This document shows positions 1-64,000 of a stretch of 64,000 bases of DNA, in pieces. Below the pieces are notes generated by a model. That model searched no databases. It had not been told where the DNA came from and saw nothing but the letters and a program-made list of their open reading frames with translations. Positions within the stretch are counted from its first letter, which is position 1, and each line of letters starts with the position of its first letter. The stretch comes from a virus: IMG/VR virus record IMGVR_UViG_3300036852_000742, positions 17,121-81,120 of that record; one strand, written 5' to 3'. A program made the translations under genes and the position numbers.

Positions 1-673
1 GTTCACAGCCGCAGTCAAGGCCAGGGACCAGGAACGGGTGGAGGATGTCGAGCGGGCCGAGTAGCGGCTCGCAGGACACCCACCGGACGGCGGCGGGGGT
101 GTCACACAGCGCCGGAAGTCTCAGCAGCGCCGTCGCGTCATCCTCGGCGCTGGCACCCATCCACACGTTGGACAAGGGCCACGTCAACGTACAGGCGGCC
201 GCGTTCGCGAGTACTCGCCGCCGCTGCGGGCGGGTCAACGGCGTCGACTCGTCGCGGGCCAGCGCGTGCGCGGCGTCCTCAACCTGCTGGCGGAAGTCCG
301 GCCGACTGAATAGGGAGCGCATCCGGGCGTGGCGTTTGCTCAGCGGTTGGAAGATGTGCCACTGGGCTATCGCCATGACCGCGAACGCCTTGATGATGAT
401 CTCGTCGGGTACGGCCGGGTGAAGCCAGTCCGATAGCGAGTTGGGGAAGATCATGCGGGATCGGTTCAAACGCAACGGCAACGTCAACTGGTGCTCAAGG
501 ATCCGCAGCCCCGTTGTGCCACCGATGCCGGCCTTGTCGAAGCGCATCCCGGCGATCCGGAACGGGATGGTGCGCTCGATGTAGCAGTTGAGGCAACCCT
601 CAGAGACTTTGGTGCAGCCGTGGATGAAGTTCCACGTCCGGTCCGTCCACTCGATCTTGCTGTCGTCACCCAC
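1..673 (-). CDS. DUF5131 / phage Gp37-Gp68 family protein (3' end runs off window)
   Basis: Manual translation from GTG 673: MGDDSKIEWTDRTWNFIHGCTKVSEGCLNCYIE...IFPNSLSDWLH...HIFQPLSKRHARM; IEWTD-TWN and CxxxSxGCxNCY motifs typify this family. Confidence 0.85.
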   Translation of the reverse strand, partial: MGDDSKIEWTDRTWNFIHGCTKVSEGCLNCYIERTIPFRIAGMRFDKAGIGGTTGLRILEHQLTLPLRLNRSRMIFPNSLSDWLHPAVPDEIIIKAFAVMAIAQWHIFQPLSKRHARMRSLFSRPDFRQQVEDAAHALARDESTPLTRPQRRRVLANAAACTLTWPLSNVWMGASAEDDATALLRLPALCDTPAAVRWVSCEPLLGPLDILHPFLVPGLDCGCE

Positions 674-1598
674 TCCTACCGCCCGACCCGCCGTGACGTT
701 CTAACGGTTCGTCATCCTGTACATCGGCTTGCGCGACGGCGCCTACCCGGCCAGCCTTGTAAGCCAACGGCCAGATAGCTTTCACGAACAACGCCACCAC
801 TGGGGCGACGAACTCCAACGGAACCAAGTCGGCGTAATCACTATTGACCAGTGCCAGTGCGGCGGCATCCATGGCCTCTTTGAGCGGCATCGGTGATCCA
901 GTGTTGGCCGCTGCGCTCAGGGGTTCGTGACGTTCTGCCGGGCCGCGCAGCTCAGCGACGGTGATCCCGAGTCGCCCAGCGATGGTCGGGGTGATGAGGT
1001 TCCCGTCGTTGTCGAAGTGGTGATCGCGGAGCGCGAACACGGTTGGCGTGTCGTCGGCGACCCATGCGGTGGCCGTTCTGTTGACCATGACTAGTGCGGA
1101 CGGGTCTGGTGCGTTCTTGAGGTCGTCTTCGGTGATGGCGACAGGCCCCACCTTGGCCAGTAGTGCGGTGACGAGTCGCTCGTAAAGCTCACCGGGTGTC
1201 GGGTCGTCTTCGTCGAACTGGTCCCGTAGTCGCTCGATCATCCTGATCAGCCGGCGCGCGATAGTTCCCAGCTCGATAGCTGAATCCGAGAACTGGGATT
1301 TGGGTTGGCGGCCGAGGAGCCGGGTGTACTCCCGGAGTACCCCCTTGGCCGATTCCAGATCGATCGGGGGACGGACCCGGCGTGGGGAGCTACTGCCGGG
1401 CATAGGTGTGCCGTCGACGCGGGCCTGCAACTGTTCGGCGGTTTCGATCAGCCTGAGCGTCATGGCCCCGGTCGCCTCGGCGGCGATGCCGAACGCGGAC
1501 AGGTCCTCGGGCTCGGGTAGCAGCCCGAGGAATCGGTTGAGGACTGCCCGTGCGGCATTCAGGTCGACGAGGCGTCGCGCTGGGGGACTGTTGGGCAT
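666..1598 (-). CDS. hypothetical protein with internal ~60-aa duplication
   Basis: ORF 666..1691, likely start ATG 1598; stop overlaps next gene start. Confidence 0.6.
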   Translation of the reverse strand: MPNSPPARRLVDLNAARAVLNRFLGLLPEPEDLSAFGIAAEATGAMTLRLIETAEQLQARVDGTPMPGSSSPRRVRPPIDLESAKGVLREYTRLLGRQPKSQFSDSAIELGTIARRLIRMIERLRDQFDEDDPTPGELYERLVTALLAKVGPVAITEDDLKNAPDPSALVMVNRTATAWVADDTPTVFALRDHHFDNDGNLITPTIAGRLGITVAELRGPAERHEPLSAAANTGSPMPLKEAMDAAALALVNSDYADLVPLEFVAPVVALFVKAIWPLAYKAGRVGAVAQADVQDDEPLERHGGSGGRSG

Positions 1599-1618
1599 GG
1601 GGAACGCATCTCCTCTGG

Positions 1619-1963
1619 TTAGTGGGGCAGGAGCCCCGGTCGGAACTCCACCTGGCGGGCGGCGTCGGGGCCCAGGCGGGCCAGGACCCACATGAACACG
1701 GCGATCAGCGTTTCGGGGGCGGCGAGCAGCGCCGGCCGGCCGTCGAGGATCACCAGGTAGTGCAGTCCGCCCCGGTCGGGCAGGGTCAGGGTTGGGTACA
1801 TGTGCCCGTGGCTCGCTACTACCGAGGCGTCGTCGAGGTCGACGGGCCAGCGGTACTCCAGCACGCCGAGCCCAGCGGCGATCTGGAGCGCCTGGATCTG
1901 TTGCTGTGGTTTCGGCTTGCTCGTGTCGATTCCTGGGGTTTCAGGGGTTTCAGGGTCTGTCAT
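1619..1963 (-). CDS. hypothetical protein
   Basis: ORF directly downstream of consensus promoter at 2004-2034. Confidence 0.6.
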   Translation of the reverse strand: MTDPETPETPGIDTSKPKPQQQIQALQIAAGLGVLEYRWPVDLDDASVVASHGHMYPTLTLPDRGGLHYLVILDGRPALLAAPETLIAVFMWVLARLGPDAARQVEFRPGLLPH

Positions 1964-2003
1964 TGGGTCTCCCGTTCGGGGGGTGGTCACGTCTCAACGT
2001 CTC

Positions 2004-2034
2004 ATGTTACCCGCGTCATGGATGCGGGGCAATG
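2004..2034 (-). promoter_or_regulatory. phage consensus promoter (TTGCCC-17bp-TAACAT)
   Basis: Minus strand cattgccccgcatccatgacgcgggtaacat; one of 8 full copies. Confidence 0.75.
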
Positions 2035-2091
2035 CGTGGGGTCTGGCGTGTCGCGCCGTGCGGTCGGCCCGTCAGTGAAACACTGCATGTT

Positions 2092-2796
2092 GTGAGCACC
2101 CCACCCCGGGTCACCGCCGAGCAGGCCGCCGACGCCGTCGCCCGGATCCACGCACGCCGGCACGCCGTGGACGACCCCAACGCGCACCGCCTCGACGACG
2201 ACGCGCTTCAAACCCTGCTCTACCTGCGCCAGCACAGCGACGGGATCCCCGACACTGTCCGCCAGGCCGACATTGCCGATGCCCTGCTGCTTCGGGTGCA
2301 TCTGTGGTGGGAAGCGGAGTCGCTGGAGCTGTGGCTGCTCAAAATGGCTGCGCAGCTCGGGATCCCACACCGCCAGGTCGGCCGGGTGCTCGGCATCCGC
2401 ACCAGGCAGGGTGTGCGTGACCGCCGTGACCGCAAGGAAGCGCTGCTCGGCCCGGCCGGGGTGCCCGATGAGAAGCTGACCCGTGCCGGCCGCCGGCCCG
2501 CGACCGACGCTGACACCTGGCTCTCCCATAACGGCCCGCAGGTCCGGGCGCTCGCGTCGACGCTGCTGGCCAACCAGTCCCGGCTGCCCGACAGTGACTA
2601 CTTCGAGGACCTGGCCGTTGTACTGCCCGGCCCTCACGAATCTGCCCAGGTGGGTGCCAAAGTGATGGCCGTGCTTCGGCTGCTCATCGCCGAGTTGAGG
2701 TCGGAGACCGGATGCCTACCCGGCGACCTTAAGGAAACCCTCGCCTGGGGTACGGAGCTGGTCACCGAACACCGCAAGCTGCTCGGCCCGGCGTAG
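2092..2796 (+). CDS. hypothetical protein with HTH-like segment
   Basis: GTG 2092 in ORF 1792..2796; GIPHRQVGRVLGIRTRQGVRDR resembles an HTH. Confidence 0.6.
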   Translation: MSTPPRVTAEQAADAVARIHARRHAVDDPNAHRLDDDALQTLLYLRQHSDGIPDTVRQADIADALLLRVHLWWEAESLELWLLKMAAQLGIPHRQVGRVLGIRTRQGVRDRRDRKEALLGPAGVPDEKLTRAGRRPATDADTWLSHNGPQVRALASTLLANQSRLPDSDYFEDLAVVLPGPHESAQVGAKVMAVLRLLIAELRSETGCLPGDLKETLAWGTELVTEHRKLLGPA

Positions 2797-2806
2797 AGCC
2801 TGACCG

Positions 2807-3037
2807 TCAGTGTGGGCGTTTGGCTGCCAGGTCGGTGCGGGCGCCTTGGCCCGCCCGGCCCGCCATGAACGCGTCGACGGTGTCCGGGTACCACCACGGG
2901 ACGCGGTCGGCGAACTCCCCATCGCGCGGGCAGCGGGCGCTGCGCCACGCGTCTCGGGTCATGCCGGCACGGGCAGCAGCCTGTGCTCCGAGCAGGACCA
3001 GGCGCCCGTCGACGGTGATGACCATTCCGGTGACCAT
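2807..3037 (-). CDS. small DNA-binding protein (AlpA/excisionase-like)
   Basis: AAARAGMTRDAW...PWWYPDTVDAF...GQGARTDL pattern seen in small actinophage wHTH proteins. Confidence 0.55.
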   Translation of the reverse strand: MVTGMVITVDGRLVLLGAQAAARAGMTRDAWRSARCPRDGEFADRVPWWYPDTVDAFMAGRAGQGARTDLAAKRPH

Positions 3038-3043
3038 TCCGGT

Positions 3044-3373
3044 TCACGCTCCAACTGTGATGGTGACGCTGATCGTGAGGGTCCACGACGCGTTGTTGCT
3101 GCGGGCCTTGTTGCAGTGTGCGCAACTGGGCTGGACGTTCTCGTGGCGGTAACTTCCGCCCGGGACGATCCGGTCGGCTTCGAGCGTCTCGTAGGTCAAC
3201 ACGGCCGTGCAGTGCACGCATGCGCAGGTCTCGCCGTTGCCGTAGGTGCGCAGGAGCCAGAGCTTGCGGTTCTTGCGGTCCTGGTTGTTGCCGCGCTTCT
3301 CGCCGCCGGGGCGACGGGTGGTGGTGCAGGTCTTCGTGGTCCTCGTGCTCCGGGGGGTTGCGGTCCGTGTCAT
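3044..3373 (-). CDS. HNH endonuclease
   Basis: CVHC...EADRIVPGGSYRHENVQPSCAHCNKAR. Confidence 0.8.
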   Translation of the reverse strand: MTRTATPRSTRTTKTCTTTRRPGGEKRGNNQDRKNRKLWLLRTYGNGETCACVHCTAVLTYETLEADRIVPGGSYRHENVQPSCAHCNKARSNNASWTLTISVTITVGA

Positions 3374-3424
3374 ACCCCAACTTTAACACGGTACCGTGTG
3401 GAAGTCTATGGGGTCTGTGTCTTA

Positions 3425-4453
3425 TCACGCCGATTTCGCCGCCGAGAACATGGCGTGCCGACTGCGACTGGGGACTGCCGAGACAACGCGGACAGGGTCC
3501 ACGGCATCATCCCCAACCTGCTCAGAGCGACACGGACCACAGCTCCCCTCGAACTGCCCGCGATGGCCACGCCTGCACGGAGCCCGCGCCGGGGCAGGCA
3601 CATCCGGCGCAGGGAGCGTGCCCAGGTTCTCAGGCTGTAGCCGCCACCGAGCCGCGCCGAACACCGTCGACGCCGAGTCGTACCGCTCGCCGAGGATCCC
3701 GGCCAACAGCTTCGGCGACCAACCAGCGTCCAGTGCGTTCACAACCAGCCCAGCCAACTCGGCAGCGTTCGCCCCCCGTGGTTGGCGGGCCTTCGGCACC
3801 GACGCCAGCCGGTACGCGTCCGCAAGGACGATCTCTGCCGTCTCGGTTTGCTCCAGGGTTGGCACCACCACCTCCACCGGTTCGATTGGTGGTTGGTCGG
3901 TGAGCGTCTCTGGCTGTGGTGGTGGTGGTTCTAGGTCTTGGTTCTTCTCAACTACTAGTTCTTCTTCTCTATGTGGTGCGGATGAGCCATTTATGGGTGA
4001 GCCGTCGACGGATGAGCCATGGATGGCTGATCCGTGTATGGTTCCGTCCCAATCGTCTGTTTCGTTACCACCCCCCTGTAACTGGGGCATGGTCTGACCT
4101 GCGAAAACGGGCCGGAAGCTGACGTCCCACCGCCAGACGAACTTGCCAGTCTCAGGATCGTTGGTTCGGGTCTGTCGTAAATGTCCACGATTGCGTAGGC
4201 CGCGCAGCACCGTATCGACTGCTGCCCTCCCCAACTCCGGGGCGAGCCTGTCAATCCGCTGCCGGGAGCACCTGTACCCCGACTTCATCGTCAGCAGCGC
4301 CGCGAGCAGCGCCCGCTCACGCAGCGTCATCCCTTGGAAGCTGACACCAAGAGCCTTGTCGTCGTCGCCACGGTGGAGAGCGTTCGGCGAGATCAGGTAC
4401 CTGTCGGCGAGGGACTCGGCAAACACCGCAATCTCGATGTCGCCGCCGCTCAC
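3425..4453 (-). CDS. putative replication initiator (HTH, lambda O-like layout)
   Basis: N-terminal wHTH-like region (ELGRAAVDTVLRGLRNRGHL), central repetitive linker coinciding with 15-bp DNA repeats and an AT-rich tract. Confidence 0.6.
   Translation of the reverse strand: MSGGDIEIAVFAESLADRYLISPNALHRGDDDKALGVSFQGMTLRERALLAALLTMKSGYRCSRQRIDRLAPELGRAAVDTVLRGLRNRGHLRQTRTNDPETGKFVWRWDVSFRPVFAGQTMPQLQGGGNETDDWDGTIHGSAIHGSSVDGSPINGSSAPHREEELVVEKNQDLEPPPPQPETLTDQPPIEPVEVVVPTLEQTETAEIVLADAYRLASVPKARQPRGANAAELAGLVVNALDAGWSPKLLAGILGERYDSASTVFGAARWRLQPENLGTLPAPDVPAPARAPCRRGHRGQFEGSCGPCRSEQVGDDAVDPVRVVSAVPSRSRHAMFSAAKSA
3930..4040. repeat. four 15-bp degenerate tandem repeats plus AT-rich tract; candidate replication origin
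   Basis: gatgagccatttatg/ggtgagccgtcgacg/gatgagccatggatg/gctgatccgtgtatg at 3981-4040, next to AT-rich 3930-3975. Confidence 0.55.
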
Positions 4454-4648
4454 GATGCCCCTGCCCAGCTACGGCAAGGGGAACTCGGTGTAGTCATCTG
4501 CGCGACTCCCTTATCGATGGGGTCGCGTGCGAGAAAATCACCAAGTACACTGAAGGTGGACTTGGGTTCCCCCCCACGCATGGCTGCGAGGTCCATGCTC
4601 TCGCCGGATGCGGATCCGGCGAGAGCAGTTTTTTTGCCTACGCGCAGG

Positions 4649-4882
4649 CTATGCCGCGTCGACCTGGTTGGTGGTCTGTTCGCCGGGATCGGCGATCCCG
4701 AGCCGGTCCAGCTCGGCAAGGAGTAGGTCCCGCAGGAGCCCCGAGCGGCTGACCCGGCCACCTTCACACACGACGTCCATCCGGCGTAGCTCATCGTCGT
4801 GGAGGGTTAGACCGACCTGATTGGTGCGTCTGGGCATGGTGCTTCGGCGTGGTCCTCTACGCCTGGCCGGGTCTTCATGCAT
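4649..4882 (-). CDS. ribbon-helix-helix (CopG-like) regulator
   Basis: QVGLTLHDDELRRMDVVC-GRVSRSGLLRDLL. Confidence 0.65.
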   Translation of the reverse strand: MHEDPARRRGPRRSTMPRRTNQVGLTLHDDELRRMDVVCEGGRVSRSGLLRDLLLAELDRLGIADPGEQTTNQVDAA

Positions 4883-5129
4883 GGGCGACCTCCTCCATGA
4901 TCTTCGGTCTTGTCAACGATATACTACCGTTGGTGGTTGCGGGACCCCCGAACCGGACACGCCGGCCGACACCATCCCAGTTCCCCGGATGTCGCTCTGG
5001 GCGTTCCTGTACCCTGGCCCGTGTTCCCCTGCGCGTCCGGGGGGCCGATGGCAGGGGCCGCTGCGTACAACACGACCCTGCTGGTGGCGGCGCTACCCGG
5101 CTGGCCGTCACCTGACCGGACCCCACGCG

Positions 5130-5177
5130 CAGAATCCGCCCCACCGCCCAGACGGGCGGTGGGGCGGATCTGGTTTT
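5130..5177. terminator. strong stem-loop, probable terminator
   Basis: atccgccccaccgccc-agac-gggcggtggggcggat followed by ctggtttt. Confidence 0.6.
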
Positions 5178-5315
5178 GCGGCCGGTACAGCAGACAAGGG
5201 CAGGGCCCCGACGGGTCGCCGTGCAGGCACCGTGTGCGTACCCGCTCACCACGGCGGGTGCCGATGTGATGGACGGCCCGAAGGTGCCCACACACGCACA
5301 GCGGGTACGGGCCGG

Positions 5316-5837
5316 TCACAGCTCGACCAGGTTCAGGTCCAGCCGGGTGGGGACACCGGCGGCGAGCCCCACAGCCCGGCACACCCGTTGCAAGGTGGAC
5401 AGCAGCGGGTTCGCAGCCACCTCCACAAGGGCTATCGCGTTGCCGGTGACCCCGGCGTGGACGGCGACCGCCGGGCGGGACAAACCCCACGCCCGCCGGG
5501 CGGCCTCAAGCTGTGCCACCACCAACCACAAGTGGTGCCCGTCGGTGGGGGTCATCGCCGACAGCATCGCCACCGTCGGGTTCTTGGACAGGTCCGGGAA
5601 CCCGACGGGGGTCAGCGCCAGCCGTCGGCCAACATCAGCGCAGTAGTTCTGCACTGTGCTGGCGAGCCAGTGCATGGTGGTCGACGTTTCGAAGTCGAAC
5701 AGGACGGTCGGGTGCACCCCGCGCCGGGCGGCCATGGCGTCACGGGTCATCAGGTCCCGGCGGGCCGCCACCAGGCAGTCCCGTAGCTGCCGGCGGGCGT
5801 CCGTGTCCGCCGGGTCAATGTCGGGGGTGCGAGTCAC
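5316..5837 (-). CDS. tandem XRE-type HTH regulator
   Basis: Two HTH-like segments (LMTRDAMAARRGVHPTVLFDFE; GLSRPAVAVHAGVTGNAIALVE...NPLLSTLQRVCRAVG). Confidence 0.75.
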   Translation of the reverse strand: MTRTPDIDPADTDARRQLRDCLVAARRDLMTRDAMAARRGVHPTVLFDFETSTTMHWLASTVQNYCADVGRRLALTPVGFPDLSKNPTVAMLSAMTPTDGHHLWLVVAQLEAARRAWGLSRPAVAVHAGVTGNAIALVEVAANPLLSTLQRVCRAVGLAAGVPTRLDLNLVEL

Positions 5838-6274
5838 AGAGCTGCCGCCACGGTGACGTGGGTGATCTGCACGGGGTCCCAGATGACCGCTGCGACCCCA
5901 CCGCCGGGGGTGCCGGTGAGCGTGTAGTTCGCGGCTGTCACCCGCGTAGAGGCGCGCTCCTCCGGCCAGGTAGCGAGGGCGTAGTCGGCGCAGTCCGGGT
6001 GGTACGGGGCCGACCCGGTCACGATCGCCACCTCCGCCGCGACCACCTCCACCGGGCGGGGGACCACGAACACCGCCGGCCCGTCAGCACGGGTCCCGCA
6101 CAGTTGGCACCGCCGCCGGGCCATGCAGTCGTTGACCCTCGACTTGATGATCTCGCCGAACAGGGGAGTCCCGTCGGCGTCGATCACGGTCACGTACGGC
6201 ACGACCAGCCCGTTGTGCGACGGCCGGCCGTCGCACAACGGGGGGATGCCAGGACCGGTCGCTGTCACACTCAC
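5834..6274 (-). CDS. hypothetical protein (Cys/His, possible Zn binding)
   Basis: CQLCG...PYHPDCADYA; 4-bp overlap with next gene. Confidence 0.6.
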   Translation of the reverse strand: MSVTATGPGIPPLCDGRPSHNGLVVPYVTVIDADGTPLFGEIIKSRVNDCMARRRCQLCGTRADGPAVFVVPRPVEVVAAEVAIVTGSAPYHPDCADYALATWPEERASTRVTAANYTLTGTPGGGVAAVIWDPVQITHVTVAAAL

Positions 6275-6287
6275 GTGCCTCTCCTCC

Positions 6288-6800
6288 CTACAACGACCGG
6301 GTGTTGACGGTGGTCAACGCAGTCCGGACCCGGTTGACCGGCCAGTACGTCGCCTGCCCAACCAACCGCCGGCAGTGGGCTTCCGTTGCGGCGTGCTCCG
6401 GGCCGGTCCAGGTCCGGCACGCCCGGCAGGTGCGACGCCCGGCGACAGTCAACGCCCCGACGTCCTGGGCCAGGTCCTCGGTCTCAACCATGAGACGGAG
6501 CTGCTCGTTCACCCACGCCCGGTGGGTCTGCACGTGGGCGTCGGCCAGCGTCCCCCGGTATGAGGACCCAATATCGGGGTCCCGCACAAGGTCCCAATCG
6601 ACCTCGTGCGGGGCGCGCGTCGAGCTGTGCCAGCTCGCGGCTGTGTCGTTGTCGTCGATGTAATCGTGCGGCTCAGCCGCAACGAGACGCACCGCCTCCG
6701 CCTCGTCAGGGTCCCCTGCCGCGACCCACACCACATGCACGGTGGTCACTTCAACCATGACCGGGTACTCGTCCAGCTCGTGTGGCACCTGGGCAGGCAT
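6288..6800 (-). CDS. hypothetical protein
   Basis: ATG 6800 with GGAGG RBS. Confidence 0.55.
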   Translation of the reverse strand: MPAQVPHELDEYPVMVEVTTVHVVWVAAGDPDEAEAVRLVAAEPHDYIDDNDTAASWHSSTRAPHEVDWDLVRDPDIGSSYRGTLADAHVQTHRAWVNEQLRLMVETEDLAQDVGALTVAGRRTCRACRTWTGPEHAATEAHCRRLVGQATYWPVNRVRTALTTVNTRSL

Positions 6801-6840
6801 GGGCCACCTCCGGTCGGTTGTTGTGGTGTGTTCTCCGGGT

Positions 6841-7590
6841 TCATCCCGCATCGGTCACACCCCCGTTTCCGTACAACTCGTGCAGCCGGGCAAGGTAGCG
6901 ACGCTCGGCCTCGGCCGGTCCCCAGCCCTCAACCTTGACGCCCAGCGGGGGCACGTCCTCGACTGCGGCCCACGGCAACGGCGGCGGCGCCATGAGCGCG
7001 TCGCGCTCGTCATGGAGGATTCGGTTGTCGGCCTCCTTGACTTCGACCGGGCAGGTGTGATCGAGACCGAACCGGTCGCAGATGACAACCATCAACCGGT
7101 CCTCAGCCGCCTGGTACGCCGGCATTGCAGCTTTGAGTGGCCGGATCATGTCGCCCATGTACGCCTCGGTCGCGTCATGCAGGAGCGCCCACAGCGCGTG
7201 CTCAGGTGCGACTGCGTAGCTCATCAGCACGCAGTGCTCGGCCACCGAGTAGAAGCGACTGACGTGCCCGCCGTAGCGGCACAGCAGCGACAAGGCGTGC
7301 GCGATGTCCACGGGATCGACGTCGTTCACGTTTGGCGCGAGCGGATAGAAGGCACGCCCGGTGAAGGTCTGCATCCATGCCTGCATCCCAGTGGGGTCGG
7401 TGGCACGTAGCGCGGCGAGGATGTGCCCGAGGTGTGTGGGGGTGCCCCGAACATGGAAGGTGACCACGCCTGTGCGCGGGTCCTGGTGGGCAACAGCGTG
7501 CGGCTTCAGGCCGGGGCCTGCCCACTCGTCGACCAGCGCCTCGGCGTCGGCGGCGGTCGCGACCAGAAGCCGGTCTGATGACTCAGTCAT
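6841..7590 (-). CDS. HD-domain phosphohydrolase (YfbR/5'-deoxynucleotidase-like)
   Basis: DIAHALSLLCRYGGH..FYSVAEHC...ALLHDATEAYMGD...KEADNRIL. Confidence 0.85.
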   Translation of the reverse strand: MTESSDRLLVATAADAEALVDEWAGPGLKPHAVAHQDPRTGVVTFHVRGTPTHLGHILAALRATDPTGMQAWMQTFTGRAFYPLAPNVNDVDPVDIAHALSLLCRYGGHVSRFYSVAEHCVLMSYAVAPEHALWALLHDATEAYMGDMIRPLKAAMPAYQAAEDRLMVVICDRFGLDHTCPVEVKEADNRILHDERDALMAPPPLPWAAVEDVPPLGVKVEGWGPAEAERRYLARLHELYGNGGVTDAG

Positions 7591-8353
7591 TGGCCGCTGC
7601 CGATTCGACGTGTGGGCATCGGTAGCCCGACATCATCATCGGACACACGTCGGCCACGTACCGGTCGTGCGGCATGTGTTCGGCGGTGACACCCCTGGCC
7701 CGCCAGGCGGCGGCGTCGGAGTGGCCGTACATCTCTACCCAGGCATCGTCTTCCGTTTCGGCCTGGGAGCCTTCGAGCACCCCAAGCGGGCAGCCGCACG
7801 CCTCGCGGAACACCCACTGGGTACGCGTACGGCCACCGGGAACTGCCTCGGCCGCCGCGTGCGCCGCAACCTGCCGGTCGACGATCGCCAACAGGTGCTC
7901 GCCGTACTCGGTGTACACCTGCTTCACCTCATCGCTGTCTTCGGTGATCCGGATTGCGCCGGGGACACCACCGGGCCGCACCTTCAACCCTGGGATCACC
8001 TGCCCGGTTTTCGGGTCGGTGACCGACCCGTCAGCGCGGCGCTGGCCCCGCCCCAGCAACGCCTTCACGAACCTTTCCCGGACCTGGGTCACCTCCTGGA
8101 CCTCGTCCGGGTACTCCACCGCCACCCACCACGCCAACGCCTGTGGGTCGGCAACGAACGCGGCCTCTTTGGATACCGGCAGGACCACTGAGCCCAAGCC
8201 GGGCAGCTTCCACGACGGTGCGGTTCCCTGCTCGACCAGCTCGCGGGTGGCCTCCTCGTCCAGTGCGCGGCGAAACACCCCGGCCTGGCGCAGTGCTGCC
8301 GAAGCCAACGCCTGCAACCGCAGCACCTGCTCGATGCGCTCGCGGCGGTTCAT
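7583..8353 (-). CDS. hypothetical protein (recombination module)
   Basis: Coupled to upstream ATPase by 4-bp overlap. Confidence 0.6.
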   Translation of the reverse strand: MNRRERIEQVLRLQALASAALRQAGVFRRALDEEATRELVEQGTAPSWKLPGLGSVVLPVSKEAAFVADPQALAWWVAVEYPDEVQEVTQVRERFVKALLGRGQRRADGSVTDPKTGQVIPGLKVRPGGVPGAIRITEDSDEVKQVYTEYGEHLLAIVDRQVAAHAAAEAVPGGRTRTQWVFREACGCPLGVLEGSQAETEDDAWVEMYGHSDAAAWRARGVTAEHMPHDRYVADVCPMMMSGYRCPHVESAAAND

Positions 8354-9264
8354 GCCGCAGCGTCCGCAACAGCGTGGGACAGCGTCGCTGCCGTGGTGCG
8401 ACGCAGGAACGCGGCCCGCTCGCGCAGCAGGGCCTCAAGGCTGGTCAGTTGCCCATCAGGGCCGTAGACAACAGCGCTGGCCTGGCCGACAGCGTCCAGC
8501 TCCCGGAACTTGGCACCCAACTCCGGCGGGGTCCGGCCGTCTTCGAGGGCCCAATCCCGCACGGTGATCGGGTTGAGTGGTTGGCCGACAGCGTCGCGCT
8601 CCAACCACCGCAGGACGATCTCGCCGACTTCTTCGGTGGGCTTGTCGAAGGTCTTGTCCCGCAGCTCCGGGCAGATGCTCTTGGAGATCCGGGCAACGGC
8701 GTTGTCCATGTCGAGAATGACGTCGAACTCACTCTCGATGTTGTCGCGCTGCTCGGGTTTGAGACCGATCTTCCGTGGGGCCATCTTCCCGGCGGTGTTC
8801 AACTCCACCACGTACTCGGTTTTCACCCTCATAGTGACGATGAGGTGCCCCGGGTACCCCAGGACGGCGTCCATCATCTGCCGTTCGACCGGTCGCATCC
8901 GCTTCCAGCCCTCGAACGAGCTTGCGGCGGCGCCGACCTTGTCGAGCATGCCGTCTTCGCCGCCCCAGAACGGGGACAGCGTGTCGATGATCAACGGGTT
9001 GATGCCTTGTTCTGCGGCGGCGATCGTTGCGCGCGTCAGGTCCTCAGGGTCGAACGTGGCCATTGGTAGATGCCGGAAGGTGAACAGGTCGGCGTACTTC
9101 CGGGCACGGTGCCTGTCGGTGTCGATCAGGCCCGGGTTGTCGCCAAGTGCACGAGCGAGCGTCAGTGCGCTGAATGTCTTACCCGATCCTGATACGCCGG
9201 TCAGCGCCAAGCGGGCCCAGCTACCAGTCTTCACAGCCTGGACGAACTGGAACGGTGTGGTCAT
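8350..9264 (-). CDS. AAA-family ATPase, Sak4-like recombinase
   Basis: Walker A GVSGSGKT, Walker B LIIDTLS, HLIVTMRVKTEY, KIGLKPEQRDNIESEFD. Confidence 0.85.
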   Translation of the reverse strand: MTTPFQFVQAVKTGSWARLALTGVSGSGKTFSALTLARALGDNPGLIDTDRHRARKYADLFTFRHLPMATFDPEDLTRATIAAAEQGINPLIIDTLSPFWGGEDGMLDKVGAAASSFEGWKRMRPVERQMMDAVLGYPGHLIVTMRVKTEYVVELNTAGKMAPRKIGLKPEQRDNIESEFDVILDMDNAVARISKSICPELRDKTFDKPTEEVGEIVLRWLERDAVGQPLNPITVRDWALEDGRTPPELGAKFRELDAVGQASAVVYGPDGQLTSLEALLRERAAFLRRTTAATLSHAVADAAA

Positions 9265-9419
9265 TGGGGTCAGATCTCCTCAGTTGTAGTGGGTGACCGC
9301 CCCTGTTACCGTTGCAGAACGGTGCAGCCCCCCGGTTGTATCCGTCTCCGCGCAGCCCCCAGTCCTGCAACGCTCAGGGTTCCAGCCCCTGTTGCAGCGG
9401 TCCGGGGGTTGCGTGTTTT

Positions 9420-9836
9420 CTACCCCTTGGGCTTGAGTGGCCCACCCCCGCCTGGCGGTAGGGCTGGGGTCAGCGCCTTCCCGTCCCACTGGATCCGCCC
9501 ACCTTGCAGCAGCCAAGGGATGATCGTTGACAGCCGCCAGTAGATGACCCGCTGCCTGCCGATCGCCCTACCGTATGCGTCCGGTTTGGGCAGCTTCGTT
9601 GTCCCTGCCGTTGCCGGCAGGTTCCAGGCGTAGACGGTGTTGGGCTGACGTCCAGTCAGCTCGGCCACTCCGTCCACGCCGATCAGGGTCGTGTCCGAGA
9701 TCAGCGCGCCGTACTTCGCGTCGCCATCCAGGCCAGGGTCGGCGAGGACGGCGCGGATCTTGGCCAGGGCGAGGTCGTTCACCGTGGCCGGGTCGAGGAC
9801 CTCGTCGTCGACCACGTTGGACTCCATCGTGCTCAT
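9420..9836 (-). CDS. HTH DNA-binding protein
   Basis: IGVDGVAELTGRQPNTVYAW...LPKPD...YWRLSTIIPW; GGAGG RBS; own promoter. Confidence 0.65.
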   Translation of the reverse strand: MSTMESNVVDDEVLDPATVNDLALAKIRAVLADPGLDGDAKYGALISDTTLIGVDGVAELTGRQPNTVYAWNLPATAGTTKLPKPDAYGRAIGRQRVIYWRLSTIIPWLLQGGRIQWDGKALTPALPPGGGGPLKPKG

Positions 9837-9886
9837 GAGGGGTAGCACCTCCTTCTCTGTGTGTTGGGGCTGGCCAAGCCGTCCCT

Positions 9887-9917
9887 ATTCTATCCGGCCG
9901 TGGAACGCGGGGCAATA
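9887..9917 (-). promoter_or_regulatory. phage consensus promoter (TTGCCC-17bp-TAGAAT)
   Basis: Minus strand tattgccccgcgttccacggccggatagaat. Confidence 0.75.
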
Positions 9918-10369
9918 CGCGCGCGTGATCTCGGGGTCTTCGCTGCTCGCCGGGACTTTTTGCGGGTCTCACTGGCACATTGCTTGCACTGACTCGCGCG
10001 CCCGTCGAGAAGCCCCTTGGCCGGGTAGAACTCGTCGAGGGGCTTCACCGCCCGGCAGCCCCGGCACGCTTTGAAGCCGTCGGGAGCCGCCGGCAACGGA
10101 TCCGGGGCCGGCCCAGCAGCAGCACGTTGCCGCTTGAGTTTGCGGCGCTCACCCTCGGTGAGTCCTCCCCAGATACCAGACGGGGCGTCGATCTTTATGG
10201 CCCAGTCCAGGCACTCTGCCTGGACTTCGCAACCTCGGCAGATCCGTTTCGCGACGTTGGTCTCCCAGGACGTTCCGGCGCCATGCTCAGGGAAGAAGGC
10301 CTCCGCGTCGGTCTCAAGGCATGCCGCGAGGTCTGTCCAGTCCTGCCCGGCGAGTTGGAAGGCTGTCAC
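9890..10369 (-). CDS. whiB: WhiB-family transcription factor with C-terminal zinc-finger-like extension
   Basis: WTDLAAC...FFP...AKRICRGCEVQAECLDWA...GIWGGLTEGERR; extra CRGC...CKQC. Confidence 0.9.
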   Translation of the reverse strand: MTAFQLAGQDWTDLAACLETDAEAFFPEHGAGTSWETNVAKRICRGCEVQAECLDWAIKIDAPSGIWGGLTEGERRKLKRQRAAAGPAPDPLPAAPDGFKACRGCRAVKPLDEFYPAKGLLDGRASQCKQCASETRKKSRRAAKTPRSRARIAPRSTAG

Positions 10370-10725
10370 GACTGACCGTGCCCATCGTCGTCGTGGGCAG
10401 GGTGGAACCGGCCGTGGTCGGCCACGGGCTGGGTCCAGGTGGTGCCGGTGTCGAGGTCGGAGCCGTGGGCCACCCGGAAGTGGTCCCCGAACTGACCACC
10501 CACCAGCTCATGATCGGCGTTGTAGTGTTCCGGGTATTCGTCCAGGGTGTCGATCCGTTGGTGGTGGCCGTCGGCGGTCAGGAAGACGTCGCCCTCATGC
10601 AGGGTCACCCCCTCCACGGTGTCGCCGGGGTCGGCTGGGCGGCCCACGGGCGACAAGTTGTGCATGGCAGGGGGCGGCGATTCGCCGCGCCCGATGGCGC
10701 CCAGCACATCGTCAATGATGGTCAT
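10366..10725 (-). CDS. hypothetical protein
   Basis: First gene after promoter 10788-10818; GGGAGG RBS. Confidence 0.6.
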   Translation of the reverse strand: MTIIDDVLGAIGRGESPPPAMHNLSPVGRPADPGDTVEGVTLHEGDVFLTADGHHQRIDTLDEYPEHYNADHELVGGQFGDHFRVAHGSDLDTGTTWTQPVADHGRFHPAHDDDGHGQS

Positions 10726-10777
10726 GGTGGGGGCCTCCCTGGTCTCCGTCTCGGTGGAGGGGCTTGTCCAGCACCCC

Positions 10778-11275
10778 TTAACTCTCTACATTACCCGCTA
10801 CTGGTGGGCGGGGCAATACGCCGTCGGTGGTGAGCCACCCCAACCGACCCCGATACAGCACCGGCCAATCCGCCGGCACCTGCCACTCCTCCAACTGCCA
10901 ACCCACCCCCGGGGCTTTGGCCTGCGCCGGATTGGCATGGCACCACGTGTGACACGCCCGGCAGGCGTGCAGCACGTTGACCAACTGGTTGTTCAGCTCT
11001 TTCGCCGCCCCGTGCCGCCCGCCGTCCTTGCGGCCCTTGCGGTGCGCCGGGTCAACCGCCCGCTCCGTGCATCCATCCCGCGCGATCTCACACCGGCCGC
11101 CGGACCGGGCTGCCAGCCCCCGCATCGCCACCGCCGGCAACGCCGCCTGCACCCGATGCCGCTTGACCGTCCGCGCCGCCCGCAACGCCACCGTCCGGAC
11201 CAGCCCGCCCGTACGCGCCAGCGGTTTCCCCGCCGCGAGCGGACCTCCGCGCTTCAACGGCCCGCCCCGCTTCAC
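10778..11275 (-). CDS. HNH-like endonuclease
   Basis: GRCEIARDGC...DPAHRKGR...NVLHACRACHTWCHANP. Confidence 0.7.
   Translation of the reverse strand: MKRGGPLKRGGPLAAGKPLARTGGLVRTVALRAARTVKRHRVQAALPAVAMRGLAARSGGRCEIARDGCTERAVDPAHRKGRKDGGRHGAAKELNNQLVNVLHACRACHTWCHANPAQAKAPGVGWQLEEWQVPADWPVLYRGRLGWLTTDGVLPRPPVAGNVES
10788..10818 (-). promoter_or_regulatory. phage consensus promoter (TTGCCC-17bp-TAATGT)
   Basis: Minus strand tattgccccgcccaccagtagcgggtaatgt. Confidence 0.75.
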
Positions 11276-13123
11276 CGGTGATCGCCGTACATGCGGCCCA
11301 CACCGGGGTACAGGCAGTGGACCGACACCGGTGCTGCTGGCGCCTCGGGGAAACCGAGACGCCGCACGGTCACCATCTCGCCCTCGACGGCCAGCACCAC
11401 GTACTCCCATTGCGGGCCGTCGATGAACCTGACCACGTCCCTCGGGCGCGGGTCGAACGACACGAACACCTTCGCCAAACACTTCGGGCAGTGGTACACC
11501 CAGTCGCAGCTATCAGCACCGTGCCCGCCCATTGACCGTGAGTCGTGCCCGAGGAACTGGCCGTTGCACATGCCGCACATGCGCCAGAGGGCGCTAGCCA
11601 CGGGGCACCTCCACCAGCGGGACGGCGGGCGGGGCCGGGAGGTCAGCCGGCCACAGCACCGTCACACCGATCCCCCGAACGACGATCACGTCCATGACCA
11701 GGGCCAGCGCCGTAAAGGTGCCGTCCTCGTCCCGGGCCTGGTTGGTGGCCCAGTACTCGACGGCCCGGGTGGCAACCCGGGCCACGGACGCAGCTTCACG
11801 GGGCGACAGGGCCACCGCAGACCGGTCCTCTGTGGCGGCGGCCCGGCGAATGACCTGCCTGGCCGCGATCACATCCCGGGTTGCCCGGACAACCACAGTC
11901 CTGGACGTGGTGGAGTTGACGGGCCGGTCGGCGGCCAACTCCGTGACCAGGTCACACGCGGCGATCAGAGCCTGCCCGGCGACCGGCCACAGGGCCCGCC
12001 CGACCCGGTCACCCAGGTGCAGCATGACCGGCCCGGGGCAGTCGGGGAGCTTCCCCAACCCGGGATGGTTGTTGCCGCCGGTGCCGTTCGGGTAGGTCCA
12101 CCGCTGCCACCACGCACCCCGGTCACCCTGCACGTTCTCCACGTCGATCCCGCAGTACAGGCAGTCCCGCCAGTGGTCGCGGTCCTTATGCCACGAGTGA
12201 CGGCGCAGGGCCGGGTTGTACACCGTCACGCGCCGGTTGGGGTTGGTGCGCTTCACGGCGGCGGCCCCGGCCTGCGGGGCTTCGCTGCTGGCACCTCGGC
12301 GGGCCACGCGGTCACCACCGCCCGGCCGACCTTGCCCAACGTGGCGTTGAGGGCCCACGCCACGGCGACCACCACCGCCCCGGCCAGGCGCTCAACCACA
12401 GGTTCGGTCCAGGTGGCCCCAACCCGCCGCAACGACACCCTGTGCCCGGTCATGACGGCACCGGCAGGTGTGTCACCACAGGCCAGTCGACGACTGTGTA
12501 GCTGTCCACGACCCGGCCCGCGTCCGGACCAACAACCCGGCTGCACCCCGCGTAGATGCACCACACCTCGTCCGTGGGGGAGGTCGGGGTCCGGTCGTCC
12601 CACGTCTCGCCGCACACCGCCATCGCCAAGCCGTCCGGGGATCGCCGGACCTGCCCGAGCAGCGGGGTCCACATCGGACCGAGCCCGTCGATGACCGTGC
12701 ACAGCCGGCACCGGTCGGGCTCGTCGGCGGCGGTGTTGAGCCGGTCGACAAACACGTAGCCGTGCGGGGGCATGTGGCACACCAGCTCCACGACGCTGTC
12801 GTTCTGCGTGACGGCGCGTACCCGGTGCTGGCGGCCCCATCCCGTCGGCGTCCACAACCCCGGCGCCAACCCGACCTGCCCGGCGCTCATCGGGGACCAC
12901 CGCCCTCGTCCCGCCCGCCACGGTGAGCAGGGCAGAAATCTGGGGCGGAACGGCTCCCCTTCCCTTTGAACGGGCGGGTCAGCCAGCCGGCCTTCTGGGC
13001 AGCCAAGCGGGCGTTGTTCTCGGAGAGCTTGTCCCACCGTCCGCCACCACGGAAGGTCGTGGCGCACCCGTACCGGTCGCAATGCACTTCCCATACCGGG
13101 TCCACGACCCGTCGGGCGCTCAT
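11272..13123 (-). other. chain of five small coupled hypothetical genes (11272-11601, 11594-12256, 12253-12453, 12450-12890, 12887-13123)
   Basis: Consecutive 4-8 bp start/stop overlaps; several contain CxxC pairs. Confidence 0.55.
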
Positions 13124-14610
13124 CGGGGGCCGCCTGTCGGCCACGCCGCGAACCAGATGTGGGTCGGGTACTCGTGTTCAGCCCCGTCGTCCAGGCGGAT
13201 GGTCACCCAGTCGCCGCGCTCGCCGCGCCTGTCCACGGGGGAGCAGTACGCGACCGGGCCGGCGAAGTTTCGGATGAGGTGCCGACCGTTGAAGCCCCGG
13301 TCCCAGACGCCTTTGACGATGTCACCTACCTCGATCCGGTCGACCCGGATGTCTTCGGGGTCACCGGGTGGGAACTCCCACGCGGGGGTGCCGACGACCG
13401 GGGTCAGCGACGCGGCGATGTCCGGGACCGGTTCGCCGGCCTCAAGCCGGTCGTACACGTCCAGGTAGGCGGCGCTCAGCGCCCGGGTCGCGGCAACGTC
13501 GGCGCCGGGGGCGGGTTGGCGTACCGCTACCTCAACGTCGGCAGCACCCAGGTCAAGCCCATGTACCAGTCGCTGCGCCCATTCGACGTGCCTGGCGAGC
13601 TGGCGTGACGCGTCGTCGTACCGGCCGCCGGTGCGCCTCCACAGTTGCTGCCAGCGGTCAACCTTGGAGGCGAGCGCCGCCGACCATGGGGTGCTGGCCG
13701 GGGTGTCCCACTGCATCCCGTCCCGGCGCCGGCCGGTGACCCCGTCGTACTTGACGGTCTTCGGCCAACTGCTGCTGGCCAGGGAGACACTCTTCGGGTT
13801 GATCCGGGTGACCTTGTACCAGCCGTGCCCCCCGACCCGAGCCCAGTCACCTTTGGCGAAGTCTTCCGGCGCCCCAGCAACGAACTCACCGGACGCGGCC
13901 AGCTCTTCGAGCACCTTCCGCCAGTGGCGGATCTCTTCTGCGAGCCGGTCGACCTCGCGTTGCGACTTCTCTCCGGTTCCGCCGCTGGTCAGGGAGTCAT
14001 CCCGGCGCCGCTCCCACTGCCGCACCTCGGCCGACAAGGTGTCGATCCGGCGCATCGTGACCCTCGGGTTGTGCCGGGCCTTCTGGTTGGCTGCTACACC
14101 GTCGGCCCGGTCGGCGAGGTCCCGGGCGTAGCGGCGTTCGTCGGCGGCGTGCTCCTGGCTGCGGCTGGCCCGCTCCCGACGGTTCCGGTCAGCCGGGTAG
14201 GAGTAATGGTCGACTAGCAACGGCTGCCCGAACGGGATCGAGTCGTGGACCCGGTCGGCGGCGGCCTGGTGGCCGGCGGCGCGGGTAGCGGCGAGGCCTG
14301 CGCGTTCGTCGAGCCGGTCGGCGCGGACCTCAGCCCGGTCGGTCCGGGCAGCCTCCCGTACGGCGGTGGGCCGCCACCGGTTGTCGATCTGGACGGTGAC
14401 CACGTGGTCGGCGTCGCGCAGCGCCTGCGCAGCGCGATCGGTCTTCTCCTGCTGGCCGTCCTTGTCGCGGCTGTTTTTGATGTAGATGCCGACGGTACGA
14501 CCCCACGTGAAGCCGTGCCGGCTGACGATCTCCAACACGCCGTCGCCCTTGTGGGAGCCAGTTAACAGGGTCCCGTCGGCGTGGGTGTGGCTGATAAGGA
14601 TTGCGGTCAT
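13120..14610 (-). CDS. DUF3560 domain protein
   Basis: ATG 14610; ISHTHADGTLLTGS.KGDG, IPFGQPLLVDHYS, MRRIDTLSAEVRQ, VTRINPKSVSL. Confidence 0.8.
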   Translation of the reverse strand: MTAILISHTHADGTLLTGSHKGDGVLEIVSRHGFTWGRTVGIYIKNSRDKDGQQEKTDRAAQALRDADHVVTVQIDNRWRPTAVREAARTDRAEVRADRLDERAGLAATRAAGHQAAADRVHDSIPFGQPLLVDHYSYPADRNRRERASRSQEHAADERRYARDLADRADGVAANQKARHNPRVTMRRIDTLSAEVRQWERRRDDSLTSGGTGEKSQREVDRLAEEIRHWRKVLEELAASGEFVAGAPEDFAKGDWARVGGHGWYKVTRINPKSVSLASSSWPKTVKYDGVTGRRRDGMQWDTPASTPWSAALASKVDRWQQLWRRTGGRYDDASRQLARHVEWAQRLVHGLDLGAADVEVAVRQPAPGADVAATRALSAAYLDVYDRLEAGEPVPDIAASLTPVVGTPAWEFPPGDPEDIRVDRIEVGDIVKGVWDRGFNGRHLIRNFAGPVAYCSPVDRRGERGDWVTIRLDDGAEHEYPTHIWFAAWPTGGPR

Positions 14611-15385
14611 CGTGGTGCTCCTTGGGGAACGGTGAGCAGGATGGCCAGCGCCGCATGGGCGGCGGCGACCCGGATGGTGCTGTGCGCGGCGTCGCGGCGG
14701 CGGTGCTCTTCGCGTTCGGCGGCGCTCACCGAGTGACCGAAGACGACCATCCCGCCGATGCCGCCCCCGTCGGTGACCACGCGGTGTGCGATACCGACCA
14801 GGTCGGCATGCGCAGCAGGTGTGCCGATCCACCGGCGGGCCTGGGGCAAGCTCGCGAACTGGACCTCCAGCTCGGGCAGGAGCGCGGCCAACTCGACGAG
14901 CGGCAGGTAGATCGCCCCCCACGGTGTGCCGGGGGTTTCGAGGCGTTCCACGGCCCATTGCCCGTCCGTCGACTGGGCTGCCCACACCTCCGGGCGGGTG
15001 CGCCCGGAGGTGGGGCCGCCGAGGAACGTGACCCGGCTGCTGGTGGTGACACCCGTCACCGGGGTCACGCCGTTCACAGCGCGTCCTCTTCTTGGCAGCA
15101 GCCGCAGCAGAACCGGTGCCCGGTGTTGCACGGGCCAACACCCAGTTGGTGCGGTTCGTGGCAGTGCTGGTGGTCGCAGTCGACCGGCTCCGGGTCGGCG
15201 CAGGTTTTGTGGGGCTGGAGCGCCCGGCATTGCTGGTCGGTGGGGGTGTCGGCGCATTCGGCGCAGGCGTCGGCGTGGACCCATCGGCCGGCGGTGTAGG
15301 CGAGGAGCCCACCGCAGGTGCACTGGGCGATGGCGGTGCGCAGTGCGGGTTGGGTGGTGACAAGGGTCAGGGCCGGTGCGGGCAT
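14607..15385 (-). other. two coupled hypothetical genes (14607-15077; Cys-rich 15074-15385)
   Basis: 4-bp overlaps; immediately downstream of promoter 15441-15471. Confidence 0.55.
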
Positions 15386-15440
15386 GGTCGGGTTTCCGTC
15401 TCTGTGTGGGTGGGGGTTTCCAGCTCCCCTTCCGGTGTCC

Positions 15441-15515
15441 ATATTACCCGACGTGGTAGCGCGGGGCAATATCTGGGGTCGACGTATTGCCCCGCGCTAG
15501 GGCATGGGGTAGCAT
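15441..15515. promoter_or_regulatory. back-to-back divergent consensus promoters
   Basis: Minus 15441-15471 TTGCCC-17-TAATAT; plus 15485-15515 TTGCCC-17-TAGCAT; located at the strand switch. Confidence 0.85.
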
Positions 15516-15565
15516 AGTGGTTGTGAGGGGAGCTGGAACCCCTCCAACTGAGACGGAGAACCGCC

Positions 15566-16066
15566 ATGGCCACCACGAAGACCGGACGTAAGACCCCCCG
15601 TCGGCGGTCCACTCAGGAGCGCCACGACGAGTACGTACACCTCACCGCGCTCGTCGAGCAGTTCGACCTCGCCGGGGACACGGACGGTGCGCTCGCAGCT
15701 CGCTTCGCCCACTTCTGCACCATCTACAGCGAGCGCAACGCAATCCTGATCCTGGCCCAGAAGCCGGACGCGATCGAGGTCCACGGCTACGTCGACTGGC
15801 AGAAGCTGGGCCGGCAGGTGCGCCACGGCCAGACCGGAATCCGCATCATCGCCTACACGGGCTCCCGTCCGAACAAAGGCAAAGGCGACCTCAGCGAGAC
15901 AGACCCTGCTGTGATCGACCCGACCACGGGAAAGCCCACCCGTCGCGACTTCAACCCGGTGTCCGTCTTTGACATCACCCAGACCGACCCGATGGGGCAA
16001 GACGCCGAAGCGCTCGCCGCCGTGGCCCGGTTCGAGGCCAACCAGGCAGCCAAGGCCGCGTCATGA
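15566..16066 (+). CDS. ArdC-like N-terminal ssDNA-binding domain protein (putative anti-restriction)
   Basis: YSERNAILILAQ...VHGYVDWQKLGRQVRHGQTGIRI...VSVFDITQT. Confidence 0.8.
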   Translation: MATTKTGRKTPRRRSTQERHDEYVHLTALVEQFDLAGDTDGALAARFAHFCTIYSERNAILILAQKPDAIEVHGYVDWQKLGRQVRHGQTGIRIIAYTGSRPNKGKGDLSETDPAVIDPTTGKPTRRDFNPVSVFDITQTDPMGQDAEALAAVARFEANQAAKAAS

Positions 16067-16461
16067 CCGTGCGGACTGGGTCGGCGTACAAGGCGTGGAC
16101 GCCCCGGCAGGCCGGCTACGACCTGCCGGCCACGGTCGTCACCACCAGCCACGGCGACGGGGGCTTTACTCAGCACTACGTGCCCACTCGCCACGGCGCC
16201 GTCTGCCGGACGTGGACCGCCCCATCCATGACCGAGGTGGCCCTGTGCCGCACCAGCAACACCGGCGCGACGTTCCAGGGCGAGGTCAAACACTTCTCGT
16301 ACGGCGGTTGGATCGCCTACGACCACAACGGCCAGCAGGTCTGCGACCCGTTCGCCGACTACCTCGACGCCGAGGCGACCCTGTTGCGCTTGCGCGGCGG
16401 ACGCCGCTGCCAGGCCACCTACCGCTGGAACGTTCTCCCCGTTAGGAGCACCCGGTCATGA
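16063..16461 (+). CDS. hypothetical protein
   Basis: ATGA-coupled on both sides. Confidence 0.6.
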   Translation: MTVRTGSAYKAWTPRQAGYDLPATVVTTSHGDGGFTQHYVPTRHGAVCRTWTAPSMTEVALCRTSNTGATFQGEVKHFSYGGWIAYDHNGQQVCDPFADYLDAEATLLRLRGGRRCQATYRWNVLPVRSTRS

Positions 16462-17108
16462 ATCTGAACCTGCGAGAGCTGATGACGGTCGACGTCCCAG
16501 CGGGTGACGTGCGGGGGTTGCGGGTGGAGCGGTTCACCGTGGACAGCACTTCACCCGGTCATCTGCGCGAGGTGCTGCGCGGACGGGGAACCCGACCGGG
16601 TACGTACACCCGGCTGCTCGCCGGGCACCGGCTGTGGATGACCGACACCGACGCCGAGCGGCAGGATCACATGCCGGCTGCGCGCCGCATCGCCCAGACC
16701 GGCACCCGCCGGGTACTGATCAACGGCCTCGGGTTGGGCATGGTGCTGCGCGTCGCCCTCGCCATGGACCACGTCGAGCACGTTGACGTGGTCGAGATCG
16801 ACGACCGGGTGATCGAGCTGGTCGGGGCGCACTACACCGACCCCCGGCTGACCCTGCACCACGCCGACGCCTACGACCAGGCCCGCCGCTGGCCGGCCGG
16901 CTCCCGCTGGGACGTGGTCTGGCACGACATCTGGCCGGACCTGTGCACCGACAACCTGGACGGGATGGCCCGGCTGCACCGCTCCTACGGCCGCCGCGCC
17001 GGGTGGCAGGGCTCCTGGGGCAAAACCCTCCTGGAGGGCAAAGCTCGCGCTGACCGCAAGCAGGACCGGGAATGGGCGCGTGCACGGGCGTGGGTGGCGT
17101 CGCGATGA
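16458..17108 (+). CDS. class I SAM-dependent methyltransferase-like (spermidine-synthase fold)
   Basis: VLINGLGLG...VDVVEIDDRVIELV...HADA...WDVVWHDIW. Confidence 0.8.
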   Translation: MNLNLRELMTVDVPAGDVRGLRVERFTVDSTSPGHLREVLRGRGTRPGTYTRLLAGHRLWMTDTDAERQDHMPAARRIAQTGTRRVLINGLGLGMVLRVALAMDHVEHVDVVEIDDRVIELVGAHYTDPRLTLHHADAYDQARRWPAGSRWDVVWHDIWPDLCTDNLDGMARLHRSYGRRAGWQGSWGKTLLEGKARADRKQDREWARARAWVASR

Positions 17109-17752
17109 ACACCCGGCCGCGTGACTCGCAACGCTCCCGCCTGTACAAAGCGGAGCATGTCCTGCTCATGTACGGGGAGAACGCGTTCGGCAGCAACACC
17201 GACACCCAACGGTGGGTGGACCGGGTACTCGGGGAGCGCTGGTTCCGGTCCCGCTGGCAACTCCCCACCCTTCCGGTGACTCCCGGTCGGGGCGGCACCG
17301 CCACCTCATGGGGCGGGCGGATCACCGTCGGGCCCACGGCACGCAACCCGGGCATCGTCCTCCACGAGATCGCCCACGAGATCATCCGCGTGACCCCTCG
17401 CGGCCCATACGCCTCCCACGGCCCTGAGTTCGCATCGGTGCTGTTGTTCCTGGTGCGGCAGGTGATGGGCCCCGCCCAGGCCAACGAGCTGCGGTTGGCG
17501 TTCGTCCGCGAGCGGGTCCGGCACCGTGCCGGCTGGGTGGTCCCAGCACCCCGCTATGACGTACCCACCCAGTCGACGGTGCAGGCCGCCGCCCGTAGGG
17601 AAGCCGCCCGCCCGGTCACACGCGCCGAGGCGCTAGCGGCGGATGACGTCTTGCGCCGGCTGGTCCGGGCCGGCAAGTTCGGCCCTGCGGGCTCCGCCAC
17701 CCGCAACCACGCCCTCGAAACCGCCCGCACCCTCACCCGGGAGACGCTATGA
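17105..17752 (+). CDS. HEXXH metallopeptidase-like protein
   Basis: RDSQRSRLYKAE...VLHEIAHE...HGPEFA. Confidence 0.75.
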   Translation: MNTRPRDSQRSRLYKAEHVLLMYGENAFGSNTDTQRWVDRVLGERWFRSRWQLPTLPVTPGRGGTATSWGGRITVGPTARNPGIVLHEIAHEIIRVTPRGPYASHGPEFASVLLFLVRQVMGPAQANELRLAFVRERVRHRAGWVVPAPRYDVPTQSTVQAAARREAARPVTRAEALAADDVLRRLVRAGKFGPAGSATRNHALETARTLTRETL

Positions 17753-18402
17753 CCGACATCATCTTCGCCGAGCCCTCAGGTGACGTACTTCAACGATGGG
17801 ACAACGCGGATCGGGTCCCCTCCCAGGGCGACCTGGTGTCGCTGCACGCGGGTGACCGTATGTATGCGGGTCCCGCCGGGCGGCGGGTCACCTGGCAGGT
17901 CCAGGGCCGGGAGTGGTTACACGCCGAAGTGATCCAACTGACCATGGTTGACACCGCTGCCGACACCAAAGCCCGCCGCACCGGCGAGGCAGACGTGGGT
18001 TGGCTGGCGATCGATTACAACTACAACCTGCCCGCGTTGATCGACTGGGTGCTCAGCGACCCGGAAGCGATCGACATGGGGTCCTTTAACCGCACATCAC
18101 CGACGTTCTTCGCCGACCTGGCGGACGTGGTCGCCGCACTCACCGCCGACGGCGGGCTGTGGCGCCTGGCCGACGGTGTTGAGGGGGTGCGCGTCGTGAC
18201 GTTGGCCGGCGGTTACGAAGACCTCGACCAGGGCATGGTGCGCGTCGACCTGTCCAACGGGCTGCGCCTGGTGTCCGCCCCGTTCTCGGCCAGAGAAATG
18301 GGCCCCGAGCGGGGCTTCCCAACAACCGTTGGGGCGCTGAAGACGGTGGCGCAACACGCCAACCGGGAGTACTCCCGCTACCGAAGGCTGACCCGTTTGT
18401 GA
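17749..18402 (+). CDS. hypothetical protein
   Basis: ATGA overlap; followed by hairpin. Confidence 0.6.
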   Translation: MTDIIFAEPSGDVLQRWDNADRVPSQGDLVSLHAGDRMYAGPAGRRVTWQVQGREWLHAEVIQLTMVDTAADTKARRTGEADVGWLAIDYNYNLPALIDWVLSDPEAIDMGSFNRTSPTFFADLADVVAALTADGGLWRLADGVEGVRVVTLAGGYEDLDQGMVRVDLSNGLRLVSAPFSAREMGPERGFPTTVGALKTVAQHANREYSRYRRLTRL

Positions 18403-18408
18403 CGTTTC

Positions 18409-18458
18409 GCGGGGTCGCACCCGTGGCTTGGCTTGGCCACCGCCGGGTGCGACCCCGC
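18409..18458. terminator. 15-bp perfect inverted repeat, probable terminator
   Basis: gcggggtcgcacccg...cgggtgcgaccccgc. Confidence 0.65.
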
Positions 18459-18568
18459 TTAGCGTGCGTTCCCCAAAGAACTACGACGCACCAGGAAGGT
18501 TACGCCATGTTCTACAGTGATCGCCGCACAGGCGGACCACTCTCGCACCGCACCAGGCCGGTGACCCC

Positions 18569-19006
18569 GTGAACTGGCTCGGGCCGATCCTGGTCAAAGA
18601 GTTCATCCAGACGGTCCTCCTGTGGATCCTGTTCACCCACGTGCAGCAGCAGTTGGCAATGTCCACGGCCCGCCAGATGGCCCTCGCCGTCGCCGTCGGG
18701 GCTGCCGTCGGTGCCGCGCTCGCCGCCGTGAGCCACTGGACCACCCGCCCGATGGTTCACTCCGTGTTGTACCAGTCCCTCGGCCGGCTCGCCGTGTGGG
18801 TAGCCCTCGCCGCGACTGTGGGTGTTGTCCTGTCCCGCAACGTGTGGGCCGGCGGCGCCGGGGTCGCCCTCCTGGTGTGCGCCGGGGCTGTCCCCGCATG
18901 GCGGGTGGCCCGCGCTGGGGCGCACCGGTGGCGACCCGGCCCAACCTCAGGCCCGTGGCTGCGCGCCCAGGTTGTCACCCAGTCGAAACTGGGGCAGTCC
19001 CCTTGA
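18569..19006 (+). CDS. membrane protein
   Basis: About four hydrophobic segments. Confidence 0.6.
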   Translation: MNWLGPILVKEFIQTVLLWILFTHVQQQLAMSTARQMALAVAVGAAVGAALAAVSHWTTRPMVHSVLYQSLGRLAVWVALAATVGVVLSRNVWAGGAGVALLVCAGAVPAWRVARAGAHRWRPGPTSGPWLRAQVVTQSKLGQSP

Positions 19007-19884
19007 TGGGGCCCTCCCACGCGATCAGCGGCGGCGCGGTGTGGTTGGCCGGCTGCGCCGCCGCGACCACCACCCTTGGGGCTGACCTGTCGTGGCAGGC
19101 GGTGGTGGTCGGGGCGGTGGTGTGCGCCGGGTGGGCGCTCGCCTCCGACCTTGACCACCCTGATTCCACCGTCGCCAACTATGCCGGGCCGGTTTCAAGG
19201 CTGGCTGCGCACGGCATCGCCTGGGCAGGGGTGCGCATCCACGCCGCTACCCGCACCCGCTGGGACCGCCCAGACGAAGATGGTCACCGGACCTTCAGCC
19301 ACACCGCCGTGTACGCCGTTGTGATGGGTGTCGCGGCGGCGGCCGGTGGGCGCTACGGCGGGCCGTGGGTCGCGGCCGTCCTGGTGGCCCTCGCCGCCGA
19401 CCTGGCCGGCGACGCGGCCCTGCCCGGCCGCTGGTGGGACATCCCGATCAAAACCGGTTTCAGAATCCGGTTCATGCGCCGCCCGTGGGCCAAAGGCCTG
19501 TTCGGGCGCACCGGGCAACGGTGGGCCCGCAACTGCCGCCGGGTGAACATCCCCACCTCAACCCTGCTCGCCGCCGCACTCGGATGGGCCGCGTACCAGC
19601 TCACCCCCGCCGACGCGTGGTGGCTGGGGCTCGCAGTCGGTACCGGGGTACTCGTGCACTGCGCGGGTGACATGCTCACCGACTCCGCGTGCCCGGTCGC
19701 GTGGCCGCTGCCCTTGGGCCCTCCCGGCCAGCGGCGGCGCTGGTACCCGCTCGGCCCGCCCCGCTGGATGCGCTTCCACACCGACGGCCTTGTCGAGCGC
19801 TGGCTGGTCCGCCCCGCCCTCGTAGCGGGCGCCGCCGCGTCCACCACTGTCCTGCTGTTCCCGCTGATACAGGAGAAAACCTGA
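19006..19884 (+). CDS. YdjM-like membrane metal-dependent hydrolase
   Basis: MGPSHAISG...SDLDHPDST...HRTFSHT...VHCAGDMLT. Confidence 0.8.
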   Translation: MGPSHAISGGAVWLAGCAAATTTLGADLSWQAVVVGAVVCAGWALASDLDHPDSTVANYAGPVSRLAAHGIAWAGVRIHAATRTRWDRPDEDGHRTFSHTAVYAVVMGVAAAAGGRYGGPWVAAVLVALAADLAGDAALPGRWWDIPIKTGFRIRFMRRPWAKGLFGRTGQRWARNCRRVNIPTSTLLAAALGWAAYQLTPADAWWLGLAVGTGVLVHCAGDMLTDSACPVAWPLPLGPPGQRRRWYPLGPPRWMRFHTDGLVERWLVRPALVAGAAASTTVLLFPLIQEKT

Positions 19885-21465
19885 TGCCCGAATCTGGACC
19901 TAACCCGTTCGTCTACCTCCTCTGGTCGAACTCCGCCAACGCGTGGTGGGCAGCCGGCACGGGTGCCGGCCACACCAAAGATGTGTGGCAGGCGGGCCGT
20001 TTCGACAAGGACGCGGCGGCCAGCACGTGCGCCGCGTTTACCCCGGCCGTTGTGGTGATGGTGCTGGCCCCGGAGTACCACCACGCACCGTTCACCGCAG
20101 CACAGCTACGGGAGGAGGTACCGGACATGATGCAGCGCCGGGTCCGCGACGCCACCGACCGGGCTGTTGCCGACGCGTACGCCGCCCGCCAGCCGGGGTA
20201 CCCGCCGGTGCACGTCTACTTCCTGCACGACACGCTCACACCCCGCACCGTCCGGGCCGTCCGGGACCTTGCCGCCGCGCCGGCCGTGGGAGACGTGTTC
20301 GACTTCCCGCACGCCGGCTACGAGGGCGCCGCCGTGACGTGGCGGGTGACCAGGGTCGAGATCACCGAGCAGGGTGGCAGCGCGACGGCGTACATGACCG
20401 ACGCCGGGGAGGGACACCAGTGAGCCGCGCCGCCCAGGTGCGGGCCTTCGCCCGTGACCTGTCCGAGCGGACCGGGGTAAGCATTGAGGTGTCCTATGAC
20501 AGCGGGCCCCGCTGGCATCTTGAGTGGAGCGACGGGCCTTCCCGCGACGCGGTCATCAAGGCGGCCACAAAGACGGACCTGGCCGGCGCCGTGATCGTGA
20601 CGCACCGGCATTACTCCACCCGCGCTGTCGCCCTCGGCTCGATACGCCTGGCAGCCTCAACCACCACCTACGGGCACTCCACGGCGGAGACAAGGACCTG
20701 GCGGATCGAGGAGACGCTGGAGGAAGTCGACTATCCCGACCGGGCCGCCGACGCCCGCGAAGAGCACATGGTCAACCGGGTGTTGGTTGAGGCGACACCG
20801 GAAGGGTGGAAGTGGACTGACCGGGATCTCGTTGTTGCCTTGATTGGGCGGAAGGGGCTGGGGTGGTTACTCGCCGACGCAGACCCAGGTGTGGCAAGCC
20901 CCGCAGAGATCCTGACCGCCCGCTACGCCACGACGGGCGCTGAGGTTATCCAGTGGAATCGACACGCCCACCCGATGCCGGCGGCCGACGCGGTCCGGGC
21001 CGCGCTCGCCGACCCGGACCTGGGCGCCGTTGGCTCGGTGGCGTTGCTGAGGCTGCTCCGCCAGCTAAGGGAAGACCGGCAGCGGGCCGAAGACTTGGCG
21101 GTAGCTGTCGCCCAACGGGCCGGTGTGCCTTTGTGGGAGATCGCCGACGCGCTCGGGGTTGACAAGGTGCGTGTTTCCGGTGCCCAACACCAGGACACTG
21201 AACACACTCTCACCGGTACGAGGAAGGATGACGGCTGATGCCCACTACAGAGAATGAGCTGCCCACCGTTGTGGAGATGTTCGTCCGCGCGGACACCCTG
21301 ATGGACACCGCGCACCGGGCGCTTGCCGACGCGGCCGACTGGCTGCGCTCGGACTGGCAGCCCCTCGGGGCTAGCTTGACCGACGCGCAGGCGGCCCGCC
21401 GCAGCAAGATGTTCGCCGAGATCGAGGCTGCGATGGCCGCAATCGAAAGGGCCAGGCGCTCATGA
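19884..21465 (+). other. three coupled hypothetical genes (19884-20423, 20420-21238, 21238-21465)
   Basis: TGATG/GTGA/TGATG overlaps leading directly into the Cas12 gene. Confidence 0.6.
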
Positions 21466-23513
21466 TCACAGTTGTGTATCGGTACGGTGTCGCGTCCTGG
21501 TGGCGGGCACCAGAGTGGATCAGCGAGCAACTTCGGCTAGGGCACAACCTCGACAACGACCTTGTCTCGGTTGCCTACGAGCACGAGGAGGCCAAGGCCG
21601 CGCATTGGACGGCGTTCCCGCAGATCGCCGTTCACGAGGCCGCCCTAGCAACAGCCGAGACTGAGGCTGTGGATCTCTTCGCGCACGTCAAGCAGGTGCG
21701 CGGATGGCTGGGCAAGGCCAAACACGACAAGGACAAGCTCCGGGCCGCCGAGCTACGGGTGGACCTTGCCGCTGCGCAGGCCGATCTGAGGGCCGTCAAG
21801 GCCGGCATCGCCGCTCTGAAGTTGGAGCGGCGGACGTCGATCGCCGACGTGTACGAGCAGTCCACGGAGGCCCTGGCCGCGCTGTCGGACGACCGCAAGG
21901 CAAAGATCGGAGCCTTGTACGGGCGGTACTGCGGCAGCGACGGCGCTGAGGACGGCAGCGAGGATGCGGACGTGCTGCACTGGGCCAGCTTCAACGCCGC
22001 CGTCAAGCACCACGAAACCGCCCGCCAGCGGATGTTGAAGGCGCGTGGTGCCGGGCAGGCCGCCCAGCTCCACTACCACCGGTGGGACGGCACAGGTGCG
22101 GTCACCGTGCAGTTGATGCGCCATGCCTGGTCGCATGGGTGCGCACCGTCGGGTCCTCCGTGGCCGTGCAACCCGGACAAGCCGCGCCCAAAGGCCGTTG
22201 ACTGCCCGAACCGGCAGGCCAAAGACCCGGCCCGGTCACCGCAACTCCTCGCTGCCGGCGGCGGGAAATGGGCCAACGTGTTCCAGCTCAGCCCGTGGTC
22301 GCGGGACCCTGTGGCGTGGAAACGCCAGCCCCGTACCGCGCGGCGCGGCACAGCAACCCTGACCCTCAGCGGCGGCCGGCGCCTTGAGGTCCCCGTCCTC
22401 GTTGACCGGGTCCTGCCCGCAACTGCTGACGTACCGCAGGCGCAGCTCGTGCGGTCTGAGGTAGCCGGCCGGATGGTGTGGCACCTGTGCGTGACGGCGA
22501 TCCTGCCCGACCCGGAGCCGGTGACCACCGGCCCGACCGTGGCGGTACACCTGGGGTGGCGGCGCCGCCCGGACGGGCATGTCCGTGCCGGGGTTGTCCT
22601 ACCCGACGGGCCACTCCCCCCACCACCCGCCGACCTGCTGCGGGCCGCGTCGTCGAGCCCCGGCCGCACCGGCACCGCCCCAACCCATGTCCCGCATCAC
22701 CGCCCGTTCTTGGAACGCCACGACGGCTGGTGGGAAGTTGTCATCCCCGGCCCGATGTGGGACATCGTCGGCCGCCCGTCGGCAATCCGGGCACGCCGGG
22801 ATCTCGCCTTCAACGAGATCCGGGACGTGCTGGTCAGGTGGTTGGATGAGCACCCGGAGCACGCCGACCCGCTGGGGCTCGACCTGGCCCGGGTCAAACT
22901 GTGGCGGGTGCCACGGGCACTGGCCGGCCTGGTACGACGGTGGGCCAGCGACGCGCAACTACCGGCCCTGTTCGCCGCGCAGTTGCTCCCCGACCTGGTC
23001 GCCTGGTGGCGACGGGACCTGCACCTGTACCGGTACGAAGTCGGCGAACGCCACGACCTGGCCGCCCGCCGTGACGACGTGTGGGGACAGATCGGGGCAT
23101 GGCTCGGCCGGTCAGCCGGCCGGGTCCTCGTCGGGGACGAGGACTACCGGGCGCTGCGCCGACGCACCAGCATCGTCGACGACGACATGAGCGCACCGAC
23201 CGAAAGGGTCGATGAGGCGGTCCGTGCCCGCGCGGCCTTCGCCGTACCGGGGCTGCTACGCGCAGCGCTGACCAACGGCGCGAGCCGGCGCGGCGTGACC
23301 GTGGCGAAAGTCCCGGCAGCGTGGGCCACCCGGGAACACCACGAATGCGGCCATGTCGCGACCGGTGACGACGACCAGTACAGGGAGCGGATCGTGGTGA
23401 CCTGCCCTGGTTGCCAGGTTGCCTACGACCAGGACCGCAACGCGGTGCTGGTGATGCTGGAACGCGAGCGGGCCGGTAGCACGGGGGCGAAGGGGGACCG
23501 CTCGCAGCCCTGA
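21462..23513 (+). CDS. cas12m: type V-M (V-U1) Cas12m-like CRISPR effector, RuvC catalytically degenerate
   Basis: 683 aa next to a CRISPR array; motifs I recall from Cas12m (QLRLGHNL, LYGRYC..LHWASFN, HRWDGTGAVTVQL, LCVTA..PEPVTTGPTVAVHLGWR, RRDDVWGQI, PGLLRA, TREHHECGH, CPGC..YDQDRN); RuvC-I Asp replaced by His, RuvC-II VLVGDED. Confidence 0.88.
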   Translation: MITVVYRYGVASWWRAPEWISEQLRLGHNLDNDLVSVAYEHEEAKAAHWTAFPQIAVHEAALATAETEAVDLFAHVKQVRGWLGKAKHDKDKLRAAELRVDLAAAQADLRAVKAGIAALKLERRTSIADVYEQSTEALAALSDDRKAKIGALYGRYCGSDGAEDGSEDADVLHWASFNAAVKHHETARQRMLKARGAGQAAQLHYHRWDGTGAVTVQLMRHAWSHGCAPSGPPWPCNPDKPRPKAVDCPNRQAKDPARSPQLLAAGGGKWANVFQLSPWSRDPVAWKRQPRTARRGTATLTLSGGRRLEVPVLVDRVLPATADVPQAQLVRSEVAGRMVWHLCVTAILPDPEPVTTGPTVAVHLGWRRRPDGHVRAGVVLPDGPLPPPPADLLRAASSSPGRTGTAPTHVPHHRPFLERHDGWWEVVIPGPMWDIVGRPSAIRARRDLAFNEIRDVLVRWLDEHPEHADPLGLDLARVKLWRVPRALAGLVRRWASDAQLPALFAAQLLPDLVAWWRRDLHLYRYEVGERHDLAARRDDVWGQIGAWLGRSAGRVLVGDEDYRALRRRTSIVDDDMSAPTERVDEAVRARAAFAVPGLLRAALTNGASRRGVTVAKVPAAWATREHHECGHVATGDDDQYRERIVVTCPGCQVAYDQDRNAVLVMLERERAGSTGAKGDRSQP

Positions 23514-23641
23514 CCGCGCAGGCCAAGGGTTAGTGTCAGCACCGAGAACGGGGCCATAACTCCACAGTGGACAAGTGTCCAGGGGAGCACTCGCGACGAT
23601 CTACGTTTGCGCTGCTCAACCTGCGGCTTTTTCCCCAAGCC

Positions 23642-25495
23642 GTGGCAATGGCGATCGCAGCGCCCTTTCTCTGCGAGCCACATGGTGAGCTTGCACGGCC
23701 AGACAATGATCTCGTGGCAATGGCGATCGCAGCGCCCTTTCTCTGCGAGGCGTCAGGACGTCAGCTACTACAGGTCTCCGTCCGAGTGACAACGGCGAGC
23801 GCAGCGCCTCGAACTCTGCGAGCGGCCATGTCTACAGAGGCCGGCGCATCGTCGGTTCGACGCGACAATGGCGAGCGCAGCGCCTCTTTCTCTGCGAGTG
23901 CGCCATGGGTTTACGCGGACTCCTGGCGAGGTACGTGACGACGGCGAGCGCAGCGCCTCAAATCTGCGAGGTCCGGGCTGTCGCGTTCGTCATGGGTGAC
24001 GAACGCGATCGCAGCGATCCTTCTCTGCGAGTACGTCGACGACTCCGGCGCCGAGGCGAGGCGGTTCAAGTGGCAATGGCGATCGCAGCGCCCAAAGACT
24101 GCGAGCTTAGCTCCTCGTCGTAGTACCCCTGCACTGCAAGGTGGCAATGGCGAGCGCAGCGCCTGAAATCTGCGAGCCGGTGATTCGGTGCGGCCGGCGT
24201 TGGGTGGTACCTGCATGTGACCATGGCGAGCGCAGCGCCTCAACTCTGCGAGAAGGGGCAGGGCCTGTCGCGCGTACCAGGCCCGCGCGGTGACCATGGC
24301 GAGCGCAGCGCCTCAACTCTGCGAGTCCCGCCAGCTTGACTACCCGCTAGCCTGGATCAGGCCGGTGACCATGGCGAGCGCAGCGCCTCAACTCTGCGAG
24401 TCTCCACCGGCGTCATGCTCACTTCGCGCAACCCCAAGGTGACCATGGCGAGCGCAGCGCCTCAACTCTGCGAGGAGGGTCTCCCGTAGCAGCTCGGTGC
24501 AGCGTGACAACGGCGAGCGCAGCGCCTGAAATCTGCGACGCTATATCGTGAAGCAGGCGCACCATTATGAGCGTGGTGACAATGGCGAGCGCAGCGCCCC
24601 TCTTTCTGCGAGTACCTGAACCACGCCCGAGCGGCTTCCGTTGCCTGCGGCGTAGCAACGGCGAGCGCAGCGCCCTTTTTCTGCGAGTGCGTGTGCGGCG
24701 AGGCCGCAGTACTGACGCGACAGTGGCGAGCGCAGCGCCTAAAACCTGCGACTTGGTATCCCGATCCAGGCGGCCCGTGAGACCGCGTAAGTGACAACGG
24801 CGACCGCAGCGCCCTTTCTCTGCGAGGCTGCAATGAGTAACTACATGGATGTCCGGCGCAGGTAACGATGGTGATCGCAGCACCTCAAAACTGCGAGTGG
24901 ATGGTCCCGATGTTGGTCGTGATCGAGGGCGCCGCGCGTGACAATGGTGATCGCAGCACCTCAAACTGCGAGGTCGTCAGCCGCACGGACGCGGCAAGGT
25001 TTGAGACCATGAGCGACAATGGCGATCACAGCGCCTCAAAACCTGCGAGCTGGATGCGGCGGCGGAGCATCTCCGCGTCGCGCGTACCGGCGACAATGGC
25101 GATCACAGCGACCACAAACTGTGAGATCCTCTCAACCGGTGCTAGCTTGCGCGCGACCGGTTGCGTGACGATGGTGATCGCAGCGCCCAAAACCTGCGAG
25201 CACGGCAGCGCCTCCAGCCCGACCGGTTGCGCGACGACGGTGAGCGCAGCACCCAAGAAGACACTGCGAGTTCGAGTACGTGTCGGCTCCTCCAAGGGCG
25301 ACATGGGCGACGATGGTGAGCGCAGCGCCCAAAGTCTGCGAGTGATGGGGTGGCGCGAGCAGTACGACCGCATGCAGGTGGCAATGGCAATGGCGATCGC
25401 AGCGCCCAAAACCTGCGAGTCCATAGCTTGGATGGGTTACCACTCCGCGCTACGGCGCGACAACGGTGATCGCAGCGCCCCAACGATCCTGCGAG
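23642..25495 (+). CRISPR. CRISPR array, 26 heterogeneous 35-42-nt repeats and 25 spacers (25-40 nt)
   Basis: Consensus G(T/C)GACAA(T/C)GGCGA(G/T)CGCAGCGCC-variable-CTGCGAG; repeats start at 23642, 23714, 23786, 23862, 23935, 23996, 24070, 24141, 24217, 24290, 24365, 24439, 24504, 24576, 24652, 24717, 24791, 24862, 24938, 25013, 25090, 25165, 25231, 25307, 25378, 25457. Confidence 0.95.
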
Positions 25496-25516
25496 TACTG
25501 CTCCGGGTGCGAAGAA

Positions 25517-25555
25517 TGCCCCGCCCCAAACGCCAGCGGCGTCGGGGGCGGGGCA
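25517..25555. terminator. stem-loop closing the array; lies between convergent units
   Basis: tgccccgcccc...ggggcggggca. Confidence 0.65.
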
Positions 25556-25572
25556 ACGTGCGCGGGGAGAAG

Positions 25573-25842
25573 CTAGGCCACGGTGACGTGCACCCCGTCC
25601 GCCAGGTCCACTGCACCTCCGGCGCGGGCCACCCGGTGCGCAGCTTCGGCGGTGAGCCCGGCGGCGACCAGGCGCAGCATCATCGCCGCCACTTTGGGTT
25701 CGGTGGCCGGCCAGCGGCGGGGTACACCCGATCCGGGGGCGGGGTCGACAGGTTGGAGGTAGCCGCGCCGGGTCCACACATCGGCCCGGCGGGGGGTGAG
25801 CCCGACAGCGAGCATGTCCTGGTAGCCGGCGTCGTTGTTCAC
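25573..25842 (-). CDS. MerR-like HTH protein
   Basis: GLTPRRADVWTRRGYLQP...GSGVPRRW...LVAAGL. Confidence 0.6.
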   Translation of the reverse strand: MNNDAGYQDMLAVGLTPRRADVWTRRGYLQPVDPAPGSGVPRRWPATEPKVAAMMLRLVAAGLTAEAAHRVARAGGAVDLADGVHVTVA

Positions 25843-26162
25843 CGCCGTGTCGGCGGTGTTGTCGGGTTGTACTGGGGCTGCCCGGTGGACACACCCAACG
25901 ACAACAGGACCCGGGCGGCGCGGTGCGCGAACCCGGCGCCGCGCCGGGTATCGGGCCAGCGTTCCAACCACCGCCCCAACTCCCACACCGCCCCGGCGAG
26001 CACAAACCCGATGACCTCGAAGAGCACTGCCTCACCAACATGAACGCCCAACGGCTCCAACTTCACCAGCGCCGGTTGCGCCCACACCACCAGCACAGCG
26101 GCGACGTGTCCGAGCAGGATCGGCCACCAGGTCCGCAGCCGCGCGGCAAGCTCATCGGACAT
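25839..26162 (-). CDS. putative holin
   Basis: Two TM segments, LRTWWPILLG...RWLE...QPQY; in lysis region. Confidence 0.6.
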   Translation of the reverse strand: MSDELAARLRTWWPILLGHVAAVLVVWAQPALVKLEPLGVHVGEAVLFEVIGFVLAGAVWELGRWLERWPDTRRGAGFAHRAARVLLSLGVSTGQPQYNPTTPPTRR

Positions 26163-26236
26163 GCCTGCCTCCACGCGTAGCCTTGGGCCGGTGACAGACA
26201 AAGCCAACGGGTTGATCTGTTGACATCCTCCCCCGT

Positions 26237-27460
26237 CTAAGGGCGGGGGATTCCAACTGCAAGCGGTTGAGGTTCACGGGCGCTCAACGCCTTGCGGCGT
26301 GTCGCCCCTCCGGCACGAGACGGTTGTCTCGGGACTGGTGTGCAGTCCTGTCCTGCCGCGATGTTGATGCTGGCGTTGTGGTCGGCGTTGCAGGTAAAGC
26401 CGCAGGCGGTGCAACAGAATCGGGCTTGGCTCTCGCGCGAGTTCTTGTCGATCCATCCGCAGGCACTGCAACGCAGGCTGGTGTAGGCGGCTTTGACTTT
26501 CTGGACGCGGCCGGGGGCTTTGTCTTCGGTGCGCCGGGCGAGCATGCCCCACCCGGACGCGAGGATGGCCCGGTTCAGGCCGGCCTTCTGCCGGACGTTG
26601 CGGCCGGGGCTATCGACGGTGCCCCTTGCGGTCGCGGTCATGTTCTTGATCCGCAGGTCTTCGAGGCGGATCACGTCGAACCGGCGGGCGAATGCGGTGC
26701 TGGTTTTCTCGGTCCAGTCCTTGCGGATGTCCGCCTCGCGTGCCTTGAGCCGTGCGATCCGCTGACGCTCAACCTGCACTACCTCGGACCGCTTCGGTGC
26801 CCGAGCCTTGCGCCGTTCTGCCTTACGCAGTCGGGCCCGCTCTTTGCTGGACAGGCGAGGGCAGGCCAGTGTTTCGCCCGTGCTCAACGCGGCCGTGATG
26901 GTCACGCCCCGGTCGACGCCGACAACCGTTCCGTTTCCGGGAGACTCGATCGGGTCGGGGATGACCGCGAACGCGACGTGCCAACGCCCGGAGCGGTCAC
27001 AGGTGATGCGGTACGACTTGCATGCCGCAACGGATCGCGACCAGCGGAACCGAACCCAGCCAACCTTGGGAACCTTGACCTGACCCCAGTGTCGGTTCAG
27101 CCGTTGGACATGGAGTCCGAAGGTGAAGTCGGTGATCCGGAAGCCTTCGTGGACGTACTTGCTGCGCCACGTCGGCCGCATGTGGGCGCCCGTAAAGAAG
27201 TTGGCCATGGCTTGGGCGTAGTCGCGCAGAGCCTGTTGCTGGACGTTAACCGAACCGGCGGCGAGCCACGGCTCGGCGGTGCGCGCTTCGGTGAGTTGGC
27301 GGCACTGGACGACGAAGCTGGGGGCCGACCGACGGGCACGCGCGGGCGTCCACCACGCTCCCTGTTCAACGGCCAGATTCCAGACGTACCGGGCGTCACC
27401 GCAGTGCGACAGAAGGGTCGCCTCCTGCGCCACGGTCGGGTACAGCCGATACCTGGACAT
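26237..27460 (-). CDS. tnpB: RNA-guided endonuclease TnpB
   Basis: MSRYRLYPT...; intact RuvC triad GVDRG / RLEDL / NADHNA; YTSLRCSACG..FCCTACG zinc finger. Confidence 0.95.
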   Translation of the reverse strand: MSRYRLYPTVAQEATLLSHCGDARYVWNLAVEQGAWWTPARARRSAPSFVVQCRQLTEARTAEPWLAAGSVNVQQQALRDYAQAMANFFTGAHMRPTWRSKYVHEGFRITDFTFGLHVQRLNRHWGQVKVPKVGWVRFRWSRSVAACKSYRITCDRSGRWHVAFAVIPDPIESPGNGTVVGVDRGVTITAALSTGETLACPRLSSKERARLRKAERRKARAPKRSEVVQVERQRIARLKAREADIRKDWTEKTSTAFARRFDVIRLEDLRIKNMTATARGTVDSPGRNVRQKAGLNRAILASGWGMLARRTEDKAPGRVQKVKAAYTSLRCSACGWIDKNSRESQARFCCTACGFTCNADHNASINIAAGQDCTPVPRQPSRAGGATRRKALSAREPQPLAVGIPRP

Positions 27461-27488
27461 GGAACCATAATAGCACCATGATGGTCCC

Positions 27489-27638
27489 ATGAAGCATGTG
27501 AACCTGCGCCTACCCGACGACGTCCACGAGGCAGTCAAAGCAGCCGCCGAACACGACCGACGTTCCCTCAACAGCATGCTGATCGTCCTCATCGAGCGAG
27601 CCCTCACGGCAGACCGTCCAACCTCACCCCCGCCCTGA
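27489..27638 (+). CDS. Arc-like ribbon-helix-helix protein inside the IS
   Basis: Manual translation MKHVNLRLPDDVHEAVKAAAEHDRRSLNSMLIVLIERAL (49 aa), divergent from tnpB. Confidence 0.75.
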   Translation: MKHVNLRLPDDVHEAVKAAAEHDRRSLNSMLIVLIERALTADRPTSPPP

Positions 27639-27722
27639 AGGACGAGGCACCCGCCGGACAAGGGTCGGTGGCTGCCGGATCCGCACCGCCGCCCCGGTGA
27701 ATCGACGGCCCGGGTGCGCGGT

Positions 27723-28160
27723 TCAGAGTTTGAGGATGATCGCAAGGATCGAGCCTGCGAGGATCGCCGCCCCGCACAGGTACGCCCAGCCCAGATTCAG
27801 CCCGGTCGAGCGGCCTTCGGTCTTGTCGATCCTGGACGCCAACTCACGTATCCGCTCACCGGTACCGGCGCGCTGTGCCTCAAACTCGACGCGCGACACG
27901 AACGTGGCCGTCTGATCAGACAGGGTCTGACGAAACTCGTTGACCCCTTCGAAGCGTTTCTCCGTGGCCACTTCAGCCTTCGTGACGGCTTTCTCCGCCG
28001 CGATCAGCGCCGCCCCGATGGCCTTCTCGGCCGCGAGGAGGGCCGCGTCGATTGCTTTTGTCTGGGCGTCGAAACGCTGCTGGTAGCGCAGATCAGTTTC
28101 GACGAACAAGGCCCGGACATGCTCCAGGAGTGTGATACGTGAAGACCTCACACCCCACAC
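27723..28160 (-). CDS. lysis-cassette membrane protein (coiled coil + C-terminal TM)
   Basis: EKRFEGVNEFRQTLSDQ..., hydrophobic C-terminus. Confidence 0.65.
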   Translation of the reverse strand: MWGVRSSRITLLEHVRALFVETDLRYQQRFDAQTKAIDAALLAAEKAIGAALIAAEKAVTKAEVATEKRFEGVNEFRQTLSDQTATFVSRVEFEAQRAGTGERIRELASRIDKTEGRSTGLNLGWAYLCGAAILAGSILAIILKL

Positions 28161-28171
28161 CCCTTTTTTGG

Positions 28172-29056
28172 TTAGGCGCCGAACGCGTCGCCGGCAGCGG
28201 ACAGTCTGGTAGCGAGGTCGACGACCGCTGTTGTGAGCCCGGCCAGTGAGGCGCCTACGGCGGCCGACACGGATGCGGTGATCGCGGCGAGTTGCGCATC
28301 GGTCAGCTCGATGGGCGGTGCCGACGCGGCGGCCTCGATCCGGTCGAGCTGCTTGCCCCGCGCGCCCTTATCGGGTCCGTACGCGCCAGCGCTGGTCTGT
28401 TCGCCGGCCCACAAATCGGCCAGCAGAACAGCCGCCGTCCGGCTGCCCACAGATTCGGGTTTGCCCCATTCGCCGTAGTCGAGATCCGTCATTGGGTCCT
28501 CCATGAACGTCGCGATATCGGCGAGCAGCACGTCCCACGGGAACTCAGGCCCAGGGTCGGTGTGGTCGCCGCCGTCCTCAGGCCAGCCGATCGTCCAGTC
28601 GTAGTGCCCGCAGATCCCGCGCGCGGCCGGGTCGCGCACGCCTCGGCCCACGACGCGCACCGCCGGGATGCCCCACTTGGCCATGTCGCGGGCGGCCTGG
28701 CGGGCGGCGTTGCGGATCGTCGCCCGGCTCACCGGATCCAGCCACTGCGCCCGCGTCTGGACGGTGCCGGCCAGCTCGTAGTGGATGCCGAACGCGTTGC
28801 CGTGCCACAGCGCGGTGTGGCTGCGATCCGTCGTCCGTACACAGTGGACGACCGAGTCGCTGTCGACGTGATAGTGGGCACTGGTCCCGTCGGTGCGCCT
28901 CTGGTCGTACGCCGCGCCGCTCTCGCCCGCGTCCGGGCCTTCATGGCCGGCGGTGTAGTGGATCGTCACAAAGCGGGGTGGGCCGTCCGGGCGACCACGC
29001 GAAAACGAGCGCGGGGGCACCCACGCCAGATCCGGATATTCGGGAGACTGCGCCAT
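28172..29056 (-). CDS. endolysin, N-acetylmuramoyl-L-alanine amidase
   Basis: TIHYTAG...SAHYHVD...GIHYELAG...ICGH...HTDPGPEFPWD. Confidence 0.9.
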   Translation of the reverse strand: MAQSPEYPDLAWVPPRSFSRGRPDGPPRFVTIHYTAGHEGPDAGESGAAYDQRRTDGTSAHYHVDSDSVVHCVRTTDRSHTALWHGNAFGIHYELAGTVQTRAQWLDPVSRATIRNAARQAARDMAKWGIPAVRVVGRGVRDPAARGICGHYDWTIGWPEDGGDHTDPGPEFPWDVLLADIATFMEDPMTDLDYGEWGKPESVGSRTAAVLLADLWAGEQTSAGAYGPDKGARGKQLDRIEAAASAPPIELTDAQLAAITASVSAAVGASLAGLTTAVVDLATRLSAAGDAFGA

Positions 29057-29112
29057 CACTGCGCCCCCTTTCGCCGCGTCGAAGGGGGACACTGGGCGCC
29101 GTGAACATTCCG

Positions 29113-29865
29113 ATGAGCAGGGCCCTGTCGGTAGTTGCGGCGCTGGCTGTGGTTGTGGTGGGCGGTGCCGGACCGTCATCCACTCGCGCGGCGGCACTCC
29201 CGGCGGAGTTAGTGATCATGACCATGGGTGACTCGATCACCCTGGCTGCCGAGTCGGGCGGGGAAAGCTACCGCGCTGAGTTGGGGCGGCTCCTCGACCA
29301 GGCCGGCGTCGCGCACCGGTTCGTGATCGCCGCGCACGGCGGTTGGGGCTGCCGCGACTGGGTCCCGCTGGCGCAGAACCTCGTTGCGACGGAGCGGCCT
29401 GATGTTGTGCTGCTGAACTGCGGAACCAACGACGGCGGCCTGCCCGACTTCGAAGGGCAATACTACTGGCTGATCAACAACCTGTTAAGCGGCAACGGGT
29501 GGGGCACTCGGGTGATGCCCAGTTGGGTCATGTACTCGGCTGTGCCACCGGGAGCGGCCTGGTTGCGGGACAGTGAGCCCAGGGCCAACGACGCGATCTA
29601 CCGGGTGATCGTGCCGTCGGTCTGGAAAGCCCAGGGCCGGGTGGTCAACTTCGCCAACACCGGGGCCATCCCCGAGGCTTATTTGGACTCTGGCGGTGTC
29701 CACCCAACAACGGCCGGCTACACGGCGATGGGCAGGCTCTGGTTCGAGGCGTTGCGCCCGGTGTACGGGCTGCCGGACATCGCACCGAAAACGTGCGGGC
29801 TGACTGGGAGAAGACCGGGTGGCCTGACCCCGGCCTACCTTCCATGTACGGTCCTGGCTGGGTAG
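29113..29865 (+). CDS. secreted SGNH/GDSL hydrolase
   Basis: Signal-peptide-like N-terminus; GDSIT, GTND, DSGGVHPT. Confidence 0.85.
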   Translation: MSRALSVVAALAVVVVGGAGPSSTRAAALPAELVIMTMGDSITLAAESGGESYRAELGRLLDQAGVAHRFVIAAHGGWGCRDWVPLAQNLVATERPDVVLLNCGTNDGGLPDFEGQYYWLINNLLSGNGWGTRVMPSWVMYSAVPPGAAWLRDSEPRANDAIYRVIVPSVWKAQGRVVNFANTGAIPEAYLDSGGVHPTTAGYTAMGRLWFEALRPVYGLPDIAPKTCGLTGRRPGGLTPAYLPCTVLAG

Positions 29866-29871
29866 CCGGGT

Positions 29872-30480
29872 CTAGGCCTGGTAGCAGAGGAGGGCGAAGA
29901 TCTGGTCGTTGGTCGCCCACGCCGTCCCCGGGCCGGCGGAGCCCAGCGCGGTGCCGATGCCCTGCTGGAAGATCTCGATGTTGGTTGAGTTGAGCCCTCT
30001 GGCGACGTCGCAGTAAAAGCCGGAGCCGGAGTCTTGAATGAAGACCACACCGGCGCACCGGCTCTGCGCTGCCGTGCTGGCGGCGACCGGGATGCTGAAA
30101 CGGTAGGCGCCCGACCCGGCGGAGTAGGTGGACCCGATGGTGACCGCGAAGGCAAAGAACACGGTCTTGCCGATCTGGACCCACTCGGCGGCGTAGGTGC
30201 TGTTTCCCTTGGTGGGGTTGGTTGTGACGGCGGTGATCGCGAAGGTGGCCGAGTAGTCGGTCCAGGCCCCCAGCGGGAGACCGTTGAGCCAGGCGGCCCC
30301 GCTGTAGCCGTCGTACCGGTCGCTGTCAGCCAGGTACGACAGCATTCCCTCAACCGGTGCGGTGACCGCCGAGGTGCGGGCGGCCTCCGTGGCGAACGGG
30401 GTGACGACCTGGTCGCGGATGTTGGCGTTGGCCCACGCGGCGGTGATGGTCGTGCCGGCGACGTTCGTGGTGTAGGGCAC
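29872..30480 (-). CDS. minor tail / tail fibre protein
   Basis: GTTITAAWANANIRDQV...PVEGMLSYLAD; position after tail tip genes. Confidence 0.7.
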   Translation of the reverse strand: MPYTTNVAGTTITAAWANANIRDQVVTPFATEAARTSAVTAPVEGMLSYLADSDRYDGYSGAAWLNGLPLGAWTDYSATFAITAVTTNPTKGNSTYAAEWVQIGKTVFFAFAVTIGSTYSAGSGAYRFSIPVAASTAAQSRCAGVVFIQDSGSGFYCDVARGLNSTNIEIFQQGIGTALGSAGPGTAWATNDQIFALLCYQA

Positions 30481-30482
30481 CC

Positions 30483-30884
30483 CTACTCCTCCTCCCCACG
30501 CCAAACGCCCAACGGTCGGTGGTCGGCCTCGGCCGGGATCGGGTCGTAGCCCAGGCGCAGGACGCCGTAGCGGGCCGGCGCGCCCATCAGCCGCAGCGCC
30601 TTGCACACCGTGGAGCCGTGCGATTCGCCCTCGACCGCCGCTGTCGACTCATCGGCGGCGTGCCCAGCCCCGGCGCAGTAGTCCAAATTGGACGGTGCGA
30701 CCCCGCCGACCATCACCGCCCACCGGTAGCCGGCGGGGATCGTCGGATGCACGCCCACATCAATCGGGTGGATCACGACCGTCACTTCGGGCACCAGCAC
30801 AGGCCCTGGCGGGCCGGCGGGCACCACCCGCGCCACAAGGTCGGTCTCCGCCTTGGCCATGTAGTCGCTCAGGACTGCCGTCAC
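30483..30884 (-). CDS. hypothetical tail-region protein
   Basis: ORF in operon with RBS. Confidence 0.55.
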   Translation of the reverse strand: MTAVLSDYMAKAETDLVARVVPAGPPGPVLVPEVTVVIHPIDVGVHPTIPAGYRWAVMVGGVAPSNLDYCAGAGHAADESTAAVEGESHGSTVCKALRLMGAPARYGVLRLGYDPIPAEADHRPLGVWRGEEE

Positions 30885-30902
30885 CCGCGCTCCTCGCTGC
30901 TG

Positions 30903-32171
30903 CTAGTAGAAGAACAGCGACGAATCCCAGGTCGCGGCGTCCCACAGACTGGTGGCGTAGATGGTGTACGGGGAGGCTGACCACAGCTCGAAGGCCGTCA
31001 CCCAGGTGCCGCCGGTGATGGTGTGGGTGATACCGGAGACGAACACGTCACGGGTGATGGTGTGGTCGCCCGGGGGGCGGCGCACCACCCGCATGAGGTC
31101 TCTCACCTGCCGGCCCAGCACCTGCGGGAACAGCAACGCGGGCCGGTTACGCGGCCTGACGGTGATCCCTTCGACCCGCAGTTCTGGGTCCTTGTACCGC
31201 TGCACATGCCACGTCGCCAACGCCAAGGCCTGGGCGTCGGTTTCGCAGATCAGGTCGGTGCGGACCTCTGTCCGGTCGCCGTACAAAGCGCGGGAGGTGT
31301 TGTCCGTAGCGATCTGCGCGGTGGACCCGACAGCCGCGAACGAGGCGATGTTGGCGACCAGGTCCCCGTCGTAGGACACCACCGGTTCGTCGTAGGCCAA
31401 CTCTCCGGGCCCGTCACCCCACGTCGCCTGGACTGTGTTCGACCGCGTGTTCTCCATCAACGCGTACTGGTTTTCGAAGACCACCGTCCCGTCGGCGGCG
31501 ATGTACAGCGCCCCGCCTTCGCTGTCGGCGGTTAGCTTCAGCTCGGTGGTGGTGTTCGCGGCCAGGGTGGTGGCCTGCATTGTTTGCCGACCGGGGTCCA
31601 CAGCGCGGTTCCCGGTGTGCCCGGCGGTGTTGAGGATCCGGTGGATGCGTTGCCCCGCTGTTTCCCCGCCGCCGGCCGGGGGCTGTTCGTACCCGTCGTA
31701 GCCGGACAGCCGGGCCAGCTCGTCAGCGCATGGCACCGTCACAACCGCGTCGCCGGTGCGGTCGGTGCCGCCGCCGCCTTCCCAGGACTCCTGCCACGCC
31801 AGGGCGTACCCGCTGAACACGTCGTAGGTGATGCTGTTGTAGGTGGCCCGGACCCGGACCGGGCGCCACGGGCGGATCCCGGTGACACCGCTGGTGACGT
31901 ACGGGCCGGTCAGGTTCGCTGGGGAGAACCGCCCATCAGAGTTGGCCAGGACGATCGTGGCGGCGCCGGCCTCCCACGCCGCCACGTCCCGGCTGAACCC
32001 GCGCGAGGTGAGCACGGACCGAACCCACTCGCTGATGTCGGTCCAGACAACGTCAGGGCCGAACGTCGCGGTGTTGAACAGGGCGCTGTCCCACGCCCCG
32101 TAGCTGCCGGTGGCGGCCGACAACGCCGCCTCCACCGTCAACGTCACACCGTCGAACAGGGTGATGGACAC
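30903..32171 (-). CDS. minor tail protein (hub/tip)
   Basis: WTDISEWVRS...NSDGRFSP...PVRVRA; follows tape measure. Confidence 0.75.
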   Translation of the reverse strand: MSITLFDGVTLTVEAALSAATGSYGAWDSALFNTATFGPDVVWTDISEWVRSVLTSRGFSRDVAAWEAGAATIVLANSDGRFSPANLTGPYVTSGVTGIRPWRPVRVRATYNSITYDVFSGYALAWQESWEGGGGTDRTGDAVVTVPCADELARLSGYDGYEQPPAGGGETAGQRIHRILNTAGHTGNRAVDPGRQTMQATTLAANTTTELKLTADSEGGALYIAADGTVVFENQYALMENTRSNTVQATWGDGPGELAYDEPVVSYDGDLVANIASFAAVGSTAQIATDNTSRALYGDRTEVRTDLICETDAQALALATWHVQRYKDPELRVEGITVRPRNRPALLFPQVLGRQVRDLMRVVRRPPGDHTITRDVFVSGITHTITGGTWVTAFELWSASPYTIYATSLWDAATWDSSLFFY

Positions 32172-32174
32172 AGG

Positions 32175-34964
32175 TCATGCCCTCCACCCCGCCCCGTTGG
32201 CCTTCTCGTACTGGCGGATCTTCGACACGACCACCGCGCCGACTTCCGCCCCGGTCCCGGGCACCCCGTTCACGGTGATGTTGTACGAGTTCCCGCCCCC
32301 ACCGCCGCCGCCCGGCGTGACGGACGCCCCGTACCAGGACGCCGCCCTGCCCAAGATGTTCATGGACCGGCCGTAGTTGCCTCGCTTCGGCACGAACGCC
32401 TCACCGCCGGTGGCGGGTTCGGCGAACGCGTAGCGCGGGCGCGACCCGGCCGAATAGACACTGGCCTCACGTAGCAGACCGCTGGCGGCGTACTCGGTGA
32501 TGCCACCCCACCGGTTGTACTTGCGGCTTGATCCGGTGTACTGGCCGGAGTCGTCGTAGGTCTGGATGTGATCGCTGTAGATCTTGACGTGGGCCACCGA
32601 CCCGTCAAGCCGGGTGATGTCCCGCAGCACGCCGTACAGCTTCCTTTCCGCTTCGGCGAGGCCAGCCATGTCGATCCTCGTGGAGACCACCGGCGGCATG
32701 GTGAACAGGTCGGCGACCAGCTTGTTGATCTGCTCGTCGGTGAACCCTGCCTGACGCATCGTCGAGCGCAACTGGGCAACGTAGCCGTCCCACACGGCGG
32801 CCGCCTCGGTGACGGATCCGGTCTCCTCGTACTTGGCCTGCGCGGATTTGATCGCCGCCTCACGCAGCGACAGGATCGTCTTCTGGTTCTCGCGGCCCTG
32901 GGCGGAGTTCAAATCGAGGGTGGCGCCGTTCTCACCGAACGCCTCCGTCAACGCAATCACAGCTTCACGCGCGGCGATGTCAGCCCCGATGAAACCGGCC
33001 AGGCCACCAGAAAGCTGGTTGAGGACGTCAAGCAGGGTCTGGCCCTTTTCGATTGCCCCTTGCATCCCGTCGCCGAGCAGCAACGCGTTCGCGCTCGCGT
33101 CGCCGAACCCTTTCGCCGCACCTGAGGACGCCAAGGCCGCTCCGCCAGCGGCCACCGAGTACTCCGGGAACAATGCGGTCAGGTCCCCGAGCGCACGACC
33201 GTCGGCGATCCACGCGGCTTCGATCGCCCGGTACGCCATGGCGGCCTGTGTGGCATGTCCCGACTTGGTCATCCCGGCCAGCGCCGTGTCGGCAACCTTG
33301 AAGTCCGCCGCCGCCTGCGCGGCGGCCTTACCCAAGGCCTCGAAGTCACCGGACGGAAGGGTCCGGCCTACGGCAGCACCTGCCGCGTCCTTCACCGACT
33401 TCAGCGCCGAGCTGTACTTGTTGATCGCGTCGGCGGCAGCGCCCATCTTCTTCAGATCCATGCCGAACATCACGTCAAGCGGTTTGGACGTGTTGCCGGA
33501 ACGACCCAAGGTGTCCAACGCCCGCGAGACTTCGTCGATGTCCCGGGCCGCTGGCCCGGCCTTCTTGTTGATCGTGCTGAGGAGGCCATCGACGACGATG
33601 TACGCGGCGTAGATGGCCAGCGCCCACGGGATCGCAGCGTGGATCGCGGCGCCGAGGAAGCGGATGCCGATCGCGGCGTACGTCCCGGCTGTACCCATCC
33701 CGGCCAGCGCCACCATGGCGGCGCTGGCCATCGCAGACAGCCTCATAAACCCGGCGGCAGCAAGTAGCGAAATGCCCGCCAGCCCAGCAACAACAGTGAT
33801 GGTGGAGGTGATCGGGGTTGGGATTGACGAGATCAGGTTGACGAGCGCTTCCAACGACTTCGTGAGGATCCGCAGCCCGCTGGTGACCCCACCACCGGAC
33901 GAAATCATCAAAGTGTCGATGGACCCTTTCAGGTGCTCGACGTCACCGGCCAGGTTGTCCATCTTCGTGGCGGCGGTCTTCGCGGCCGACCCGGACTGGT
34001 TGATCGCGTCGGTGTAGGTCGTGACCCCAGACGCGCCAAGGTCGTACAGGACCGAGGCGCCCCGGATCGCGTCCGTCCCGAAGATCGTGGCCATCGCCGC
34101 GTTGCGTTCGGCATCGGTCAGCTCGCTCATGGTGTCGCGTAGCCGCCCGGCCATTGTCGCCGCGTCGACCATTTTCCCGCTGGAGTCGTACACGCTCAAA
34201 CCCAGTTCTTTCATGACCCCGGCGGCCTTCGTCGACGGGGAGAACAGGTGGATGAGCATGGTTTTGAGTGAGGTGCCGGCGTCGGCGGAGCGCAGACCCC
34301 GGTCGGCGAACGCGGCCAGGACAGCGGTGGTTTCCTCAATGGACCACCCGGCCTGGGCCGCGACCATGCCACCCTGGCGCAGCGCCAAGGTCAGGTCGTG
34401 CATTGACGCGGCTGACTTGTTCGCGGCCCCGGCGAACAGGTCAGCGACGTGGCTGACTTGGCTGCCGGACAGGTGGAACATGTTCATGGCCTGCGCGGCG
34501 ATGACCGCAGCGTCGGCCAGCTCCATCTGCCCGGCGGCGGCCAGGTTGACCGTCCCGACCAGGGCCCCGCCCAGAATGTCGGCGGTGCTCAGGCCTGCTT
34601 TCGCCAGCTCCGCCTCGGCCTGCGCGGCCTGGGTGGCGGTGAATGCGGTGGTCCGGCCGGTGTCCAACGCAAGCTCGCGCAGCCGGGCCAGTTCGTCGGC
34701 GGTGGAGTTCGTGACAGCTTTCACCTCGGACATGGCCTTGTCGAACGCCATCTGGACCTTGATGGCGTACCCGGGCAGGAGGAGCAGGCCTGCGCCGAGC
34801 ACCGCAGCGGCGCGGGTGATCTCACCGAGGCGGGCCGGTGAGGTGCGTCCCAGGTCGTCCAGTTCCCCACCGAAGCGCCTGGTGGCGGCCCCGGCCGCCC
34901 GCAGGCCGGCAAGGTACCCGGCGATCTCCGCCCGCAAAACGACGGACACGGAACGGACAGTCAC
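32175..34964 (-). CDS. tape measure protein (TP901-type)
   Basis: 929 aa Ala-rich; TTAFTATQAAQAEAELAKAG, AGTSLKTML, IFGTDAIRGA, KMDNLAGDVEHL. Confidence 0.92.
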   Translation of the reverse strand: MTVRSVSVVLRAEIAGYLAGLRAAGAATRRFGGELDDLGRTSPARLGEITRAAAVLGAGLLLLPGYAIKVQMAFDKAMSEVKAVTNSTADELARLRELALDTGRTTAFTATQAAQAEAELAKAGLSTADILGGALVGTVNLAAAGQMELADAAVIAAQAMNMFHLSGSQVSHVADLFAGAANKSAASMHDLTLALRQGGMVAAQAGWSIEETTAVLAAFADRGLRSADAGTSLKTMLIHLFSPSTKAAGVMKELGLSVYDSSGKMVDAATMAGRLRDTMSELTDAERNAAMATIFGTDAIRGASVLYDLGASGVTTYTDAINQSGSAAKTAATKMDNLAGDVEHLKGSIDTLMISSGGGVTSGLRILTKSLEALVNLISSIPTPITSTITVVAGLAGISLLAAAGFMRLSAMASAAMVALAGMGTAGTYAAIGIRFLGAAIHAAIPWALAIYAAYIVVDGLLSTINKKAGPAARDIDEVSRALDTLGRSGNTSKPLDVMFGMDLKKMGAAADAINKYSSALKSVKDAAGAAVGRTLPSGDFEALGKAAAQAAADFKVADTALAGMTKSGHATQAAMAYRAIEAAWIADGRALGDLTALFPEYSVAAGGAALASSGAAKGFGDASANALLLGDGMQGAIEKGQTLLDVLNQLSGGLAGFIGADIAAREAVIALTEAFGENGATLDLNSAQGRENQKTILSLREAAIKSAQAKYEETGSVTEAAAVWDGYVAQLRSTMRQAGFTDEQINKLVADLFTMPPVVSTRIDMAGLAEAERKLYGVLRDITRLDGSVAHVKIYSDHIQTYDDSGQYTGSSRKYNRWGGITEYAASGLLREASVYSAGSRPRYAFAEPATGGEAFVPKRGNYGRSMNILGRAASWYGASVTPGGGGGGGNSYNITVNGVPGTGAEVGAVVVSKIRQYEKANGAGWRA

Positions 34965-34991
34965 CCCGCCACCCCCGCACCGTTGCGCCGT

Positions 34992-35402
34992 TCAGCGTCG
35001 TTCCGCCCGCCACCGGGTGGCCTGCATGTGTTTGTGGTCCTGGGCGTGGCGCTCCATCGCCATCGCCACAGCGGTGCACGCCCCGCAGCGGTGCGGCGGG
35101 GGTACCCGGTACAGCTCGGCGTCGGCGTCGGTGGTGGTGTCCGGCAACCACCCGCCGCACCCGTCGCACGTCATCGTGCGGTACAGGCGCAGCGCAAGGG
35201 CATGCGCCTGCTGCTGTTCGTCCCACTCCACGTCGCGGGTCGTGACCGCCGTGGCGAGGCGCCCATCCGGCCCGTAGGTGTACTCGGTCGTGTCGGTGGG
35301 TTCCCACCCGTCGAACCGTTTCAGGCTGATACCCAGCCCGGTGGCTGCCTCTACTCGCCCACGAAGGTCTTCAGAATCGCGGAGGCGGTGGGCGAGAAAG
35401 GG
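34992..35402 (-). CDS. tail assembly chaperone GT extension via -1 frameshift
   Basis: Slippery heptamer C CCT TTC at 35402-35396 (minus); -1 frame open to 34992 (FLAHRLRD...CDGCGG...CGAC). Confidence 0.75.
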   Translation of the reverse strand, partial: PFLAHRLRDSEDLRGRVEAATGLGISLKRFDGWEPTDTTEYTYGPDGRLATAVTTRDVEWDEQQQAHALALRLYRTMTCDGCGGWLPDTTTDADAELYRVPPPHRCGACTAVAMAMERHAQDHKHMQATRWRAERR

Positions 35403-35878
35403 ATATCAACACCGCGCCGGTTCAGCGACCACACCGCGTCAGCCAGTGTCTGGTACTGGAGGTTGGTCAGTTTCTCATCCAGCAACACTGTCCATTGTGC
35501 TTCGGTGAGCACCGGCTCCACGGTGCACTCGCGGATGAGTGCACCGAAGAACGAGTCTTCGTTGACGCCGATCAGCTTGTCGCCGTTGTTGTCCGGGCGG
35601 GGCGGGTGCGCAACAAGCAGCTCAGACCACCGGATCCGGGTCAGTGCCCGCATCCGGAACTCGACGGCACCGGCGCGCATCTCTTCCCGCAGCGCCTCGA
35701 TCCGTTCGGCGATGGCCCGGCGCTGCCCACCGGAGGACAGGGAGTCCGCCGGCCGGTCGAGCATCTCCAGCTCCCGTTCGGCGACCTCCACCTGGGCAAC
35801 CAGGTCCCCACGCAGGGACAGCGGAACGCTGCGTTCGGGGAGCTGCGCGGCGGCGAGCGCGGCGTCAATGTCGAGCAT
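35351..35878 (-). CDS. tail assembly chaperone
   Basis: Between major tail and TMP; ends VDIPFS. Confidence 0.8.
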   Translation of the reverse strand: MLDIDAALAAAQLPERSVPLSLRGDLVAQVEVAERELEMLDRPADSLSSGGQRRAIAERIEALREEMRAGAVEFRMRALTRIRWSELLVAHPPRPDNNGDKLIGVNEDSFFGALIRECTVEPVLTEAQWTVLLDEKLTNLQYQTLADAVWSLNRRGVDIPFSPTASAILKTFVGE

Positions 35879-35972
35879 GTTGCGTTTACCTGTGTGCCTT
35901 GCCTTGTAGGGTTGCGGTGGTGCGGGACGGCCTGCGGGGGAGCGGGACCGTCCCGCACTGTCACGAGCGGGG

Positions 35973-36452
35973 TTAGGCGACGGCAGACCGCAAATCCGGC
36001 GCCGAGGTGATCATGGTGGGGACTTCCCACCGGGCCACCGTGTTCGCCTCCGGGGTGAGGCGTTTGGTCTGCCCGCAGATCACCGGGAACACCTGGATGG
36101 CCTGTGCCGACGTCCACGCCGTGGTCTCCAGCACGTCACGGCGGATCACGATGTACCCGGTGGCGCCCCGGATGAGGGTGGTGTATGCGGTGTCGGTGCC
36201 GGACTGCTTTTTCAACCGCAGCATCGTCCCGCTGAAGTCATCCCGGCCGATTGTCTTGGTGTTGAACGTCGACGACAGGGCGGTGGTGTCCACTTCGGAC
36301 GTTGACGCCTCAAACCCGATCAGCCCGTCGGCGGTGATGACCGACTGGAGGGTGGTGCCCGCGTTCAGCTCGGTCGTGGTCGGGGCGGCGATGTTGGAGA
36401 TGGTCGGCACCCACGACACGCGGGTGTAGCCATCGACGAGGATGTCAGCCAT
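35973..36452 (-). CDS. major tail (tube) protein
   Basis: WVPTISNIAAPTTTELNAG...GYIVIRR. Confidence 0.8.
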   Translation of the reverse strand: MADILVDGYTRVSWVPTISNIAAPTTTELNAGTTLQSVITADGLIGFEASTSEVDTTALSSTFNTKTIGRDDFSGTMLRLKKQSGTDTAYTTLIRGATGYIVIRRDVLETTAWTSAQAIQVFPVICGQTKRLTPEANTVARWEVPTMITSAPDLRSAVA

Positions 36453-37067
36453 CGGTCAGGTCTCCGGTCGCGTTGGGGTGCGGGGCGGCCTTGGCGGCCT
36501 TGGGCTTGGAGTCGGCCGGGGTCAAAGCCGCGACCGTGGCGGGGGGTGCTTTGCGGGTGCCCGGGTTGTCCAGCGACGGGTCGCGGGTCGGGTCCGGCTC
36601 GGGCGGCGCGTCGCACAACTCCCACCCCGCGTGCTGCCACAGTTCGACCGCACCGGCCGCGAACCGGCCCTTGCCTTTGTGCTCGCGGTGCTGCATCCAG
36701 ACGAAGTCGGTCACGATGGCCACTGCCCGCCTCAGAACTTGTAGGCCTCGGCGGTGACCGAGGTCGTGAAGGAGTGGGAGACCGTGGCGACGCCCGTGGT
36801 CTGGTTCACGTTGGCCGGCCCGATGTACATGCGTTTGCGTGCACCGGCGGCGACAGCCACAGTCGCCGCGACACCGGCGTTGCCGGCGGCGGTGGTGCCC
36901 GGGTCGGAGATCGTGACGGTGTCGGTGGAGCCGCCCGCGTTGGACACCTCGTAGATCAGCCCACGGGTGCCCACGTCGGCGGTGGCGATCGTGTCGGATG
37001 CGGCCACGGCGGTCAGGGATACCGCCGCCCCGGCAGCGACCACTGTTGCGACAGTCAAAAGCGCCAT
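36445..37067 (-). other. two small virion-region genes (36445-36723, 36732-37067)
   Basis: ORFs with RBS within late operon. Confidence 0.55.
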
Positions 37068-37130
37068 GCGGCGTCCCTCCTGGGGTGATTGGGGTTTCCG
37101 CCGCACGGGCGGGGCAGCAAAAAAGAGCGG

Positions 37131-37571
37131 TCAGGCCAGGTAGGACATGACCGCGAACTGGTTGATGGCGTAGAACAAGGGCCGCCCGGTGGCCGGGTCA
37201 CGCGCGGCGGGGTCTTGGGCCACCGACACACTCGTGATCACCTCAGTGACCATGCCGACGGTGCGCCCGGTCACCACAGGACGCTGGTCAACAGCGGCGG
37301 CCCTAGCCCGGTCGATCGCGGCGCAGGTTTCCATCCAGTCCCGGCCGACAGCGGTGATCTGCCACCGGAACGTGAACTCACCGGACGTACCAGCCAGGGT
37401 GTTCGTGGCTGTGGCACCGGGGGTCGGGTACAGGACCAGGTACGGGTAGGTCAGGCCGGCGCCGTCGTCGGTGACCTCCACCTCGTACACCGGGTAACCG
37501 GCGTTGCGGTGCAACGCGGCCACGGCGGTGGTGTGGTGCTGGGAGATGTCGAGCAGGTCCAGCCAGCCCAT
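37131..37571 (-). CDS. tail terminator (DUF3168-like)
   Basis: YPYLVLY...WQITAVG...; synteny. Confidence 0.65.
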   Translation of the reverse strand: MGWLDLLDISQHHTTAVAALHRNAGYPVYEVEVTDDGAGLTYPYLVLYPTPGATATNTLAGTSGEFTFRWQITAVGRDWMETCAAIDRARAAAVDQRPVVTGRTVGMVTEVITSVSVAQDPAARDPATGRPLFYAINQFAVMSYLA

Positions 37572-37640
37572 GCCCGCCCCCCCTTGTTTTCCGGGCGGGT
37601 TGACGGCTAGGAGTGCCCGACTCACCGTAGAATTACTTGC

Positions 37641-38531
37641 ATGAGGCCATCCCGTGACGCCCTGGAAGACCTGTACGTCAAGCAACGTAAGACCATGCGG
37701 CAGATCGGGCTGGTGTACGAGGTGTCGAAAACGTCGGTGCGGCGTTGGCTTGCCTTTTACGAGATCCCGTGTCGCACAGCCGACCGAGGGCTGCTCAACC
37801 GGGGGATACCCGAGCCCACGGCTGCACAGCTACATGGCCTGGTGCACAACCAACACCTGGGGTACCGGGAGATTGCCGACATGTACGGGGTGGACCCCTC
37901 GGCCGTTGGCCACTGGGTTACCCGCCTCGGGATTGTGAGGCCAACGATCTGGGGTACACGCCGTAAGGGTGTGCCGATGCCGTACCCGCCGCCCGAGGAG
38001 GTCCGGACCCGCTACGGCGAGGGCGAACCTCTGGAAAGCATCGCCAAGGGCTGCGGCGTGTCCCGCAGCGCGTTACGGGACTACTGCCAACGGAACGGCA
38101 TCGAGATTCGCCCTGACGGGTGGATCGCCGGCCGGCGATGGATGTGCGCGGACGGCCACGCTGTCCGATCGAGCTTCGAACAGCGAGTTGACGACTGGCT
38201 CGGCGACAACGGACTCGACCACGAGTTAGAGCCACGGCTTCCGTTCGACCGGCGGTCCCAAGGGGACTTCCTGGTAGCGGGCCGCATCTATGTGGAGGTG
38301 TGGGGTGTAGTTGGATCCGTGCAGTACGAGGAACGCCGAAAGCGAAAGGCGGGGCTGTACCGGGCACACGGCTTGCCACTGGTTGAGCTACCGGTATGGA
38401 CCTTTGCTCGTGGTGCGTGGGCGCGCAGGCTCAGCGCCGCGCTGTTACCCGGGCATGACCGCCCCCGCTCACAGGGGTGGCGCGGCGGCGATGGTCAGGG
38501 CGGTCAGGAAGTCCCCGGAGTGCCTGTCTAG
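37641..38531 (+). CDS. HTH-repeat + PD-(D/E)XK endonuclease, probable freestanding homing endonuclease
   Basis: Three HTH-like modules then DGHAVRSSFEQRVDDWL...HELEP...DFLV...YVEVWG; antisense to late operon. Confidence 0.75.
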   Translation: MRPSRDALEDLYVKQRKTMRQIGLVYEVSKTSVRRWLAFYEIPCRTADRGLLNRGIPEPTAAQLHGLVHNQHLGYREIADMYGVDPSAVGHWVTRLGIVRPTIWGTRRKGVPMPYPPPEEVRTRYGEGEPLESIAKGCGVSRSALRDYCQRNGIEIRPDGWIAGRRWMCADGHAVRSSFEQRVDDWLGDNGLDHELEPRLPFDRRSQGDFLVAGRIYVEVWGVVGSVQYEERRKRKAGLYRAHGLPLVELPVWTFARGAWARRLSAALLPGHDRPRSQGWRGGDGQGGQEVPGVPV

Positions 38532-38828
38532 TGCTGGACCCATAAACGCATGGGGCGCCATCCGGCTTGTTCCCCATTCCACGAACGCAGCGTAGGACGC
38601 CTCGGGGCCGATGGTGGCTTCCAGGCCGGCGGGCATCATCGTTGTGGTGATGGAGTTGCGCAGGTTCCCGGTGCGCACCGGGGCGAGCTGTTTGGCGGTG
38701 GACTCAATGTCGAACGCCGTTTTCTGCACGACTCGCATGACCCGCCCGGTGGCGGAGAACCCGATCCTCCCCAGGTCGGCCGCGACCGTGTTCAGTTCGT
38801 TGATCCCGTCGAACCACACACTGACCAC
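38469..38828 (-). CDS. HK97 gp10-family tail-completion protein
   Basis: AKQLAPVRTGNLRNSI...YAAFVEWGTSRMAPHAFMGPA. Confidence 0.88.
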   Translation of the reverse strand: MVSVWFDGINELNTVAADLGRIGFSATGRVMRVVQKTAFDIESTAKQLAPVRTGNLRNSITTTMMPAGLEATIGPEASYAAFVEWGTSRMAPHAFMGPALDRHSGDFLTALTIAAAPPL

Positions 38829-38841
38829 AGGGCACCTCCGG

Positions 38842-39282
38842 TTAGCGGGTGGTGGCCTCGTGGACCTCGCAGATCAGGTCCTGCTGCCACAGCAGTGACC
38901 CGGTGCGGGTGCCGATGACCCGGAGCCGGGTGTCGACCAGGGATGTGTCGGTGGCGGTGTCAACGTCGACCAGGTCGTTGACCTGGACCGGGTCCGCGTC
39001 CAGCGGCAACGACACCACGTACCGGCGCAGCGCTGTCTGTTTCTCCCCGATTGACTGGCCGCCGCCGGCTGAGGTGACGTCGGCGCGCTGCACCCGGCAC
39101 GCCCCGGTGAACACATCGGTGGGGGTGGGGTATGTGGAGGACCCGGTGGCCTGGTTGTAGTACGGGCCGGTACCCGACGCCGGGCGGGTGATGGTGCAGG
39201 TGGCGGTCATGACGTTTTCGGCGACCGGTGTGTGGTGCGCTTCCCACCCGGTAGGGATGACCCGTGACCCTGGGCGGGGCAT
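38842..39282 (-). CDS. head closure protein (DUF6093-like)
   Basis: MTATCTITRP...FTGACRVQ; synteny. Confidence 0.7.
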   Translation of the reverse strand: MPRPGSRVIPTGWEAHHTPVAENVMTATCTITRPASGTGPYYNQATGSSTYPTPTDVFTGACRVQRADVTSAGGGQSIGEKQTALRRYVVSLPLDADPVQVNDLVDVDTATDTSLVDTRLRVIGTRTGSLLWQQDLICEVHEATTR

Positions 39283-39929
39283 CAGGACTCCTCAACCAGC
39301 AGCCAGTCGGTCGGATCCCAGTCGACAACGTCCATGACGAACGCGGTCCCCGTTGTGTCGGACCCGGTGGCCTGCTCGCGGAGCAGCGCCGCGCGGGCGC
39401 GCAGCTCGGCGGCGACTTTCGTGCCGTCGGTGGACAGGTCGTTGGTGCGGATCACCTTGGACACCATGGCCTCGTTGGAGGCTAGGGTTTCCAGGGCGAC
39501 CGCCGCCGCCAGGCGCGCGTTGGTGGATTCCAGGGTGAGGAATGCGGTGATCTCGGTGTCGGTGAACACCGGGTCGGCCTCGGTGGTGTCGGAGATCAGC
39601 AACCGGACGAGGCCGATGCTGGTGGTCGGATCAACGGTGATGGGGGTGGCCCCGGTGAGGGAGCGCCGCACGATGACGGTGCCCTCTTCGGCCGAGTCGG
39701 CCGCCCCGGTCGCGGTCAGCCGCCAGGCGTGCAGCCCGGCGGTGGTCGGGTCGTAGGTGGCCCGGTACCGGTCGGTCAGCTCACTGACAGACATCGCGGC
39801 GGTGGTCCCGGCTGGGAGGGTCACTGTCCCGGCCACCGTCGCGGCCGGGACGAACAGCCCGGTGGTGGGGTTTTCCAACACCCAGTCCACAACCAGCGTT
39901 TTGCTGATCCAGTACGGTTCGGTGCTCAC
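39282..39929 (-). CDS. head-tail adaptor with N-terminal extension
   Basis: IGLVRLLISDT..PVFTDTEITAFL...RLAAAVALETLA...TDGTKVAAELRARA. Confidence 0.75.
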   Translation of the reverse strand: MSTEPYWISKTLVVDWVLENPTTGLFVPAATVAGTVTLPAGTTAAMSVSELTDRYRATYDPTTAGLHAWRLTATGAADSAEEGTVIVRRSLTGATPITVDPTTSIGLVRLLISDTTEADPVFTDTEITAFLTLESTNARLAAAVALETLASNEAMVSKVIRTNDLSTDGTKVAAELRARAALLREQATGSDTTGTAFVMDVVDWDPTDWLLVEES

Positions 39930-42064
39930 CTCACGCTCACCTCCGACGCCGGGGCGAGCCCGGCCGTGCTGCGCCGGGGATAGCTGACACCGCCGCTGTA
40001 CGTGGCCACCGTGGCGCCGCCTCGTCCGGGCGGGGCAATGTCTTCGGCGGTGACGGTTGGGCTTGGCACCGTGGCCAACGCCGCAACGGTGGTCCCGCTG
40101 ATGGTCACTGACACCAGTACGGTCACCGCAGGGACCGCAGCCACTGCCATGACAGCGCCTGGGGTGGCCCCTGCCCCTGCCCCCGGGGTGGGTGCGGGGA
40201 TGGTCGCGTTCGCCGCGACGGATGCCGGGGTGATGTCCGCCCCGGCACCCACTACCGGGGCGGGTACAGCAGCACTCCCGGCCACGGTGCCCGGGGTGGC
40301 GGTGGAGCCGGTGGCCAGTGTTGGTGAGGGAACCGCCGCCACGGCGGTGACCACGCTGGCGGTGACGGTGACCTCGGCCGTCACCGTGCCGTCTGGGACG
40401 GTGGCCAGGACGGCGACCGCCGCCGGGGCCACAGTGGACCCGGCGGTAACGGCCGGTGTGGGTACGGTCCCGGTTGCGGTGACGGTCGACGCGACGACGG
40501 TTGATCCGGTGGACCACGCTGGTGCAGCAGCCGTGGTGGTGGCTGCGACTACGGCTGGGGTCACGGTGGACCCGGTGGACACATCCGGTGTGGGGATGGT
40601 TGTGAGCGTGGCTACCGGTGACGGAACCACGGTCGCGTTGCCGCCGGCTGTGATGATCGGTGCTGGTACAGCCGCGACGCTGGCCACAGTGGACGGTGTG
40701 ACGGTTGAGCCGGTCGCAATCGTGACTGCTGGCACCGTTGTGAGCGCTGCCACGGTTGCGGGGATGACTGTTGAGCCGGTAGTGACAGTGGCCGCCGGGG
40801 TGGCGGCAACGCCCACAACCACGCCTGGGGTGAGGGTTGACCCCGTTGACAGGGCGGGTGCCGGTACAGCCGCGACCGCACCAACCGTGGCCGGGTCGAC
40901 GTTGGTGACCGCAACTACCGTCGCCGCCGACACCGCCGCAACGGCTGCGACTACACCGGGGCTGACCGTGGAGCCGGTAGCCAGCGCAGGGCCCGCTATG
41001 GCCGCCGCCCCGGCGACCGTGGCCGGGGTGACGGTGGAGCCGGTCGCCACAGCCGGACCAGGTACCGCAGCCACCGCAGCCACAGCCGCTGGGGTGATCG
41101 TGACACCGGTGGATGGGCTTGCCGTGGGGACAGCCGCGACACCGCCCACAGTGGACGGTGCAACAGTCGAGCCGGTGGCGACCGCAGGGGCGGGTACAGC
41201 AGCCGTCGCCGTAACCGCCGCCGGGGCAACGGTGGTAACCGCCGTGACCACAACGGCCCCGACCGCTGCGACACCGGCCACAGCCGCCGGGGTGACAGTC
41301 GAACCCGTCTTGACCGAGGCGGTTGGTGCGGCCACCACAGCCGCGACGGCAGCGGGTAGGACGGTTGAGCCGGTGGCGACGGTGGCCGAAGCGACCGACG
41401 CCACCGTCGCGACAGTTGACGGGGTGACGGTTGCGCCGCTACCGCTGGCCGGGGCGAGCGCCAGCAGGAAGCCGGCGATGTCCTGTGTGGACCCGCTGAC
41501 GGTCAGGGTGCGGGTCTGCCCCACCCCGCTGCCGCCCGACAGCAGCTCATCGGAGATGCACCTGTGCATCGTCGAGTCGAGCTGGTCGAGGCGCTCGTTC
41601 GGAGCGCCGCTCTGCGTCCAGGTGCGGGCGGCGCCGGTCGCGTCCGTGGCGGCGAAAGCCACGAGCATGCAGTCGTTGACCGTGGGGGTGATCGCCCCGA
41701 GGGCGATCGCGTTGATCCCGGTGCCCTGCTCGCCGATATCGACGTTGACCGGGGTCGTGGCGTCGACACCGGAGTAGCTGACGACGTCAACAGTCCAGCC
41801 ACCGGACGCGCTCAGCGTCCACGTCGGAGCGGGCTCGCTGGTCGCCCATGGCTTGCTGTAGCACCAGGTGGAGAAGTCCGCCGGGGCCGGGTCGTCCTCT
41901 TGCAGCGTCCACCCGTCCGGCACGGCGGACACCGTCGTGCTGGAACTCACACTGCACACGAATGCGACCATGAAATCGCCGGTGGTCGTGCCGGAGGGGA
42001 TCGTGCCCTCCGCCGAGGCATCCGAACCGGTGCCCGTCGAGAGGGCGCGGAAGGCGACGGCCAC
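39926..42064 (-). CDS. 712-aa Ala/Val/Thr repeat protein (putative virion fibre/decoration)
   Basis: N-terminal beta-rich domain then about 20 repeats of ~22 aa (TGSTVTPAAVAAVAAVPAPAVA). Confidence 0.7.
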   Translation of the reverse strand: MAVAFRALSTGTGSDASAEGTIPSGTTTGDFMVAFVCSVSSSTTVSAVPDGWTLQEDDPAPADFSTWCYSKPWATSEPAPTWTLSASGGWTVDVVSYSGVDATTPVNVDIGEQGTGINAIALGAITPTVNDCMLVAFAATDATGAARTWTQSGAPNERLDQLDSTMHRCISDELLSGGSGVGQTRTLTVSGSTQDIAGFLLALAPASGSGATVTPSTVATVASVASATVATGSTVLPAAVAAVVAAPTASVKTGSTVTPAAVAGVAAVGAVVVTAVTTVAPAAVTATAAVPAPAVATGSTVAPSTVGGVAAVPTASPSTGVTITPAAVAAVAAVPGPAVATGSTVTPATVAGAAAIAGPALATGSTVSPGVVAAVAAVSAATVVAVTNVDPATVGAVAAVPAPALSTGSTLTPGVVVGVAATPAATVTTGSTVIPATVAALTTVPAVTIATGSTVTPSTVASVAAVPAPIITAGGNATVVPSPVATLTTIPTPDVSTGSTVTPAVVAATTTAAAPAWSTGSTVVASTVTATGTVPTPAVTAGSTVAPAAVAVLATVPDGTVTAEVTVTASVVTAVAAVPSPTLATGSTATPGTVAGSAAVPAPVVGAGADITPASVAANATIPAPTPGAGAGATPGAVMAVAAVPAVTVLVSVTISGTTVAALATVPSPTVTAEDIAPPGRGGATVATYSGGVSYPRRSTAGLAPASEVSVR

Positions 42065-42090
42065 GGCTCACCGCCCCTACGGGGTGAAGA

Positions 42091-43526
42091 TCACGGGGTG
42101 AGGTCCAGGGTGAAGATCCCGCTCGCGTTCCAGGTGATCGCGAACGTACCGGCCACTGTGGAGTAGTCCGCACCGAAGTTGACCAACACGATGGCGTTGT
42201 TGCCGGCCAGCACGTCGGCGTACAGCAGATAGCAGCGGGCGTTGGTGATCGTTGTGGTCGCCACGGACACATCGGTGGCGTCGAACGTTGCGGTACCCGA
42301 TGCGCCGGTGAACGTGGTGCCCGTGAGGGCGACCCCGCCGGCTGCCCAGTTGGTGCCGGTGACCTCGTTCGCGTCGTACGGGGCGACACCGAAGGCGGTG
42401 TCGGTCGTGAAGTTCGGGGTGATCGTGTTGGAGAACAGGGCACCCTTGTGGGTTTCCAGGTCCAGGTCGATCGCGAGCTGGGTGGTGTCCAGCACATCGA
42501 CAAACGTCGCGACGTACAGTCCGGATGCGGTGACAGCCACAGATCAGCCCTCGTTCTGCTCGGGCGACACGAACGCGTCGCCGCCAACAAGGTCGGTGCG
42601 GGTTGCGCGCAGCAAAGCCCTGTGGGCCTGGATGTTCGCTACCGCAGCGGCCTTGGCCTGCCTGGTGGTGTCGGTGGGCGACTTCCGGTGGGCGTCCTTG
42701 GCCTGGACCAGCTCGGCGATGAGGGTGGCCTCGAAGTCGGCGAGCGCCTCGTCCGCTGCTCGCTTCGCGGCCAGAAGGTCGTTGAACTGGCTCATCGGCG
42801 GATCTCCTCAGCCCGAACGTGGATGGTGGAGGGGCGCACGTGGACGTCTTGCCGGTCGCCTTTGGCGTGTTCGGTGACGGTGGTGCCGAGTTCGTCTGTG
42901 GTCGCTTTGGTGCGGACCCCGTCGGGGCGGCGGCCTTCCGCGACGTGGTTGCGGGTGCGGCCCCGGCTCAGGTAGCCGAGGCTGCGCAGCTTGTCCAGGT
43001 CGATCGGGGTGCCCTCAGGCATCGGCCCTCCTCGGTGATGAACCGGTTGTGGCGCCCCACGCACATGGGGCCCCACAACCGGGGCTGAAGGGGGGAAGTC
43101 CGTCTACGGGATGAGGACGACACCCGCCGAGTAGGTGATCGAGTCGGTGTCGGCGTGGGTGAACGTGACCCGGAACAGCCCAGGGAGCACCTGCGACACG
43201 GCGACGTTGGTGACCGGTGTGGCACCGGGGTAGACGGTGAGGACGGTGGTGCCTGTGCCGGTGATCGCCGCGCCGGTGAGCAGCGGGTAGTAGACCCCAC
43301 TGAGCGGGTCTTTGCCCTCCACAACCGGCACAACCGACGGTGTGGCCGCGCTGGCGGTGACGTTGATGACGATGTGCCCGCCCCGAAACCCTGGGTTGGC
43401 CACGTCGTCGGTGGACAACGCGACGGCTGCGGTTCGCGCGGCCGACGCCAGCAGTGTTGCTTTGCCCGTGGCCACGGCGCTGGTGCCCAGCGCCCCGGCG
43501 TCAACGGTCGGAGTGATGGTTGCCAT
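42091..43526 (-). other. four small head/neck-region genes (42091-42540, 42544-42795, 42792-43022, 43104-43526)
   Basis: Tightly packed ORFs; 42091-42540 and 43104-43526 are beta-rich and structural-looking. Confidence 0.6.
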
Positions 43527-43556
43527 TGGCCCCCCTGCTGTTTACGGAACCGGGGG

Positions 43557-44072
43557 TCAGGTGGCGATGGCCTGTGAGGTGCGCAGCGACGCCAGCAGGT
43601 TGTTGGTCTTGGTGCGTGCCGTGCCGACGTCGGTGACCAGCGCCGCGACCGGGGTACGTACCGCCACCACGTCCACCACCGACGCGGCGATGGGTGTGCG
43701 CATCGCGGCGATGTCCGTCACGAGTTTGACGACTTCGGCGCGTACGGCGGTGAGGTCGGTGACCAGCTTGACGACCTCCGCGCGTACGGCGGTGAGGTCA
43801 GCGGTGGTCTGGTTGTGCTCGGCCTCAGTTGGGGACTCACCGCCCGTGATCGTCGCCGATGTCATCGCGGCGGGGGCAACGGCGGTCAACGCCGCAGGGT
43901 TCGCCGCCGTGAGCGCAGCAGGTGCCGCCGCCGTGAGCGCGGCCGGGGCGGCAGCGGTCAACGCGCCGAGGTCGGCAACCGCCGCACCCTGGTTCATGTC
44001 ACCGGCGGCGATCTGACCGTCGGCGTCGAGCGTGGCCAGCCCGTTGGGCTGGCCCTTAGCGGTCAGTGCCAT
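43557..44072 (-). CDS. coiled-coil head-fibre-like protein
   Basis: KGQPNGLATLDADG; (ALTAAAP)x4; tandem TDLTAVRAEVVKLV heptads. Confidence 0.6.
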   Translation of the reverse strand: MALTAKGQPNGLATLDADGQIAAGDMNQGAAVADLGALTAAAPAALTAAAPAALTAANPAALTAVAPAAMTSATITGGESPTEAEHNQTTADLTAVRAEVVKLVTDLTAVRAEVVKLVTDIAAMRTPIAASVVDVVAVRTPVAALVTDVGTARTKTNNLLASLRTSQAIAT

Positions 44073-44355
44073 GTCGGGTCTTCTCCTTCGAGCTAGGGCG
44101 GCGGGCGGCGGTCGTGGGGGGTGGCCTGCGCCGTTGGGGTGCCGGTTCGGCCAGGTCCGCCACCGAACCGGCCCCCGTTGGGGTGGGGGCCGGTTCGGTG
44201 AGACGGATGGGGGTGGTGGCTGGGTCCGGCTGCTCGTCTTGGGGGGTGGGCAGCCGGTCGCGAATGTCAGCGAGCACCAGGCGCTGCGTTTCCAGCTCGC
44301 GCAGGATCAGCGCCAGGTACTCATCGCCGGTGGTGATGGGGTTGGGCCAGGCCAT
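44056..44355 (-). CDS. hypothetical protein
   Basis: Between MCP and next gene. Confidence 0.55.
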   Translation of the reverse strand: MAWPNPITTGDEYLALILRELETQRLVLADIRDRLPTPQDEQPDPATTPIRLTEPAPTPTGAGSVADLAEPAPQRRRPPPTTAARRPSSKEKTRHGTDR

Positions 44356-44363
44356 GCGCTGTA

Positions 44364-45560
44364 CTACGAACCGGTCCCGTTGGACGCCACGGCCGACTTC
44401 GGGTCCATCAAAGTGCCGCCGAAAACGTGCCTTATCTTCCATTCGACACTATCTGTGCCGAAATCGCCCTCTTCGGGCGCGAGGAGGCCGCCGCCGACGC
44501 GGACCGCGTTGGCGAGCTTCTGGAACAACTCGGGCTGCTCGTGGCCGATGAGGAAACCGACCTCGGCGGCCGGCCGTCCGGTGGACGGGTTCGCGAACAG
44601 GTACCAGGACGTGCCGCCGTTGGTGGTGGAGATGATCGGCAGCCACGGGTTGACGACCACGGATACCCGGTTCCGCATCCAGTTGATGGCGCGGAGCTGG
44701 TCGTTGCCGGTGCCGTCGCCGCCGCCGGTCCCGGCCAGGATCTCGGTCGCGTTGATGATGTTGTTGGCGGTGACTTCCAGGGCCGGTGGGACCACAAGGA
44801 CGGTTCCGTCGATGTAGATGGGGGAGCTGTCGGTGTCGAGCTGCGCGGCGAGGACCGTGTACGCGGTCTGGAGCGCCTGGATCGACAGGGCCGGGTTGGA
44901 GGTGACGATGTTGGCGTTGCCGGATGCGAAGAAGGTGCCGTCCGGGCCGGTTGTTCCGGCGTACAGGTCGGTGGCGAAGCGTTCCTCCGACCGGCGGGCG
45001 GCGTTGCCGAGGCGGTCGGGCAGGTCCCGGAACGCGTCCAGGTCGTCGTTGATCAACGTTTCCCAGGACAGGTGCAGGCGCCGGCCGCGCTTGGTGACCG
45101 CGTAGCTGTACTCGGCGTCGGTCAGGCTGGCAGCCGGGTACTCGGCCTGCTGCGCGACGGCGTCCAGTACCGCCTCACCCCCGTCGAGGGTGAAACGCTT
45201 CACGGTGCGGAAGTCGCGCACCCGACCGCGCTTGGCGACCCGGTCCCACTGGATCGGGGCCTGGTTGTAGGCCGCCAGTAGCTGCCGGTCGAGGATGTCG
45301 CCGAACAGGTTCGTGAAGTCCGACGTGGTCATTGCCTCGATGAAGTCCAAACCGGCGCGCTGGTTGCCGGCGAGTACCCGCTTGTACAGGTGCGCCGCCT
45401 CCAGGAGACGGCGCCGGTACTCGGGGTTGCCGGTGCGGCGCCCGCCGCGCAGGCGCGCGGACAGACTGGTGCCTTCACCGGCGTAGATGGTGGCGGTGGA
45501 CGCCTGGGACGCATCCCAGGTACCGACGTCGGGCAGGACGTCGAGAACGTTGCTGCTCAT
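44364..45560 (-). CDS. major capsid protein
   Basis: EAMTTSDFTNLFGDILDRQLLAAY...VRDFR...SWETLINDDL...LVVPPALE...EWKIRHVFGG. Confidence 0.9.
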   Translation of the reverse strand: MSSNVLDVLPDVGTWDASQASTATIYAGEGTSLSARLRGGRRTGNPEYRRRLLEAAHLYKRVLAGNQRAGLDFIEAMTTSDFTNLFGDILDRQLLAAYNQAPIQWDRVAKRGRVRDFRTVKRFTLDGGEAVLDAVAQQAEYPAASLTDAEYSYAVTKRGRRLHLSWETLINDDLDAFRDLPDRLGNAARRSEERFATDLYAGTTGPDGTFFASGNANIVTSNPALSIQALQTAYTVLAAQLDTDSSPIYIDGTVLVVPPALEVTANNIINATEILAGTGGGDGTGNDQLRAINWMRNRVSVVVNPWLPIISTTNGGTSWYLFANPSTGRPAAEVGFLIGHEQPELFQKLANAVRVGGGLLAPEEGDFGTDSVEWKIRHVFGGTLMDPKSAVASNGTGS

Positions 45561-45579
45561 GGTTTGTAGGCCCCCGCCC

Positions 45580-45936
45580 CTAGTAGCCGAGCTTGACTTG
45601 GATGGTGGCGGTGGCTGCTGAGGTGACGGCTTCGAGCGCGTAGCCGAAACGGACCCCGCTGGTGGCTTTCTTGCTCAGCTTCGGCGTGTCGCCGGTCTGG
45701 TAGTAGATGATGTCGCCGGCCGCCACAGCGCTGTTGCCGGACGAGTCGACAGCCTTGACGGACAGGTCGTAGACACCCTTGGTGGTGATGGTTGTCAGAC
45801 CGTCGGCCGTTTCGGCGATCAGCGCGACACCGGGGATCTGCCCGCACAGGACCGGCCCGCCGGAGGCGGGGGTGGTCGGGTCGGTGCAGACCAAGGACAG
45901 GTTGTCCCCGTCCTCGTAGACCTCGTTGGTAGCCAT
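45580..45936 (-). CDS. capsid cement/decoration protein (DUF2190)
   Basis: MATNEVYEDG...GVAL...GVYDLSV...FGYALE. Confidence 0.8.
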   Translation of the reverse strand: MATNEVYEDGDNLSLVCTDPTTPASGGPVLCGQIPGVALIAETADGLTTITTKGVYDLSVKAVDSSGNSAVAAGDIIYYQTGDTPKLSKKATSGVRFGYALEAVTSAATATIQVKLGY

Positions 45937-45942
45937 CTGCGG

Positions 45943-47538
45943 TTACCGCCCCTTCGCGGCGAGCTTGGCCCCGGCGGTGTTCATGCCGACGGACTCGAAA
46001 ATGTCGGTGAGTGCGGCTTCCAACGCGGCCTCGTCAGTTGGGGCGGCGGTGGCCGGCGCGGTGGTTTCGCCGAGCCCGCGTACGCGTCCGGCACCTCGCG
46101 CCTCGTCGTAGGCGGTGAGGTAGGCGCGCTCTGCGGTGATCGCCGCGCTGATCGCGGCGGCCAGTGCGACACCGTCGAGCTGCCCGGCCTCGTCCAGCCA
46201 GGTGTCGATGCCGGCGGTGACGGTGTCGGCGACGCGGGTGTGCGCGACGGCCGGCAGCGGGTCGGACGTGTCAGCGGCGAGGGCGTCGCCGATGCGGGCC
46301 CGTACGGTTTCCCCGGCGCGCAGCCGGTACGTCTCCCGCTCGGCAACGGCACGTGCTGCTGCCGCCTCGGTCGCGGTGGCCTGCGCGGTGCGGAGCTGCT
46401 CGGCGAGGGTCGTTTCGCGGGTTGCCGCTTCGGCGAGCTGGCGGGCCAGCTCGTGTTCGCGTACAGCGGCCTCAACCGCTGCGGTGGTGGCGTTGCCGCC
46501 TGTGTCGGGCGGGGCGGCGCCGGCCTGCTCGGCCATTGGCTGTCCTTCCTCGGGGTTGGCCGGCGGTGCGCCCGGCGCGTCTGTGATGGGGGTGTCGTCG
46601 GACGGTTCGGTGGCTTCAGCGGCGGCGTACGGCTCCGCCTGGGGTGGGCTCGTTGGGGGGTCGCCCCACCGGTCGCGGGTGTAGAGCTGCGGGGCGTCGG
46701 CCTCCACGCGCTGCACGAACGCGTCGAGGGCGTCACCGATCGCCGAGGAAAGGGAGATCCGCTCGGCGCGGGTCAAATGACCGGCGGCGTACATGTCGTC
46801 GTAGGCCTGCGTCGCGGCGGTGTGCAGGTGCGCCTCGGCGCACGCACCGATCGACCCGGACTCCCGCAGCCGGGTACGGGCCGACTCAAGGACCTGCACG
46901 ATCCCGCCGCCCGCACCGGGCTTCGTGACGTAGTCCACGGAGTGCCCATGGGTGAGGGTGGTGACGAGCAGACCGTGGCGGCCCTCGGCCTCCCCGTACT
47001 CGCCCATGCCTTCGGCGCGGATCGACATGCCGATGTGCGCGGCCATGTCGGTGATCGCGTCGCGCCACGGCGCGAACAACCGCACCTCAGCCATCAGTGC
47101 CTGCTGCACGGGGTCCCAGTACGCGTCGGTGGTTTGCACACTGGCCAGGTCCCGCAGCGACCCCTCAGGCCGTTCGGCTTCCTGGTTGTCCGTGGCGTGG
47201 TCAACGAAGTTGAGGGTGCCGGCGGAGAAGACACGGGGCCCGTCGCGCTCCAACACAGCCGGCGGGTAGTAGCGGGAGCCGGAGGTGTTCCACCCGGCGG
47301 TGATGAGCCGCACCAGCATCCGACCGGGCCGGCCACCGACCGGCGACTCGACGATCGTGGGGGTTTCCCGGATCGACACCGCCTCAGCGGTACGCACCGG
47401 CGGTGCTGTGACGGTGAAGGTTGTGTTGACCGGTGTCGGGCTGGTGCTGACCGTCGGGGCCCACAGGGCGCTGCTGGTGGTGGTGGCTGATTCGGTCAGG
47501 TGGATGTCGCGGCGGCGACGTCGGGCGCCTTTGGGCAT
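45943..47538 (-). CDS. prohead protease-scaffold fusion
   Basis: RYYPPAVLE...DH..RPEGSLRDLA...IGMSI...SVDYVTKPGAGG followed by coiled-coil. Confidence 0.8.
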   Translation of the reverse strand: MPKGARRRRRDIHLTESATTTSSALWAPTVSTSPTPVNTTFTVTAPPVRTAEAVSIRETPTIVESPVGGRPGRMLVRLITAGWNTSGSRYYPPAVLERDGPRVFSAGTLNFVDHATDNQEAERPEGSLRDLASVQTTDAYWDPVQQALMAEVRLFAPWRDAITDMAAHIGMSIRAEGMGEYGEAEGRHGLLVTTLTHGHSVDYVTKPGAGGGIVQVLESARTRLRESGSIGACAEAHLHTAATQAYDDMYAAGHLTRAERISLSSAIGDALDAFVQRVEADAPQLYTRDRWGDPPTSPPQAEPYAAAEATEPSDDTPITDAPGAPPANPEEGQPMAEQAGAAPPDTGGNATTAAVEAAVREHELARQLAEAATRETTLAEQLRTAQATATEAAAARAVAERETYRLRAGETVRARIGDALAADTSDPLPAVAHTRVADTVTAGIDTWLDEAGQLDGVALAAAISAAITAERAYLTAYDEARGAGRVRGLGETTAPATAAPTDEAALEAALTDIFESVGMNTAGAKLAAKGR

Positions 47539-47666
47539 GAGGGGTCCTCCCGTGTCCTCGGGCCTCGGAAAAAGCAGGTGGCGGCGAAACAACAGGGAGG
47601 GTTACGGCGCAATGCGGCGGGGGGCCTTGGGATACCGGCCTGGCACCCCCGCCGCACGCGGGCTTG

Positions 47667-47816
47667 TCAGGTCCACAACTTGGCGAGCGCACCGGTGAAC
47701 AGGGCGACAGCCAGGCAGGCGTAGCCGAAGAACTCGGGGGCGAACCGTGGGGCACGCACGTTGAGCCCGGCCAGGATGAGCAGCACAACGCCGGCAATGA
47801 CGAATAGGACAACCAC
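47667..47816 (-). CDS. small 2-TM membrane protein
   Basis: Manual translation MVVLFVIAGVVLLILAGLNVRAPRFAPEFFGYACLAVALFTGALAKLWT; GGAGGAGG RBS. Confidence 0.55.
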   Translation of the reverse strand: MVVLFVIAGVVLLILAGLNVRAPRFAPEFFGYACLAVALFTGALAKLWT

Positions 47817-47833
47817 GGCGGAACCTCCTCCAC

Positions 47834-48916
47834 TTACGCGGCGGCTCCGGCCAGGGCGGCGCGGCGCCGAAGTTCAGCTACAGGGGTGGGGCCGTAGGAG
47901 TCGCGCCAGCCGGTGTTGGTGCGGCGTTGCGCGAGGTCGTCCCAGGTGACGCGCCCGGAGCGCAGCAGGTCGAGCCGACCCGCGCCCATGATCGCGACCT
48001 GGTCGTCTTCGGGGAGCCGCGCGAACCAGGCCCGCGCGTCGGGCAACGTGTGCGGGGGTTCGTTGAGGTTGATGCCCAACTCCCGCCAGGTGCGGGTACG
48101 GGGCACCCGCACGCACCGGCCCCGAGGGTGGTCCAGCGGGCCGGGGTCCTCAACCGGGTGCACAGTCCCATTCATCGAAATGCATGTGAGACATGTCCGG
48201 TTTGAGAAAAAACAGTGCCACACCCACGACTCGACGACGTCGGCGTTCGCGTTGTGCACGTACCGGGAGGTGGTGCGGTACGCGTCGAGCATTTCGGTCC
48301 GGGCGATCGTCATCGCCCGGGTCAGCCCACCGTTGAACGCGCCCTGGACACGGCGCACCATCTGCCGGGCGGCGTCGTTCGGGTTGGTGCCCTCGGCGAT
48401 GCCCCGGATCAGTTCACGGCGCATCGCCTCTGTCGCCGCCGCCGACAACGGCAGCAGTGTTGATGTGATCTGCCCGCCGGTACGGGCCACGATCGCGTCG
48501 AGCGCGGTGGGTTGGGTGCGGCCGGTGAACCGTTTCGCCGCCTCGCCTTGTTCCCCGGCGGGGAGTTGGGAGGCGATCAGGTGCGGTTCGGCTTCGGCTG
48601 TGGCGTGGATGATGTGCCCGGCGCCGTCGGTGACGAGGACCCCGGTGCGTTGCCCGAGGCGGCCCAGGGACAGTTGCGCAGCCCACAACGCGTCGCGGAG
48701 ACGTTGGATGCGGACCAGTTCCCACGGTTGCGGCCAACGACCTGTTGCCGCCCACACGTCGACGGCGTCGACGACACCCGCGCGCATTGCTGTGTCCAGC
48801 TCGGCCCACGCCCGCGCCCACGCAACGGTCAGGTCGCGGGTGGTCTGGTCGGCGTGCCGGCCGACGGTGACCCGCAACCGCCGGGACAGGCGCATCGTCT
48901 TCGGGCCGATCGCCAT
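47834..48916 (-). CDS. MuF-like minor head protein
   Basis: RAMTIARTE...RTCLTCISMNG...DHPRGRC. Confidence 0.85.
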   Translation of the reverse strand: MAIGPKTMRLSRRLRVTVGRHADQTTRDLTVAWARAWAELDTAMRAGVVDAVDVWAATGRWPQPWELVRIQRLRDALWAAQLSLGRLGQRTGVLVTDGAGHIIHATAEAEPHLIASQLPAGEQGEAAKRFTGRTQPTALDAIVARTGGQITSTLLPLSAAATEAMRRELIRGIAEGTNPNDAARQMVRRVQGAFNGGLTRAMTIARTEMLDAYRTTSRYVHNANADVVESWVWHCFFSNRTCLTCISMNGTVHPVEDPGPLDHPRGRCVRVPRTRTWRELGINLNEPPHTLPDARAWFARLPEDDQVAIMGAGRLDLLRSGRVTWDDLAQRRTNTGWRDSYGPTPVAELRRRAALAGAAA

Positions 48917-48937
48917 GGCCGCCCCCTGCCCGTGGGG

Positions 48938-49135
48938 TCAGGTACGGCTGATCTCGATACCGCCGAGCGTTCGGATAAGACGGAGTAGCTTGTCGTCGCC
49001 GATGTACTCGACGTGCACGATGGGGAACTGGTTAACACCGATGTCGATGACGACGCGGCGGGCCTGGTCCAGGTTGGGGATGATCCCGGCGTCGTGCAGG
49101 GCGGCGAAGGCCTGATCGGGTGTGACGACAGACAA
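48938..49135 (-). CDS. hypothetical protein
   Basis: Short ORF in late operon. Confidence 0.45.
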   Translation of the reverse strand: MSVVTPDQAFAALHDAGIIPNLDQARRVVIDIGVNQFPIVHVEYIGDDKLLRLIRTLGGIEISRT

Positions 49136-49147
49136 CCGGGGGCCCCC

Positions 49148-49681
49148 CTATTCCAGGGACAGTGACAGGAACGGGCCGCGTACCCCAGCGGAGAACCGTT
49201 CGGCGGCGCGCAACGCCACATCGACCCGCGCCGCCGGTGCCATGGTGGTGTCGGTGGCGTACAGGGCGCCGAGGGCGACGTCGGCGCCGCAACCAACAGC
49301 GGCGTACCCGTCGGCGGCTTCCCCGACCTGGTAGTCCGACTCGACTTTGAACAGCCGTCCGGTGACACCGACCAGGAACGTGCCGCCCTCTTCCCGTTCG
49401 GTGTCTTTCTTGGCCCAGCCGCCTTCTTTCAGGCAGTCCCGCAAGGCGTCGATGAACGTGGTGGCCATGTACCGGTCCAGGTCAGCCGCCGGGGTCGGGA
49501 GCTTCAGCGTGTACCGGATGAGCTGGCCCATGCGGAACGAGTCGGTGAACCCGAACAGGTAGTCGCCGACGCGGAACACTTTCGCGTCGGCGCGCACCGT
49601 CATGGACCAGTCGGCTACTCCGGCGGAGTCACCGCCGATGTGCACCGTGCCGTCGCCGACCAAACCAACCACAGCGGTCAC
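49148..49681 (-). CDS. HslV/proteasome-beta-like Ntn hydrolase
   Basis: Thr after Met; GGDSAG...KVF...AVGCGADVALGAL. Confidence 0.75.
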   Translation of the reverse strand: MTAVVGLVGDGTVHIGGDSAGVADWSMTVRADAKVFRVGDYLFGFTDSFRMGQLIRYTLKLPTPAADLDRYMATTFIDALRDCLKEGGWAKKDTEREEGGTFLVGVTGRLFKVESDYQVGEAADGYAAVGCGADVALGALYATDTTMAPAARVDVALRAAERFSAGVRGPFLSLSLE

Positions 49682-49698
49682 AGCAGGCCCCCCGGGTT

Positions 49699-51411
49699 TT
49701 ACGCTGCGGTGGTCTTGGCGCCGGCCGGCTCCGGCTCCTCTTCCTCTTCCTTGTCGTCGTCGGCCATGGGTCCGCCGTCGACCATGGCCGGGTCTTCACC
49801 GTTGGCCAGGGCGTCGGCGGCGGCCTGCCCGGCCCCGCCCAAAGGCGCGGCGGACGGCCACTGGAACACCCCGTCGTCGTCGAGGAGTTCGTCCACGATT
49901 TCGTCGACGTCACGCACACCGAGGGCGATGAGGAGCAGCCGGGCGATGTGCTCGGGTGGGATGACCCCGGTGGCTGAGGCTTTGACGATGGCGTCGACCA
50001 CCACAGCCGGGTCAACATCGTCCAAATCTGGCCAGGAAACGTCGATGGTCGGTTCGGTGTCACCGGCCAACGCCAGGTACTCGCGGCCGGTGTCCGGGTC
50101 GCGGCGCAGCGAGCCCCGCAGTGTGCCTTGCGGGGCCCGGACCGCCTCGGTGATGACGTGGCGCAGGATCCGCTGGTAGGCCGCAGCCCACAGCTCCCGC
50201 CGCTGCGCCATGGCCAGCTCGGTGGGCTGGTCAAGGGTTTCGGCGGTGGCCCGCGCCCCGGTCTGCCCAGGGTCGGACAGCAACATCGTCACCGGCACAT
50301 CCAGCGCGGCGGCGACCATCATCGCCAACGGCCGACCGGAGCCGGCGTCGATGGTGGCGCCCGACTTGGAGATTGCCTCCAATGCCACGTCGGGCGGGAT
50401 GATCGCGGTGCCGCCGGCAGAGTTCGGGGCACCGGTCGCGGCGTCGGTGGTCGGTGCGGTCGTGAGGCGGGTACGGATCGCGGCGGCTTTGTTCCCGGGG
50501 GCGGTGACCCGCCACGTGTACCGGGACAGCGACCGCATCAGCCGCGCCCAGTCCTCCAGGAACTCTTTGTACGCCCGAGCCCAGTCGATGGCGGCGTACG
50601 CGTCGGGCACACCGCGCTGCCACCCTTCAAGGTCGTTGACGCGGATGTGCAGCATGGGTGAGTCCCACGCCACCGGCACCCCGTCAAAAGCCCGGGGCCG
50701 TGACGCGGGCCGGTAGTCCACGCACGGGTACAAACGCTCCATCGCTGTCACGACCTGCCGGCCGTGGGTGTCGTAGGACACCTGCTGCCACACCCGCCGG
50801 TAGTACCAGGGCTCGGACCGGTCCTCAGGGTTCGTGACGATCGTGCTGATCTCGTCGGCGAGGACAACCCGCACCTGCACGGTGCCGGAGCGTGGGCGGG
50901 TGAACAGGGCCACGAACAGTTCCCCGTCGGTGCCCAAACAGCGCTCCAGGCGCTCGCGGGCGCTGGCACCGGTGAACGCCCGCTGGTTGGAGTCGTCGCC
51001 CAGGAAGTCCTGCACGACGGCGTTGACGTCCTGCTCGCCGGGTTCCAGGCGCCGCCCGGTGGCGCGGGCCGCGATCTGCACACCCTGGCCCCACACGTAC
51101 GCCGCCCGCAGCGCCAACCCCCGCTTGATCAGCGGGTTCTTCAGGGCGTACACACGGCAGATGGCCCGGACCTGCACCAGGCCGGGTGCGGAGAACTCCA
51201 GCTCGGCGTGGGCCAGCAGCAACGTCCACCCTGGGTCGGACAGTTGCCGTTCCAGGTCGGAGATCGACTCGGCGAGTAGTTCCCCGTTGCCTTCGGCGAC
51301 CGCCAACTGGTGTTGGGTGGTGTGGATGGCGTGGCGCAGCGCCGGCACCCCGGCTGCTGTCTCCGCAAGGTTGCGCAGGGGGCCCGGCAGGCGCACGGCG
51401 ACCCCCCGCAC
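49699..51411 (-). CDS. portal protein (start approximate)
   Basis: KNPLIKRG..YVWGQG...DGELF...GVPDAYAAIDWARAYKEFL...ATAETLD. Confidence 0.85.
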   Translation of the reverse strand: MRGVAVRLPGPLRNLAETAAGVPALRHAIHTTQHQLAVAEGNGELLAESISDLERQLSDPGWTLLLAHAELEFSAPGLVQVRAICRVYALKNPLIKRGLALRAAYVWGQGVQIAARATGRRLEPGEQDVNAVVQDFLGDDSNQRAFTGASARERLERCLGTDGELFVALFTRPRSGTVQVRVVLADEISTIVTNPEDRSEPWYYRRVWQQVSYDTHGRQVVTAMERLYPCVDYRPASRPRAFDGVPVAWDSPMLHIRVNDLEGWQRGVPDAYAAIDWARAYKEFLEDWARLMRSLSRYTWRVTAPGNKAAAIRTRLTTAPTTDAATGAPNSAGGTAIIPPDVALEAISKSGATIDAGSGRPLAMMVAAALDVPVTMLLSDPGQTGARATAETLDQPTELAMAQRRELWAAAYQRILRHVITEAVRAPQGTLRGSLRRDPDTGREYLALAGDTEPTIDVSWPDLDDVDPAVVVDAIVKASATGVIPPEHIARLLLIALGVRDVDEIVDELLDDDGVFQWPSAAPLGGAGQAAADALANGEDPAMVDGGPMADDDKEEEEEPEPAGAKTTAA

Positions 51412-51415
51412 TCGT

Positions 51416-52981
51416 TCAGTAGGGGGAGATGCTGAAGGCGTTGTCTTCGACGTCCTCAACCGCCTGTTGGGGCGGCGGGGCGGTGGTGGCGGTCAACATG
51501 ATCGCGTCAGCCCGGTCAGGGGAGGGCATGCCCCGCTTGCGCAGGTCGTCTTTCGACTCGATGACGACCTGCCCGCGTGGGGTGAACCGGTACCTGATCG
51601 CCCCGAGCTGGGCGGCGAGTTCGTCATCGTCGGGGTCCAGGTCAACCGCCCCGGCCTCGAACCTTTCCCGCAGCCCCCAGTACCACTCGGCCCGCGCGTT
51701 CAGGAAACGCTCCGGGTCGCCAGCACCAGCACCGGCTTGCATGTCGACAACGTCGTGACCTTCAGCAACGAGCTGGTCCACAACCCCACCACCGACACCG
51801 ACCCCGTCGACACGGATCTCATGTGCGGCGTGGGCCCGTTTCGCAGCGATGACATAGCCGGTGGTGGCTGTGGTGGCCAGCTTCGCGTGGTCGGAGATGA
51901 CCCGGGTGCGGGGCCACTGGGACAAGGCGATGATGGTGCGGTCCGACCCGTAGCGGGCCACGTCGACACCCAACACCTTGTGGTGGCCTGGTTGCAGTTC
52001 ACGTTCCTGCGCGGCCCGGATCATCGACGGGGTGATCAGGACGTCTTCGCCGATGTCGGGGAACAGGCCCCGGACCTTCGCCGTGAAGATTGGTGAGTTG
52101 GCACCCCACCGGTGGATGCGCTCCTCAATCCACAGTGGGGAGATCAGCAGCGAGCGGAGCCGGTCGGGCACCGGTTCGTCGAACGGCTTCAGCCCAAGCT
52201 GGTCGTACAGGGCAGCGACCCGAGGGTGGGACGCAACAGCCTCGCTGGTCATGTTCGGCGACGCCAGGCCGTCGATGCGGATGACGTGCCATCCGGAACC
52301 GGGCTGGCAGATCGTTGAGAAGTGGCTGGCCGGATCGTCCGGGTTCCCGATGGCCAGCACCCGGGCGGCCTCGTTGGTGGCCAGTGCGTCCACGGCATCG
52401 AACAGGGTGCGGGGCACACCGCACGCCTCATCGACGACGATCAACGGAAAGTCGGCGTGGATGCCCTGGAACGCGGCCTGGTCGTAGTCGGCCGGTTTAC
52501 GCCCGTACCCGATCAGCTCCCCGTCGTCGAGCTGCCACGACGGCACGAACCCGCCGCTGATCCGACCCGGCAACCCGGCCAGCTTGTGCGCCCGCCGGAT
52601 CTCCCGCCACAGGATCGCCGAGACCTGCGCTGCGGTGGGTGCGGTGGTGACCGCGAACGCCTGCCCTTGAGGGTGCACCGACAACCACCACGCCACAGCC
52701 CGGGACGCGATGAACGATTTGCCGACGTCGTGGCAGGACTGGACGGCGGTGTACCGGTTGTCCCGCACCGACTCGATGATCTCGCGCTGTTTCGACCACA
52801 GGTGCTCGCCGAGCCGGTCGGTGATCCAGCCCACCGGGTCGGCCCGGTAGGCGGCGTTCACCGTCTCCTCAACGGCGCGCTGCGCCGATGCGACGGCGGC
52901 ATCCTGGACGGCTTTGGTCTGGTACAAGCTATGCAGGACCTGGAGCCGGTCCAGTTTCCGCCTCTGCAACGGTGTCGACAC
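51416..52981 (-). CDS. terL: terminase large subunit
   Basis: SCHDVGKS, IVVDEA, AIGNP, LGVDVARYGSD, SPDRAD. Confidence 0.92.
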   Translation of the reverse strand: MSTPLQRRKLDRLQVLHSLYQTKAVQDAAVASAQRAVEETVNAAYRADPVGWITDRLGEHLWSKQREIIESVRDNRYTAVQSCHDVGKSFIASRAVAWWLSVHPQGQAFAVTTAPTAAQVSAILWREIRRAHKLAGLPGRISGGFVPSWQLDDGELIGYGRKPADYDQAAFQGIHADFPLIVVDEACGVPRTLFDAVDALATNEAARVLAIGNPDDPASHFSTICQPGSGWHVIRIDGLASPNMTSEAVASHPRVAALYDQLGLKPFDEPVPDRLRSLLISPLWIEERIHRWGANSPIFTAKVRGLFPDIGEDVLITPSMIRAAQERELQPGHHKVLGVDVARYGSDRTIIALSQWPRTRVISDHAKLATTATTGYVIAAKRAHAAHEIRVDGVGVGGGVVDQLVAEGHDVVDMQAGAGAGDPERFLNARAEWYWGLRERFEAGAVDLDPDDDELAAQLGAIRYRFTPRGQVVIESKDDLRKRGMPSPDRADAIMLTATTAPPPQQAVEDVEDNAFSISPY

Positions 52982-53393
52982 TGCCGACCTGACCGAGTTC
53001 GGCGGAGAGCCGCTGGATCTCCTGCTCGATTGCGTCAAGGGTGATCACCTCGTAGCGCGTCGGCGCGTCGAGGCCCAAGAGCTTGATCCGCCTGTCGATG
53101 ATTTTCAGTGCGGTGTCGGCCGCGCGGGGGTCACCGGCGAGCGCCGCCGCCCACACCCCAACCTGGAGCCGGTCCAGGCGTTGAAGTTCCTGCTCACGCA
53201 AGGTTTCGGAGTACTGGGCGGTCTCCGCGACGGCAATCTCGTAGGCGCGGGAGATGTCTTTGCACGCGGCGGCCCGGCTGGAGTAGCCGAGGGCATCGGC
53301 GATGCGCTGTAGTTCGGCGCCGGCCAGTTTCATCGCGACGGCCTGGGCGCGGCGGGTGGCGGTCGCGGCGCGCTGGGCCCTGGAAGGGGGCAC
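52929..53393 (-). CDS. terS: terminase small subunit
   Basis: HTH (IADALGYSS), ELQRLD, RRIKLLGLDAP; upstream of terL. Confidence 0.8.
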   Translation of the reverse strand: MPPSRAQRAATATRRAQAVAMKLAGAELQRIADALGYSSRAAACKDISRAYEIAVAETAQYSETLREQELQRLDRLQVGVWAAALAGDPRAADTALKIIDRRIKLLGLDAPTRYEVITLDAIEQEIQRLSAELGQVGSVDTVAEAETGPAPGPA

Positions 53394-53414
53394 GAACCCC
53401 CCCTCGGCGAGCGA

Positions 53415-53720
53415 TCAGGCGAGGTGGATCCGGGTGGTACCGCCGTAGTGGTTGGTGAGCCACTGCTCGTACAGGGCCTGCTCACGTTCGGCGGCGTCCG
53501 CCAGCGCGGTGAAGTACTGCTCCTCGGTGATCACGCCTTTACCGATGAGCAGGAACGCCAGGGCGCTGTGCTCGACCATCGCCGAGTTGACCCCGACCCG
53601 CAGTTGCTTCGGGCTGGTCTCGGCCGGGTCGATGCCCATTTTCGCGGCCACCCCGGACTGGACGGCGTGCATCGCCGCCAGGTACCTGGCGTTGGCGGCG
53701 TGGATCTGGTCGTCGGTCAC
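53415..53720 (-). CDS. hypothetical protein
   Basis: ORF upstream of terS. Confidence 0.6.
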   Translation of the reverse strand: MTDDQIHAANARYLAAMHAVQSGVAAKMGIDPAETSPKQLRVGVNSAMVEHSALAFLLIGKGVITEEQYFTALADAAEREQALYEQWLTNHYGGTTRIHLA

Positions 53721-53738
53721 GGCGGGTTCAACCCGTGG

Positions 53739-53945
53739 TCAGGCGGTCAGGACACGGCGGGCGGCGGTACGGGTCGCGGCCTCGGCGCGGGCCACGTCCA
53801 ACAGCCGGTACAGGGGGTGGCCTTGGGCGGTGTGGTCGGCTGCGCGGAGGTGGCCGCGCGCGACCCATGCGCGGATGGTGACCGGCCGGACCTGGCAGTG
53901 CATGGCCGCGTCGCGGGTGGTCAACAGAGCGTCAAGGTCCCACAC
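53739..53945 (-). CDS. MerR-like HTH protein
   Basis: LLTTRDAA..VRPVTIRAWVARGHL...LYRLLDV; GGAGG RBS. Confidence 0.7.
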   Translation of the reverse strand: MWDLDALLTTRDAAMHCQVRPVTIRAWVARGHLRAADHTAQGHPLYRLLDVARAEAATRTAARRVLTA

Positions 53946-54070
53946 GTTGGCCGCCTCCCCCCGGACACGACAAAACCCCAGCCGCCGAAACGGACTGGGG
54001 TCAATGTGGGCAGACTGCACCTACAGTTCGGGATGCTACGCGCAACACCGCATCCACCGCAATACGGGGC

Positions 54071-54928
54071 TTAACTGGCGGGTCGGGCACGGCGGGGCCG
54101 CTCGGGAAGGTCCTCATACTCGGCGTCGGTGACCAACGTCCCGCAGTTCCGGCACTCGATGTAAGCGGCGTTCGCGTCCCGCCGGTACAGGGCCAGCAGC
54201 TTGCACTGCGCGCACACCTTGTCGTACCAGGTGGGACGCCGGGACACGTTCAGGGCGGCCCGGACGGCGCACACCGCGCTGATCAGTTCGGTGGCGAAGT
54301 CAACGACGGCTGGGTGGTGGTCGCAGGCCCAGTCGACGCGGGCCCGTAGCCACCCGGCCATGAGCGGCACGGTGCGCTGCGGGCCGTACTCCCGCCGGCC
54401 GCGTAGCTCCGCCCAGTCACCGACCCACTCGTCCAGGAACGCGGCAGTGGGTACCGGTCCGACCTGGTCCCCGGCCGGCACCCACACCGGGTCGCCGTTG
54501 CCGTCCCGGGCCAGGCCCCGATGCCACACCACCACGGCAACGTCACCGACGTCGACGGTGGTGGTCCATGAGCGGATGGCGGGGATCAGGGTGTCACGGA
54601 CGGGGCCGGTCGCGGCCGGCCCGATCAGGTTGAGCGCACCCAGGCGGGTTGGGGTGGGGGCCTCACGGCTGCCGGAGACGCGAGCACCCCCGGCGGATCC
54701 GGGGGCCAGGGCGTAGGGCAGGAGCGGTCCCAACTCGGCCAGCTCGGCGAGGTGGGAATGCAGGCGTACCCGGTCGGCGTCGCACACAGCGGGCCGGGCC
54801 GGCCGGAGGCGTTGGCAGATGGCGCACAGCCCGGTGTCGGTGTGGCCGGGGCCGCACCCTCCGGGGGTGCTGCACTCGACGTACCGGGTGGTGTGACAAA
54901 TGCAGTCGCAGACGTACCCCACAGACAT
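54071..54928 (-). CDS. zinc-finger protein, possible late regulator
   Basis: Multiple CxxC pairs; position upstream of packaging genes. Confidence 0.6.
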   Translation of the reverse strand: MSVGYVCDCICHTTRYVECSTPGGCGPGHTDTGLCAICQRLRPARPAVCDADRVRLHSHLAELAELGPLLPYALAPGSAGGARVSGSREAPTPTRLGALNLIGPAATGPVRDTLIPAIRSWTTTVDVGDVAVVVWHRGLARDGNGDPVWVPAGDQVGPVPTAAFLDEWVGDWAELRGRREYGPQRTVPLMAGWLRARVDWACDHHPAVVDFATELISAVCAVRAALNVSRRPTWYDKVCAQCKLLALYRRDANAAYIECRNCGTLVTDAEYEDLPERPRRARPAS

Positions 54929-55015
54929 CCCGTTACCCCCCGTAGCAAGTTAACCACTGTCTGTGGATGGGGGCTGTGGGAATGTCGCGGATGCCCGGAG
55001 TCCAAGCCGATTACC

Positions 55016-55046
55016 TATTGCCCCGCGCGTGCCTTGCGGGTAGTGT
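55016..55046 (+). promoter_or_regulatory. phage consensus promoter (TTGCCC-17bp-TAGTGT)
   Basis: tattgccccgcgcgtgccttgcgggtagtgt. Confidence 0.75.
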
Positions 55047-55782
55047 AGGAGGTGGCAAGGGTTGCTGGGCCCCGGAGACACAAGGAGACGGACATGACAA
55101 CACAGGTCGGCAGCGTTCACCGGTTCGACGGCCAGTCCGACGTCTTCCACGGGGAATACCGCCTGGTGGAAGACCTTGGAAAGGGTCTGTTCGTCGCGGA
55201 GTACGTCGAGCCGTCCGATGCGCTCATCACCGAGGCGGAAGCGTTCTACCTCCATAGCCCGCAGCCGTACCTCGGCTACCACGACCCGTTCGGGCCGGAG
55301 CGCCGCGAGGCCACCCGCCAGGAGGCACTCGACCAGGAAATCGACGACCGCATCGACCGGGCCGGCCGGACGTTCAGGATCCGGTTTGTGTCGCAGGAGG
55401 CCTGGGCCGCCGCGTTCTAAGCCCCCCCTATTGCCCCGCACGACAGGGGGGTGCTGGATCCCCCGCCCAACCTGAGGAGACGGACATGCTTGAGAGCGCT
55501 GCTCGTGTGGTCGGGCGCCGTGAACAGCTCGCGGCCTTCACCACGCCTGGAACGGTCTTCACCTTCGTTGAGGACCTGACAGCCCTCGGCGCCAGGTGGG
55601 CCAACCGGGTGCCCGGCGTCCACTTCATGGTCATCGGGCTCTCCGAGAGTGGCTACACCTTCTCGGCCCTCAATACCTCCACCGGGCACATGGACGACCT
55701 CATGGCCGAGGCGTGGGTCTTCAACGCTGCCCGAATCGTCGGCGGCCCGGCGGCCGGCAACTGACCGCCGTTACAGTTCCGG

Positions 55783-55813
55783 TATTGCCCCGTACGCCAT
55801 GCACGGGTAGTAT
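55783..55813 (+). promoter_or_regulatory. phage consensus promoter (TTGCCC-17bp-TAGTAT)
   Basis: tattgccccgtacgccatgcacgggtagtat. Confidence 0.78.
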
Positions 55814-57258
55814 AGGAGGTGAACAGGGGAGCTGGACCCCGACCCAACACCCGAGGAGCAGACCATGAGCGAGATCGCCGCCACAGCCAAGGCCATGTGG
55901 AAGCACGTAGGCGCCACCCCTGAGCAGATGACGCAGGAGGCCACCAACCCCGCCGACGTGGCAGCCGGTCGGCTCGCCTCCCAGATCATCTACGCGTTCC
56001 GCATGCTGGCCAGCGCGGAGCATGACATGACCGCCGCGATGCACAGCTTGGCGATCGCCGTCGAGCGCGAGCAGGGCAACCTCACCAGCGGGCAGAAGGT
56101 CACCGGCATGTGGATCGCTCAGCACGCCGAGCGGGTCGCCGAGGCCGAGACCAAGATGCAGTCCTGGATCGACCGGATCCAGTCCCTGTCCTACATCCGC
56201 AAAGGCGCCTCGCAATGAGCCTGTTCGCGACCCCCGAAGAGCACGCCGCCAACCCGCCTACCACCTGGGTTGCTGTGAAGGCCGGCCCCCGCTGGTGGAA
56301 CCTTCGCACCAGCTCAGGTGCAGTCCTCGACACGTACCCCACGAAGAAGGCCGCCGAGGCAGCCCGCACGGACAGCTTCTACGCCACCCTGTACGACAGG
56401 GAGACCCGGTGGTACGCCGGTGAACCGGTGGCCGGCTGGAAGCCGTACAACGCACCCAAGAAAGAGGGCTGAGCCATGGCAGGCGCGTACTGCCAGTACT
56501 GCGATCGACGTTGCTTCGTCCTGCGGGTGATGCCGTCCGACGCCACCTGGAACCCCGGGCAGTCCGTGCACCTGGCCACCTGTACCGCAGGTATGGAGCA
56601 CGACCGGGAGCAGTCCGGCTACGACTGCACCACCACGACCAACCCGTCAGCAGGGGCAGCCTCCACACTGCCGCTTCCACCGTCTGTCGTCGACGTCAGC
56701 ACCGAGACTGTCGGCGGCGAGATGCCGCTGCGGTTGTCGTTCCAGGTGCGGGTGTTCTGATGGCGGTCCTGAGCAAGGACGAGGCCCGGCGCGAGCGCGC
56801 CCGCAAGCACGCCAGTCGCAGCGAGCAGTGCGAGTGCGGACGGACCGTGTACGGCAATGGCGGGAAGGTCAGCCACTACCGCCGCTGCCGTGTCTACCTG
56901 GAGAAGTACGGCTGGCCTTTCAACGAGGCCGAGCAAACCGTGGTCCGCCAGGCCGCCCGTGAAGCCACCGCTCACCTGCCGACGGCCGTGCGCGCCGTCG
57001 CATGGCTGCGGGTCTACCGCGAGGCCTGCATCGAGGAAGCGCGGCGCAGGGGGCTGATCACATGAGCCGCGAGCCCGTGGAGCGGGTCGCCGCCACGTTC
57101 CTTGACCAGCTCCTGGTCGAGGCCGGCCTGCGTGGGGCGGACGACGTGCCGAACACCATGGGTCTGGACGGGGCCTGGTTCGACGAGCAGAACACGCCCA
57201 ACAACCAGGTCGGCTGGTCCTTCGACACTGACGCGGCGTGGTGACCGAACCACCCTGG

Positions 57259-57289
57259 TATTGCCCCGCAACGGTCCAACGGGTAAGGT
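57259..57289 (+). promoter_or_regulatory. phage consensus promoter (TTGCCC-17bp-TAAGGT)
   Basis: tattgccccgcaacggtccaacgggtaaggt. Confidence 0.72.
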
Positions 57290-58633
57290 AGACAGTACCA
57301 ACCACAACCGTAAGGGGTCGTCATGGCTACCAGGCTTTCCCACTCCACTGCACATCGCGGCGAGCGCGTGGGCGTCACCCGACGCGATGGGACCCGAGTT
57401 GCCGGCGCCATCCTTGGGTGGGGCAGCAGCGAACTGCGCGTACGCCGGGTCGTTACCGGCGAGTACGTCGTCATCCCGGGCACTGACGTCGATTCCGTCA
57501 TCAGCTTCGACCGCTAGGAGGGCGGCATCGTCCCCACCGTCCACCAACCGGGAGGTAACCATGAGGACCCTCGCTGACTTCCGCCGTGCTGCCGTACCTG
57601 GCAGCCGGTGGGAGTCCACCAACCATCTACACCCGCACGCATCCGGGCTGCGCATCATCACCAAAGCTGGGCCGAAGGTTTTGAGCTACGACGCCACCAA
57701 AGCCGACGGGGCTGTGGTCGACGGGCGGATGGAGATCCCGAAGGCGAACGCGGTCCGCTTCGAGGGCGATTCGGTGCACTTCCTGGACGACGACCTCCAT
57801 CCGTACCCACCCCGGGTCGCGTACACCTGGACACTGCTGCCCGGGGTAGGCGGCACAGACCCGCTCGCGTTCGAAATCGACCAGACCAAGGTCGACGCGC
57901 CCAACTTCCCCCGCGACCTGTCCTGGTGGGCCAAGTTCGTCCCGATGTGGGTCGACGTCACAGAGGCCGAGGGCGGCGTCATCCGACTGACGGTCGACTC
58001 CCAAGCCAGAGCCGGGGCGCTCGACCGGTGGCTCGCGACTTGCGGCGGCGGGCGACTCGCACAGGCGTACCAGCCCGCGCCCCGACTGGCCAGCGTGGGC
58101 TCGTGCGCCGAGGGGGAAGCGTGAACACCGACAGCCCGGCGTACCGCGCCGCGATGGACCGCAATGCCGCCGCCGCGACCGACGCAATCACCAACCAGGC
58201 CCGCAGGCTGGGCCACCTCGACTCGGCCGAGGCGATCCACCGGCTGAGCCTGGCCCTGCAAGGCAGCCGGATGCCTCGCGATCAGCTGGCCGCCGTCCTG
58301 GCTGCCTTGGCTGTGCACACCGTGCGTGCTGACCAGCACGCCGCCTTCCTGCAACCCCCGACGACCACGGGCCCCGCAAGCGTGTGGAAAGCCATCCGAG
58401 CCCGGCTGCGGTACAAGCCGTGAGGACTGTGCCGCCACGGGTGATGCCTCCGACTAGCTTCTCCCAGCCCGGGATACCGCCGTGGGCGCACGTCCTGTAC
58501 TTCCTGCTGGGGTTCTGTACCTGCGGCGCCGGGTGGAGTGTGTGGGCTGTGCACTGGTGGGCAACCCGGTCCCGCCGGAGGTTCCCAACGTCCGGCGGTT
58601 ACAGGATGTAGGGGCCCAAGCTCCGGCCGCTGT

Positions 58634-60100
58634 TCAGTCTCGGTGAGCACTGATCGCCTTGGTCTCTAGATAGTGCCCGAGCCCTTCTGGCCCCAGCTCC
58701 CGCCCGATGCCAGAGTCTTTGTATCCACCCAGCGGGGTGTTCACGCCGATCGGCGCACCGTTGACCTGGACGGTACCGGCCCGGATCTGACGGGCCAGAC
58801 CTCCGGCGCGGTACGAGTCGGAGGTCCATACACCTGCGTCGAGTCCGTACGGCGAGTCGTTGGCCAGGTCGACAGCCTCCTGGTCGGAGTCGAACGGGAT
58901 GACGGCCAGGACCGGGCCGAAGACTTCCTCCCGGGCGATCGGCATGGCGTTGTTGACACCGGTGAAGATGGTCGGCTGCACGTACCAGCCTGTGTGCAGC
59001 CCGGCCGGGCGTTGGCCGCCACGGACCAGGGTCGCACCGGCCTCTACTGCGCCGTGGATGTAGCGCTCGACCTGATCGCGTTGTCGTTTGCTGACCAGCG
59101 GCCCGACCTCGGTGACCGGATCGGTCGGGTCGCCGATCGGCATGCTGTCCACCAGCCCGACGAGCCGGTCAACGAACTGGTCATGTAGGGAACGGTGGAC
59201 CAGCAGGCGGGTGTGGGCCGAGCAGATCTGCCCCGTGTTGGCCAGGGACGCGCCCTTGAGCGCGGGCACGACCTGATCCAGGTCGGCGTCGTCACAGATG
59301 ATCGCCGCCGATTTGCCACCAAGCTCCAGCGACACCCGCCGCAGGTTGTCCCCGCACATGGCGGCGATGCGCCGGCCGACGGCGGTCGACCCGGTGAACG
59401 CGACCTTGTCAACATCGGGATGGGCGACCAGGTACTCGGCGACCACCCCGTTGCGGCGCACCGGGACAACGTTGAGCACCCCGGCAGGCAAGCCCACGTC
59501 GTCACACACACGGGCCAGCAGCATCGCGTCCAGAGGCGTCTCAGCGGCCGGCTTGACCACTACTGTGCAACCCGCCAGCAGGGCCGGGGCCAGCTTCATG
59601 ATGATGGTCTTCTGCGGCATGTTCCAGGGCACGATCGCGGCGACGACTCCCACCGGCTCACGGATCACTAAGGCGCTGCCGGTGGCGTCATCTCGGCGCT
59701 CTGCCCAGGTGTACCGGCCGGCCAGGTCCACGTAGTACCGGAGGATCGCGACCGGATCCGGGACCTGCCGGGTCTTCGACCAGGTGATCGGGCAACCCAT
59801 CTCGGCGGTAATCAGTTCGGCCATCGTGTCGGCGTACCGCTCGTACAGGGTGACGATGCGGGACAGGACACCGGCCCGGTCGACTGGGCTGGACCGGGGC
59901 CAGACACCCTGATCGAACGCCCGCCGGGCGGCCGCCACAGCCCGATCAACGTCGCCTCGACCAGCGTCGGGAACGTACCCGAGGGCCTGTTCGGTCGCCG
60001 GGTTGACGACCGTGACCGGATCTGCGGTGCCGACCGGCTGGCGCCAGGCCCCGTCGATGTACAGCCGGTCGTACGTGAGCAGGTCCGGGGCGAGCGCCAT
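58634..60100 (-). CDS. NAD(P)-dependent aldehyde dehydrogenase
   Basis: REPVGVVAAIVPWN, FTGSTAVG, LELGGKS, GQICSA, EEVFGPV. Confidence 0.95.
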   Translation of the reverse strand: MALAPDLLTYDRLYIDGAWRQPVGTADPVTVVNPATEQALGYVPDAGRGDVDRAVAAARRAFDQGVWPRSSPVDRAGVLSRIVTLYERYADTMAELITAEMGCPITWSKTRQVPDPVAILRYYVDLAGRYTWAERRDDATGSALVIREPVGVVAAIVPWNMPQKTIIMKLAPALLAGCTVVVKPAAETPLDAMLLARVCDDVGLPAGVLNVVPVRRNGVVAEYLVAHPDVDKVAFTGSTAVGRRIAAMCGDNLRRVSLELGGKSAAIICDDADLDQVVPALKGASLANTGQICSAHTRLLVHRSLHDQFVDRLVGLVDSMPIGDPTDPVTEVGPLVSKRQRDQVERYIHGAVEAGATLVRGGQRPAGLHTGWYVQPTIFTGVNNAMPIAREEVFGPVLAVIPFDSDQEAVDLANDSPYGLDAGVWTSDSYRAGGLARQIRAGTVQVNGAPIGVNTPLGGYKDSGIGRELGPEGLGHYLETKAISAHRD

Positions 60101-60104
60101 CCTT

Positions 60105-60662
60105 CTACACCGTCCATCCGTTGTTGAACCCAGACTGGGCGGCCCGCTTGAGCATGTCACCCCGGTCCGCGAGACGGTCGACCTCCTCCTCGTCCATCTC
60201 CAGCCGCCGGCCGATCTCTTCCGGGGTCATCCCGAGCCCGAGCAGGTCCGCCACGATGTCAGCCATCCCCAGGACATGGTGGGTGCCCCGGGCCCGGTTG
60301 TGGCGCACGGTCGCTAGCCGGGCGAGCGCCTGGTCCGGCTGCACCAGCTCAACCGTCGGCACATACCCGGCGGTAAGCGCGAACACCTGCGGGTCGGCTG
60401 AGGCCATCCATCGGTGGTAGCCATCCACGATCTCGTAGAGTGGCCCGGCCCCGTCTTCACCCTCCTCGTGGATCACGATGGGCTGGGTCCAGCCATTCTC
60501 CAGGATCGACTTCCTGAGCAGCCGACGCTCAGGCGGTGCGGCCTGGTTCGGGTTCCATGTGTTCGCCCGTAGCCGGTCGCGTGAGATCCACCGGACCGTA
60601 GAGATCGGCTGGCAATCGACCGCCGCCGAAGCCTCGCTTGTTGAGCCGATGAAGCTCGTCAT
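60105..60662 (-). CDS. ParB-like / IbrB-family protein
   Basis: ANTWNPN.AAPPE..LLRKSILENGWTQPIV...EIVDGYHR...ATVRHNRARGTH. Confidence 0.88.
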   Translation of the reverse strand: MTSFIGSTSEASAAVDCQPISTVRWISRDRLRANTWNPNQAAPPERRLLRKSILENGWTQPIVIHEEGEDGAGPLYEIVDGYHRWMASADPQVFALTAGYVPTVELVQPDQALARLATVRHNRARGTHHVLGMADIVADLLGLGMTPEEIGRRLEMDEEEVDRLADRGDMLKRAAQSGFNNGWTV

Positions 60663-61140
60663 AGCATTCCCACTCTTCTGGTCCATACGCGGTCCAGGCC
60701 CGCCCATAGCCTCGGCTGCTGACCCGTCCGAGCGCGTCGATTGTTGCCTGATCCAGCCGCAGCTTGAGGAATCGCAGGAGTACTTGCCAGTGTTCGCGTT
60801 TCGTCACCGCGTACGGCATGACCGCCTCGGCCATCAGGATGGCGTCGATCATCCGATTGACCCGAAGGTGGAAGGCGTCCTGGTGTTTCTCCGGCTTCTT
60901 CTCCTGGTAGGTATAGGCGAGACCCCGGGCGCCGAGCGCTACCAGGACGTTGCCGGCATGACGGATCGTCCGCTCGCAGGTCATACAGAGCTGGAGACGG
61001 ACCATTATCGAGGTCGCGCGGCCTTCGATGCGCTCGCCGCGCCCGTTGCGCTTGTTTTGCGCGCCGAGGCCGATCGACCCTTCGCCATCCCAAAGCCCGG
61101 CTAGCCATGCTCGCTCTGCCACTGTCGCTGTCATTTGCAC
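60529..61140 (-). CDS. LAGLIDADG homing endonuclease (single motif)
   Basis: AWLAGLWDGEGSIGL...PYAVTKREH. Confidence 0.85.
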   Translation of the reverse strand: MQMTATVAERAWLAGLWDGEGSIGLGAQNKRNGRGERIEGRATSIMVRLQLCMTCERTIRHAGNVLVALGARGLAYTYQEKKPEKHQDAFHLRVNRMIDAILMAEAVMPYAVTKREHWQVLLRFLKLRLDQATIDALGRVSSRGYGRAWTAYGPEEWECYDELHRLNKRGFGGGRLPADLYGPVDLTRPATGEHMEPEPGRTA

Positions 61141-61168
61141 ACCGTACTATCAAGGTGCGACTAAACCG

Positions 61169-61255
61169 GTTCCAATCGTTTGCGGACAACGTCTCCCGGG
61201 GCACCCACTCGACGCGGGTCACTGGCTGGGTGTCGACAGATACGGCAGTGGTCAT
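61169..61255 (-). pseudogene. orphaned 5' fragment of the ParB/IbrB gene
   Basis: MTTAVSVDTQPVTRVEWVPRETLSANDWN aligns with VDCQPISTVRWISRDRLRANTWN of the intact copy. Confidence 0.75.
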
Positions 61256-62601
61256 TCGGCGACAGGCTCTCGGGCGTAGGGCGGAACAAGGGCGTGCGGG
61301 TCGGCGGGCTGACGGCCGGGGTGCGCCAGGTCGCCGAAGGTGCCGTCGGTGATCACAGCGGTCAGGTCTTTGGCGTAGCGGTGCCAGTACTTGGGGAGGG
61401 TCCGGCCCTGGTCGTCGGTCATTAGCCGGCCGCCGGTTTGTTTCCGGTTTTTGAAGTCGCCGCGCATCGCAAGCATGAGGAGGAAGTCCCAGGACAGGCC
61501 TGTGCCCGGGTGCGGCGCGGTGGGTGCGATCGGGTCGGTGGTCTTGCGGTAGTGCAGGGTGATCTCGTCCCGGCAGCGGGCGGCGATGAACGCTGACTCG
61601 GTGGGCCGGAACTGCTCCAGATAATGGACGATGAAATCGGGCCAGGGCATGCCGGCGGGTTTGTCGGGCCGGCCCCGGTACGAGTACAGCTCGGTCAAGG
61701 CGTAACGGGACGCTGCCCCAACACCTGGGACACGATCGACCATTTTTTCCCACACGTCCGGGAAACACTGGGCATAGGTGTGGATCTTCTGGAGGGGTTC
61801 CTCACCGAACGCGGGTGAGCAACGCTGGGTGCTCCGGCCAAGGCCGGCCATCTCCAGCCGGTCGTAGGCCCGGTTGTAGTCCCACCCTTTCAACGCGGGG
61901 GCGGTCCATACGTCGTCGGTGGTCCAGTCATAGACCGGGTACGCCTTCCACAGGTTCCCCTGTGATGTGCCAGATGAGTCGAACTTGGTCAGGTAGTTGA
62001 GTTCCCGCCCGGTCTTGGTCACCGCCCTACGCCGTGTCAACGACTCCTGCGCCCGAATGCCCATGAACATGACGCAGTTACCGAGCCGGGGCGGGAACAG
62101 CAACCCGTTGGTGTCGGGTGCGGACAGGCGCGCCTCAGGCGGGTCGATCGGGAACCCGTCCAGGGTCACAAGCGCTTCATCGGGCAACGGCCGGCACCAC
62201 AGGTCGCGGGCCTCCGGCGCCCACGGCCACCAGTACGGGCTCTTACGCGAGCAGGCGTTGCGGTGTTTGAGAGGCAGGCAGTACCACTCCAGGTTGACGT
62301 CGCCGCGTTGGGCGATGCGCCGGACGTACTCCACGGTCTCGAACGGGATGGCTTCCTCGTCCTGGAAGAATGCCCGCAGCGGCAGGTGCCGTTCGTAGCG
62401 CGGGTCGGAGTGGGCTACCTCAAGGACGACCTGCAAGGTGGCGGTGGAGTCTTTGCCGCCGCTGAACGCGACCGCGACGTGGTCGAACCGGTCCAGCACG
62501 AGGGCTGTCCGTTCCAGCGCGAGGGTGTACACATCAGTGTCGAGCGGTCGCTGGCGGAGTGTTGCTTTGGCCTTCGCCGCAGGTGGGGGTTGCTGTTTCA
62601 T
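61252..62601 (-). CDS. PAPS-reductase-family / IbrA-like (DUF3440-type) protein
   Basis: VAFSGGKDS, DEEAI, GIRAQESLTR, YPVYDWTTDDVW, DYNRAYD, WEKMVDRVPG. Confidence 0.88.
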   Translation of the reverse strand: MKQQPPPAAKAKATLRQRPLDTDVYTLALERTALVLDRFDHVAVAFSGGKDSTATLQVVLEVAHSDPRYERHLPLRAFFQDEEAIPFETVEYVRRIAQRGDVNLEWYCLPLKHRNACSRKSPYWWPWAPEARDLWCRPLPDEALVTLDGFPIDPPEARLSAPDTNGLLFPPRLGNCVMFMGIRAQESLTRRRAVTKTGRELNYLTKFDSSGTSQGNLWKAYPVYDWTTDDVWTAPALKGWDYNRAYDRLEMAGLGRSTQRCSPAFGEEPLQKIHTYAQCFPDVWEKMVDRVPGVGAASRYALTELYSYRGRPDKPAGMPWPDFIVHYLEQFRPTESAFIAARCRDEITLHYRKTTDPIAPTAPHPGTGLSWDFLLMLAMRGDFKNRKQTGGRLMTDDQGRTLPKYWHRYAKDLTAVITDGTFGDLAHPGRQPADPHALVPPYAREPVAE

Positions 62602-63200
62602 ACGGTCACCGCCGCGTCCTCGGCTACCGGTCGGGCATCGGGATGGAACGCCCACGATGACAGGTAAGTACCGACGTTGGTCGCCAGACGGTGCAGCGGG
62701 TGGTAGCGGCGGTGGGCGTACATCTGGCCGTCGACGTCGAGCACGACGACAACCCATGATCGGGCGGTGAACACGGCGGCCAGCTTGGCGAGGGTGTCCG
62801 TTGGTGGCACCCCGTGGCCGCGCATCGCAGCGTACGCGGCGGCGAGGGCGTACGAGTCGGTGATCGCGTCTGGTGCCAGGTCGTCAGGGTTGTCGATGAC
62901 CCCGTTGTGCGCGACGGCGTGCGCTCCGGCCAGCGCCGGCTGTAGCTGCTCCGGCGCCTGCCAGTCCCCGACTGTGGCCAGCCGGGCGTGACCAAGGACA
63001 CGGGTGTCGGTGATGGCGGTGAGGGCGTCACGGTGTGGGCCCAGCGGCCCCAGGTGGCGTACACAGACCGGCGGCGTCCCGGGGTTGTATGTGACCCAAC
63101 CACAGCCGTGGGGCCCGCGACGTCCAGCACCCTCCGCCGCTGCCAGCAACAGTTGCGGGTCGGGCGGGCCGACGCCGGTGTAGGCGAAGATCCCGCACAT
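62598..63200 (-). CDS. class II glutamine amidotransferase
   Basis: MCGIFAY...RGPHGCG...GHARLAT...AHNGVI...TDS. Confidence 0.85.
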   Translation of the reverse strand: MCGIFAYTGVGPPDPQLLLAAAEGAGRRGPHGCGWVTYNPGTPPVCVRHLGPLGPHRDALTAITDTRVLGHARLATVGDWQAPEQLQPALAGAHAVAHNGVIDNPDDLAPDAITDSYALAAAYAAMRGHGVPPTDTLAKLAAVFTARSWVVVVLDVDGQMYAHRRYHPLHRLATNVGTYLSSWAFHPDARPVAEDAAVTV

Positions 63201-64000
63201 CAGGTTTTGCCGTTCCGGCTCATCCAATCCGCAGCGGCGGGCAACGTCGCAGCAGCGGCGCGCACCACGGTCGAGTCGATCGCCCAGCACTCTGCCCAAC
63301 CGTGGTCGGGGGAGGTGGTCCACTGGCGGGCAGGCCACGGACCGGTGCCGACCTGGAACCCTCGGGGCCAGTGGTAGCAAGGCGGCAGCGGGATGTTGTG
63401 CCGGTCGATGAGGGCGAAGACCTGCTCGTGGGTCCAGTCGGCCATCGGCGACCAGCGGGTCAGACCGTGACGGTCGGTGTAGCGGTCCTGCCCGTCGCGG
63501 CCGACGAAGTTGCCGTCCTTACGGCGCCGGCCCAACGCCAGCAGCTCCAGCCCCTCACGCTGGAAGTAGACGCGTTGGGCCCGGTGCTGGACGAGGGAGA
63601 ACCAGCGCGGGCCGTGCGCGCCTTGCGGGAACAGCATCGACGGGTGCTTGATGAGCCAGGGCAGGTCGAGCGCGACGGTGACGACTTCGCATCCGGGTGG
63701 CATGTGATCGGTCTGCCAGCGCAGCATCGCCGGCCATTCCAGGCCGATCGTCATACCGACCATGCAGGCTGGTACGCCGGCCTGCTCCATCACGTACCGC
63801 AGCGCCTGGGAGTCTTTCCCGCCGGACCAGGCGTAGGCGATGCGGCGGCCGGCGGCGAGTTCAGCCCGTACCTGCCCGACCGTGGCGGCGGTCAACGCGT
63901 CCAGCTCGACGTCGGTGACGACATCCCGGGCGCGGGCCATCTGCTCTTGCCAGACGAGCGGGTCGGCGATGGACTGCTTGCGGCCAAGTGCTGCCGGCAC
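63200..64000 (-). CDS. second PAPS-reductase-like (PP-loop) protein; start at or beyond window edge
   Basis: AWSGGKDS, LGRRRKDGN, SPMADWTHEQV. Confidence 0.8.
   Translation of the reverse strand: MPAALGRKQSIADPLVWQEQMARARDVVTDVELDALTAATVGQVRAELAAGRRIAYAWSGGKDSQALRYVMEQAGVPACMVGMTIGLEWPAMLRWQTDHMPPGCEVVTVALDLPWLIKHPSMLFPQGAHGPRWFSLVQHRAQRVYFQREGLELLALGRRRKDGNFVGRDGQDRYTDRHGLTRWSPMADWTHEQVFALIDRHNIPLPPCYHWPRGFQVGTGPWPARQWTTSPDHGWAECWAIDSTVVRAAAATLPAAADWMSRNGKT

Follow-up and report, generated by a model that had tools for sequence, protein, structure and literature searches.

A virus record of 81 kb (about 83% complete) from a soil metagenome carries a CRISPR-Cas12m locus, in which the gene for a 683-aa effector is followed, on the same strand, by an array of 26 repeats. 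Such a locus had been described from the letters alone in the original prediction, and that observation is confirmed overall, while the interpretation given with it is partly supported. Read together with the characterised relatives, the locus is probably a working type V-M Cas12m module, belonging to a tailed phage whose host is a high-G+C soil actinobacterium; its guides, a fixed set, would direct a non-cutting effector against rival elements. All coordinates below refer to the window, the whole stretch of 64,000 nucleotides that was analysed.

The locus in its phage genome

A chain of overlapping ORFs on the + strand runs from 15566 onward into cas12m. The last small phage ORF of this rightward operon (21238..21465, +; 75 aa, no Pfam family) meets cas12m in an ATGA overlap, the ATG of the latter being joined with the stop of the former. 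The cas12m gene itself (21462..23513, +) is a full-length ORF with a G+C of 0.84 at third codon positions, and this coding-type composition points to an intact gene. Its stop at 23513 is separated from the first repeat at 23642 by a 128-bp leader (23514..23641, +), the very distance first reported. Then comes the array, defined by its repeat pattern and pseudoknot pairing, with 26 repeats and 25 spacers (23642..25495, +). Directly 3' of the last repeat lies a strong G+C hairpin (25517..25556, no strand assigned), whose minimum free energy of -51.7 kcal/mol (z -4.2) was not reached by any of 200 shuffles. It is likely a two-way terminator, placed between the array and the converging genes of the - strand.

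The leader has no significant fold when compared with shuffles (z-score -0.31). A -10 element may be present at 23531-23536 (TAGTGT), and a weak hairpin with a T-run at 23611-23632 might be read as terminator-like; the count of terminator-like sites, this one included, was not above that of the shuffles. A common leader or promoter motif was looked for and none was found, while the Rfam search over 20000-29000 returned nothing above threshold.

Phage genes flank the locus on both sides, and the phage setting that had been proposed is confirmed by genes for an endolysin at 28172-29197, a tape measure protein at 32175-34964, a capsid/protease at 44364-45560, a portal at 49699-51459 and a large terminase at 51416-53038. 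No integrase was found in the record, itself about 83% complete and trimmed by roughly 6.7 kb from its parent contig of 87.9 kb. Could host DNA nevertheless have been fused to phage DNA through an assembly error? The soil metagenome source, together with repeats that break de Bruijn graphs, would make room for such a chimera, but it is extremely unlikely, as an independent assembly bridges both junctions. One Logan contig of 17.5 kb goes from the phage early genes through cas12m to repeat 1, and another of 6.7 kb from repeat 12 through tnpB and the lysis genes to the tail genes; both have zero differences from the record and similar depth, although they probably derive from the same reads and so stand for a second assembler, not a second sample. 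The G+C content is also even over the region. Among listed sequencing runs, a single one contains this DNA, a DNA run of one soil metagenome, and no RNA run does.

As first stated, adaptation genes are missing, which is usual for type V-M: profiles of Cas1, Cas2 and Cas4, run in six frames over all 81 kb of the record (about 83% complete), found nothing, while control genomes scored. With no acquisition genes, the 25 guides amount to an inherited, fixed set, and few viruses are seen with a larger one that lacks acquisition.

The effector and its RuvC site

By sequence and predicted fold, the 683-aa protein is a Cas12m of type V-M, in line with the family first proposed for it. Using phmmer against the PDB, it aligns over its full length with Cas12m2 (8hhl/8hio, E 4e-73; 3.7e-73 for 8hhl) and with GoCas12m (8pm4, E 1e-70, more exactly 1.2e-70; both halves aligned). 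At E <= 1e-30 it is matched by 147 library clusters, and the Pfam TNB domain is also recognised. An AlphaFold model (pLDDT 85.8) finds 8hhl in Foldseek at E 3.4e-43 and TM 0.78; the best four hits are all Cas12m (TM 0.75-0.80 on target), and the next one outside the family is Cas12f, at E 1e-9. TnpB of the IS200/IS605 type is a RuvC nuclease of about 400 aa with a D-E-D triad, which uses an omega-RNA and has no array. That identity was rejected for this ORF, since its score with the NCBIfam TnpB model, 23.7 bits, is below the cut-off of 100 and comes from no more than the last 70 residues. The same model gives 209.9 bits to the neighbouring gene (P0002), which is a real TnpB.

In the modelled protein, helices 18-157 make up the coiled-coil insertion of REC, D315/R316 belong to the WED domain, and C629, C648 and C651 are the cysteines of the TNB zinc ribbon. 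Two insertions are specific to its subclade, one Cys/His-rich (223-250) and one Pro-rich (about 383-415). Residues that do not vary among 20 members of the family are also present here, for example G365, W366, D658 and the zinc-ribbon cysteines just named.

All three motifs originally pointed out in the ORF are present, namely VAVHLGW (H363), VLVGDED (G558-D561) and YDQDRN (D658). The RuvC site accordingly reads H363/G558(D559)/D658: the outer residues fit the H-D-D type, while G558 fills the middle place, next to D559. This glycine occupies the position of D485 in MmCas12m2. There, D485 contributes to non-target-strand binding and to silencing, so that activity could be weakened here. The G558-D559-E560 motif is invariant in a subclade of five divergent proteins (49-62% identity), which speaks for a variant under conservation and against a lesion of recent date. 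The effector belongs to this rare subclade, marked by H363-G558(D559)-D658. The Cas12m triads tested so far, DED, HDD and NDD, all bind DNA without cleavage (PMC11013384), H-G(D)-D being a variant of H-D-D outside these. Of the nuclease-degenerate effector first proposed, the non-canonical RuvC site is borne out, whereas silencing without cutting is expected from the characterised relatives. The conserved Gly-Asp replacing the middle RuvC acid is directly testable.

The closest homologues of the protein are P0004 and P0005. Scans of viral and genome contigs with the single protein gave no relatives, nor did a profile of the five-member subclade find any among GTDB species genomes. In JGI metagenomes, the same profile retrieved two contigs too short for context, one of 2.1 kb at 59% identity and a more distant one of 2.6 kb at 28%.

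Repeats, handle and guide recognition

The array is made of repeats of 35-40 nt and spacers of 25-41 nt, and sits at 23642-25495 on the + strand, the strand of cas12m. Its repeats are very heterogeneous, with 22 distinct sequences among 26. The repeat pattern nevertheless has 19 matches in the window, where 0.02 were expected by chance, all of them on the + strand and within the array. The crRNA is read on this strand, with the repeat as a 5' handle. Its pseudoknot pairing amounts to 92.7%, against at most 57.6% in slid controls. In the handle, base -24 is A, base -23 (G or U) lies opposite the A of -2, and -22..-18 pair with -7..-3 in a stem of 5 bp. Two compensatory base-pair changes occur in the pseudoknot: in the second stem (GGCG/CGCC), C-G becomes U-A in 3 distinct repeats, and in the other stem there is one G-C to A-U change. 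The repeat changes avoid or compensate paired positions, and the published Cas12m2 handle (PMC10442227) is reproduced. These features mark the array as cognate to cas12m and correctly oriented. Some units may be poor substrates: mismatches interrupt the first stem of R6 and R21, and the final base of R13 and R16 is C, not G. No anti-repeat was detected near the locus or elsewhere in the 81-kb record, so the earlier remark that no tracrRNA is obvious holds.

A further sign of a match between protein and RNA is found at the last repeat base. In MmCas12m2, His269 reads base -1. This histidine is replaced by Asp both in the phage Cas12m and in locus L005 of another virus; in both, base -1 is G, against C in MmCas12m2, and in six loci that keep the His the repeats end in C. 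We propose that the Asp goes with the C-to-G change as a re-specification of protein and RNA, judging from these sequences. The paired swap is testable and bears on how Cas12m recognises its guides.

The likeness to MmCas12m2 of Mycolicibacterium mucogenicum (8HHL/8HHM/8HIO; PMC10442227) extends over the full-length sequence and fold. Both have the coiled-coil REC insertion, the RuvC-I His, the RuvC-III Asp, the zinc-ribbon TNB and a 36-nt repeat with a pseudoknot handle, A(-24) and G(-23):A(-2), and both do without tracrRNA or adaptation genes. In contrast to its 596 aa, the phage protein has 683 aa, with the insertions 223-250 and about 383-415; it carries Gly for D485 (D559 adjacent), Asp for His269 and Thr for R245. 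Its repeats have G, not C, at -1 and are almost all different, and the locus is phage-borne. GoCas12m of Gordonia otitidis (8PM4, PMC11013384), an actinobacterial H-D-D type (E 1e-70 by sequence, E 7e-42 by fold), blocks plasmids and phages by binding alone; it differs in having D497 where G558 stands here, in being chromosomal or plasmid-borne, and in having been studied with an engineered single-spacer array.

Plasmids and "some prophages" are already known to carry V-M systems (PMC11656645), and there is one report of a Cas12m encoded by a phage (bioRxiv 10.64898/2026.09.14.751636); the present phage array adds another case. The reported protein, MvCas12m of myxophage MV-1, comes from a complete phage genome with an adjacent array. 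As here, there are no cas1/2/4 genes, no tracrRNA and no protospacers found. MvCas12m differs in its length of 610 aa and its D-E-D triad, and MV-1 in its proteobacterial host and in an array of 8 spacers with a single consensus repeat. Nine other viral contigs in IMG/VR also carry Cas12m. Eight of their loci (L002-L009; effectors at 31-38% identity, all in other subclades) share the architecture, the effector gene being followed by an array of 36-nt repeats that have drifted in several of them. Unlike this phage, L002 and L009 also encode Cas1, and their arrays of about 31 repeats are uniform; they are the only two of the IMG/VR Cas12m viruses with a long uniform array. Without Cas1, repeats are clearly drifted in four of six (L003, L004, L006, L007) and uniform or nearly so in L005 and L008.

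Targets and competing readings

What, then, would these guides be for? The spacers have a mean G+C of 65%, and in most of them G+C at third positions is very high in one of the frames, which fits an origin in the coding DNA of high-G+C organisms or of their elements. The search for their targets, proposed as a check in the original prediction, yielded no protospacer in any of the collections covered: the phage's own 81-kb record (longest match about 14-16 nt among those listed), INPHARED (blastn word 11; one 28-nt match, E 0.6), PLSDB (four weak matches) and 47 IMG/VR records whose portal is related. For spacers 1 and 17, exact searches with 24-nt seeds gave 0 matches in all of IMG/VR. Two candidates were dismissed as chance: the best PLSDB match, of spacer 22 to a DUF6884 gene of a Streptomyces plasmid, has a 2-nt gap and extends into the repeat flanks, and the best among the 47 records (in G038) spans a spacer-repeat junction. 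Self-regulation by self-targeting guides was rejected, since no self match stands among those listed for the phage's own record.

Under the favoured reading, cas12m closes a rightward phage operon whose genes are tightly packed, with the array behind it on the same strand and ended by the hairpin. By homology, Cas12m would cut the array transcript into guides, each consisting of a pseudoknotted repeat handle and then a spacer. Again by homology, the complex would bind PAM-flanked dsDNA through about 17 bp of guide and stay bound without cutting, which may block transcription or replication of the target. The repeats would have drifted, while selection kept the fold gripped by the protein. The targets would most likely be plasmids or phages that compete for the same host. 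In this the module would work like the type IV-A and V-M systems of plasmids (PMC11656645), which are likewise nuclease-free, acquisition-free and element-borne and silence rival elements; type IV is however a multi-subunit class 1 system, unlike Cas12m.

The same module might instead be aimed at the host chromosome, silencing defence or other genes in infection or lysogeny. An effector that by homology does not cut would suit such use, cas12m is part of the phage operon and not a separately promoted insert, the spacer G+C fits a high-G+C host, and phage and plasmid collections gave no matches. This is nonetheless rather unlikely, for published surveys of nuclease-free CRISPR systems carried by elements find their guides directed mainly at other elements (PMC11656645), and absent matches are also expected for unsampled soil phages and plasmids. 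That the module is a decaying relic, its array drifted, its RuvC-II Asp lost and its guides useless, is unlikely too. The 22 differing repeats among 26, G558 at the D485 position, the weakened stems of R6 and R21 and the lack of targets would all agree with decay, but the full-length, coding-type ORF, the Gly-Asp-Glu motif kept at 49-62% identity and the preservation of paired positions in the repeats speak against it. The handle fold is kept while the remainder varies, as would be expected of RNA decoys soaking up a host Cas12m, the spacers being irrelevant; yet a full cognate effector gene lies directly upstream, its WED residue fits the unusual last repeat base, and the spacers are normal in length and resemble captured coding DNA, which makes decoys very improbable.

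A more speculative proposal, which we regard as doubtful but worth stating, is that the repeat diversity has been selected and is not drift, the differing repeats stabilising the 25 guides. Unlike repeats would offer no substrate to recombination or to any factor that recognises uniform repeats, and the effector would tolerate them because only the pseudoknot is read. Combined with the Asp/G(-1) pair and the Gly-Asp, this would set the lineage apart as a V-M subtype of its own, adapted to phages and running a fixed programme of silencing. On the favoured reading of a working module against rival elements, the locus would be a clean and complete nuclease-free CRISPR module owned by a phage, and its 22 different, functional-looking handles map the variable handle positions, which may be useful for stable multiplex guide arrays.

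Organization of the locus and its phage setting

The provirus-labelled IMG/VR record G000 (81,120 bp, 68% G+C), whose bases 17121-81120 make up the window, carries an ORF for a 683-aa Cas12m on the plus strand at 21462-23513. This gene is the last member of a chain of plus-strand ORFs with short overlaps that starts at 15566, and its ATG overlaps the stop codon of a 75-aa ORF just upstream as ATGA. Within the same operon lie a spermidine-synthase-like methyltransferase fold (16458-17108) and a YdjM-like inner-membrane protein (18622-19884, plus strand; Pfam E 1e-15). After a gap of 128 bp comes a plus-strand CRISPR array (23642-25495) of 26 repeats and 25 spacers of 25-41 nt; ORF, gap and array are all present where the original prediction had placed them. 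Matches to a repeat pattern that specifies 23 bases are confined to the array and to the plus strand (19 vs. 0.02 expected), and the last repeat is followed by a very stable hairpin (25517-25556; -51.7 kcal/mol, z -4.2).

Left of cas12m are typical actinophage early genes (AAA_24, DUF3560, DUF932, DUF6011). Right of the array, on the minus strand, are genes for a TnpB, a holin-like ORF, endolysin, tape measure, capsid/protease, portal and large terminase. The portal shares 43-46% identity with several cultured phages, mostly actinobacterial (Brevibacterium, Glutamicibacter), and up to 64% with IMG/VR viruses. A chimeric assembly with host DNA, the danger raised in the original prediction, is contradicted by Logan contigs from an independent assembly of the single soil metagenome holding this DNA: they run through with zero differences (14000-23670 and 24445-31145), breaking only at identical repeats, and G+C is even across the cas12m-array region. 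Searches found neither a tyrosine integrase nor a large serine recombinase in any frame of G000 (CheckV completeness 83%), and no tRNA gene in the 64-kb window; the provirus label may derive solely from the 6.7 kb that were trimmed from the parent contig.

The TnpB that separates the array from the lysis genes (P0002; 26237-27460, minus strand) is an intact IS200/IS605-type protein of 407 aa with its D-E-D motifs (NCBIfam guided_TnpB, E 7e-62). It occurs once in G000, and its sequence is unrelated to that of Cas12m. The flanking segments (26209-26310 and 27608-27741, minus strand) give weak Rfam HgcC matches below threshold, which may be TnpB guide-RNA or end structures.

The effector and its RuvC site

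In Pfam, the 683-aa protein (P0001) shows only a C-terminal TNB domain, and its classification as TnpB was rejected, the NCBIfam TnpB model scoring far under cut-off. Its predicted identity as Cas12m is borne out by whole-length alignments to the PDB sequences of MmCas12m2 (8hhl/8hio, E 4e-73) and GoCas12m (8pm4, E 1e-70), and by its AlphaFold model, built on 20 relatives (pLDDT 85.8, pTM 0.77). The best structural matches of this model are four Cas12m entries (E 3e-43 to 2e-36, target TM 0.75-0.80), followed by Cas12f at E 1e-9. Its long helices 18-157 are the counterpart of the coiled-coil REC insertion characteristic of Cas12m2 (Omura et al., PMC10442227). An exhaustive HMMER search with P0001 returned 147 clusters at E <= 1e-30.

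The RuvC residues map identically in two HMMER and two MAFFT alignments: H363 corresponds to H317 of MmCas12m2 and H322 of GoCas12m, and D658 to D579 of MmCas12m2, while the middle residue (D485 and D497, respectively) is replaced by G558, after which comes D559-E560-D561. The G558-D559-E560 motif does not vary among the five proteins of the subclade (P0001, P0003, P0004, P0005 and P0007; 49-62% identity to P0001), and is therefore a conserved variant rather than a recent lesion. By analogy, P0001 would be expected not to cut, because characterised Cas12m proteins of D-E-D, H-D-D and N-D-D types were all found to bind DNA but not to cleave it (Bigelyte et al., PMC11013384).

Two insertions mark the subclade, one Cys/His-rich (residues 223-250, modelled with low confidence) and one Pro-rich (about residues 383-415). 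The former (about 22128-22211 in the window) lies in the WED region, carries a SHGC...PWPC...CP motif and is common to P0001, P0009 and P0029; the insertion that P0008 and P0010 carry at this site is a different one, CxC..C. The Cys/His-rich insertion may be a metal-binding site.

The repeat handle and its match to the effector

When each repeat is numbered backward from the spacer, the published Cas12m2 handle is reproduced. Positions -22 to -18 pair with -7 to -3 in a first stem, GGCG (-28 to -25) pairs with CGCC (-17 to -14) in a second, and together the two form an H-type pseudoknot; A occupies -24, and G or U at -23 stands opposite A at -2. Pairing holds in 92.7% of cells of the 26-repeat alignment, against at most 57.6% in the slid-partner control. 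Two base pairs show compensatory change: U-A replaces C-G in three distinct repeats, U-G intermediates also being present, and A-U replaces G-C in one repeat. Variation falls mostly in the loop and the 5′ eight bases; in the Cas12m2 structure, the equivalent 5′ bases (-36 to -30) are disordered (PMC10442227).

The array, read on the plus strand, is the cognate of P0001. In Cas12m2 the last repeat base, C(-1), is read by His269 (PMC10442227). The aligned residue of P0001 is D315, and the last base is G in 24 of the 26 repeats. Asp is found in two of eight virus-borne systems, the present one and L005, whose effectors share only 32% identity and whose repeats end in GAG; the other six have His and repeats ending in GAC. 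In this small sample of eight systems the pattern is consistent, and the Asp/G(-1) match ties the array to the cas12m gene of the window.

Only two blocks of identical repeats occur, R9-R12 (24217-24474) and the leader-proximal pair R1-R2 (23642-23749), which may be the most recent additions or reflect recombination with a sister array.

Spacers, adaptation genes and related systems

Spacer searches along the lines proposed with the original prediction yielded zero protospacers: none in the phage's own record among the matches listed, none in INPHARED, PLSDB or 47 related IMG/VR viruses, and no match to the exact seeds of two spacers in all of IMG/VR. Spacer G+C averages 65%, and in most spacers one reading frame is very rich in G+C at third positions, a composition consistent with spacers captured from coding sequences of high-G+C organisms or of the mobile elements they carry. 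Spacers 21 and 22 (25126-25230) share their final 11 nt, CGACCGGTTGC, and spacers 9 and 20 (within 24253-25089) have 12 nt in common; partial duplications or related sources are possible.

A myxophage Cas12m with an array, likewise without protospacers found, has been described in a 2026 preprint (bioRxiv 10.64898/2026.09.14.751636), and the present locus is thus an example of an already known kind of system. What it adds is an actinophage host range, a rare Cas12m subclade whose middle RuvC motif is Gly-Asp, the pairing of Asp with G(-1), and an unusually long array in which nearly every repeat is different.

Profile searches for Cas1, Cas2 and Cas4 gave no match, which extends the absence noted for the window to the whole 81 kb of G000. 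Among nine IMG/VR viral contigs encoding Cas12m, Cas1 occurs only in L002 and L009, whose arrays hold about 31 nearly identical repeats. In the six array-bearing loci without Cas1, repeats have clearly drifted in L003, L004, L006 and L007 and only slightly in L008, and the six of L005 are uniform. This distribution fits a uniformity that is maintained by acquisition and lost without it.

L002 (3286-9654) and L009 (3343-9711) are near-identical contigs, in which Cas12m is followed by Cas1 (E 4e-81) and then by the uniform array; the presence of an adaptation gene in a virus-borne V-M locus is unusual in this subtype. In L004, the viral cas12m lies between two mini-arrays (7774-7912 and 10004-10095) whose repeats have drifted strongly and follow each other at intervals of only 51-56 nt, leaving spacers of about 16-20 nt.

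What the first reader, a model, noticed from the sequence alone, without database searches (positions are those of the whole stretch)
23642..25495. Nearly every repeat is different, yet the stem is conserved, including a compensatory base-pair change
Seen: only R1=R2 and R9-R12 are identical. Loops vary in sequence and length (CTTTCT, TCAACT, CAAAAC, CCAAGAAGACA), 5' ends vary (GTGGCAAT, GTGACCAT, GCGACGAC), and R25 has a 6-nt duplication. CGCAG...CTGCG is retained almost throughout; R21 (25090) has TCACAG...CTGTGA and neighbouring R20 carries only the first half of that change. Arrays built by Cas1-Cas2 normally have near-identical repeats. Inference: an old, domesticated array under selection for RNA structure, where repeat divergence limits recombinational spacer loss, or a mosaic assembled by recombination.
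Basis: partly seen in the sequence, partly recalled or inferred. Interest (0 to 1): 0.75.

Follow-up and report, generated by a model that had tools for sequence, protein, structure and literature searches.

The report
Phage Cas12m array with divergent repeats
This is the guide-RNA array of a known DNA-binding CRISPR system (Cas12m, type V-M) carried by a soil prophage: 22 of its 26 repeats differ in sequence, yet nearly all keep the two interlocked RNA stems that Cas12m grips, so it looks like a working array that has evolved without the copying that normally keeps CRISPR repeats identical.

Summary
Window 23642-25495 (+) holds exactly 26 repeats and 25 spacers directly downstream of a 683-aa Cas12m gene (21462-23513). 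The element is an 81-kb tailed-phage provirus with no Cas1 or Cas2 match. 22 of the 26 repeats are distinct, with mean pairwise identity 0.77.

There are two interleaved stems: GGYG/CRCC and CRCAG/CUGYG. They form the stem-plus-pseudoknot handle solved for Cas12m2, including the invariant flipped-out A(-24) and the -23:A(-2) position.

Variation sits in the 8-nt 5' tail and the loop. Diversity is 0.35 in unpaired columns and 0.06 in paired columns (p = 5e-5). Each stem carries one compensatory pair. Loops are nearly randomised in sequence but strongly G-poor.

An independent assembly of a soil-metagenome run reproduces the array without a difference. Other phage and plasmid Cas12m arrays show the same behaviour in milder form.

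Best reading: this is a functional V-M array evolving without repeat homogenisation. It is under purifying selection on the crRNA fold and has been reshuffled by duplication or recombination. Selection for anti-recombination is plausible but untested. No spacer targets were found.

Earlier notes of this scan describe the same phenomenon on other phage DNA.

The parts
21462..23513 (+). cas12m gene (683 aa), type V-M effector of a distinct subclade
   Evidence: phmmer against PDB: Cas12m2 8hhl E 3.7e-73, GoCas12m 8pm4 E 1.2e-70, covering residues 4-671. Pfam Cas12f1-like TNB domain. His at the RuvC-I position (H363) and D658 in the DQDxNA motif. GC3 is 0.84.
23514..23641 (+). 128-nt leader between the cas12m stop and repeat 1, with a hairpin plus T-run at 23611-23637
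   Evidence: Sequence read. One terminator-like hit and no sigma-70-like promoter. The covariance model finds no repeat here.
23642..25495 (+). CRISPR array: 26 repeats (35-42 nt) and 25 spacers (25-41 nt)
23642..23749 (+). R1 and R2, identical (tail GTGGCAAT, loop CTTTCT)
23996..24031 (+). R6, the most degenerate repeat: stem I keeps only 2 of 4 pairs, and the preceding spacer is only 25 nt
   Evidence: second-lowest model score, 42.9 bits.
24217..24474 (+). R9-R12, four identical repeats flanking three unrelated spacers
   Evidence: The Logan contigs break here.
24862..24972 (+). R18 and R19: stem I GGTG/CACC, a compensatory U-A in place of C-G
   Evidence: pair 11:21: CG 16, UG 3, UA 3. R23 has the same change; R22, R24 and R26 have the U.G intermediate.
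25013..25049 (+). R20: pseudoknot stem with an A.C mismatch (CACAG/CTGCG), the half change
25090..25125 (+). R21: pseudoknot stem CACAG/CTGTG (compensated A-U), plus one G.A mismatch in stem I
25126..25270 (+). S21-R22-S22-R23: the two spacers share a 14-nt 3' end in the same register and S22 is short (30 nt); R23 has a 10-nt loop
   Evidence: (family D3, 88% over 40 nt).
25378..25419 (+). R25 with a 6-nt tandem duplication in its 5' tail
   Evidence: Tandem Repeats Finder 25379-25394, period 6; sequence.
25518..25554 (+). G+C-rich hairpin (10-bp outer stem) 23 nt after the last repeat; possible end of the array transcript
   Evidence: Direct reading. Not called by the terminator scan because no T-run follows.

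Best explanation
The stretch is the crRNA array of a prophage-borne type V-M CRISPR-Cas12m system.

Each repeat encodes the Cas12m guide handle, in this order:
- an 8-nt 5' tail that tolerates change (the equivalent part is disordered in the Cas12m2 structure);
- the stem I 5' strand, GGYG;
- an invariant A, equivalent to the flipped-out A(-24);
- position -23 (G, U or C), opposite A(-2);
- the pseudoknot 5' strand, CRCAG;
- the stem I 3' strand, CRCC;
- a 5-10-nt G-poor loop;
- the pseudoknot 3' strand, CUGYG;
- then A and G, followed by the spacer.

The array is read on the + strand, the strand of cas12m. By homology, Cas12m binds each handle, cuts the precursor within the repeat, and uses the guides to bind DNA and block transcription rather than cut it.

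The element carries no Cas1-Cas2, so repeats are not regularly re-copied from the leader repeat. Point changes therefore accumulate wherever the protein-RNA complex tolerates them (tail, loop, position -23). Purifying selection, with occasional compensatory pairs, keeps both stems and the two key adenines.

Local duplication, recombination and perhaps rare acquisition in trans have reshuffled the units.

Shown here: the anatomy, the distribution of variation, the covariation, the homology, and the lack of adaptation genes in the record. Inferred: transcription, processing, silencing, and the cause of the heterogeneity.
For: - Effector: Cas12m homology at E 4e-73 over nearly the full length.
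- Position of the array: it starts 128 nt downstream of the gene on the same strand.
- Match to the solved handle: the layout agrees position for position with the published Cas12m2 handle. That handle has a disordered 5' end at -36 to -30, a flipped-out A(-24), a G(-23):A(-2) pair, and a pseudoknot stacked coaxially on a stem (PMC10442227). Stem I and stem II and the triplex-pseudoknot are also described in PMC11013384.
- Pairing: 98% of pair cells are standard pairs. Two pairs show changes on both sides. 0 of 500 shuffles reach the covariation score, and slid controls give 19-59% paired.
- Diversity: 0.062 in paired columns against 0.346 in unpaired columns, p = 5e-5. A13 and A35 are invariant.
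- Loops: 6% G against 35% in the window (p = 9e-15), and the first loop base is always a pyrimidine.
- Adaptation genes: no Cas1 or Cas2 match in the 81-kb record. No Cas1 in four other Cas12m-bearing viral records, two of them complete.
- Relatives: the same topology with different stem sequences occurs in other loci (S1 GCC/GGC or CCC/GGG; S2 of six different sequences). Their arrays also vary internally: L004 has 6 of 9 repeats distinct with an A-U/G.U/G-C series, L011 3 of 8, L010 2 of 4, L046 2 of 2, L048 3 of 3, and L049 and L050 have structure-preserving variants.
- Reality of the variants: the array is reproduced without a difference by a second assembly.
- Reshuffling.
Against: - No RNA data exist, so transcription and processing of any repeat are unproven.
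- No spacer has a credible target. Searches covered the element itself, 50,697 phage records, 72,556 plasmid records and 401 actinobacterial genomes.
- R6, R20 and R21 have broken pairs and may be dead units.
- The number of independent compensatory events inside this array is small, about two, and all stem I variants lie in one block (R18-R26).
- The repeat ends in G(-1) in 24 of 26 copies, where Cas12m2 reads C(-1) base-specifically.
- The second RuvC residue cannot be assigned: the sequence is GDED where Cas12m2 has DD. Non-cleavage is therefore inferred, not shown.
- The host may supply Cas1-Cas2 in trans. The identical block R9-R12 with unrelated spacers is hard to explain without real acquisitions.
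Confidence: 0.75

Rival explanations
1. Repeat dissimilarity is itself selected. A phage that cannot replace lost spacers benefits from repeats too different to recombine or slip, so the array is a natural non-repetitive guide array.
For: The median longest exact run shared by two repeats is 10 nt, and only 6% of pairs share 20 nt or more. De Bruijn-graph contigs run straight through the array except at the identical repeats. Loop diversity of 0.57 is near saturation while the stems are frozen. The element has no adaptation genes.
Against: Drift at tolerated positions predicts the same pattern without any selection for dissimilarity. Four identical repeats (R9-R12) and the pair R1=R2 persist. 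Other V-M arrays are far less diverged. No deletion-rate data exist.
Confidence: 0.15
2. The array is mainly a mosaic. Blocks with different repeat variants were built at different times or in different arrays, by host Cas1-Cas2 acting in trans, and later joined by recombination between related phages. It overlaps the best explanation: it differs in the main cause of the heterogeneity, not in what the array is.
For: There is block structure: R9-R12 are identical with unrelated spacers, and R18-R26 share GGTG and A-rich loops. Nearest relatives are often far apart (R7-R25, R17-R1/2, R4-R14, R8-R13). 68 of 120 site pairs show all four allele combinations. L050 joins two repeat families in one array.
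Against: Within blocks, nearly every repeat still differs. Recurrent mutation at a few tolerated sites also produces four-allele patterns. No donor array and no relative with shared units was found. Spacer lengths of 25-41 nt are irregular.
Confidence: 0.3
3. The array is a decaying relic that is no longer used, and its repeats are simply rotting.
For: No targets were found for any spacer. Three repeats have broken pairs. Spacer lengths are irregular, with four short spacers.
Against: Decay would hit stems and loops alike, but paired columns are 5-6 times less variable (p = 5e-5) and changes are compensated. A13 and A35 are invariant. The loops keep a strong composition bias. cas12m is an intact 683-aa frame with conserved motifs and coding-type GC3.
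Confidence: 0.05
4. The variants are sequencing or assembly artefacts, or a collapse of population variants.
For: The source is a soil metagenome of modest depth, 5-17x.
Against: A second assembly gives zero differing letters and no indels over the covered bins. About 23% divergence that follows RNA structure cannot be read error.
Confidence: 0.02

Closest known systems
Cas12m2 of Mycolicibacterium mucogenicum and its crRNA handle (PDB 8HHL/8HHM/8HIO; Omura et al. 2023, PMC10442227)
   Same: The protein is homologous over almost its whole length (E 4e-73). It has a His at RuvC-I and a C-terminal zinc-ribbon TNB domain. The repeat is 36 nt. The handle has a stem plus pseudoknot, a tolerant 5' tail, an unpaired A at -24, position -23 opposite A(-2), and the spacer 3' of the handle.
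   Different: Identity in the closest relatives recovered (mycobacterial plasmid and genome loci) is only about 30-36%. The window protein has Asp where Cas12m2 has His269, Ala where it has His12, and Leu-His where it has Arg447-Lys448; all of these are RNA contacts in the structure. The handle ends in G(-1), not C(-1). The pseudoknot has 5 bp rather than 6, and stem I is GGYG/CRCC. The locus lies on a tailed prophage. No repeat heterogeneity is described in that paper.
GoCas12m and the eight V-M systems of Bigelyte et al. 2024 (PDB 8PM4; PMC11013384)
   Same: Stem I and stem II are predicted in the repeats, and the handle is a triplex-pseudoknot. There is no tracrRNA. Processing occurs within the repeat. 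The effector binds DNA without cleaving it.
   Different: That work reports high repeat conservation between orthologous systems and used minimal two-repeat arrays. Here the variation is within one natural array.
Canonical CRISPR arrays maintained by Cas1-Cas2
   Same: Direct repeats alternate with unique spacers, lie next to the effector gene, are transcribed as one precursor, and become more divergent towards the trailer end.
   Different: Canonical arrays have near-identical repeats except the last one or two (established knowledge). Here 22 of 26 differ, mean identity is 0.77, spacer length ranges from 25 to 41 nt, and the element has no adaptation genes.
Plasmid- and prophage-borne V-M and type IV systems used in competition between mobile elements (Koonin and Makarova 2024, PMC11656645)
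   Same: The system is carried by a mobile element, has a nuclease-impaired effector and no adaptation module, and its presumed role is silencing rival elements.
   Different: The review says V-M is mostly on plasmids and on some prophages. It does not describe repeat polymorphism within arrays.

Membership tests
Type V-M CRISPR-Cas12m | Effector homologous to characterised Cas12m proteins over its full length | tested here: met
   8hhl/8hio E 4e-73 and 8pm4 E 1e-70, with two aligned stretches covering residues 4-222 and 251-671.
Type V-M CRISPR-Cas12m | RuvC fold plus C-terminal zinc-ribbon (TNB) domain | tested here: met
   Pfam PF07282 at residues 599-663, above its cut-off. CxxC...CxxC and the DQDxNA motif are aligned.
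Type V-M CRISPR-Cas12m | Non-canonical (HDD-type or otherwise impaired) RuvC triad | tested here: inconclusive
   H363 replaces the first Asp, as in Cas12m2, and D658 is present. The second position aligns to G558 with D559-E560-D561 next to it, so the residue cannot be assigned from sequence.
Type V-M CRISPR-Cas12m | Adjacent CRISPR array on the same strand with repeats of about 36 nt | tested here: met
   26 repeats of 35-42 nt begin 128 nt after the stop codon.
Type V-M CRISPR-Cas12m | Repeat folds as stem plus pseudoknot, with an unpaired A at -24 and a -23:A(-2) contact | tested here: met
   Layout and covariation within the array and across eight other loci, compared with the published description. 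The fold itself was not determined.
Type V-M CRISPR-Cas12m | C at -1, read base-specifically by His269/Arg270 in Cas12m2 | tested here: not met
   G(-1) in 24 of 26 repeats, C only in R13 and R16. The His269 equivalent is Asp in this protein and its three closest relatives. This marks a subclade difference, not exclusion from the family.
Type V-M CRISPR-Cas12m | No tracrRNA | tested here: met
   No anti-repeat found. The covariance model has no significant minus-strand hit. Core-motif matches on the minus strand need 2-3 mismatches and are scattered. This is sequence evidence only.
Type V-M CRISPR-Cas12m | No adaptation module in the locus | tested here: met
   No Cas1 (PF01867) or Cas2 (PF09827) match in the 81,120-bp record, with controls positive. 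The record is estimated 83% complete, and the host genome is unknown.
Type V-M CRISPR-Cas12m | PAM-dependent DNA binding and transcriptional silencing without cleavage | not testable with these tools
   Inferred from Cas12m2 and GoCas12m.
Canonical CRISPR array | Near-identical direct repeats throughout the array | tested here: not met
   22 distinct repeats of 26, mean pairwise identity 0.77.

The most novel reading that the evidence does not exclude
Phage V-M arrays are hard-wired guide libraries rather than adaptive ones. Their repeats are free, or even selected, to become mutually dissimilar, which protects irreplaceable guides from recombinational loss. Different handle variants (loop, position -23, tail) may also set different processing or loading efficiencies, so the repeat sequence would tune how much of each guide is made. 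In this subclade the effector and handle would have co-evolved a new -1 base specificity, with His to Asp in the protein and C to G in the RNA.
Probability: 0.15. Interest if true: 0.7.

Novelty: new variant of a known kind. Interest (0 to 1): 0.5.

Why it matters
The system itself is a known kind. The array is of interest in four ways.

1. It works as a natural mutational scan of the Cas12m guide handle. 22 variants that selection has let through show which positions are free: the 5' tail, the loop in sequence and in length from 5 to 10 nt, and position -23. They also show which positions are fixed: both stems, A(-24) and A(-2). This is directly useful for designing compact Cas12m guides and stable, non-repetitive multiplex arrays for Cas12m base editors.

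2. It bears on how adaptation-less CRISPR systems on mobile elements get and keep their spacers. A block of identical repeats with unrelated spacers sits inside an otherwise diverged array. This suggests rare bursts of acquisition or recombination on a background of long stasis.

3. Arrays like this are easily missed by repeat-identity-based CRISPR finders, so V-M arrays on phages may be under-counted.

4. The His-to-Asp change at the residue that reads the -1 base, together with C-to-G at -1, is a testable candidate for protein-RNA co-evolution.

Tried and rejected
The contigs of the closest relatives from Logan assemblies (P0003 and P0004, 58% and 54% identity) could therefore not be fetched. 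The JGI relatives that were recovered (L007, L009, L014) are too short to hold an array.
- No close relative with the same repeats was found in viral, metagenome or genome collections. L005 and L006 were chance matches to the repeat pattern.
- Spacer targets, negative results. There is no self-match apart from a 21-nt PAM-distal, G+C-rich patch for S9. Nothing significant was found in phages.
- Spacer targets, weak hits read as chance. A 34/38 match with a 2-nt gap lies in a DUF6884 gene of Streptomyces plasmids; it runs into the flanking repeats. Among 401 actinobacterial genomes, 138 gave weak hits. These pile up on G+C-rich spacers, and the best one is ordinary coding sequence.
- Five genomes in the search (G415, G424, G430, G653, G757) are unpublished. 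Only this negative result touches them.
- Four mycobacterial Cas12m loci (G001, G157, G284, G393) have no regular array. One (G284) has solitary handle-like units instead.
- No RNA holder is listed among public runs, so expression could not be examined.
- The Rfam gathering-threshold search found nothing in the window.
- The leader hairpin looked like a degenerate repeat by eye, but the covariance model does not support that.
That step was stopped. The table was made instead by reading stored loci by coordinate.
- The Wu et al. 2022 Molecular Cell paper on Cas12m is not held. Whether it mentions repeat variation could not be checked.

Full report
**What is there.** Between 23642 and 25495 on the + strand there are 26 direct repeats of 35-42 nt, separated by 25 spacers of 25-41 nt. 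A covariance model built from the repeats, run over the whole window with filters off, finds exactly these 26 at 41-58 bits. The next best hit scores 16.5 bits. Only R1=R2 and R9-R12 are identical, so 22 sequences are distinct. Mean pairwise identity is 0.77.

**Context.**
- The array begins 128 nt after the stop of a 683-aa gene on the same strand (21462-23513).
- Its product matches Cas12m2 (8hhl, E 3.7e-73) and GoCas12m (8pm4, E 1.2e-70) over residues 4-671, and it carries the Cas12f1-like TNB zinc ribbon.
- The window is part of an 81,120-bp record classed as a provirus. It has a tape-measure protein, portal, large terminase, capsid/protease and an amidase. The portal's relatives are phages of actinobacteria.
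- Neither Cas1 nor Cas2 has a match in the record.
- An IS605-type TnpB lies just downstream on the other strand.
- A published review states that V-M is enriched on plasmids and is also found on some prophages (PMC11656645). The locus is therefore a known kind.

**The repeat is a pseudoknot, not a simple hairpin.** Parsing all 26 repeats shows a second conserved helix, GGYG (positions 9-12) with CRCC (20-23), interleaved with the first (15-19 with 30-34).

This agrees position for position with the published Cas12m2 handle (PMC10442227; see also stem I/II and the triplex-pseudoknot in PMC11013384):
- a 36-nt scaffold with -36 to -30 disordered;
- a flipped-out A(-24);
- a G(-23):A(-2) pair;
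- a pseudoknot stacked coaxially on a stem.

In the window, A13 (= -24) and A35 (= -2) are invariant. Position 14 (= -23) is G, T or once C.

**Is the conservation more than chance?**
- With the pseudoknot written out, 98% of 198 pair cells are standard pairs. When the partners are slid, 19-59% are. 0 of 500 shuffles reach the covariation score.
- Pair 11:21 is C-G in 16 distinct repeats, U.G in 3 and U-A in 3.
- Pair 16:37 is G-C in 20, A-U in R21 and A.C in R20.
- Nucleotide diversity is 0.062 in the 18 paired columns against 0.346 in the 18 unpaired ones (permutation p = 5e-5). It is 0.27 in the tail and 0.57 in the loop.
- The loop is not neutral. Its 19 variants hold 6% G against 35% in the window (p = 9e-15), 32% G+C against 68%, and always begin with a pyrimidine. 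That fits a single-stranded linker that must not compete with the G+C stems.
- The number of independent compensatory events inside this array is small, about two.

**Family-level support.** Eight other Cas12m-linked loci have the same order of elements with different stem sequences. Stem I is GCC/GGC or CCC/GGG. The pseudoknot stem has six different sequences, all fully paired.

**Are the variants real?** One public DNA run, a soil metagenome that is probably the source sample, holds 90% of the sampled words. Its independently built contigs cover 29 of 30 bins with no differing letter and no indel, and they break only at the identical repeats.

**Is this peculiar to this phage?** No, but this array is the extreme case. 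All of the following keep the structure-forming pairs:
- L004, a provirus with 33% protein identity, has 6 distinct repeats of 9, with an A-U / G.U / G-C series at one pseudoknot pair.
- L011 has 3 of 8 distinct, L010 2 of 4 and L048 3 of 3.
- L049 has a last repeat in which C-G becomes U-A.
- L050 joins two repeat families with compensated changes in both stems.
- A mycobacterial plasmid mini-array, L046, has 2 of 2 distinct.

None of the four other viral records has Cas1, and two of them are complete genomes. The Cas12m papers and reviews I could read do not describe within-array repeat polymorphism. One reports high repeat conservation between orthologues. Earlier AI notes of this scan describe the same thing on other phage DNA. 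I treat those notes as agreeing leads, not as evidence.

**How the heterogeneity arose.**
- Neighbouring repeats are somewhat more alike (Mantel rho 0.23, p = 0.002).
- Repeats become more divergent towards the trailer (rho 0.50, p = 0.01), as in ordinary arrays.
- Relationships are not simply positional. The nearest relative of R7 is R25, of R17 is R1/R2, and of R4 is R14.
- 68 of 120 informative site pairs show all four allele combinations.
- S21 and S22 share a 14-nt 3' end in the same register, next to similar repeat starts, and S22 is short.
- R9-R12 are identical but flank unrelated spacers.

Together these point to long drift without homogenisation. On top of that there has been local duplication or recombination, and perhaps rare acquisition with help in trans. 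One consequence is that two repeats share a median of only 10 identical bases in a row. That should reduce deletion by recombination. Whether this was selected cannot be told from sequence.

**Effector subclade.** The window protein and its three closest relatives (54-59% identity) have:
- Asp where Cas12m2 has His269, the residue that reads C(-1) and stacks on G(-23);
- Ala for His12;
- Leu-His for the loop contacts Arg447-Lys448.

Relatives whose repeats end in AC keep His. The window repeats end in AG in 24 of 26 copies. This is a single co-occurrence, and it is worth a test.

The RuvC site has His at the first position and Asp at the third. The second is ambiguous. DNA binding without cleavage is therefore inferred from relatives, not shown.

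**Function.** By homology, the array is transcribed with or after cas12m. Cas12m then binds each handle and trims the precursor inside the repeat. The guides direct PAM-dependent DNA binding that blocks transcription of rival elements or host genes.

No target was found for any spacer in the element itself, in the phage or plasmid collections, or in 401 actinobacterial genomes. The weak hits are G+C-rich chance matches. No RNA run holds the locus.

**Verdict.** The thing is a V-M CRISPR-Cas12m array of a distinct subclade, with unusually strong repeat polymorphism under clear structural constraint. It is a new variant of a known kind and of moderate interest.

Noticed in passing
window 26237-27745 (-): A 502-aa IS605-type TnpB (guided_TnpB 1.7e-63; OrfB_IS605, HTH and TNB domains) lies about 740 nt downstream of the Cas12m array on the opposite strand. 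A transposon RNA-guided nuclease thus sits next to its CRISPR-domesticated cousin.
   Followed up: partly
window 21462-23513 (residues D315, A11, L520-H521): The window Cas12m and its three closest relatives have Asp at the His269 position of Cas12m2, which reads base -1 of the handle. The window repeats end in G(-1), not C(-1). Relatives with AC ends keep His. This is a possible co-evolved change in specificity.
   Followed up: partly
window 24504-24539 and 24717-24752: R13 and R16 are the only repeats ending in AC, the family-typical end. Both follow unusually short 29-nt spacers, and the spacers after them share a loose similarity (family D5: 77% over 57 nt, repeat included).
   Followed up: no
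window 21238-21465 (+): A 75-aa ORF with coding-type GC3 overlaps the cas12m start by 4 nt, which suggests translational coupling. It has no Pfam match and could be an accessory protein of the locus.
   Followed up: partly
L004:5070-7565: In this provirus the Cas12m frame ends at 7016, before the zinc-ribbon region, and a different frame continues to about 7565. The gene may be truncated or frameshifted although its 9-repeat array is intact.
   Followed up: no
L031 (G284:C433) about 4690-5085: Downstream of a mycobacterial cas12m there is no regular array. Instead there are two or three solitary handle-like units (GCC..CGCACC GGC..GGTGCG AC) about 350 nt apart.
   Followed up: no
L050:6728-7353: One phage array joins six identical repeats to three repeats of a second family. 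Both stems are changed in a compensated way (TCC/GGA to CCC/GGG, and CTCAGA/TCTGAG to CTCATG/CATGAG).
   Followed up: partly
L010:3343-3540: A degenerate repeat-like unit lies about 70 nt upstream of the first regular repeat, and the first spacer is only 18 nt.
   Followed up: no
window 15566-16066 (+) and 13120-15363 (-): An ArdC-N-like (anti-restriction) domain protein and a 747-aa DUF3560 protein lie upstream of the CRISPR locus. This suggests a counter-defence or accessory region of the phage.
   Followed up: no
L008:3076-3400: The same contig that carries a Cas12m with a 3-repeat V-M mini-array also holds a separate array of period 61 with six almost uniform repeats. It makes a useful internal contrast to the V-M arrays.
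   Followed up: no

Follow-up and report, generated by a model that had tools for sequence, protein, structure and literature searches.

Arrangement of the ibrA-ibrB locus

The window, a 64,000-nucleotide stretch of viral DNA (IMG/VR record IMGVR_UViG_3300036852_000742, positions 17,121 to 81,120), carries on its minus strand an ibrA-ibrB gene pair in which the 5' end of ibrB, a ParB-like gene, is present twice. Between the two copies lies a free-standing homing endonuclease gene (HEG) of the LAGLIDADG type. The features are, in the direction of reading:

61252-62604, minus strand: ibrA-like gene encoding a PAPS-reductase domain and DUF3440 (Pfam PF01507 and PF11922; phrog_2302, E 1.7e-77)
61168-61255, minus strand: orphan 5' end of the resident ibrB, 29 codons ending ...LSANDWN, with ATG 61255 and the ibrA stop forming ATGA
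60659-61255, minus strand: orphan ("relay") reading frame of 198 codons, in a frame other than that of the HEG (ORF list and direct reading)
60551-61167, minus strand: inserted unit of 617 nt, consisting of leader, HEG and donor ibrB 5' end up to TGGAACC (boundaries set by the alignment of orphan and new copy)
61141-61167, minus strand: leader of the insert, 27 nt (direct reading)
60529-61140, minus strand: free-standing single-motif LAGLIDADG HEG, starting at GTG 61140 (203 aa) or ATG 61134 (201 aa)
60551-60620, minus strand: new copy of a duplicated 70-nt segment, with its counterpart in the orphan at 61168-61237 (local DNA alignment)
60105-60662, minus strand: intact ibrB/ParB-like gene with a replacement N-terminus, MTSF...QPISTVRWISRDRLRANTWNPN... 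(phrog_2159, E 1.4e-52; Pfam ParB_N)
58634-60100, minus strand: aldehyde dehydrogenase gene, context outside the element (Pfam Aldedh, E 6e-158)

The ibrA reading frame is open as far as 62757, and alignments with homologues begin at about the methionine at 62604; identity to ibrA of actinomycete loci (L039-L055) is 57-71%. The ibrA stop, TGA 61254-61252, overlaps ATG 61255-61253, which is the start of MTTAVSVDTQPVTRVEWVPRETLSANDWN, and the similarity of this orphan to ParB stops after TGGAACC (61174-61168). Both the coupled start and the break, as claimed by the first-pass annotation, are confirmed by direct reading. In the leader that follows, the codons TGA TAG stand right before the HEG start in the HEG frame, the sole open frame is that of the orphan, and no sigma-70-like or other promoter-like site for the HEG was found in the leader region.

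At the other end of the insert, the final 22 nt and stop of the HEG extend past the insert boundary into the ibrB codons CCT GAG, and its 3' 133 nt overlap the new ParB reading frame in another frame. This agrees with the earlier description of a LAGLIDADG reading frame (61140-60529) running into a second ParB N-terminus that starts at ATG 60662, for which 60686 and 60707 are alternative starts. The orphan frame, likewise found open for 198 codons as had been stated, ends at TGA 60661-60659, within the ATGA at 60662-60659 that includes the new ibrB start. The window ibrB aligns over its full length with closely related HEG-free ParB proteins at 59-67% identity. The aldehyde dehydrogenase gene begins 4 nt past the ibrB stop and is also found 3' of ibrB in two other loci (L007 and L008).

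The endonuclease family and its distribution

The HEG motif LAGLWDGEGS occupies residues 13-22 of the protein, with D18, G19, E20 and G21 invariant across 34 homologues; the homologues likewise retain the catalytic GEG, Q50 and K114. The window protein itself matches Pfam LAGLIDADG_3 (PF14528) below the cut-off of 22.5 bits (E 0.019, 15.7 bits), while many homologues at 30-48% identity carry this domain (P0005, P0008, P0014, P0017 and others). An AlphaFold (AF2) model with a pLDDT of 86.5 predicts the element order alpha-beta-beta-alpha-beta-beta-alpha (H7-20, E21-28, E44-53, H56-68, E74-78, E89-94 and H97-110), and its top Foldseek matches are I-MsoI, I-CvuI and I-CreI (E 2e-7 to 1e-6; TM 0.65-0.67 on the target). 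Since the homologues carry PF14528 and the confident model matches I-MsoI and I-CreI, the LAGLIDADG identity is secured, and at the level of the model the endonuclease fold and catalytic motif are established. The enzyme is presumably a homodimer of the single-motif I-CreI type. The window HEG also matches phrog_5046 (E 4e-12), whose label "HNH endonuclease" is contradicted by the predicted fold. The closest homologue is P0002 (69% identity), and another, P0014, is an in-frame HEG-ParB fusion of 317 aa with PF14528 and PF02195.

Relatives of the HEG with at least 33% identity and with flanks present lie directly 5' of ParB/ibrB at 13 of 14 loci, including some with the gene order HEG-ParB-ibrA; one family member stands in a non-ParB context (L056). 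Among related ibrAB loci, the HEG occurs at 2 of 14 distinct loci besides the window. The remaining 12 (L039, L040, L043-L051 and L053) are HEG-free ibrA-ibrB loci with one N-terminus each; L052 and L054, which duplicate two of them, were excluded from the count of distinct loci. The HEG-free relative nearest to the window is that of Actinoallomurus vinaceus (ibrA identity 71%). The similarities of HEG and host genes are incongruent, as the window HEG is 47% identical to that of L005 and 37% to that of L041, while the ibrA identities run the other way (44% and 60%). In addition, the GC3 of the HEG is 0.75, while the flanking genes have values of 0.83 and 0.87, and both the incongruence and the lower GC3 fit a mobile gene. 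A search of sampled actinomycetes yielded two weak non-ParB matches to the HEG in 401 genomes of the class and none in 401 of the order, and a scan of genome contigs gave no further HEG relatives.

Besides the window, two unrelated HEG-containing loci, L011 and L006, retain an orphan ibrB start. An orphan is lacking at four other invaded loci (L005, L041, L042 and L009), where none of the 45-70-nt ibrA-HEG spacers scores above the shuffle null, indicating that the orphan is not obligatory to the element. The ibrB gene of L011 holds two different HEGs, the second of which is a 618-nt in-frame insert with no close homologue in IMG/VR; the ibrB frame is open right through it (p ~0.03).

The duplicated ibrB 5' end and the proposed route of insertion

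The second, diverged ParB N-terminus that had been proposed to be fused to the rest of the gene proved to be real. The new N-terminus scores 78 against the upstream region by Smith-Waterman alignment (the maximum of 200 shuffles is 41), the duplication is also recovered by tblastn (E 1.3e-4), and the two DNA copies are identical at 40 of 70 nt, both ending TGGAACC. The corresponding scores and null maxima are 110 and 36 in L011, and 67 and 35 in L006. Identity between the orphan and the new copy is 57% in the window, 72% in L006 and 75% in L011, with inserts of 617, 602 and 626 nt, respectively. The HEG-free ibrB alleles all had a single N-terminus, the duplicate being absent in 12 of 12. The orphan matches this single N-terminus at 10-15 of 20 residues, and its likeness to the native HEG-free alleles is slightly greater than that of the new copy.

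The orphans break after TGGAACC in the window, TGGAAT in L006 and TAT in L011, at positions no more than 4 nt apart, in shared (W/Y)N^PN codons. This shared breakpoint, represented by only three junctions, probably marks the putative cleavage site. LAGLIDADG enzymes typically make a staggered 4-nt cut, cleaving at the central four bases (PMC6294521), and the clustering of the scars within 4 nt is consistent with this. The candidate target in the window, TGGAACC|CGAACCA, has weak palindromic symmetry, and in the HEG-free ibrB allele of L051 a candidate site region lies around TGGAACCCGAAC and spans ...AACGACTGGAACCCGAACAAG....

Homing would presumably leave the new copy immune to the enzyme, and changes near the breakpoint bear on this point. 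All three orphan loci have a recoded codon directly before W/Y (GAT to ACA, CCC to TTT and AAT to AGC). The new N-terminus nevertheless retains TGG/TAT AAC CCG AAC in the window and in L011, which leaves the immunity of the invaded allele without explanation. AAT, synonymous for AAC at the central bases, is found in 4 of 6 HEG-containing and 2 of 12 HEG-free alleles, which are non-independent; immunity through a change from AAC to AAT was considered on this basis and is a mere hint, as AAC is retained in the window and L011. Downstream of the cut, a block-by-block comparison of ibrB with HEG-free relatives revealed no clear donor tract of co-conversion. The leader sequences of L005, L006, L011 and the window showed no conservation on alignment, and thus no common cassette boundary can be demonstrated.

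The explanation we consider most probable is that this free-standing LAGLIDADG gene, of a family sited 5' of phage and prophage ibrB, homed without an intron and supplied a replacement ibrB 5' end. The enzyme would cut a HEG-free ibrB some 90 nt from its start, in the conserved (W/Y)-N^P-N codons, and the break would be repaired from a HEG-bearing allele, with ibrB homology serving the right end. Repair synthesis would then copy the donor ibrB 5' end, the HEG and the short leader, and at the cut, or close to it, the left end would be closed either through end joining or with a pre-existing orphan of the donor as left homology arm. By this route the resident ibrB start would persist as the 29-codon orphan, still ATGA-coupled to ibrA, and the 617-nt cassette would provide a full new 5' end at 60662-60551, a spare for the first 30 codons of ibrB, starting inside the 3' tail of the HEG in another frame. 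As ibrB remains intact, neither an intron nor an intein is necessary.

LAGLIDADG genes usually reside in introns or inteins (PMC8393795), and this location is what would favor reading the insert as a group I intron or an intein, with the orphan and the rest of ibrB joined as RNA or protein. Several features of the insert make that exceedingly improbable. An Rfam cmscan of 59900-61600 with permissive filters and E up to 1 returned no intron and one spurious miRNA match, and there is no space for a ribozyme core, given the 27 nt before the HEG and a HEG 3' end that overruns the insert. An intein is opposed by the insert length of 617 nt, which is indivisible by 3, by the HEG being out of frame with both ibrB parts, and by the absence of a Hint or intein domain in Pfam searches of all pieces. 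Moreover, joining the orphan to the downstream part would duplicate the N-terminus rather than restore it. The splicing-free arrangement proposed by the first-pass annotation is therefore borne out by the Rfam null, the 27-nt leader and the missing Hint domain. The duplicate could also have arisen locally, by a tandem duplication or rearrangement in which the ibrB 5' end was doubled by a slip at a locus with the HEG already between ibrA and ibrB. Such a resident-HEG state exists in the four orphan-less loci L005, L041, L042 and L009, but the copies at the three orphan loci are too diverged for a recent event, the breaks at three independent loci fall no further than 4 nt from the same conserved codons, and the orphan is the copy slightly nearer the native alleles; we regard a local origin as very unlikely. 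Equally hard to sustain is the view that the protein is a domesticated, rather than selfish, endonuclease-like partner of IbrB, for example one that targets DNA. The fusion in P0014 and the tight, conserved overlap of HEG and ibrB speak for it, whereas the patchy occurrence among close ibrAB relatives, the incongruent HEG and host-gene similarities, the orphans as insertion scars, the family member outside a ParB context and the fact that most ibrB genes work without a HEG speak against it.

Within intronless homing with a replacement 5' end, a further question is whether the orphan start, the 198-codon frame and the ATGA form a selected relay that passes ribosomes terminating on ibrA to the new ibrB start, as had been proposed, and so keeps translational coupling intact. 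The open frame terminates precisely in an ATGA that includes the in-frame ibrB ATG, and NTGA coupling is the state at most uninvaded loci examined (8 of 10 HEG-free ibrA/ibrB junctions). L006 likewise offers a continuous path from the start of the orphan to that of ibrB, since orphan and HEG share one frame there and the HEG stop forms an ATGA with the new ibrB ATG. The +2 frame is closed in orphan-less HEG homologues, so that a compositional trait shared by the family does not account for its openness in the window. However, the length of the frame does not exceed chance, as it survives open in 17% of synonymous-codon shuffles (p ~0.17), and the orphan frame of L011 hits a stop 3 codons past the break. 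The orphan is also missing from the clade-B loci and L005, where ibrB begins inside the HEG with no termination-reinitiation overlap, and L005, L041, L042 and L009 are invaded loci in which the absence of an orphan goes with a closed HEG +2 frame. Furthermore, the ATGA coincidence was spotted post hoc in a sample of three orphan loci. With most invaded loci orphan-less, the claim of a ribosome relay is unsupported, and a selected relay appears quite unlikely.

The related proposal that leader, HEG and replacement 5' end constitute an evolved, self-contained, splicing-free cassette, with the orphan as left homology arm, its start used for expression and ribosomes delivered by the ATGA to the new ibrB start, is unlikely as well. 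The in-frame path in L006 would yield an orphan::HEG fusion, while the path in the window is out of frame. The in-frame, open second HEG of L011 lends support to the broader notion that open host frames are maintained through these HEGs.

Comparison with known homing systems

The window enzyme shares with I-CreI, I-MsoI and I-CvuI the same predicted fold, a single LAGLIDADG motif with a catalytic acidic residue, and a size of about 160-170 aa plus a disordered tail. Those enzymes differ from it in being encoded in group I introns of rDNA, with 11-18% identity to the window protein, whereas its predicted target is a protein-coding site of weak palindromic symmetry. For this new family of meganucleases, the predicted recognition site would thus be a conserved coding sequence, and the three scars provide natural footprints for the predicted 4-nt cut in the conserved (W/Y)NPN box of ibrB. 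The gene itself, half of the widespread and functionally unexplained IbrA/IbrB pair, appears to be a hotspot for homing endonucleases, as illustrated by the two HEGs in L011 and the fusion in P0014, and LAGLIDADG-IbrB fusions accordingly call for caution before they are read as functional domain architectures. A literature search on IbrA/IbrB found no link to homing endonucleases, and none of the papers found united "free-standing LAGLIDADG" and "bacteriophage".

The free-standing HEGs of T-even phages (seg and mob; SegF, SegG and MobE) resemble the window HEG in lying outside introns and inteins, adjoining the target gene, and in their patchy distribution across related genomes. In these phages, intronless homing spreads the genes through repair of double-strand breaks, and flanking markers are co-converted in the process (PMC2988022; PMC2790892). 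Their enzymes, however, are GIY-YIG or HNH rather than LAGLIDADG. The T4 HEGs lie between genes or split a gene into two polypeptides, as in nrdA by mobE and gene 60 by mobA, with no duplicate gene end, while in the window a donor 5' copy preserves the target gene in full and the orphan remains as a scar.

In fungal mitochondria, rps3 carries LAGLIDADG genes of the I-OnuI/I-LtrI type, and Allomyces atp6 provides a case of HEGs with a duplicated gene end. Partial duplications accompany free-standing HEGs in fungal mitochondrial atp9, atp6 and cox1 (PMC7487136). The likeness to the window lies in intronless insertion into a coding region, where the duplicated end restores the reading frame while the original piece persists as a pseudogene fragment. 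The fungal duplications mostly concern the 3' end, and in-frame fusion of the HEG with the host gene is frequent there; in the window, the replaced end is the 5' one, positioned downstream of the HEG and read, in a different frame, across the HEG tail, and the host is a bacterial provirus with ibrB as the target. The probable homing seen here, intronless and with the 5' end of the target gene replaced, is a new prokaryotic variant of the strategy used in T4 phage and fungal mitochondria. It indicates that a LAGLIDADG gene of the free-standing kind can enter a protein-coding gene of a bacterium or phage without an intron or intein by carrying a spare 5' end, a mirror image of the fungal mitochondrial trick that extends the intronless homing of T4.

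Two ibrB 5' ends around an endonuclease gene

The window comes from an 81-kb IMG/VR provirus record. In it, a homing endonuclease gene (HEG) lies between two 5' ends of the ParB-like gene ibrB, arranged as follows.

61254-61252, minus strand: stop codon (TGA) of an ibrA-like gene (PAPS-reductase and DUF3440 domains)
61255-61253, minus strand: ATG of the orphan ibrB start, overlapping the ibrA stop and opening MTTAVSVDTQPVTRVEWVPRETLSANDWN
61140 (GTG) or 61134 (ATG) to 60529, minus strand: HEG, a 203-aa ORF with LAGLWDGEGS, 27 nt past the orphan break
60662 (ATG; or 60686/60707) to 60105, minus strand: ibrB/ParB ORF with a new N-terminus, reading ...QPISTVRWISRDRLRANTWNPNQAAPPE...

The ParB similarity of the orphan breaks off past TGGAACC (61174-61168), and its frame runs for 198 open codons to a TGA (60661-60659) within an ATGA shared with the ATG at 60662. 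The last 133 nt of the HEG are shared, in a different frame, with the ibrB ORF, which after its new N-terminus encodes a full-length IbrB (phrog_2159, E 1e-52) with 59-67% end-to-end identity to closely related ParBs. Direct reading and the ORF coordinates confirmed everything the first-pass annotation had stated about the sequence here. The duplication of the ibrB 5' end is real, with a Smith-Waterman score of 78 between the new N-terminus and the orphan (maximum of 41 in 200 shuffles), a tblastn E of 1.3e-4, and 40/70 nt identical between the two DNA copies. As both copies finish in an identical TGGAACC, the insert is 61167-60551, a length of 617 nt, which three does not divide evenly.

The earlier claim that neither an intron nor an intein is involved also holds. 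A group I intron is ruled out, as Rfam with permissive filters found nothing at the HEG locus and the HEG occupies the insert, and an intein is ruled out by the absence of a Hint domain and by an HEG frame that differs from both ibrB parts.

The match of the HEG protein to Pfam LAGLIDADG_3 (E 0.019) falls short of the cut-off, making Pfam alone weak evidence. Not counting the window protein itself, a search of 5.8 billion proteins returned 39 homologues, many with PF14528, the closest (P0002) at 69% identity. In their alignment, W12, L13, G15, D18, G19, E20, G21 and K114 are invariant and Q50 nearly so. The AlphaFold model built from this alignment (pLDDT 86.5) has an alpha-beta-beta-alpha-beta-beta-alpha order, with low confidence in the C-terminal tail overlapping ibrB, and Foldseek matches it to I-MsoI, I-CvuI and I-CreI (E about 1e-7). 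Motif residues, modelled fold and structural matches together identify the predicted product as a single-motif LAGLIDADG endonuclease, presumably homodimeric.

In the surrounding window, a full aldehyde dehydrogenase gene (58634-60100) starts 4 nt past the ibrB stop. Such a gene also lies directly 3' of ibrB in two related loci (L007:3553-5385 and L008:3898-5433), which suggests that ibrA-ibrB-ALDH is a conserved unit. Upstream of ibrA, 62598-64000 contains two ORFs, one resembling class-II glutamine amidotransferases (MCGIFAYTG...) and the other a further, shorter ORF with a PAPS-reductase domain, the two calls overlapping by ~180 nt.

Related loci with and without the endonuclease

Among 14 HEG relatives with at least 33% identity and flanking DNA, 13 lie directly 5' of a ParB/ibrB gene (L005, L006, L007/L041, L008/L042/L055, L009, L010, L011 and L059-L064), including HEG-ParB-ibrA gene orders and two loci with a different ParB subfamily. 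The exception, L056 (SDBT01565134.1, 142-603), encodes a 153-aa family member 47% identical to the window HEG; its surroundings are low in GC and lack a nearby ParB gene, showing that the family has reached a different target at least once. The window, L041 and L009 share the position of the HEG stop, at the ibrB codons CCT GAG. The 317-aa protein P0014 (44.7 kb contig) is an in-frame fusion of an HEG homologue and a complete ParB/IbrB (PF14528 and PF02195; ...LKRLNLRGAAKVVSDKVLAQPVSGVQWIDRNDLTANSYNPN...). Fusions of this type may be side products of homing at the ibrB 5' end and not functional architectures.

With ibrA as query, the scans yielded 12 distinct ibrA-ibrB loci without an HEG (L039, L040, L043-L051 and L053; L052 and L054 duplicate two of these), the closest being Actinoallomurus vinaceus, with ibrA 71% identical. 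All 12 have one ibrB N-terminus only, commonly with ...LSANDWNPN..., so the duplicate is absent from uninvaded relatives, and 8/10 junctions examined have an ATGA, GTGA or TTGA overlap between ibrB start and ibrA stop. The single N-terminus and this overlap indicate that the orphan start represents the ancestral configuration. In several actinomycete and provirus loci (L041:1667-5717; L039:2812-5708; L044; L045), a single ibrB is preceded by two or three ibrA paralogues in tandem, with 57-63% identity to the window ibrA.

HEG identity to the window (L005, 47%; L011, 46%; L041, 37%) trends opposite to ibrA identity (44%, 50% and 60%, respectively), and only 2/14 related distinct loci contain the HEG. 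With the window HEG as query, 401 genomes of the order gave no match and 401 of the class only two weak ones. GC3 is 0.75 in the HEG versus 0.83 in ibrA and 0.87 in ibrB, and GC drops across 60500-61200. The identity pattern and the GC3 shift are consistent with mobility of the HEG.

Orphan scars, homing and the relay frame

An orphan ibrB start also precedes the HEG in L011, a 42% GC locus (...QPVNIVEWIHRDNLHANNY|FHV*; copies identical at 52/69 nt; insert 626 nt), and in L006 (...EVSEAREIKVGLIDPNPWN|AEK...; 39/54 nt; insert 602 nt). The breakpoints, just past TAT (L011), TGGAAT (L006) and TGGAACC (window), fall in a 4-nt span within the (W/Y)-N-P-N codons. Since LAGLIDADG enzymes cleave inside the central four bases of their target site (PMC6294521), these scars, from three loci, plausibly mark the cleavage site, with end processing differing slightly in each case. 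In all three new copies, the codon immediately before W/Y has been recoded (GAT to ACA, CCC to TTT, AAT to AGC), which may be an immunity change. Additionally, the Asn of (W/Y)NPN is AAT in 4/6 HEG-bearing (window 60549-60557, L041, L042, L009 and L005 compared) versus 2/12 HEG-free alleles, which are not independent and all come from high-GC genomes where AAT is rare; the window keeps AAC. AAT may be a silent substitution at the central bases that confers immunity.

The ibrB of L011 (IMGVR_UViG_3300012209_000327) has a second in-frame insert of exactly 618 nt (3620-4237), between QPIVIRE and EIIDGYHRW, with a different LAGLIDADG ORF in another frame (3715-4239; ...YTAGLIDGEGSIYF...) and no Hint domain. 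At 45% GC, the ibrB frame is open across the 206 extra codons, a state retained in only 3% of synonymous shuffles; the same offset frame has 17-18 stops in other genes of the locus. This ibrB is either translated with a 206-aa insertion or a dead gene.

Intronless homing (PMC2988022) is the best reading of the window HEG. The enzyme would cleave an HEG-free ibrB at WN^PN, and the right end would be repaired on an HEG-bearing allele, with the donor ibrB 5' end, HEG and leader (the 27 nt before the HEG) copied by synthesis. The left end could be resolved in ibrA homology, leaving no orphan (L005, L041, L042, L009); the alternative, joining at the cut, would leave one (window, L006, L011). An allele that has gained an orphan would then match its target on either side of the cut and could home with the precision of an intron; the data fit either recurrent end joining or transmission of orphan-bearing cassettes.

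The HEG-free relatives and the three scars support the first-pass interpretation of intronless homing with a replacement ibrB 5' end, but not its ribosome relay, in which ribosomes would be delivered through the open orphan frame to the new ibrB start. The exact ATGA where the two meet in the window suits a relay, as does L006, whose orphan shares the HEG frame and whose HEG stop and new ibrB ATG form an ATGA. However, 17% of synonymous-codon shuffles of the window HEG leave its +2 frame open across the 479 nt concerned, the L011 frame closes three codons past the break, and four invaded loci lack an orphan, their ibrB starting within the HEG with no overlap of stop and start codons. A relay is accordingly improbable. 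The L006 orphan (L006:2645-3250) starts with GGAGG, 4 nt and GTG, and the HEG, whose stop overlaps the new ibrB ATG (AGATGAGC), has its own AGGAGG and ATG; as the two are in frame, an orphan::HEG fusion protein is possible, resembling mitochondrial HEGs joined to an upstream exon.

Comparison with known homing systems

Mitochondrial examples of HEG-linked gene-end duplication are rps3/I-OnuI and Allomyces atp6. Literature coverage was incomplete, and within it we found no paper on 5'-end-replacing homing for ibrB or phage LAGLIDADG genes. Fungal mitochondria offer cases in which the end of the gene beside a free-standing HEG has been duplicated, with a pseudogene fragment left behind (PMC7487136). 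The working principle is the same, but in the window it is the 5' end that is replaced, and in a bacterial provirus. The principle is also shared with intronless homing by the T4 seg/mob genes, although in the window the enzyme is a LAGLIDADG one and the target gene stays whole instead of being split (PMC2988022).
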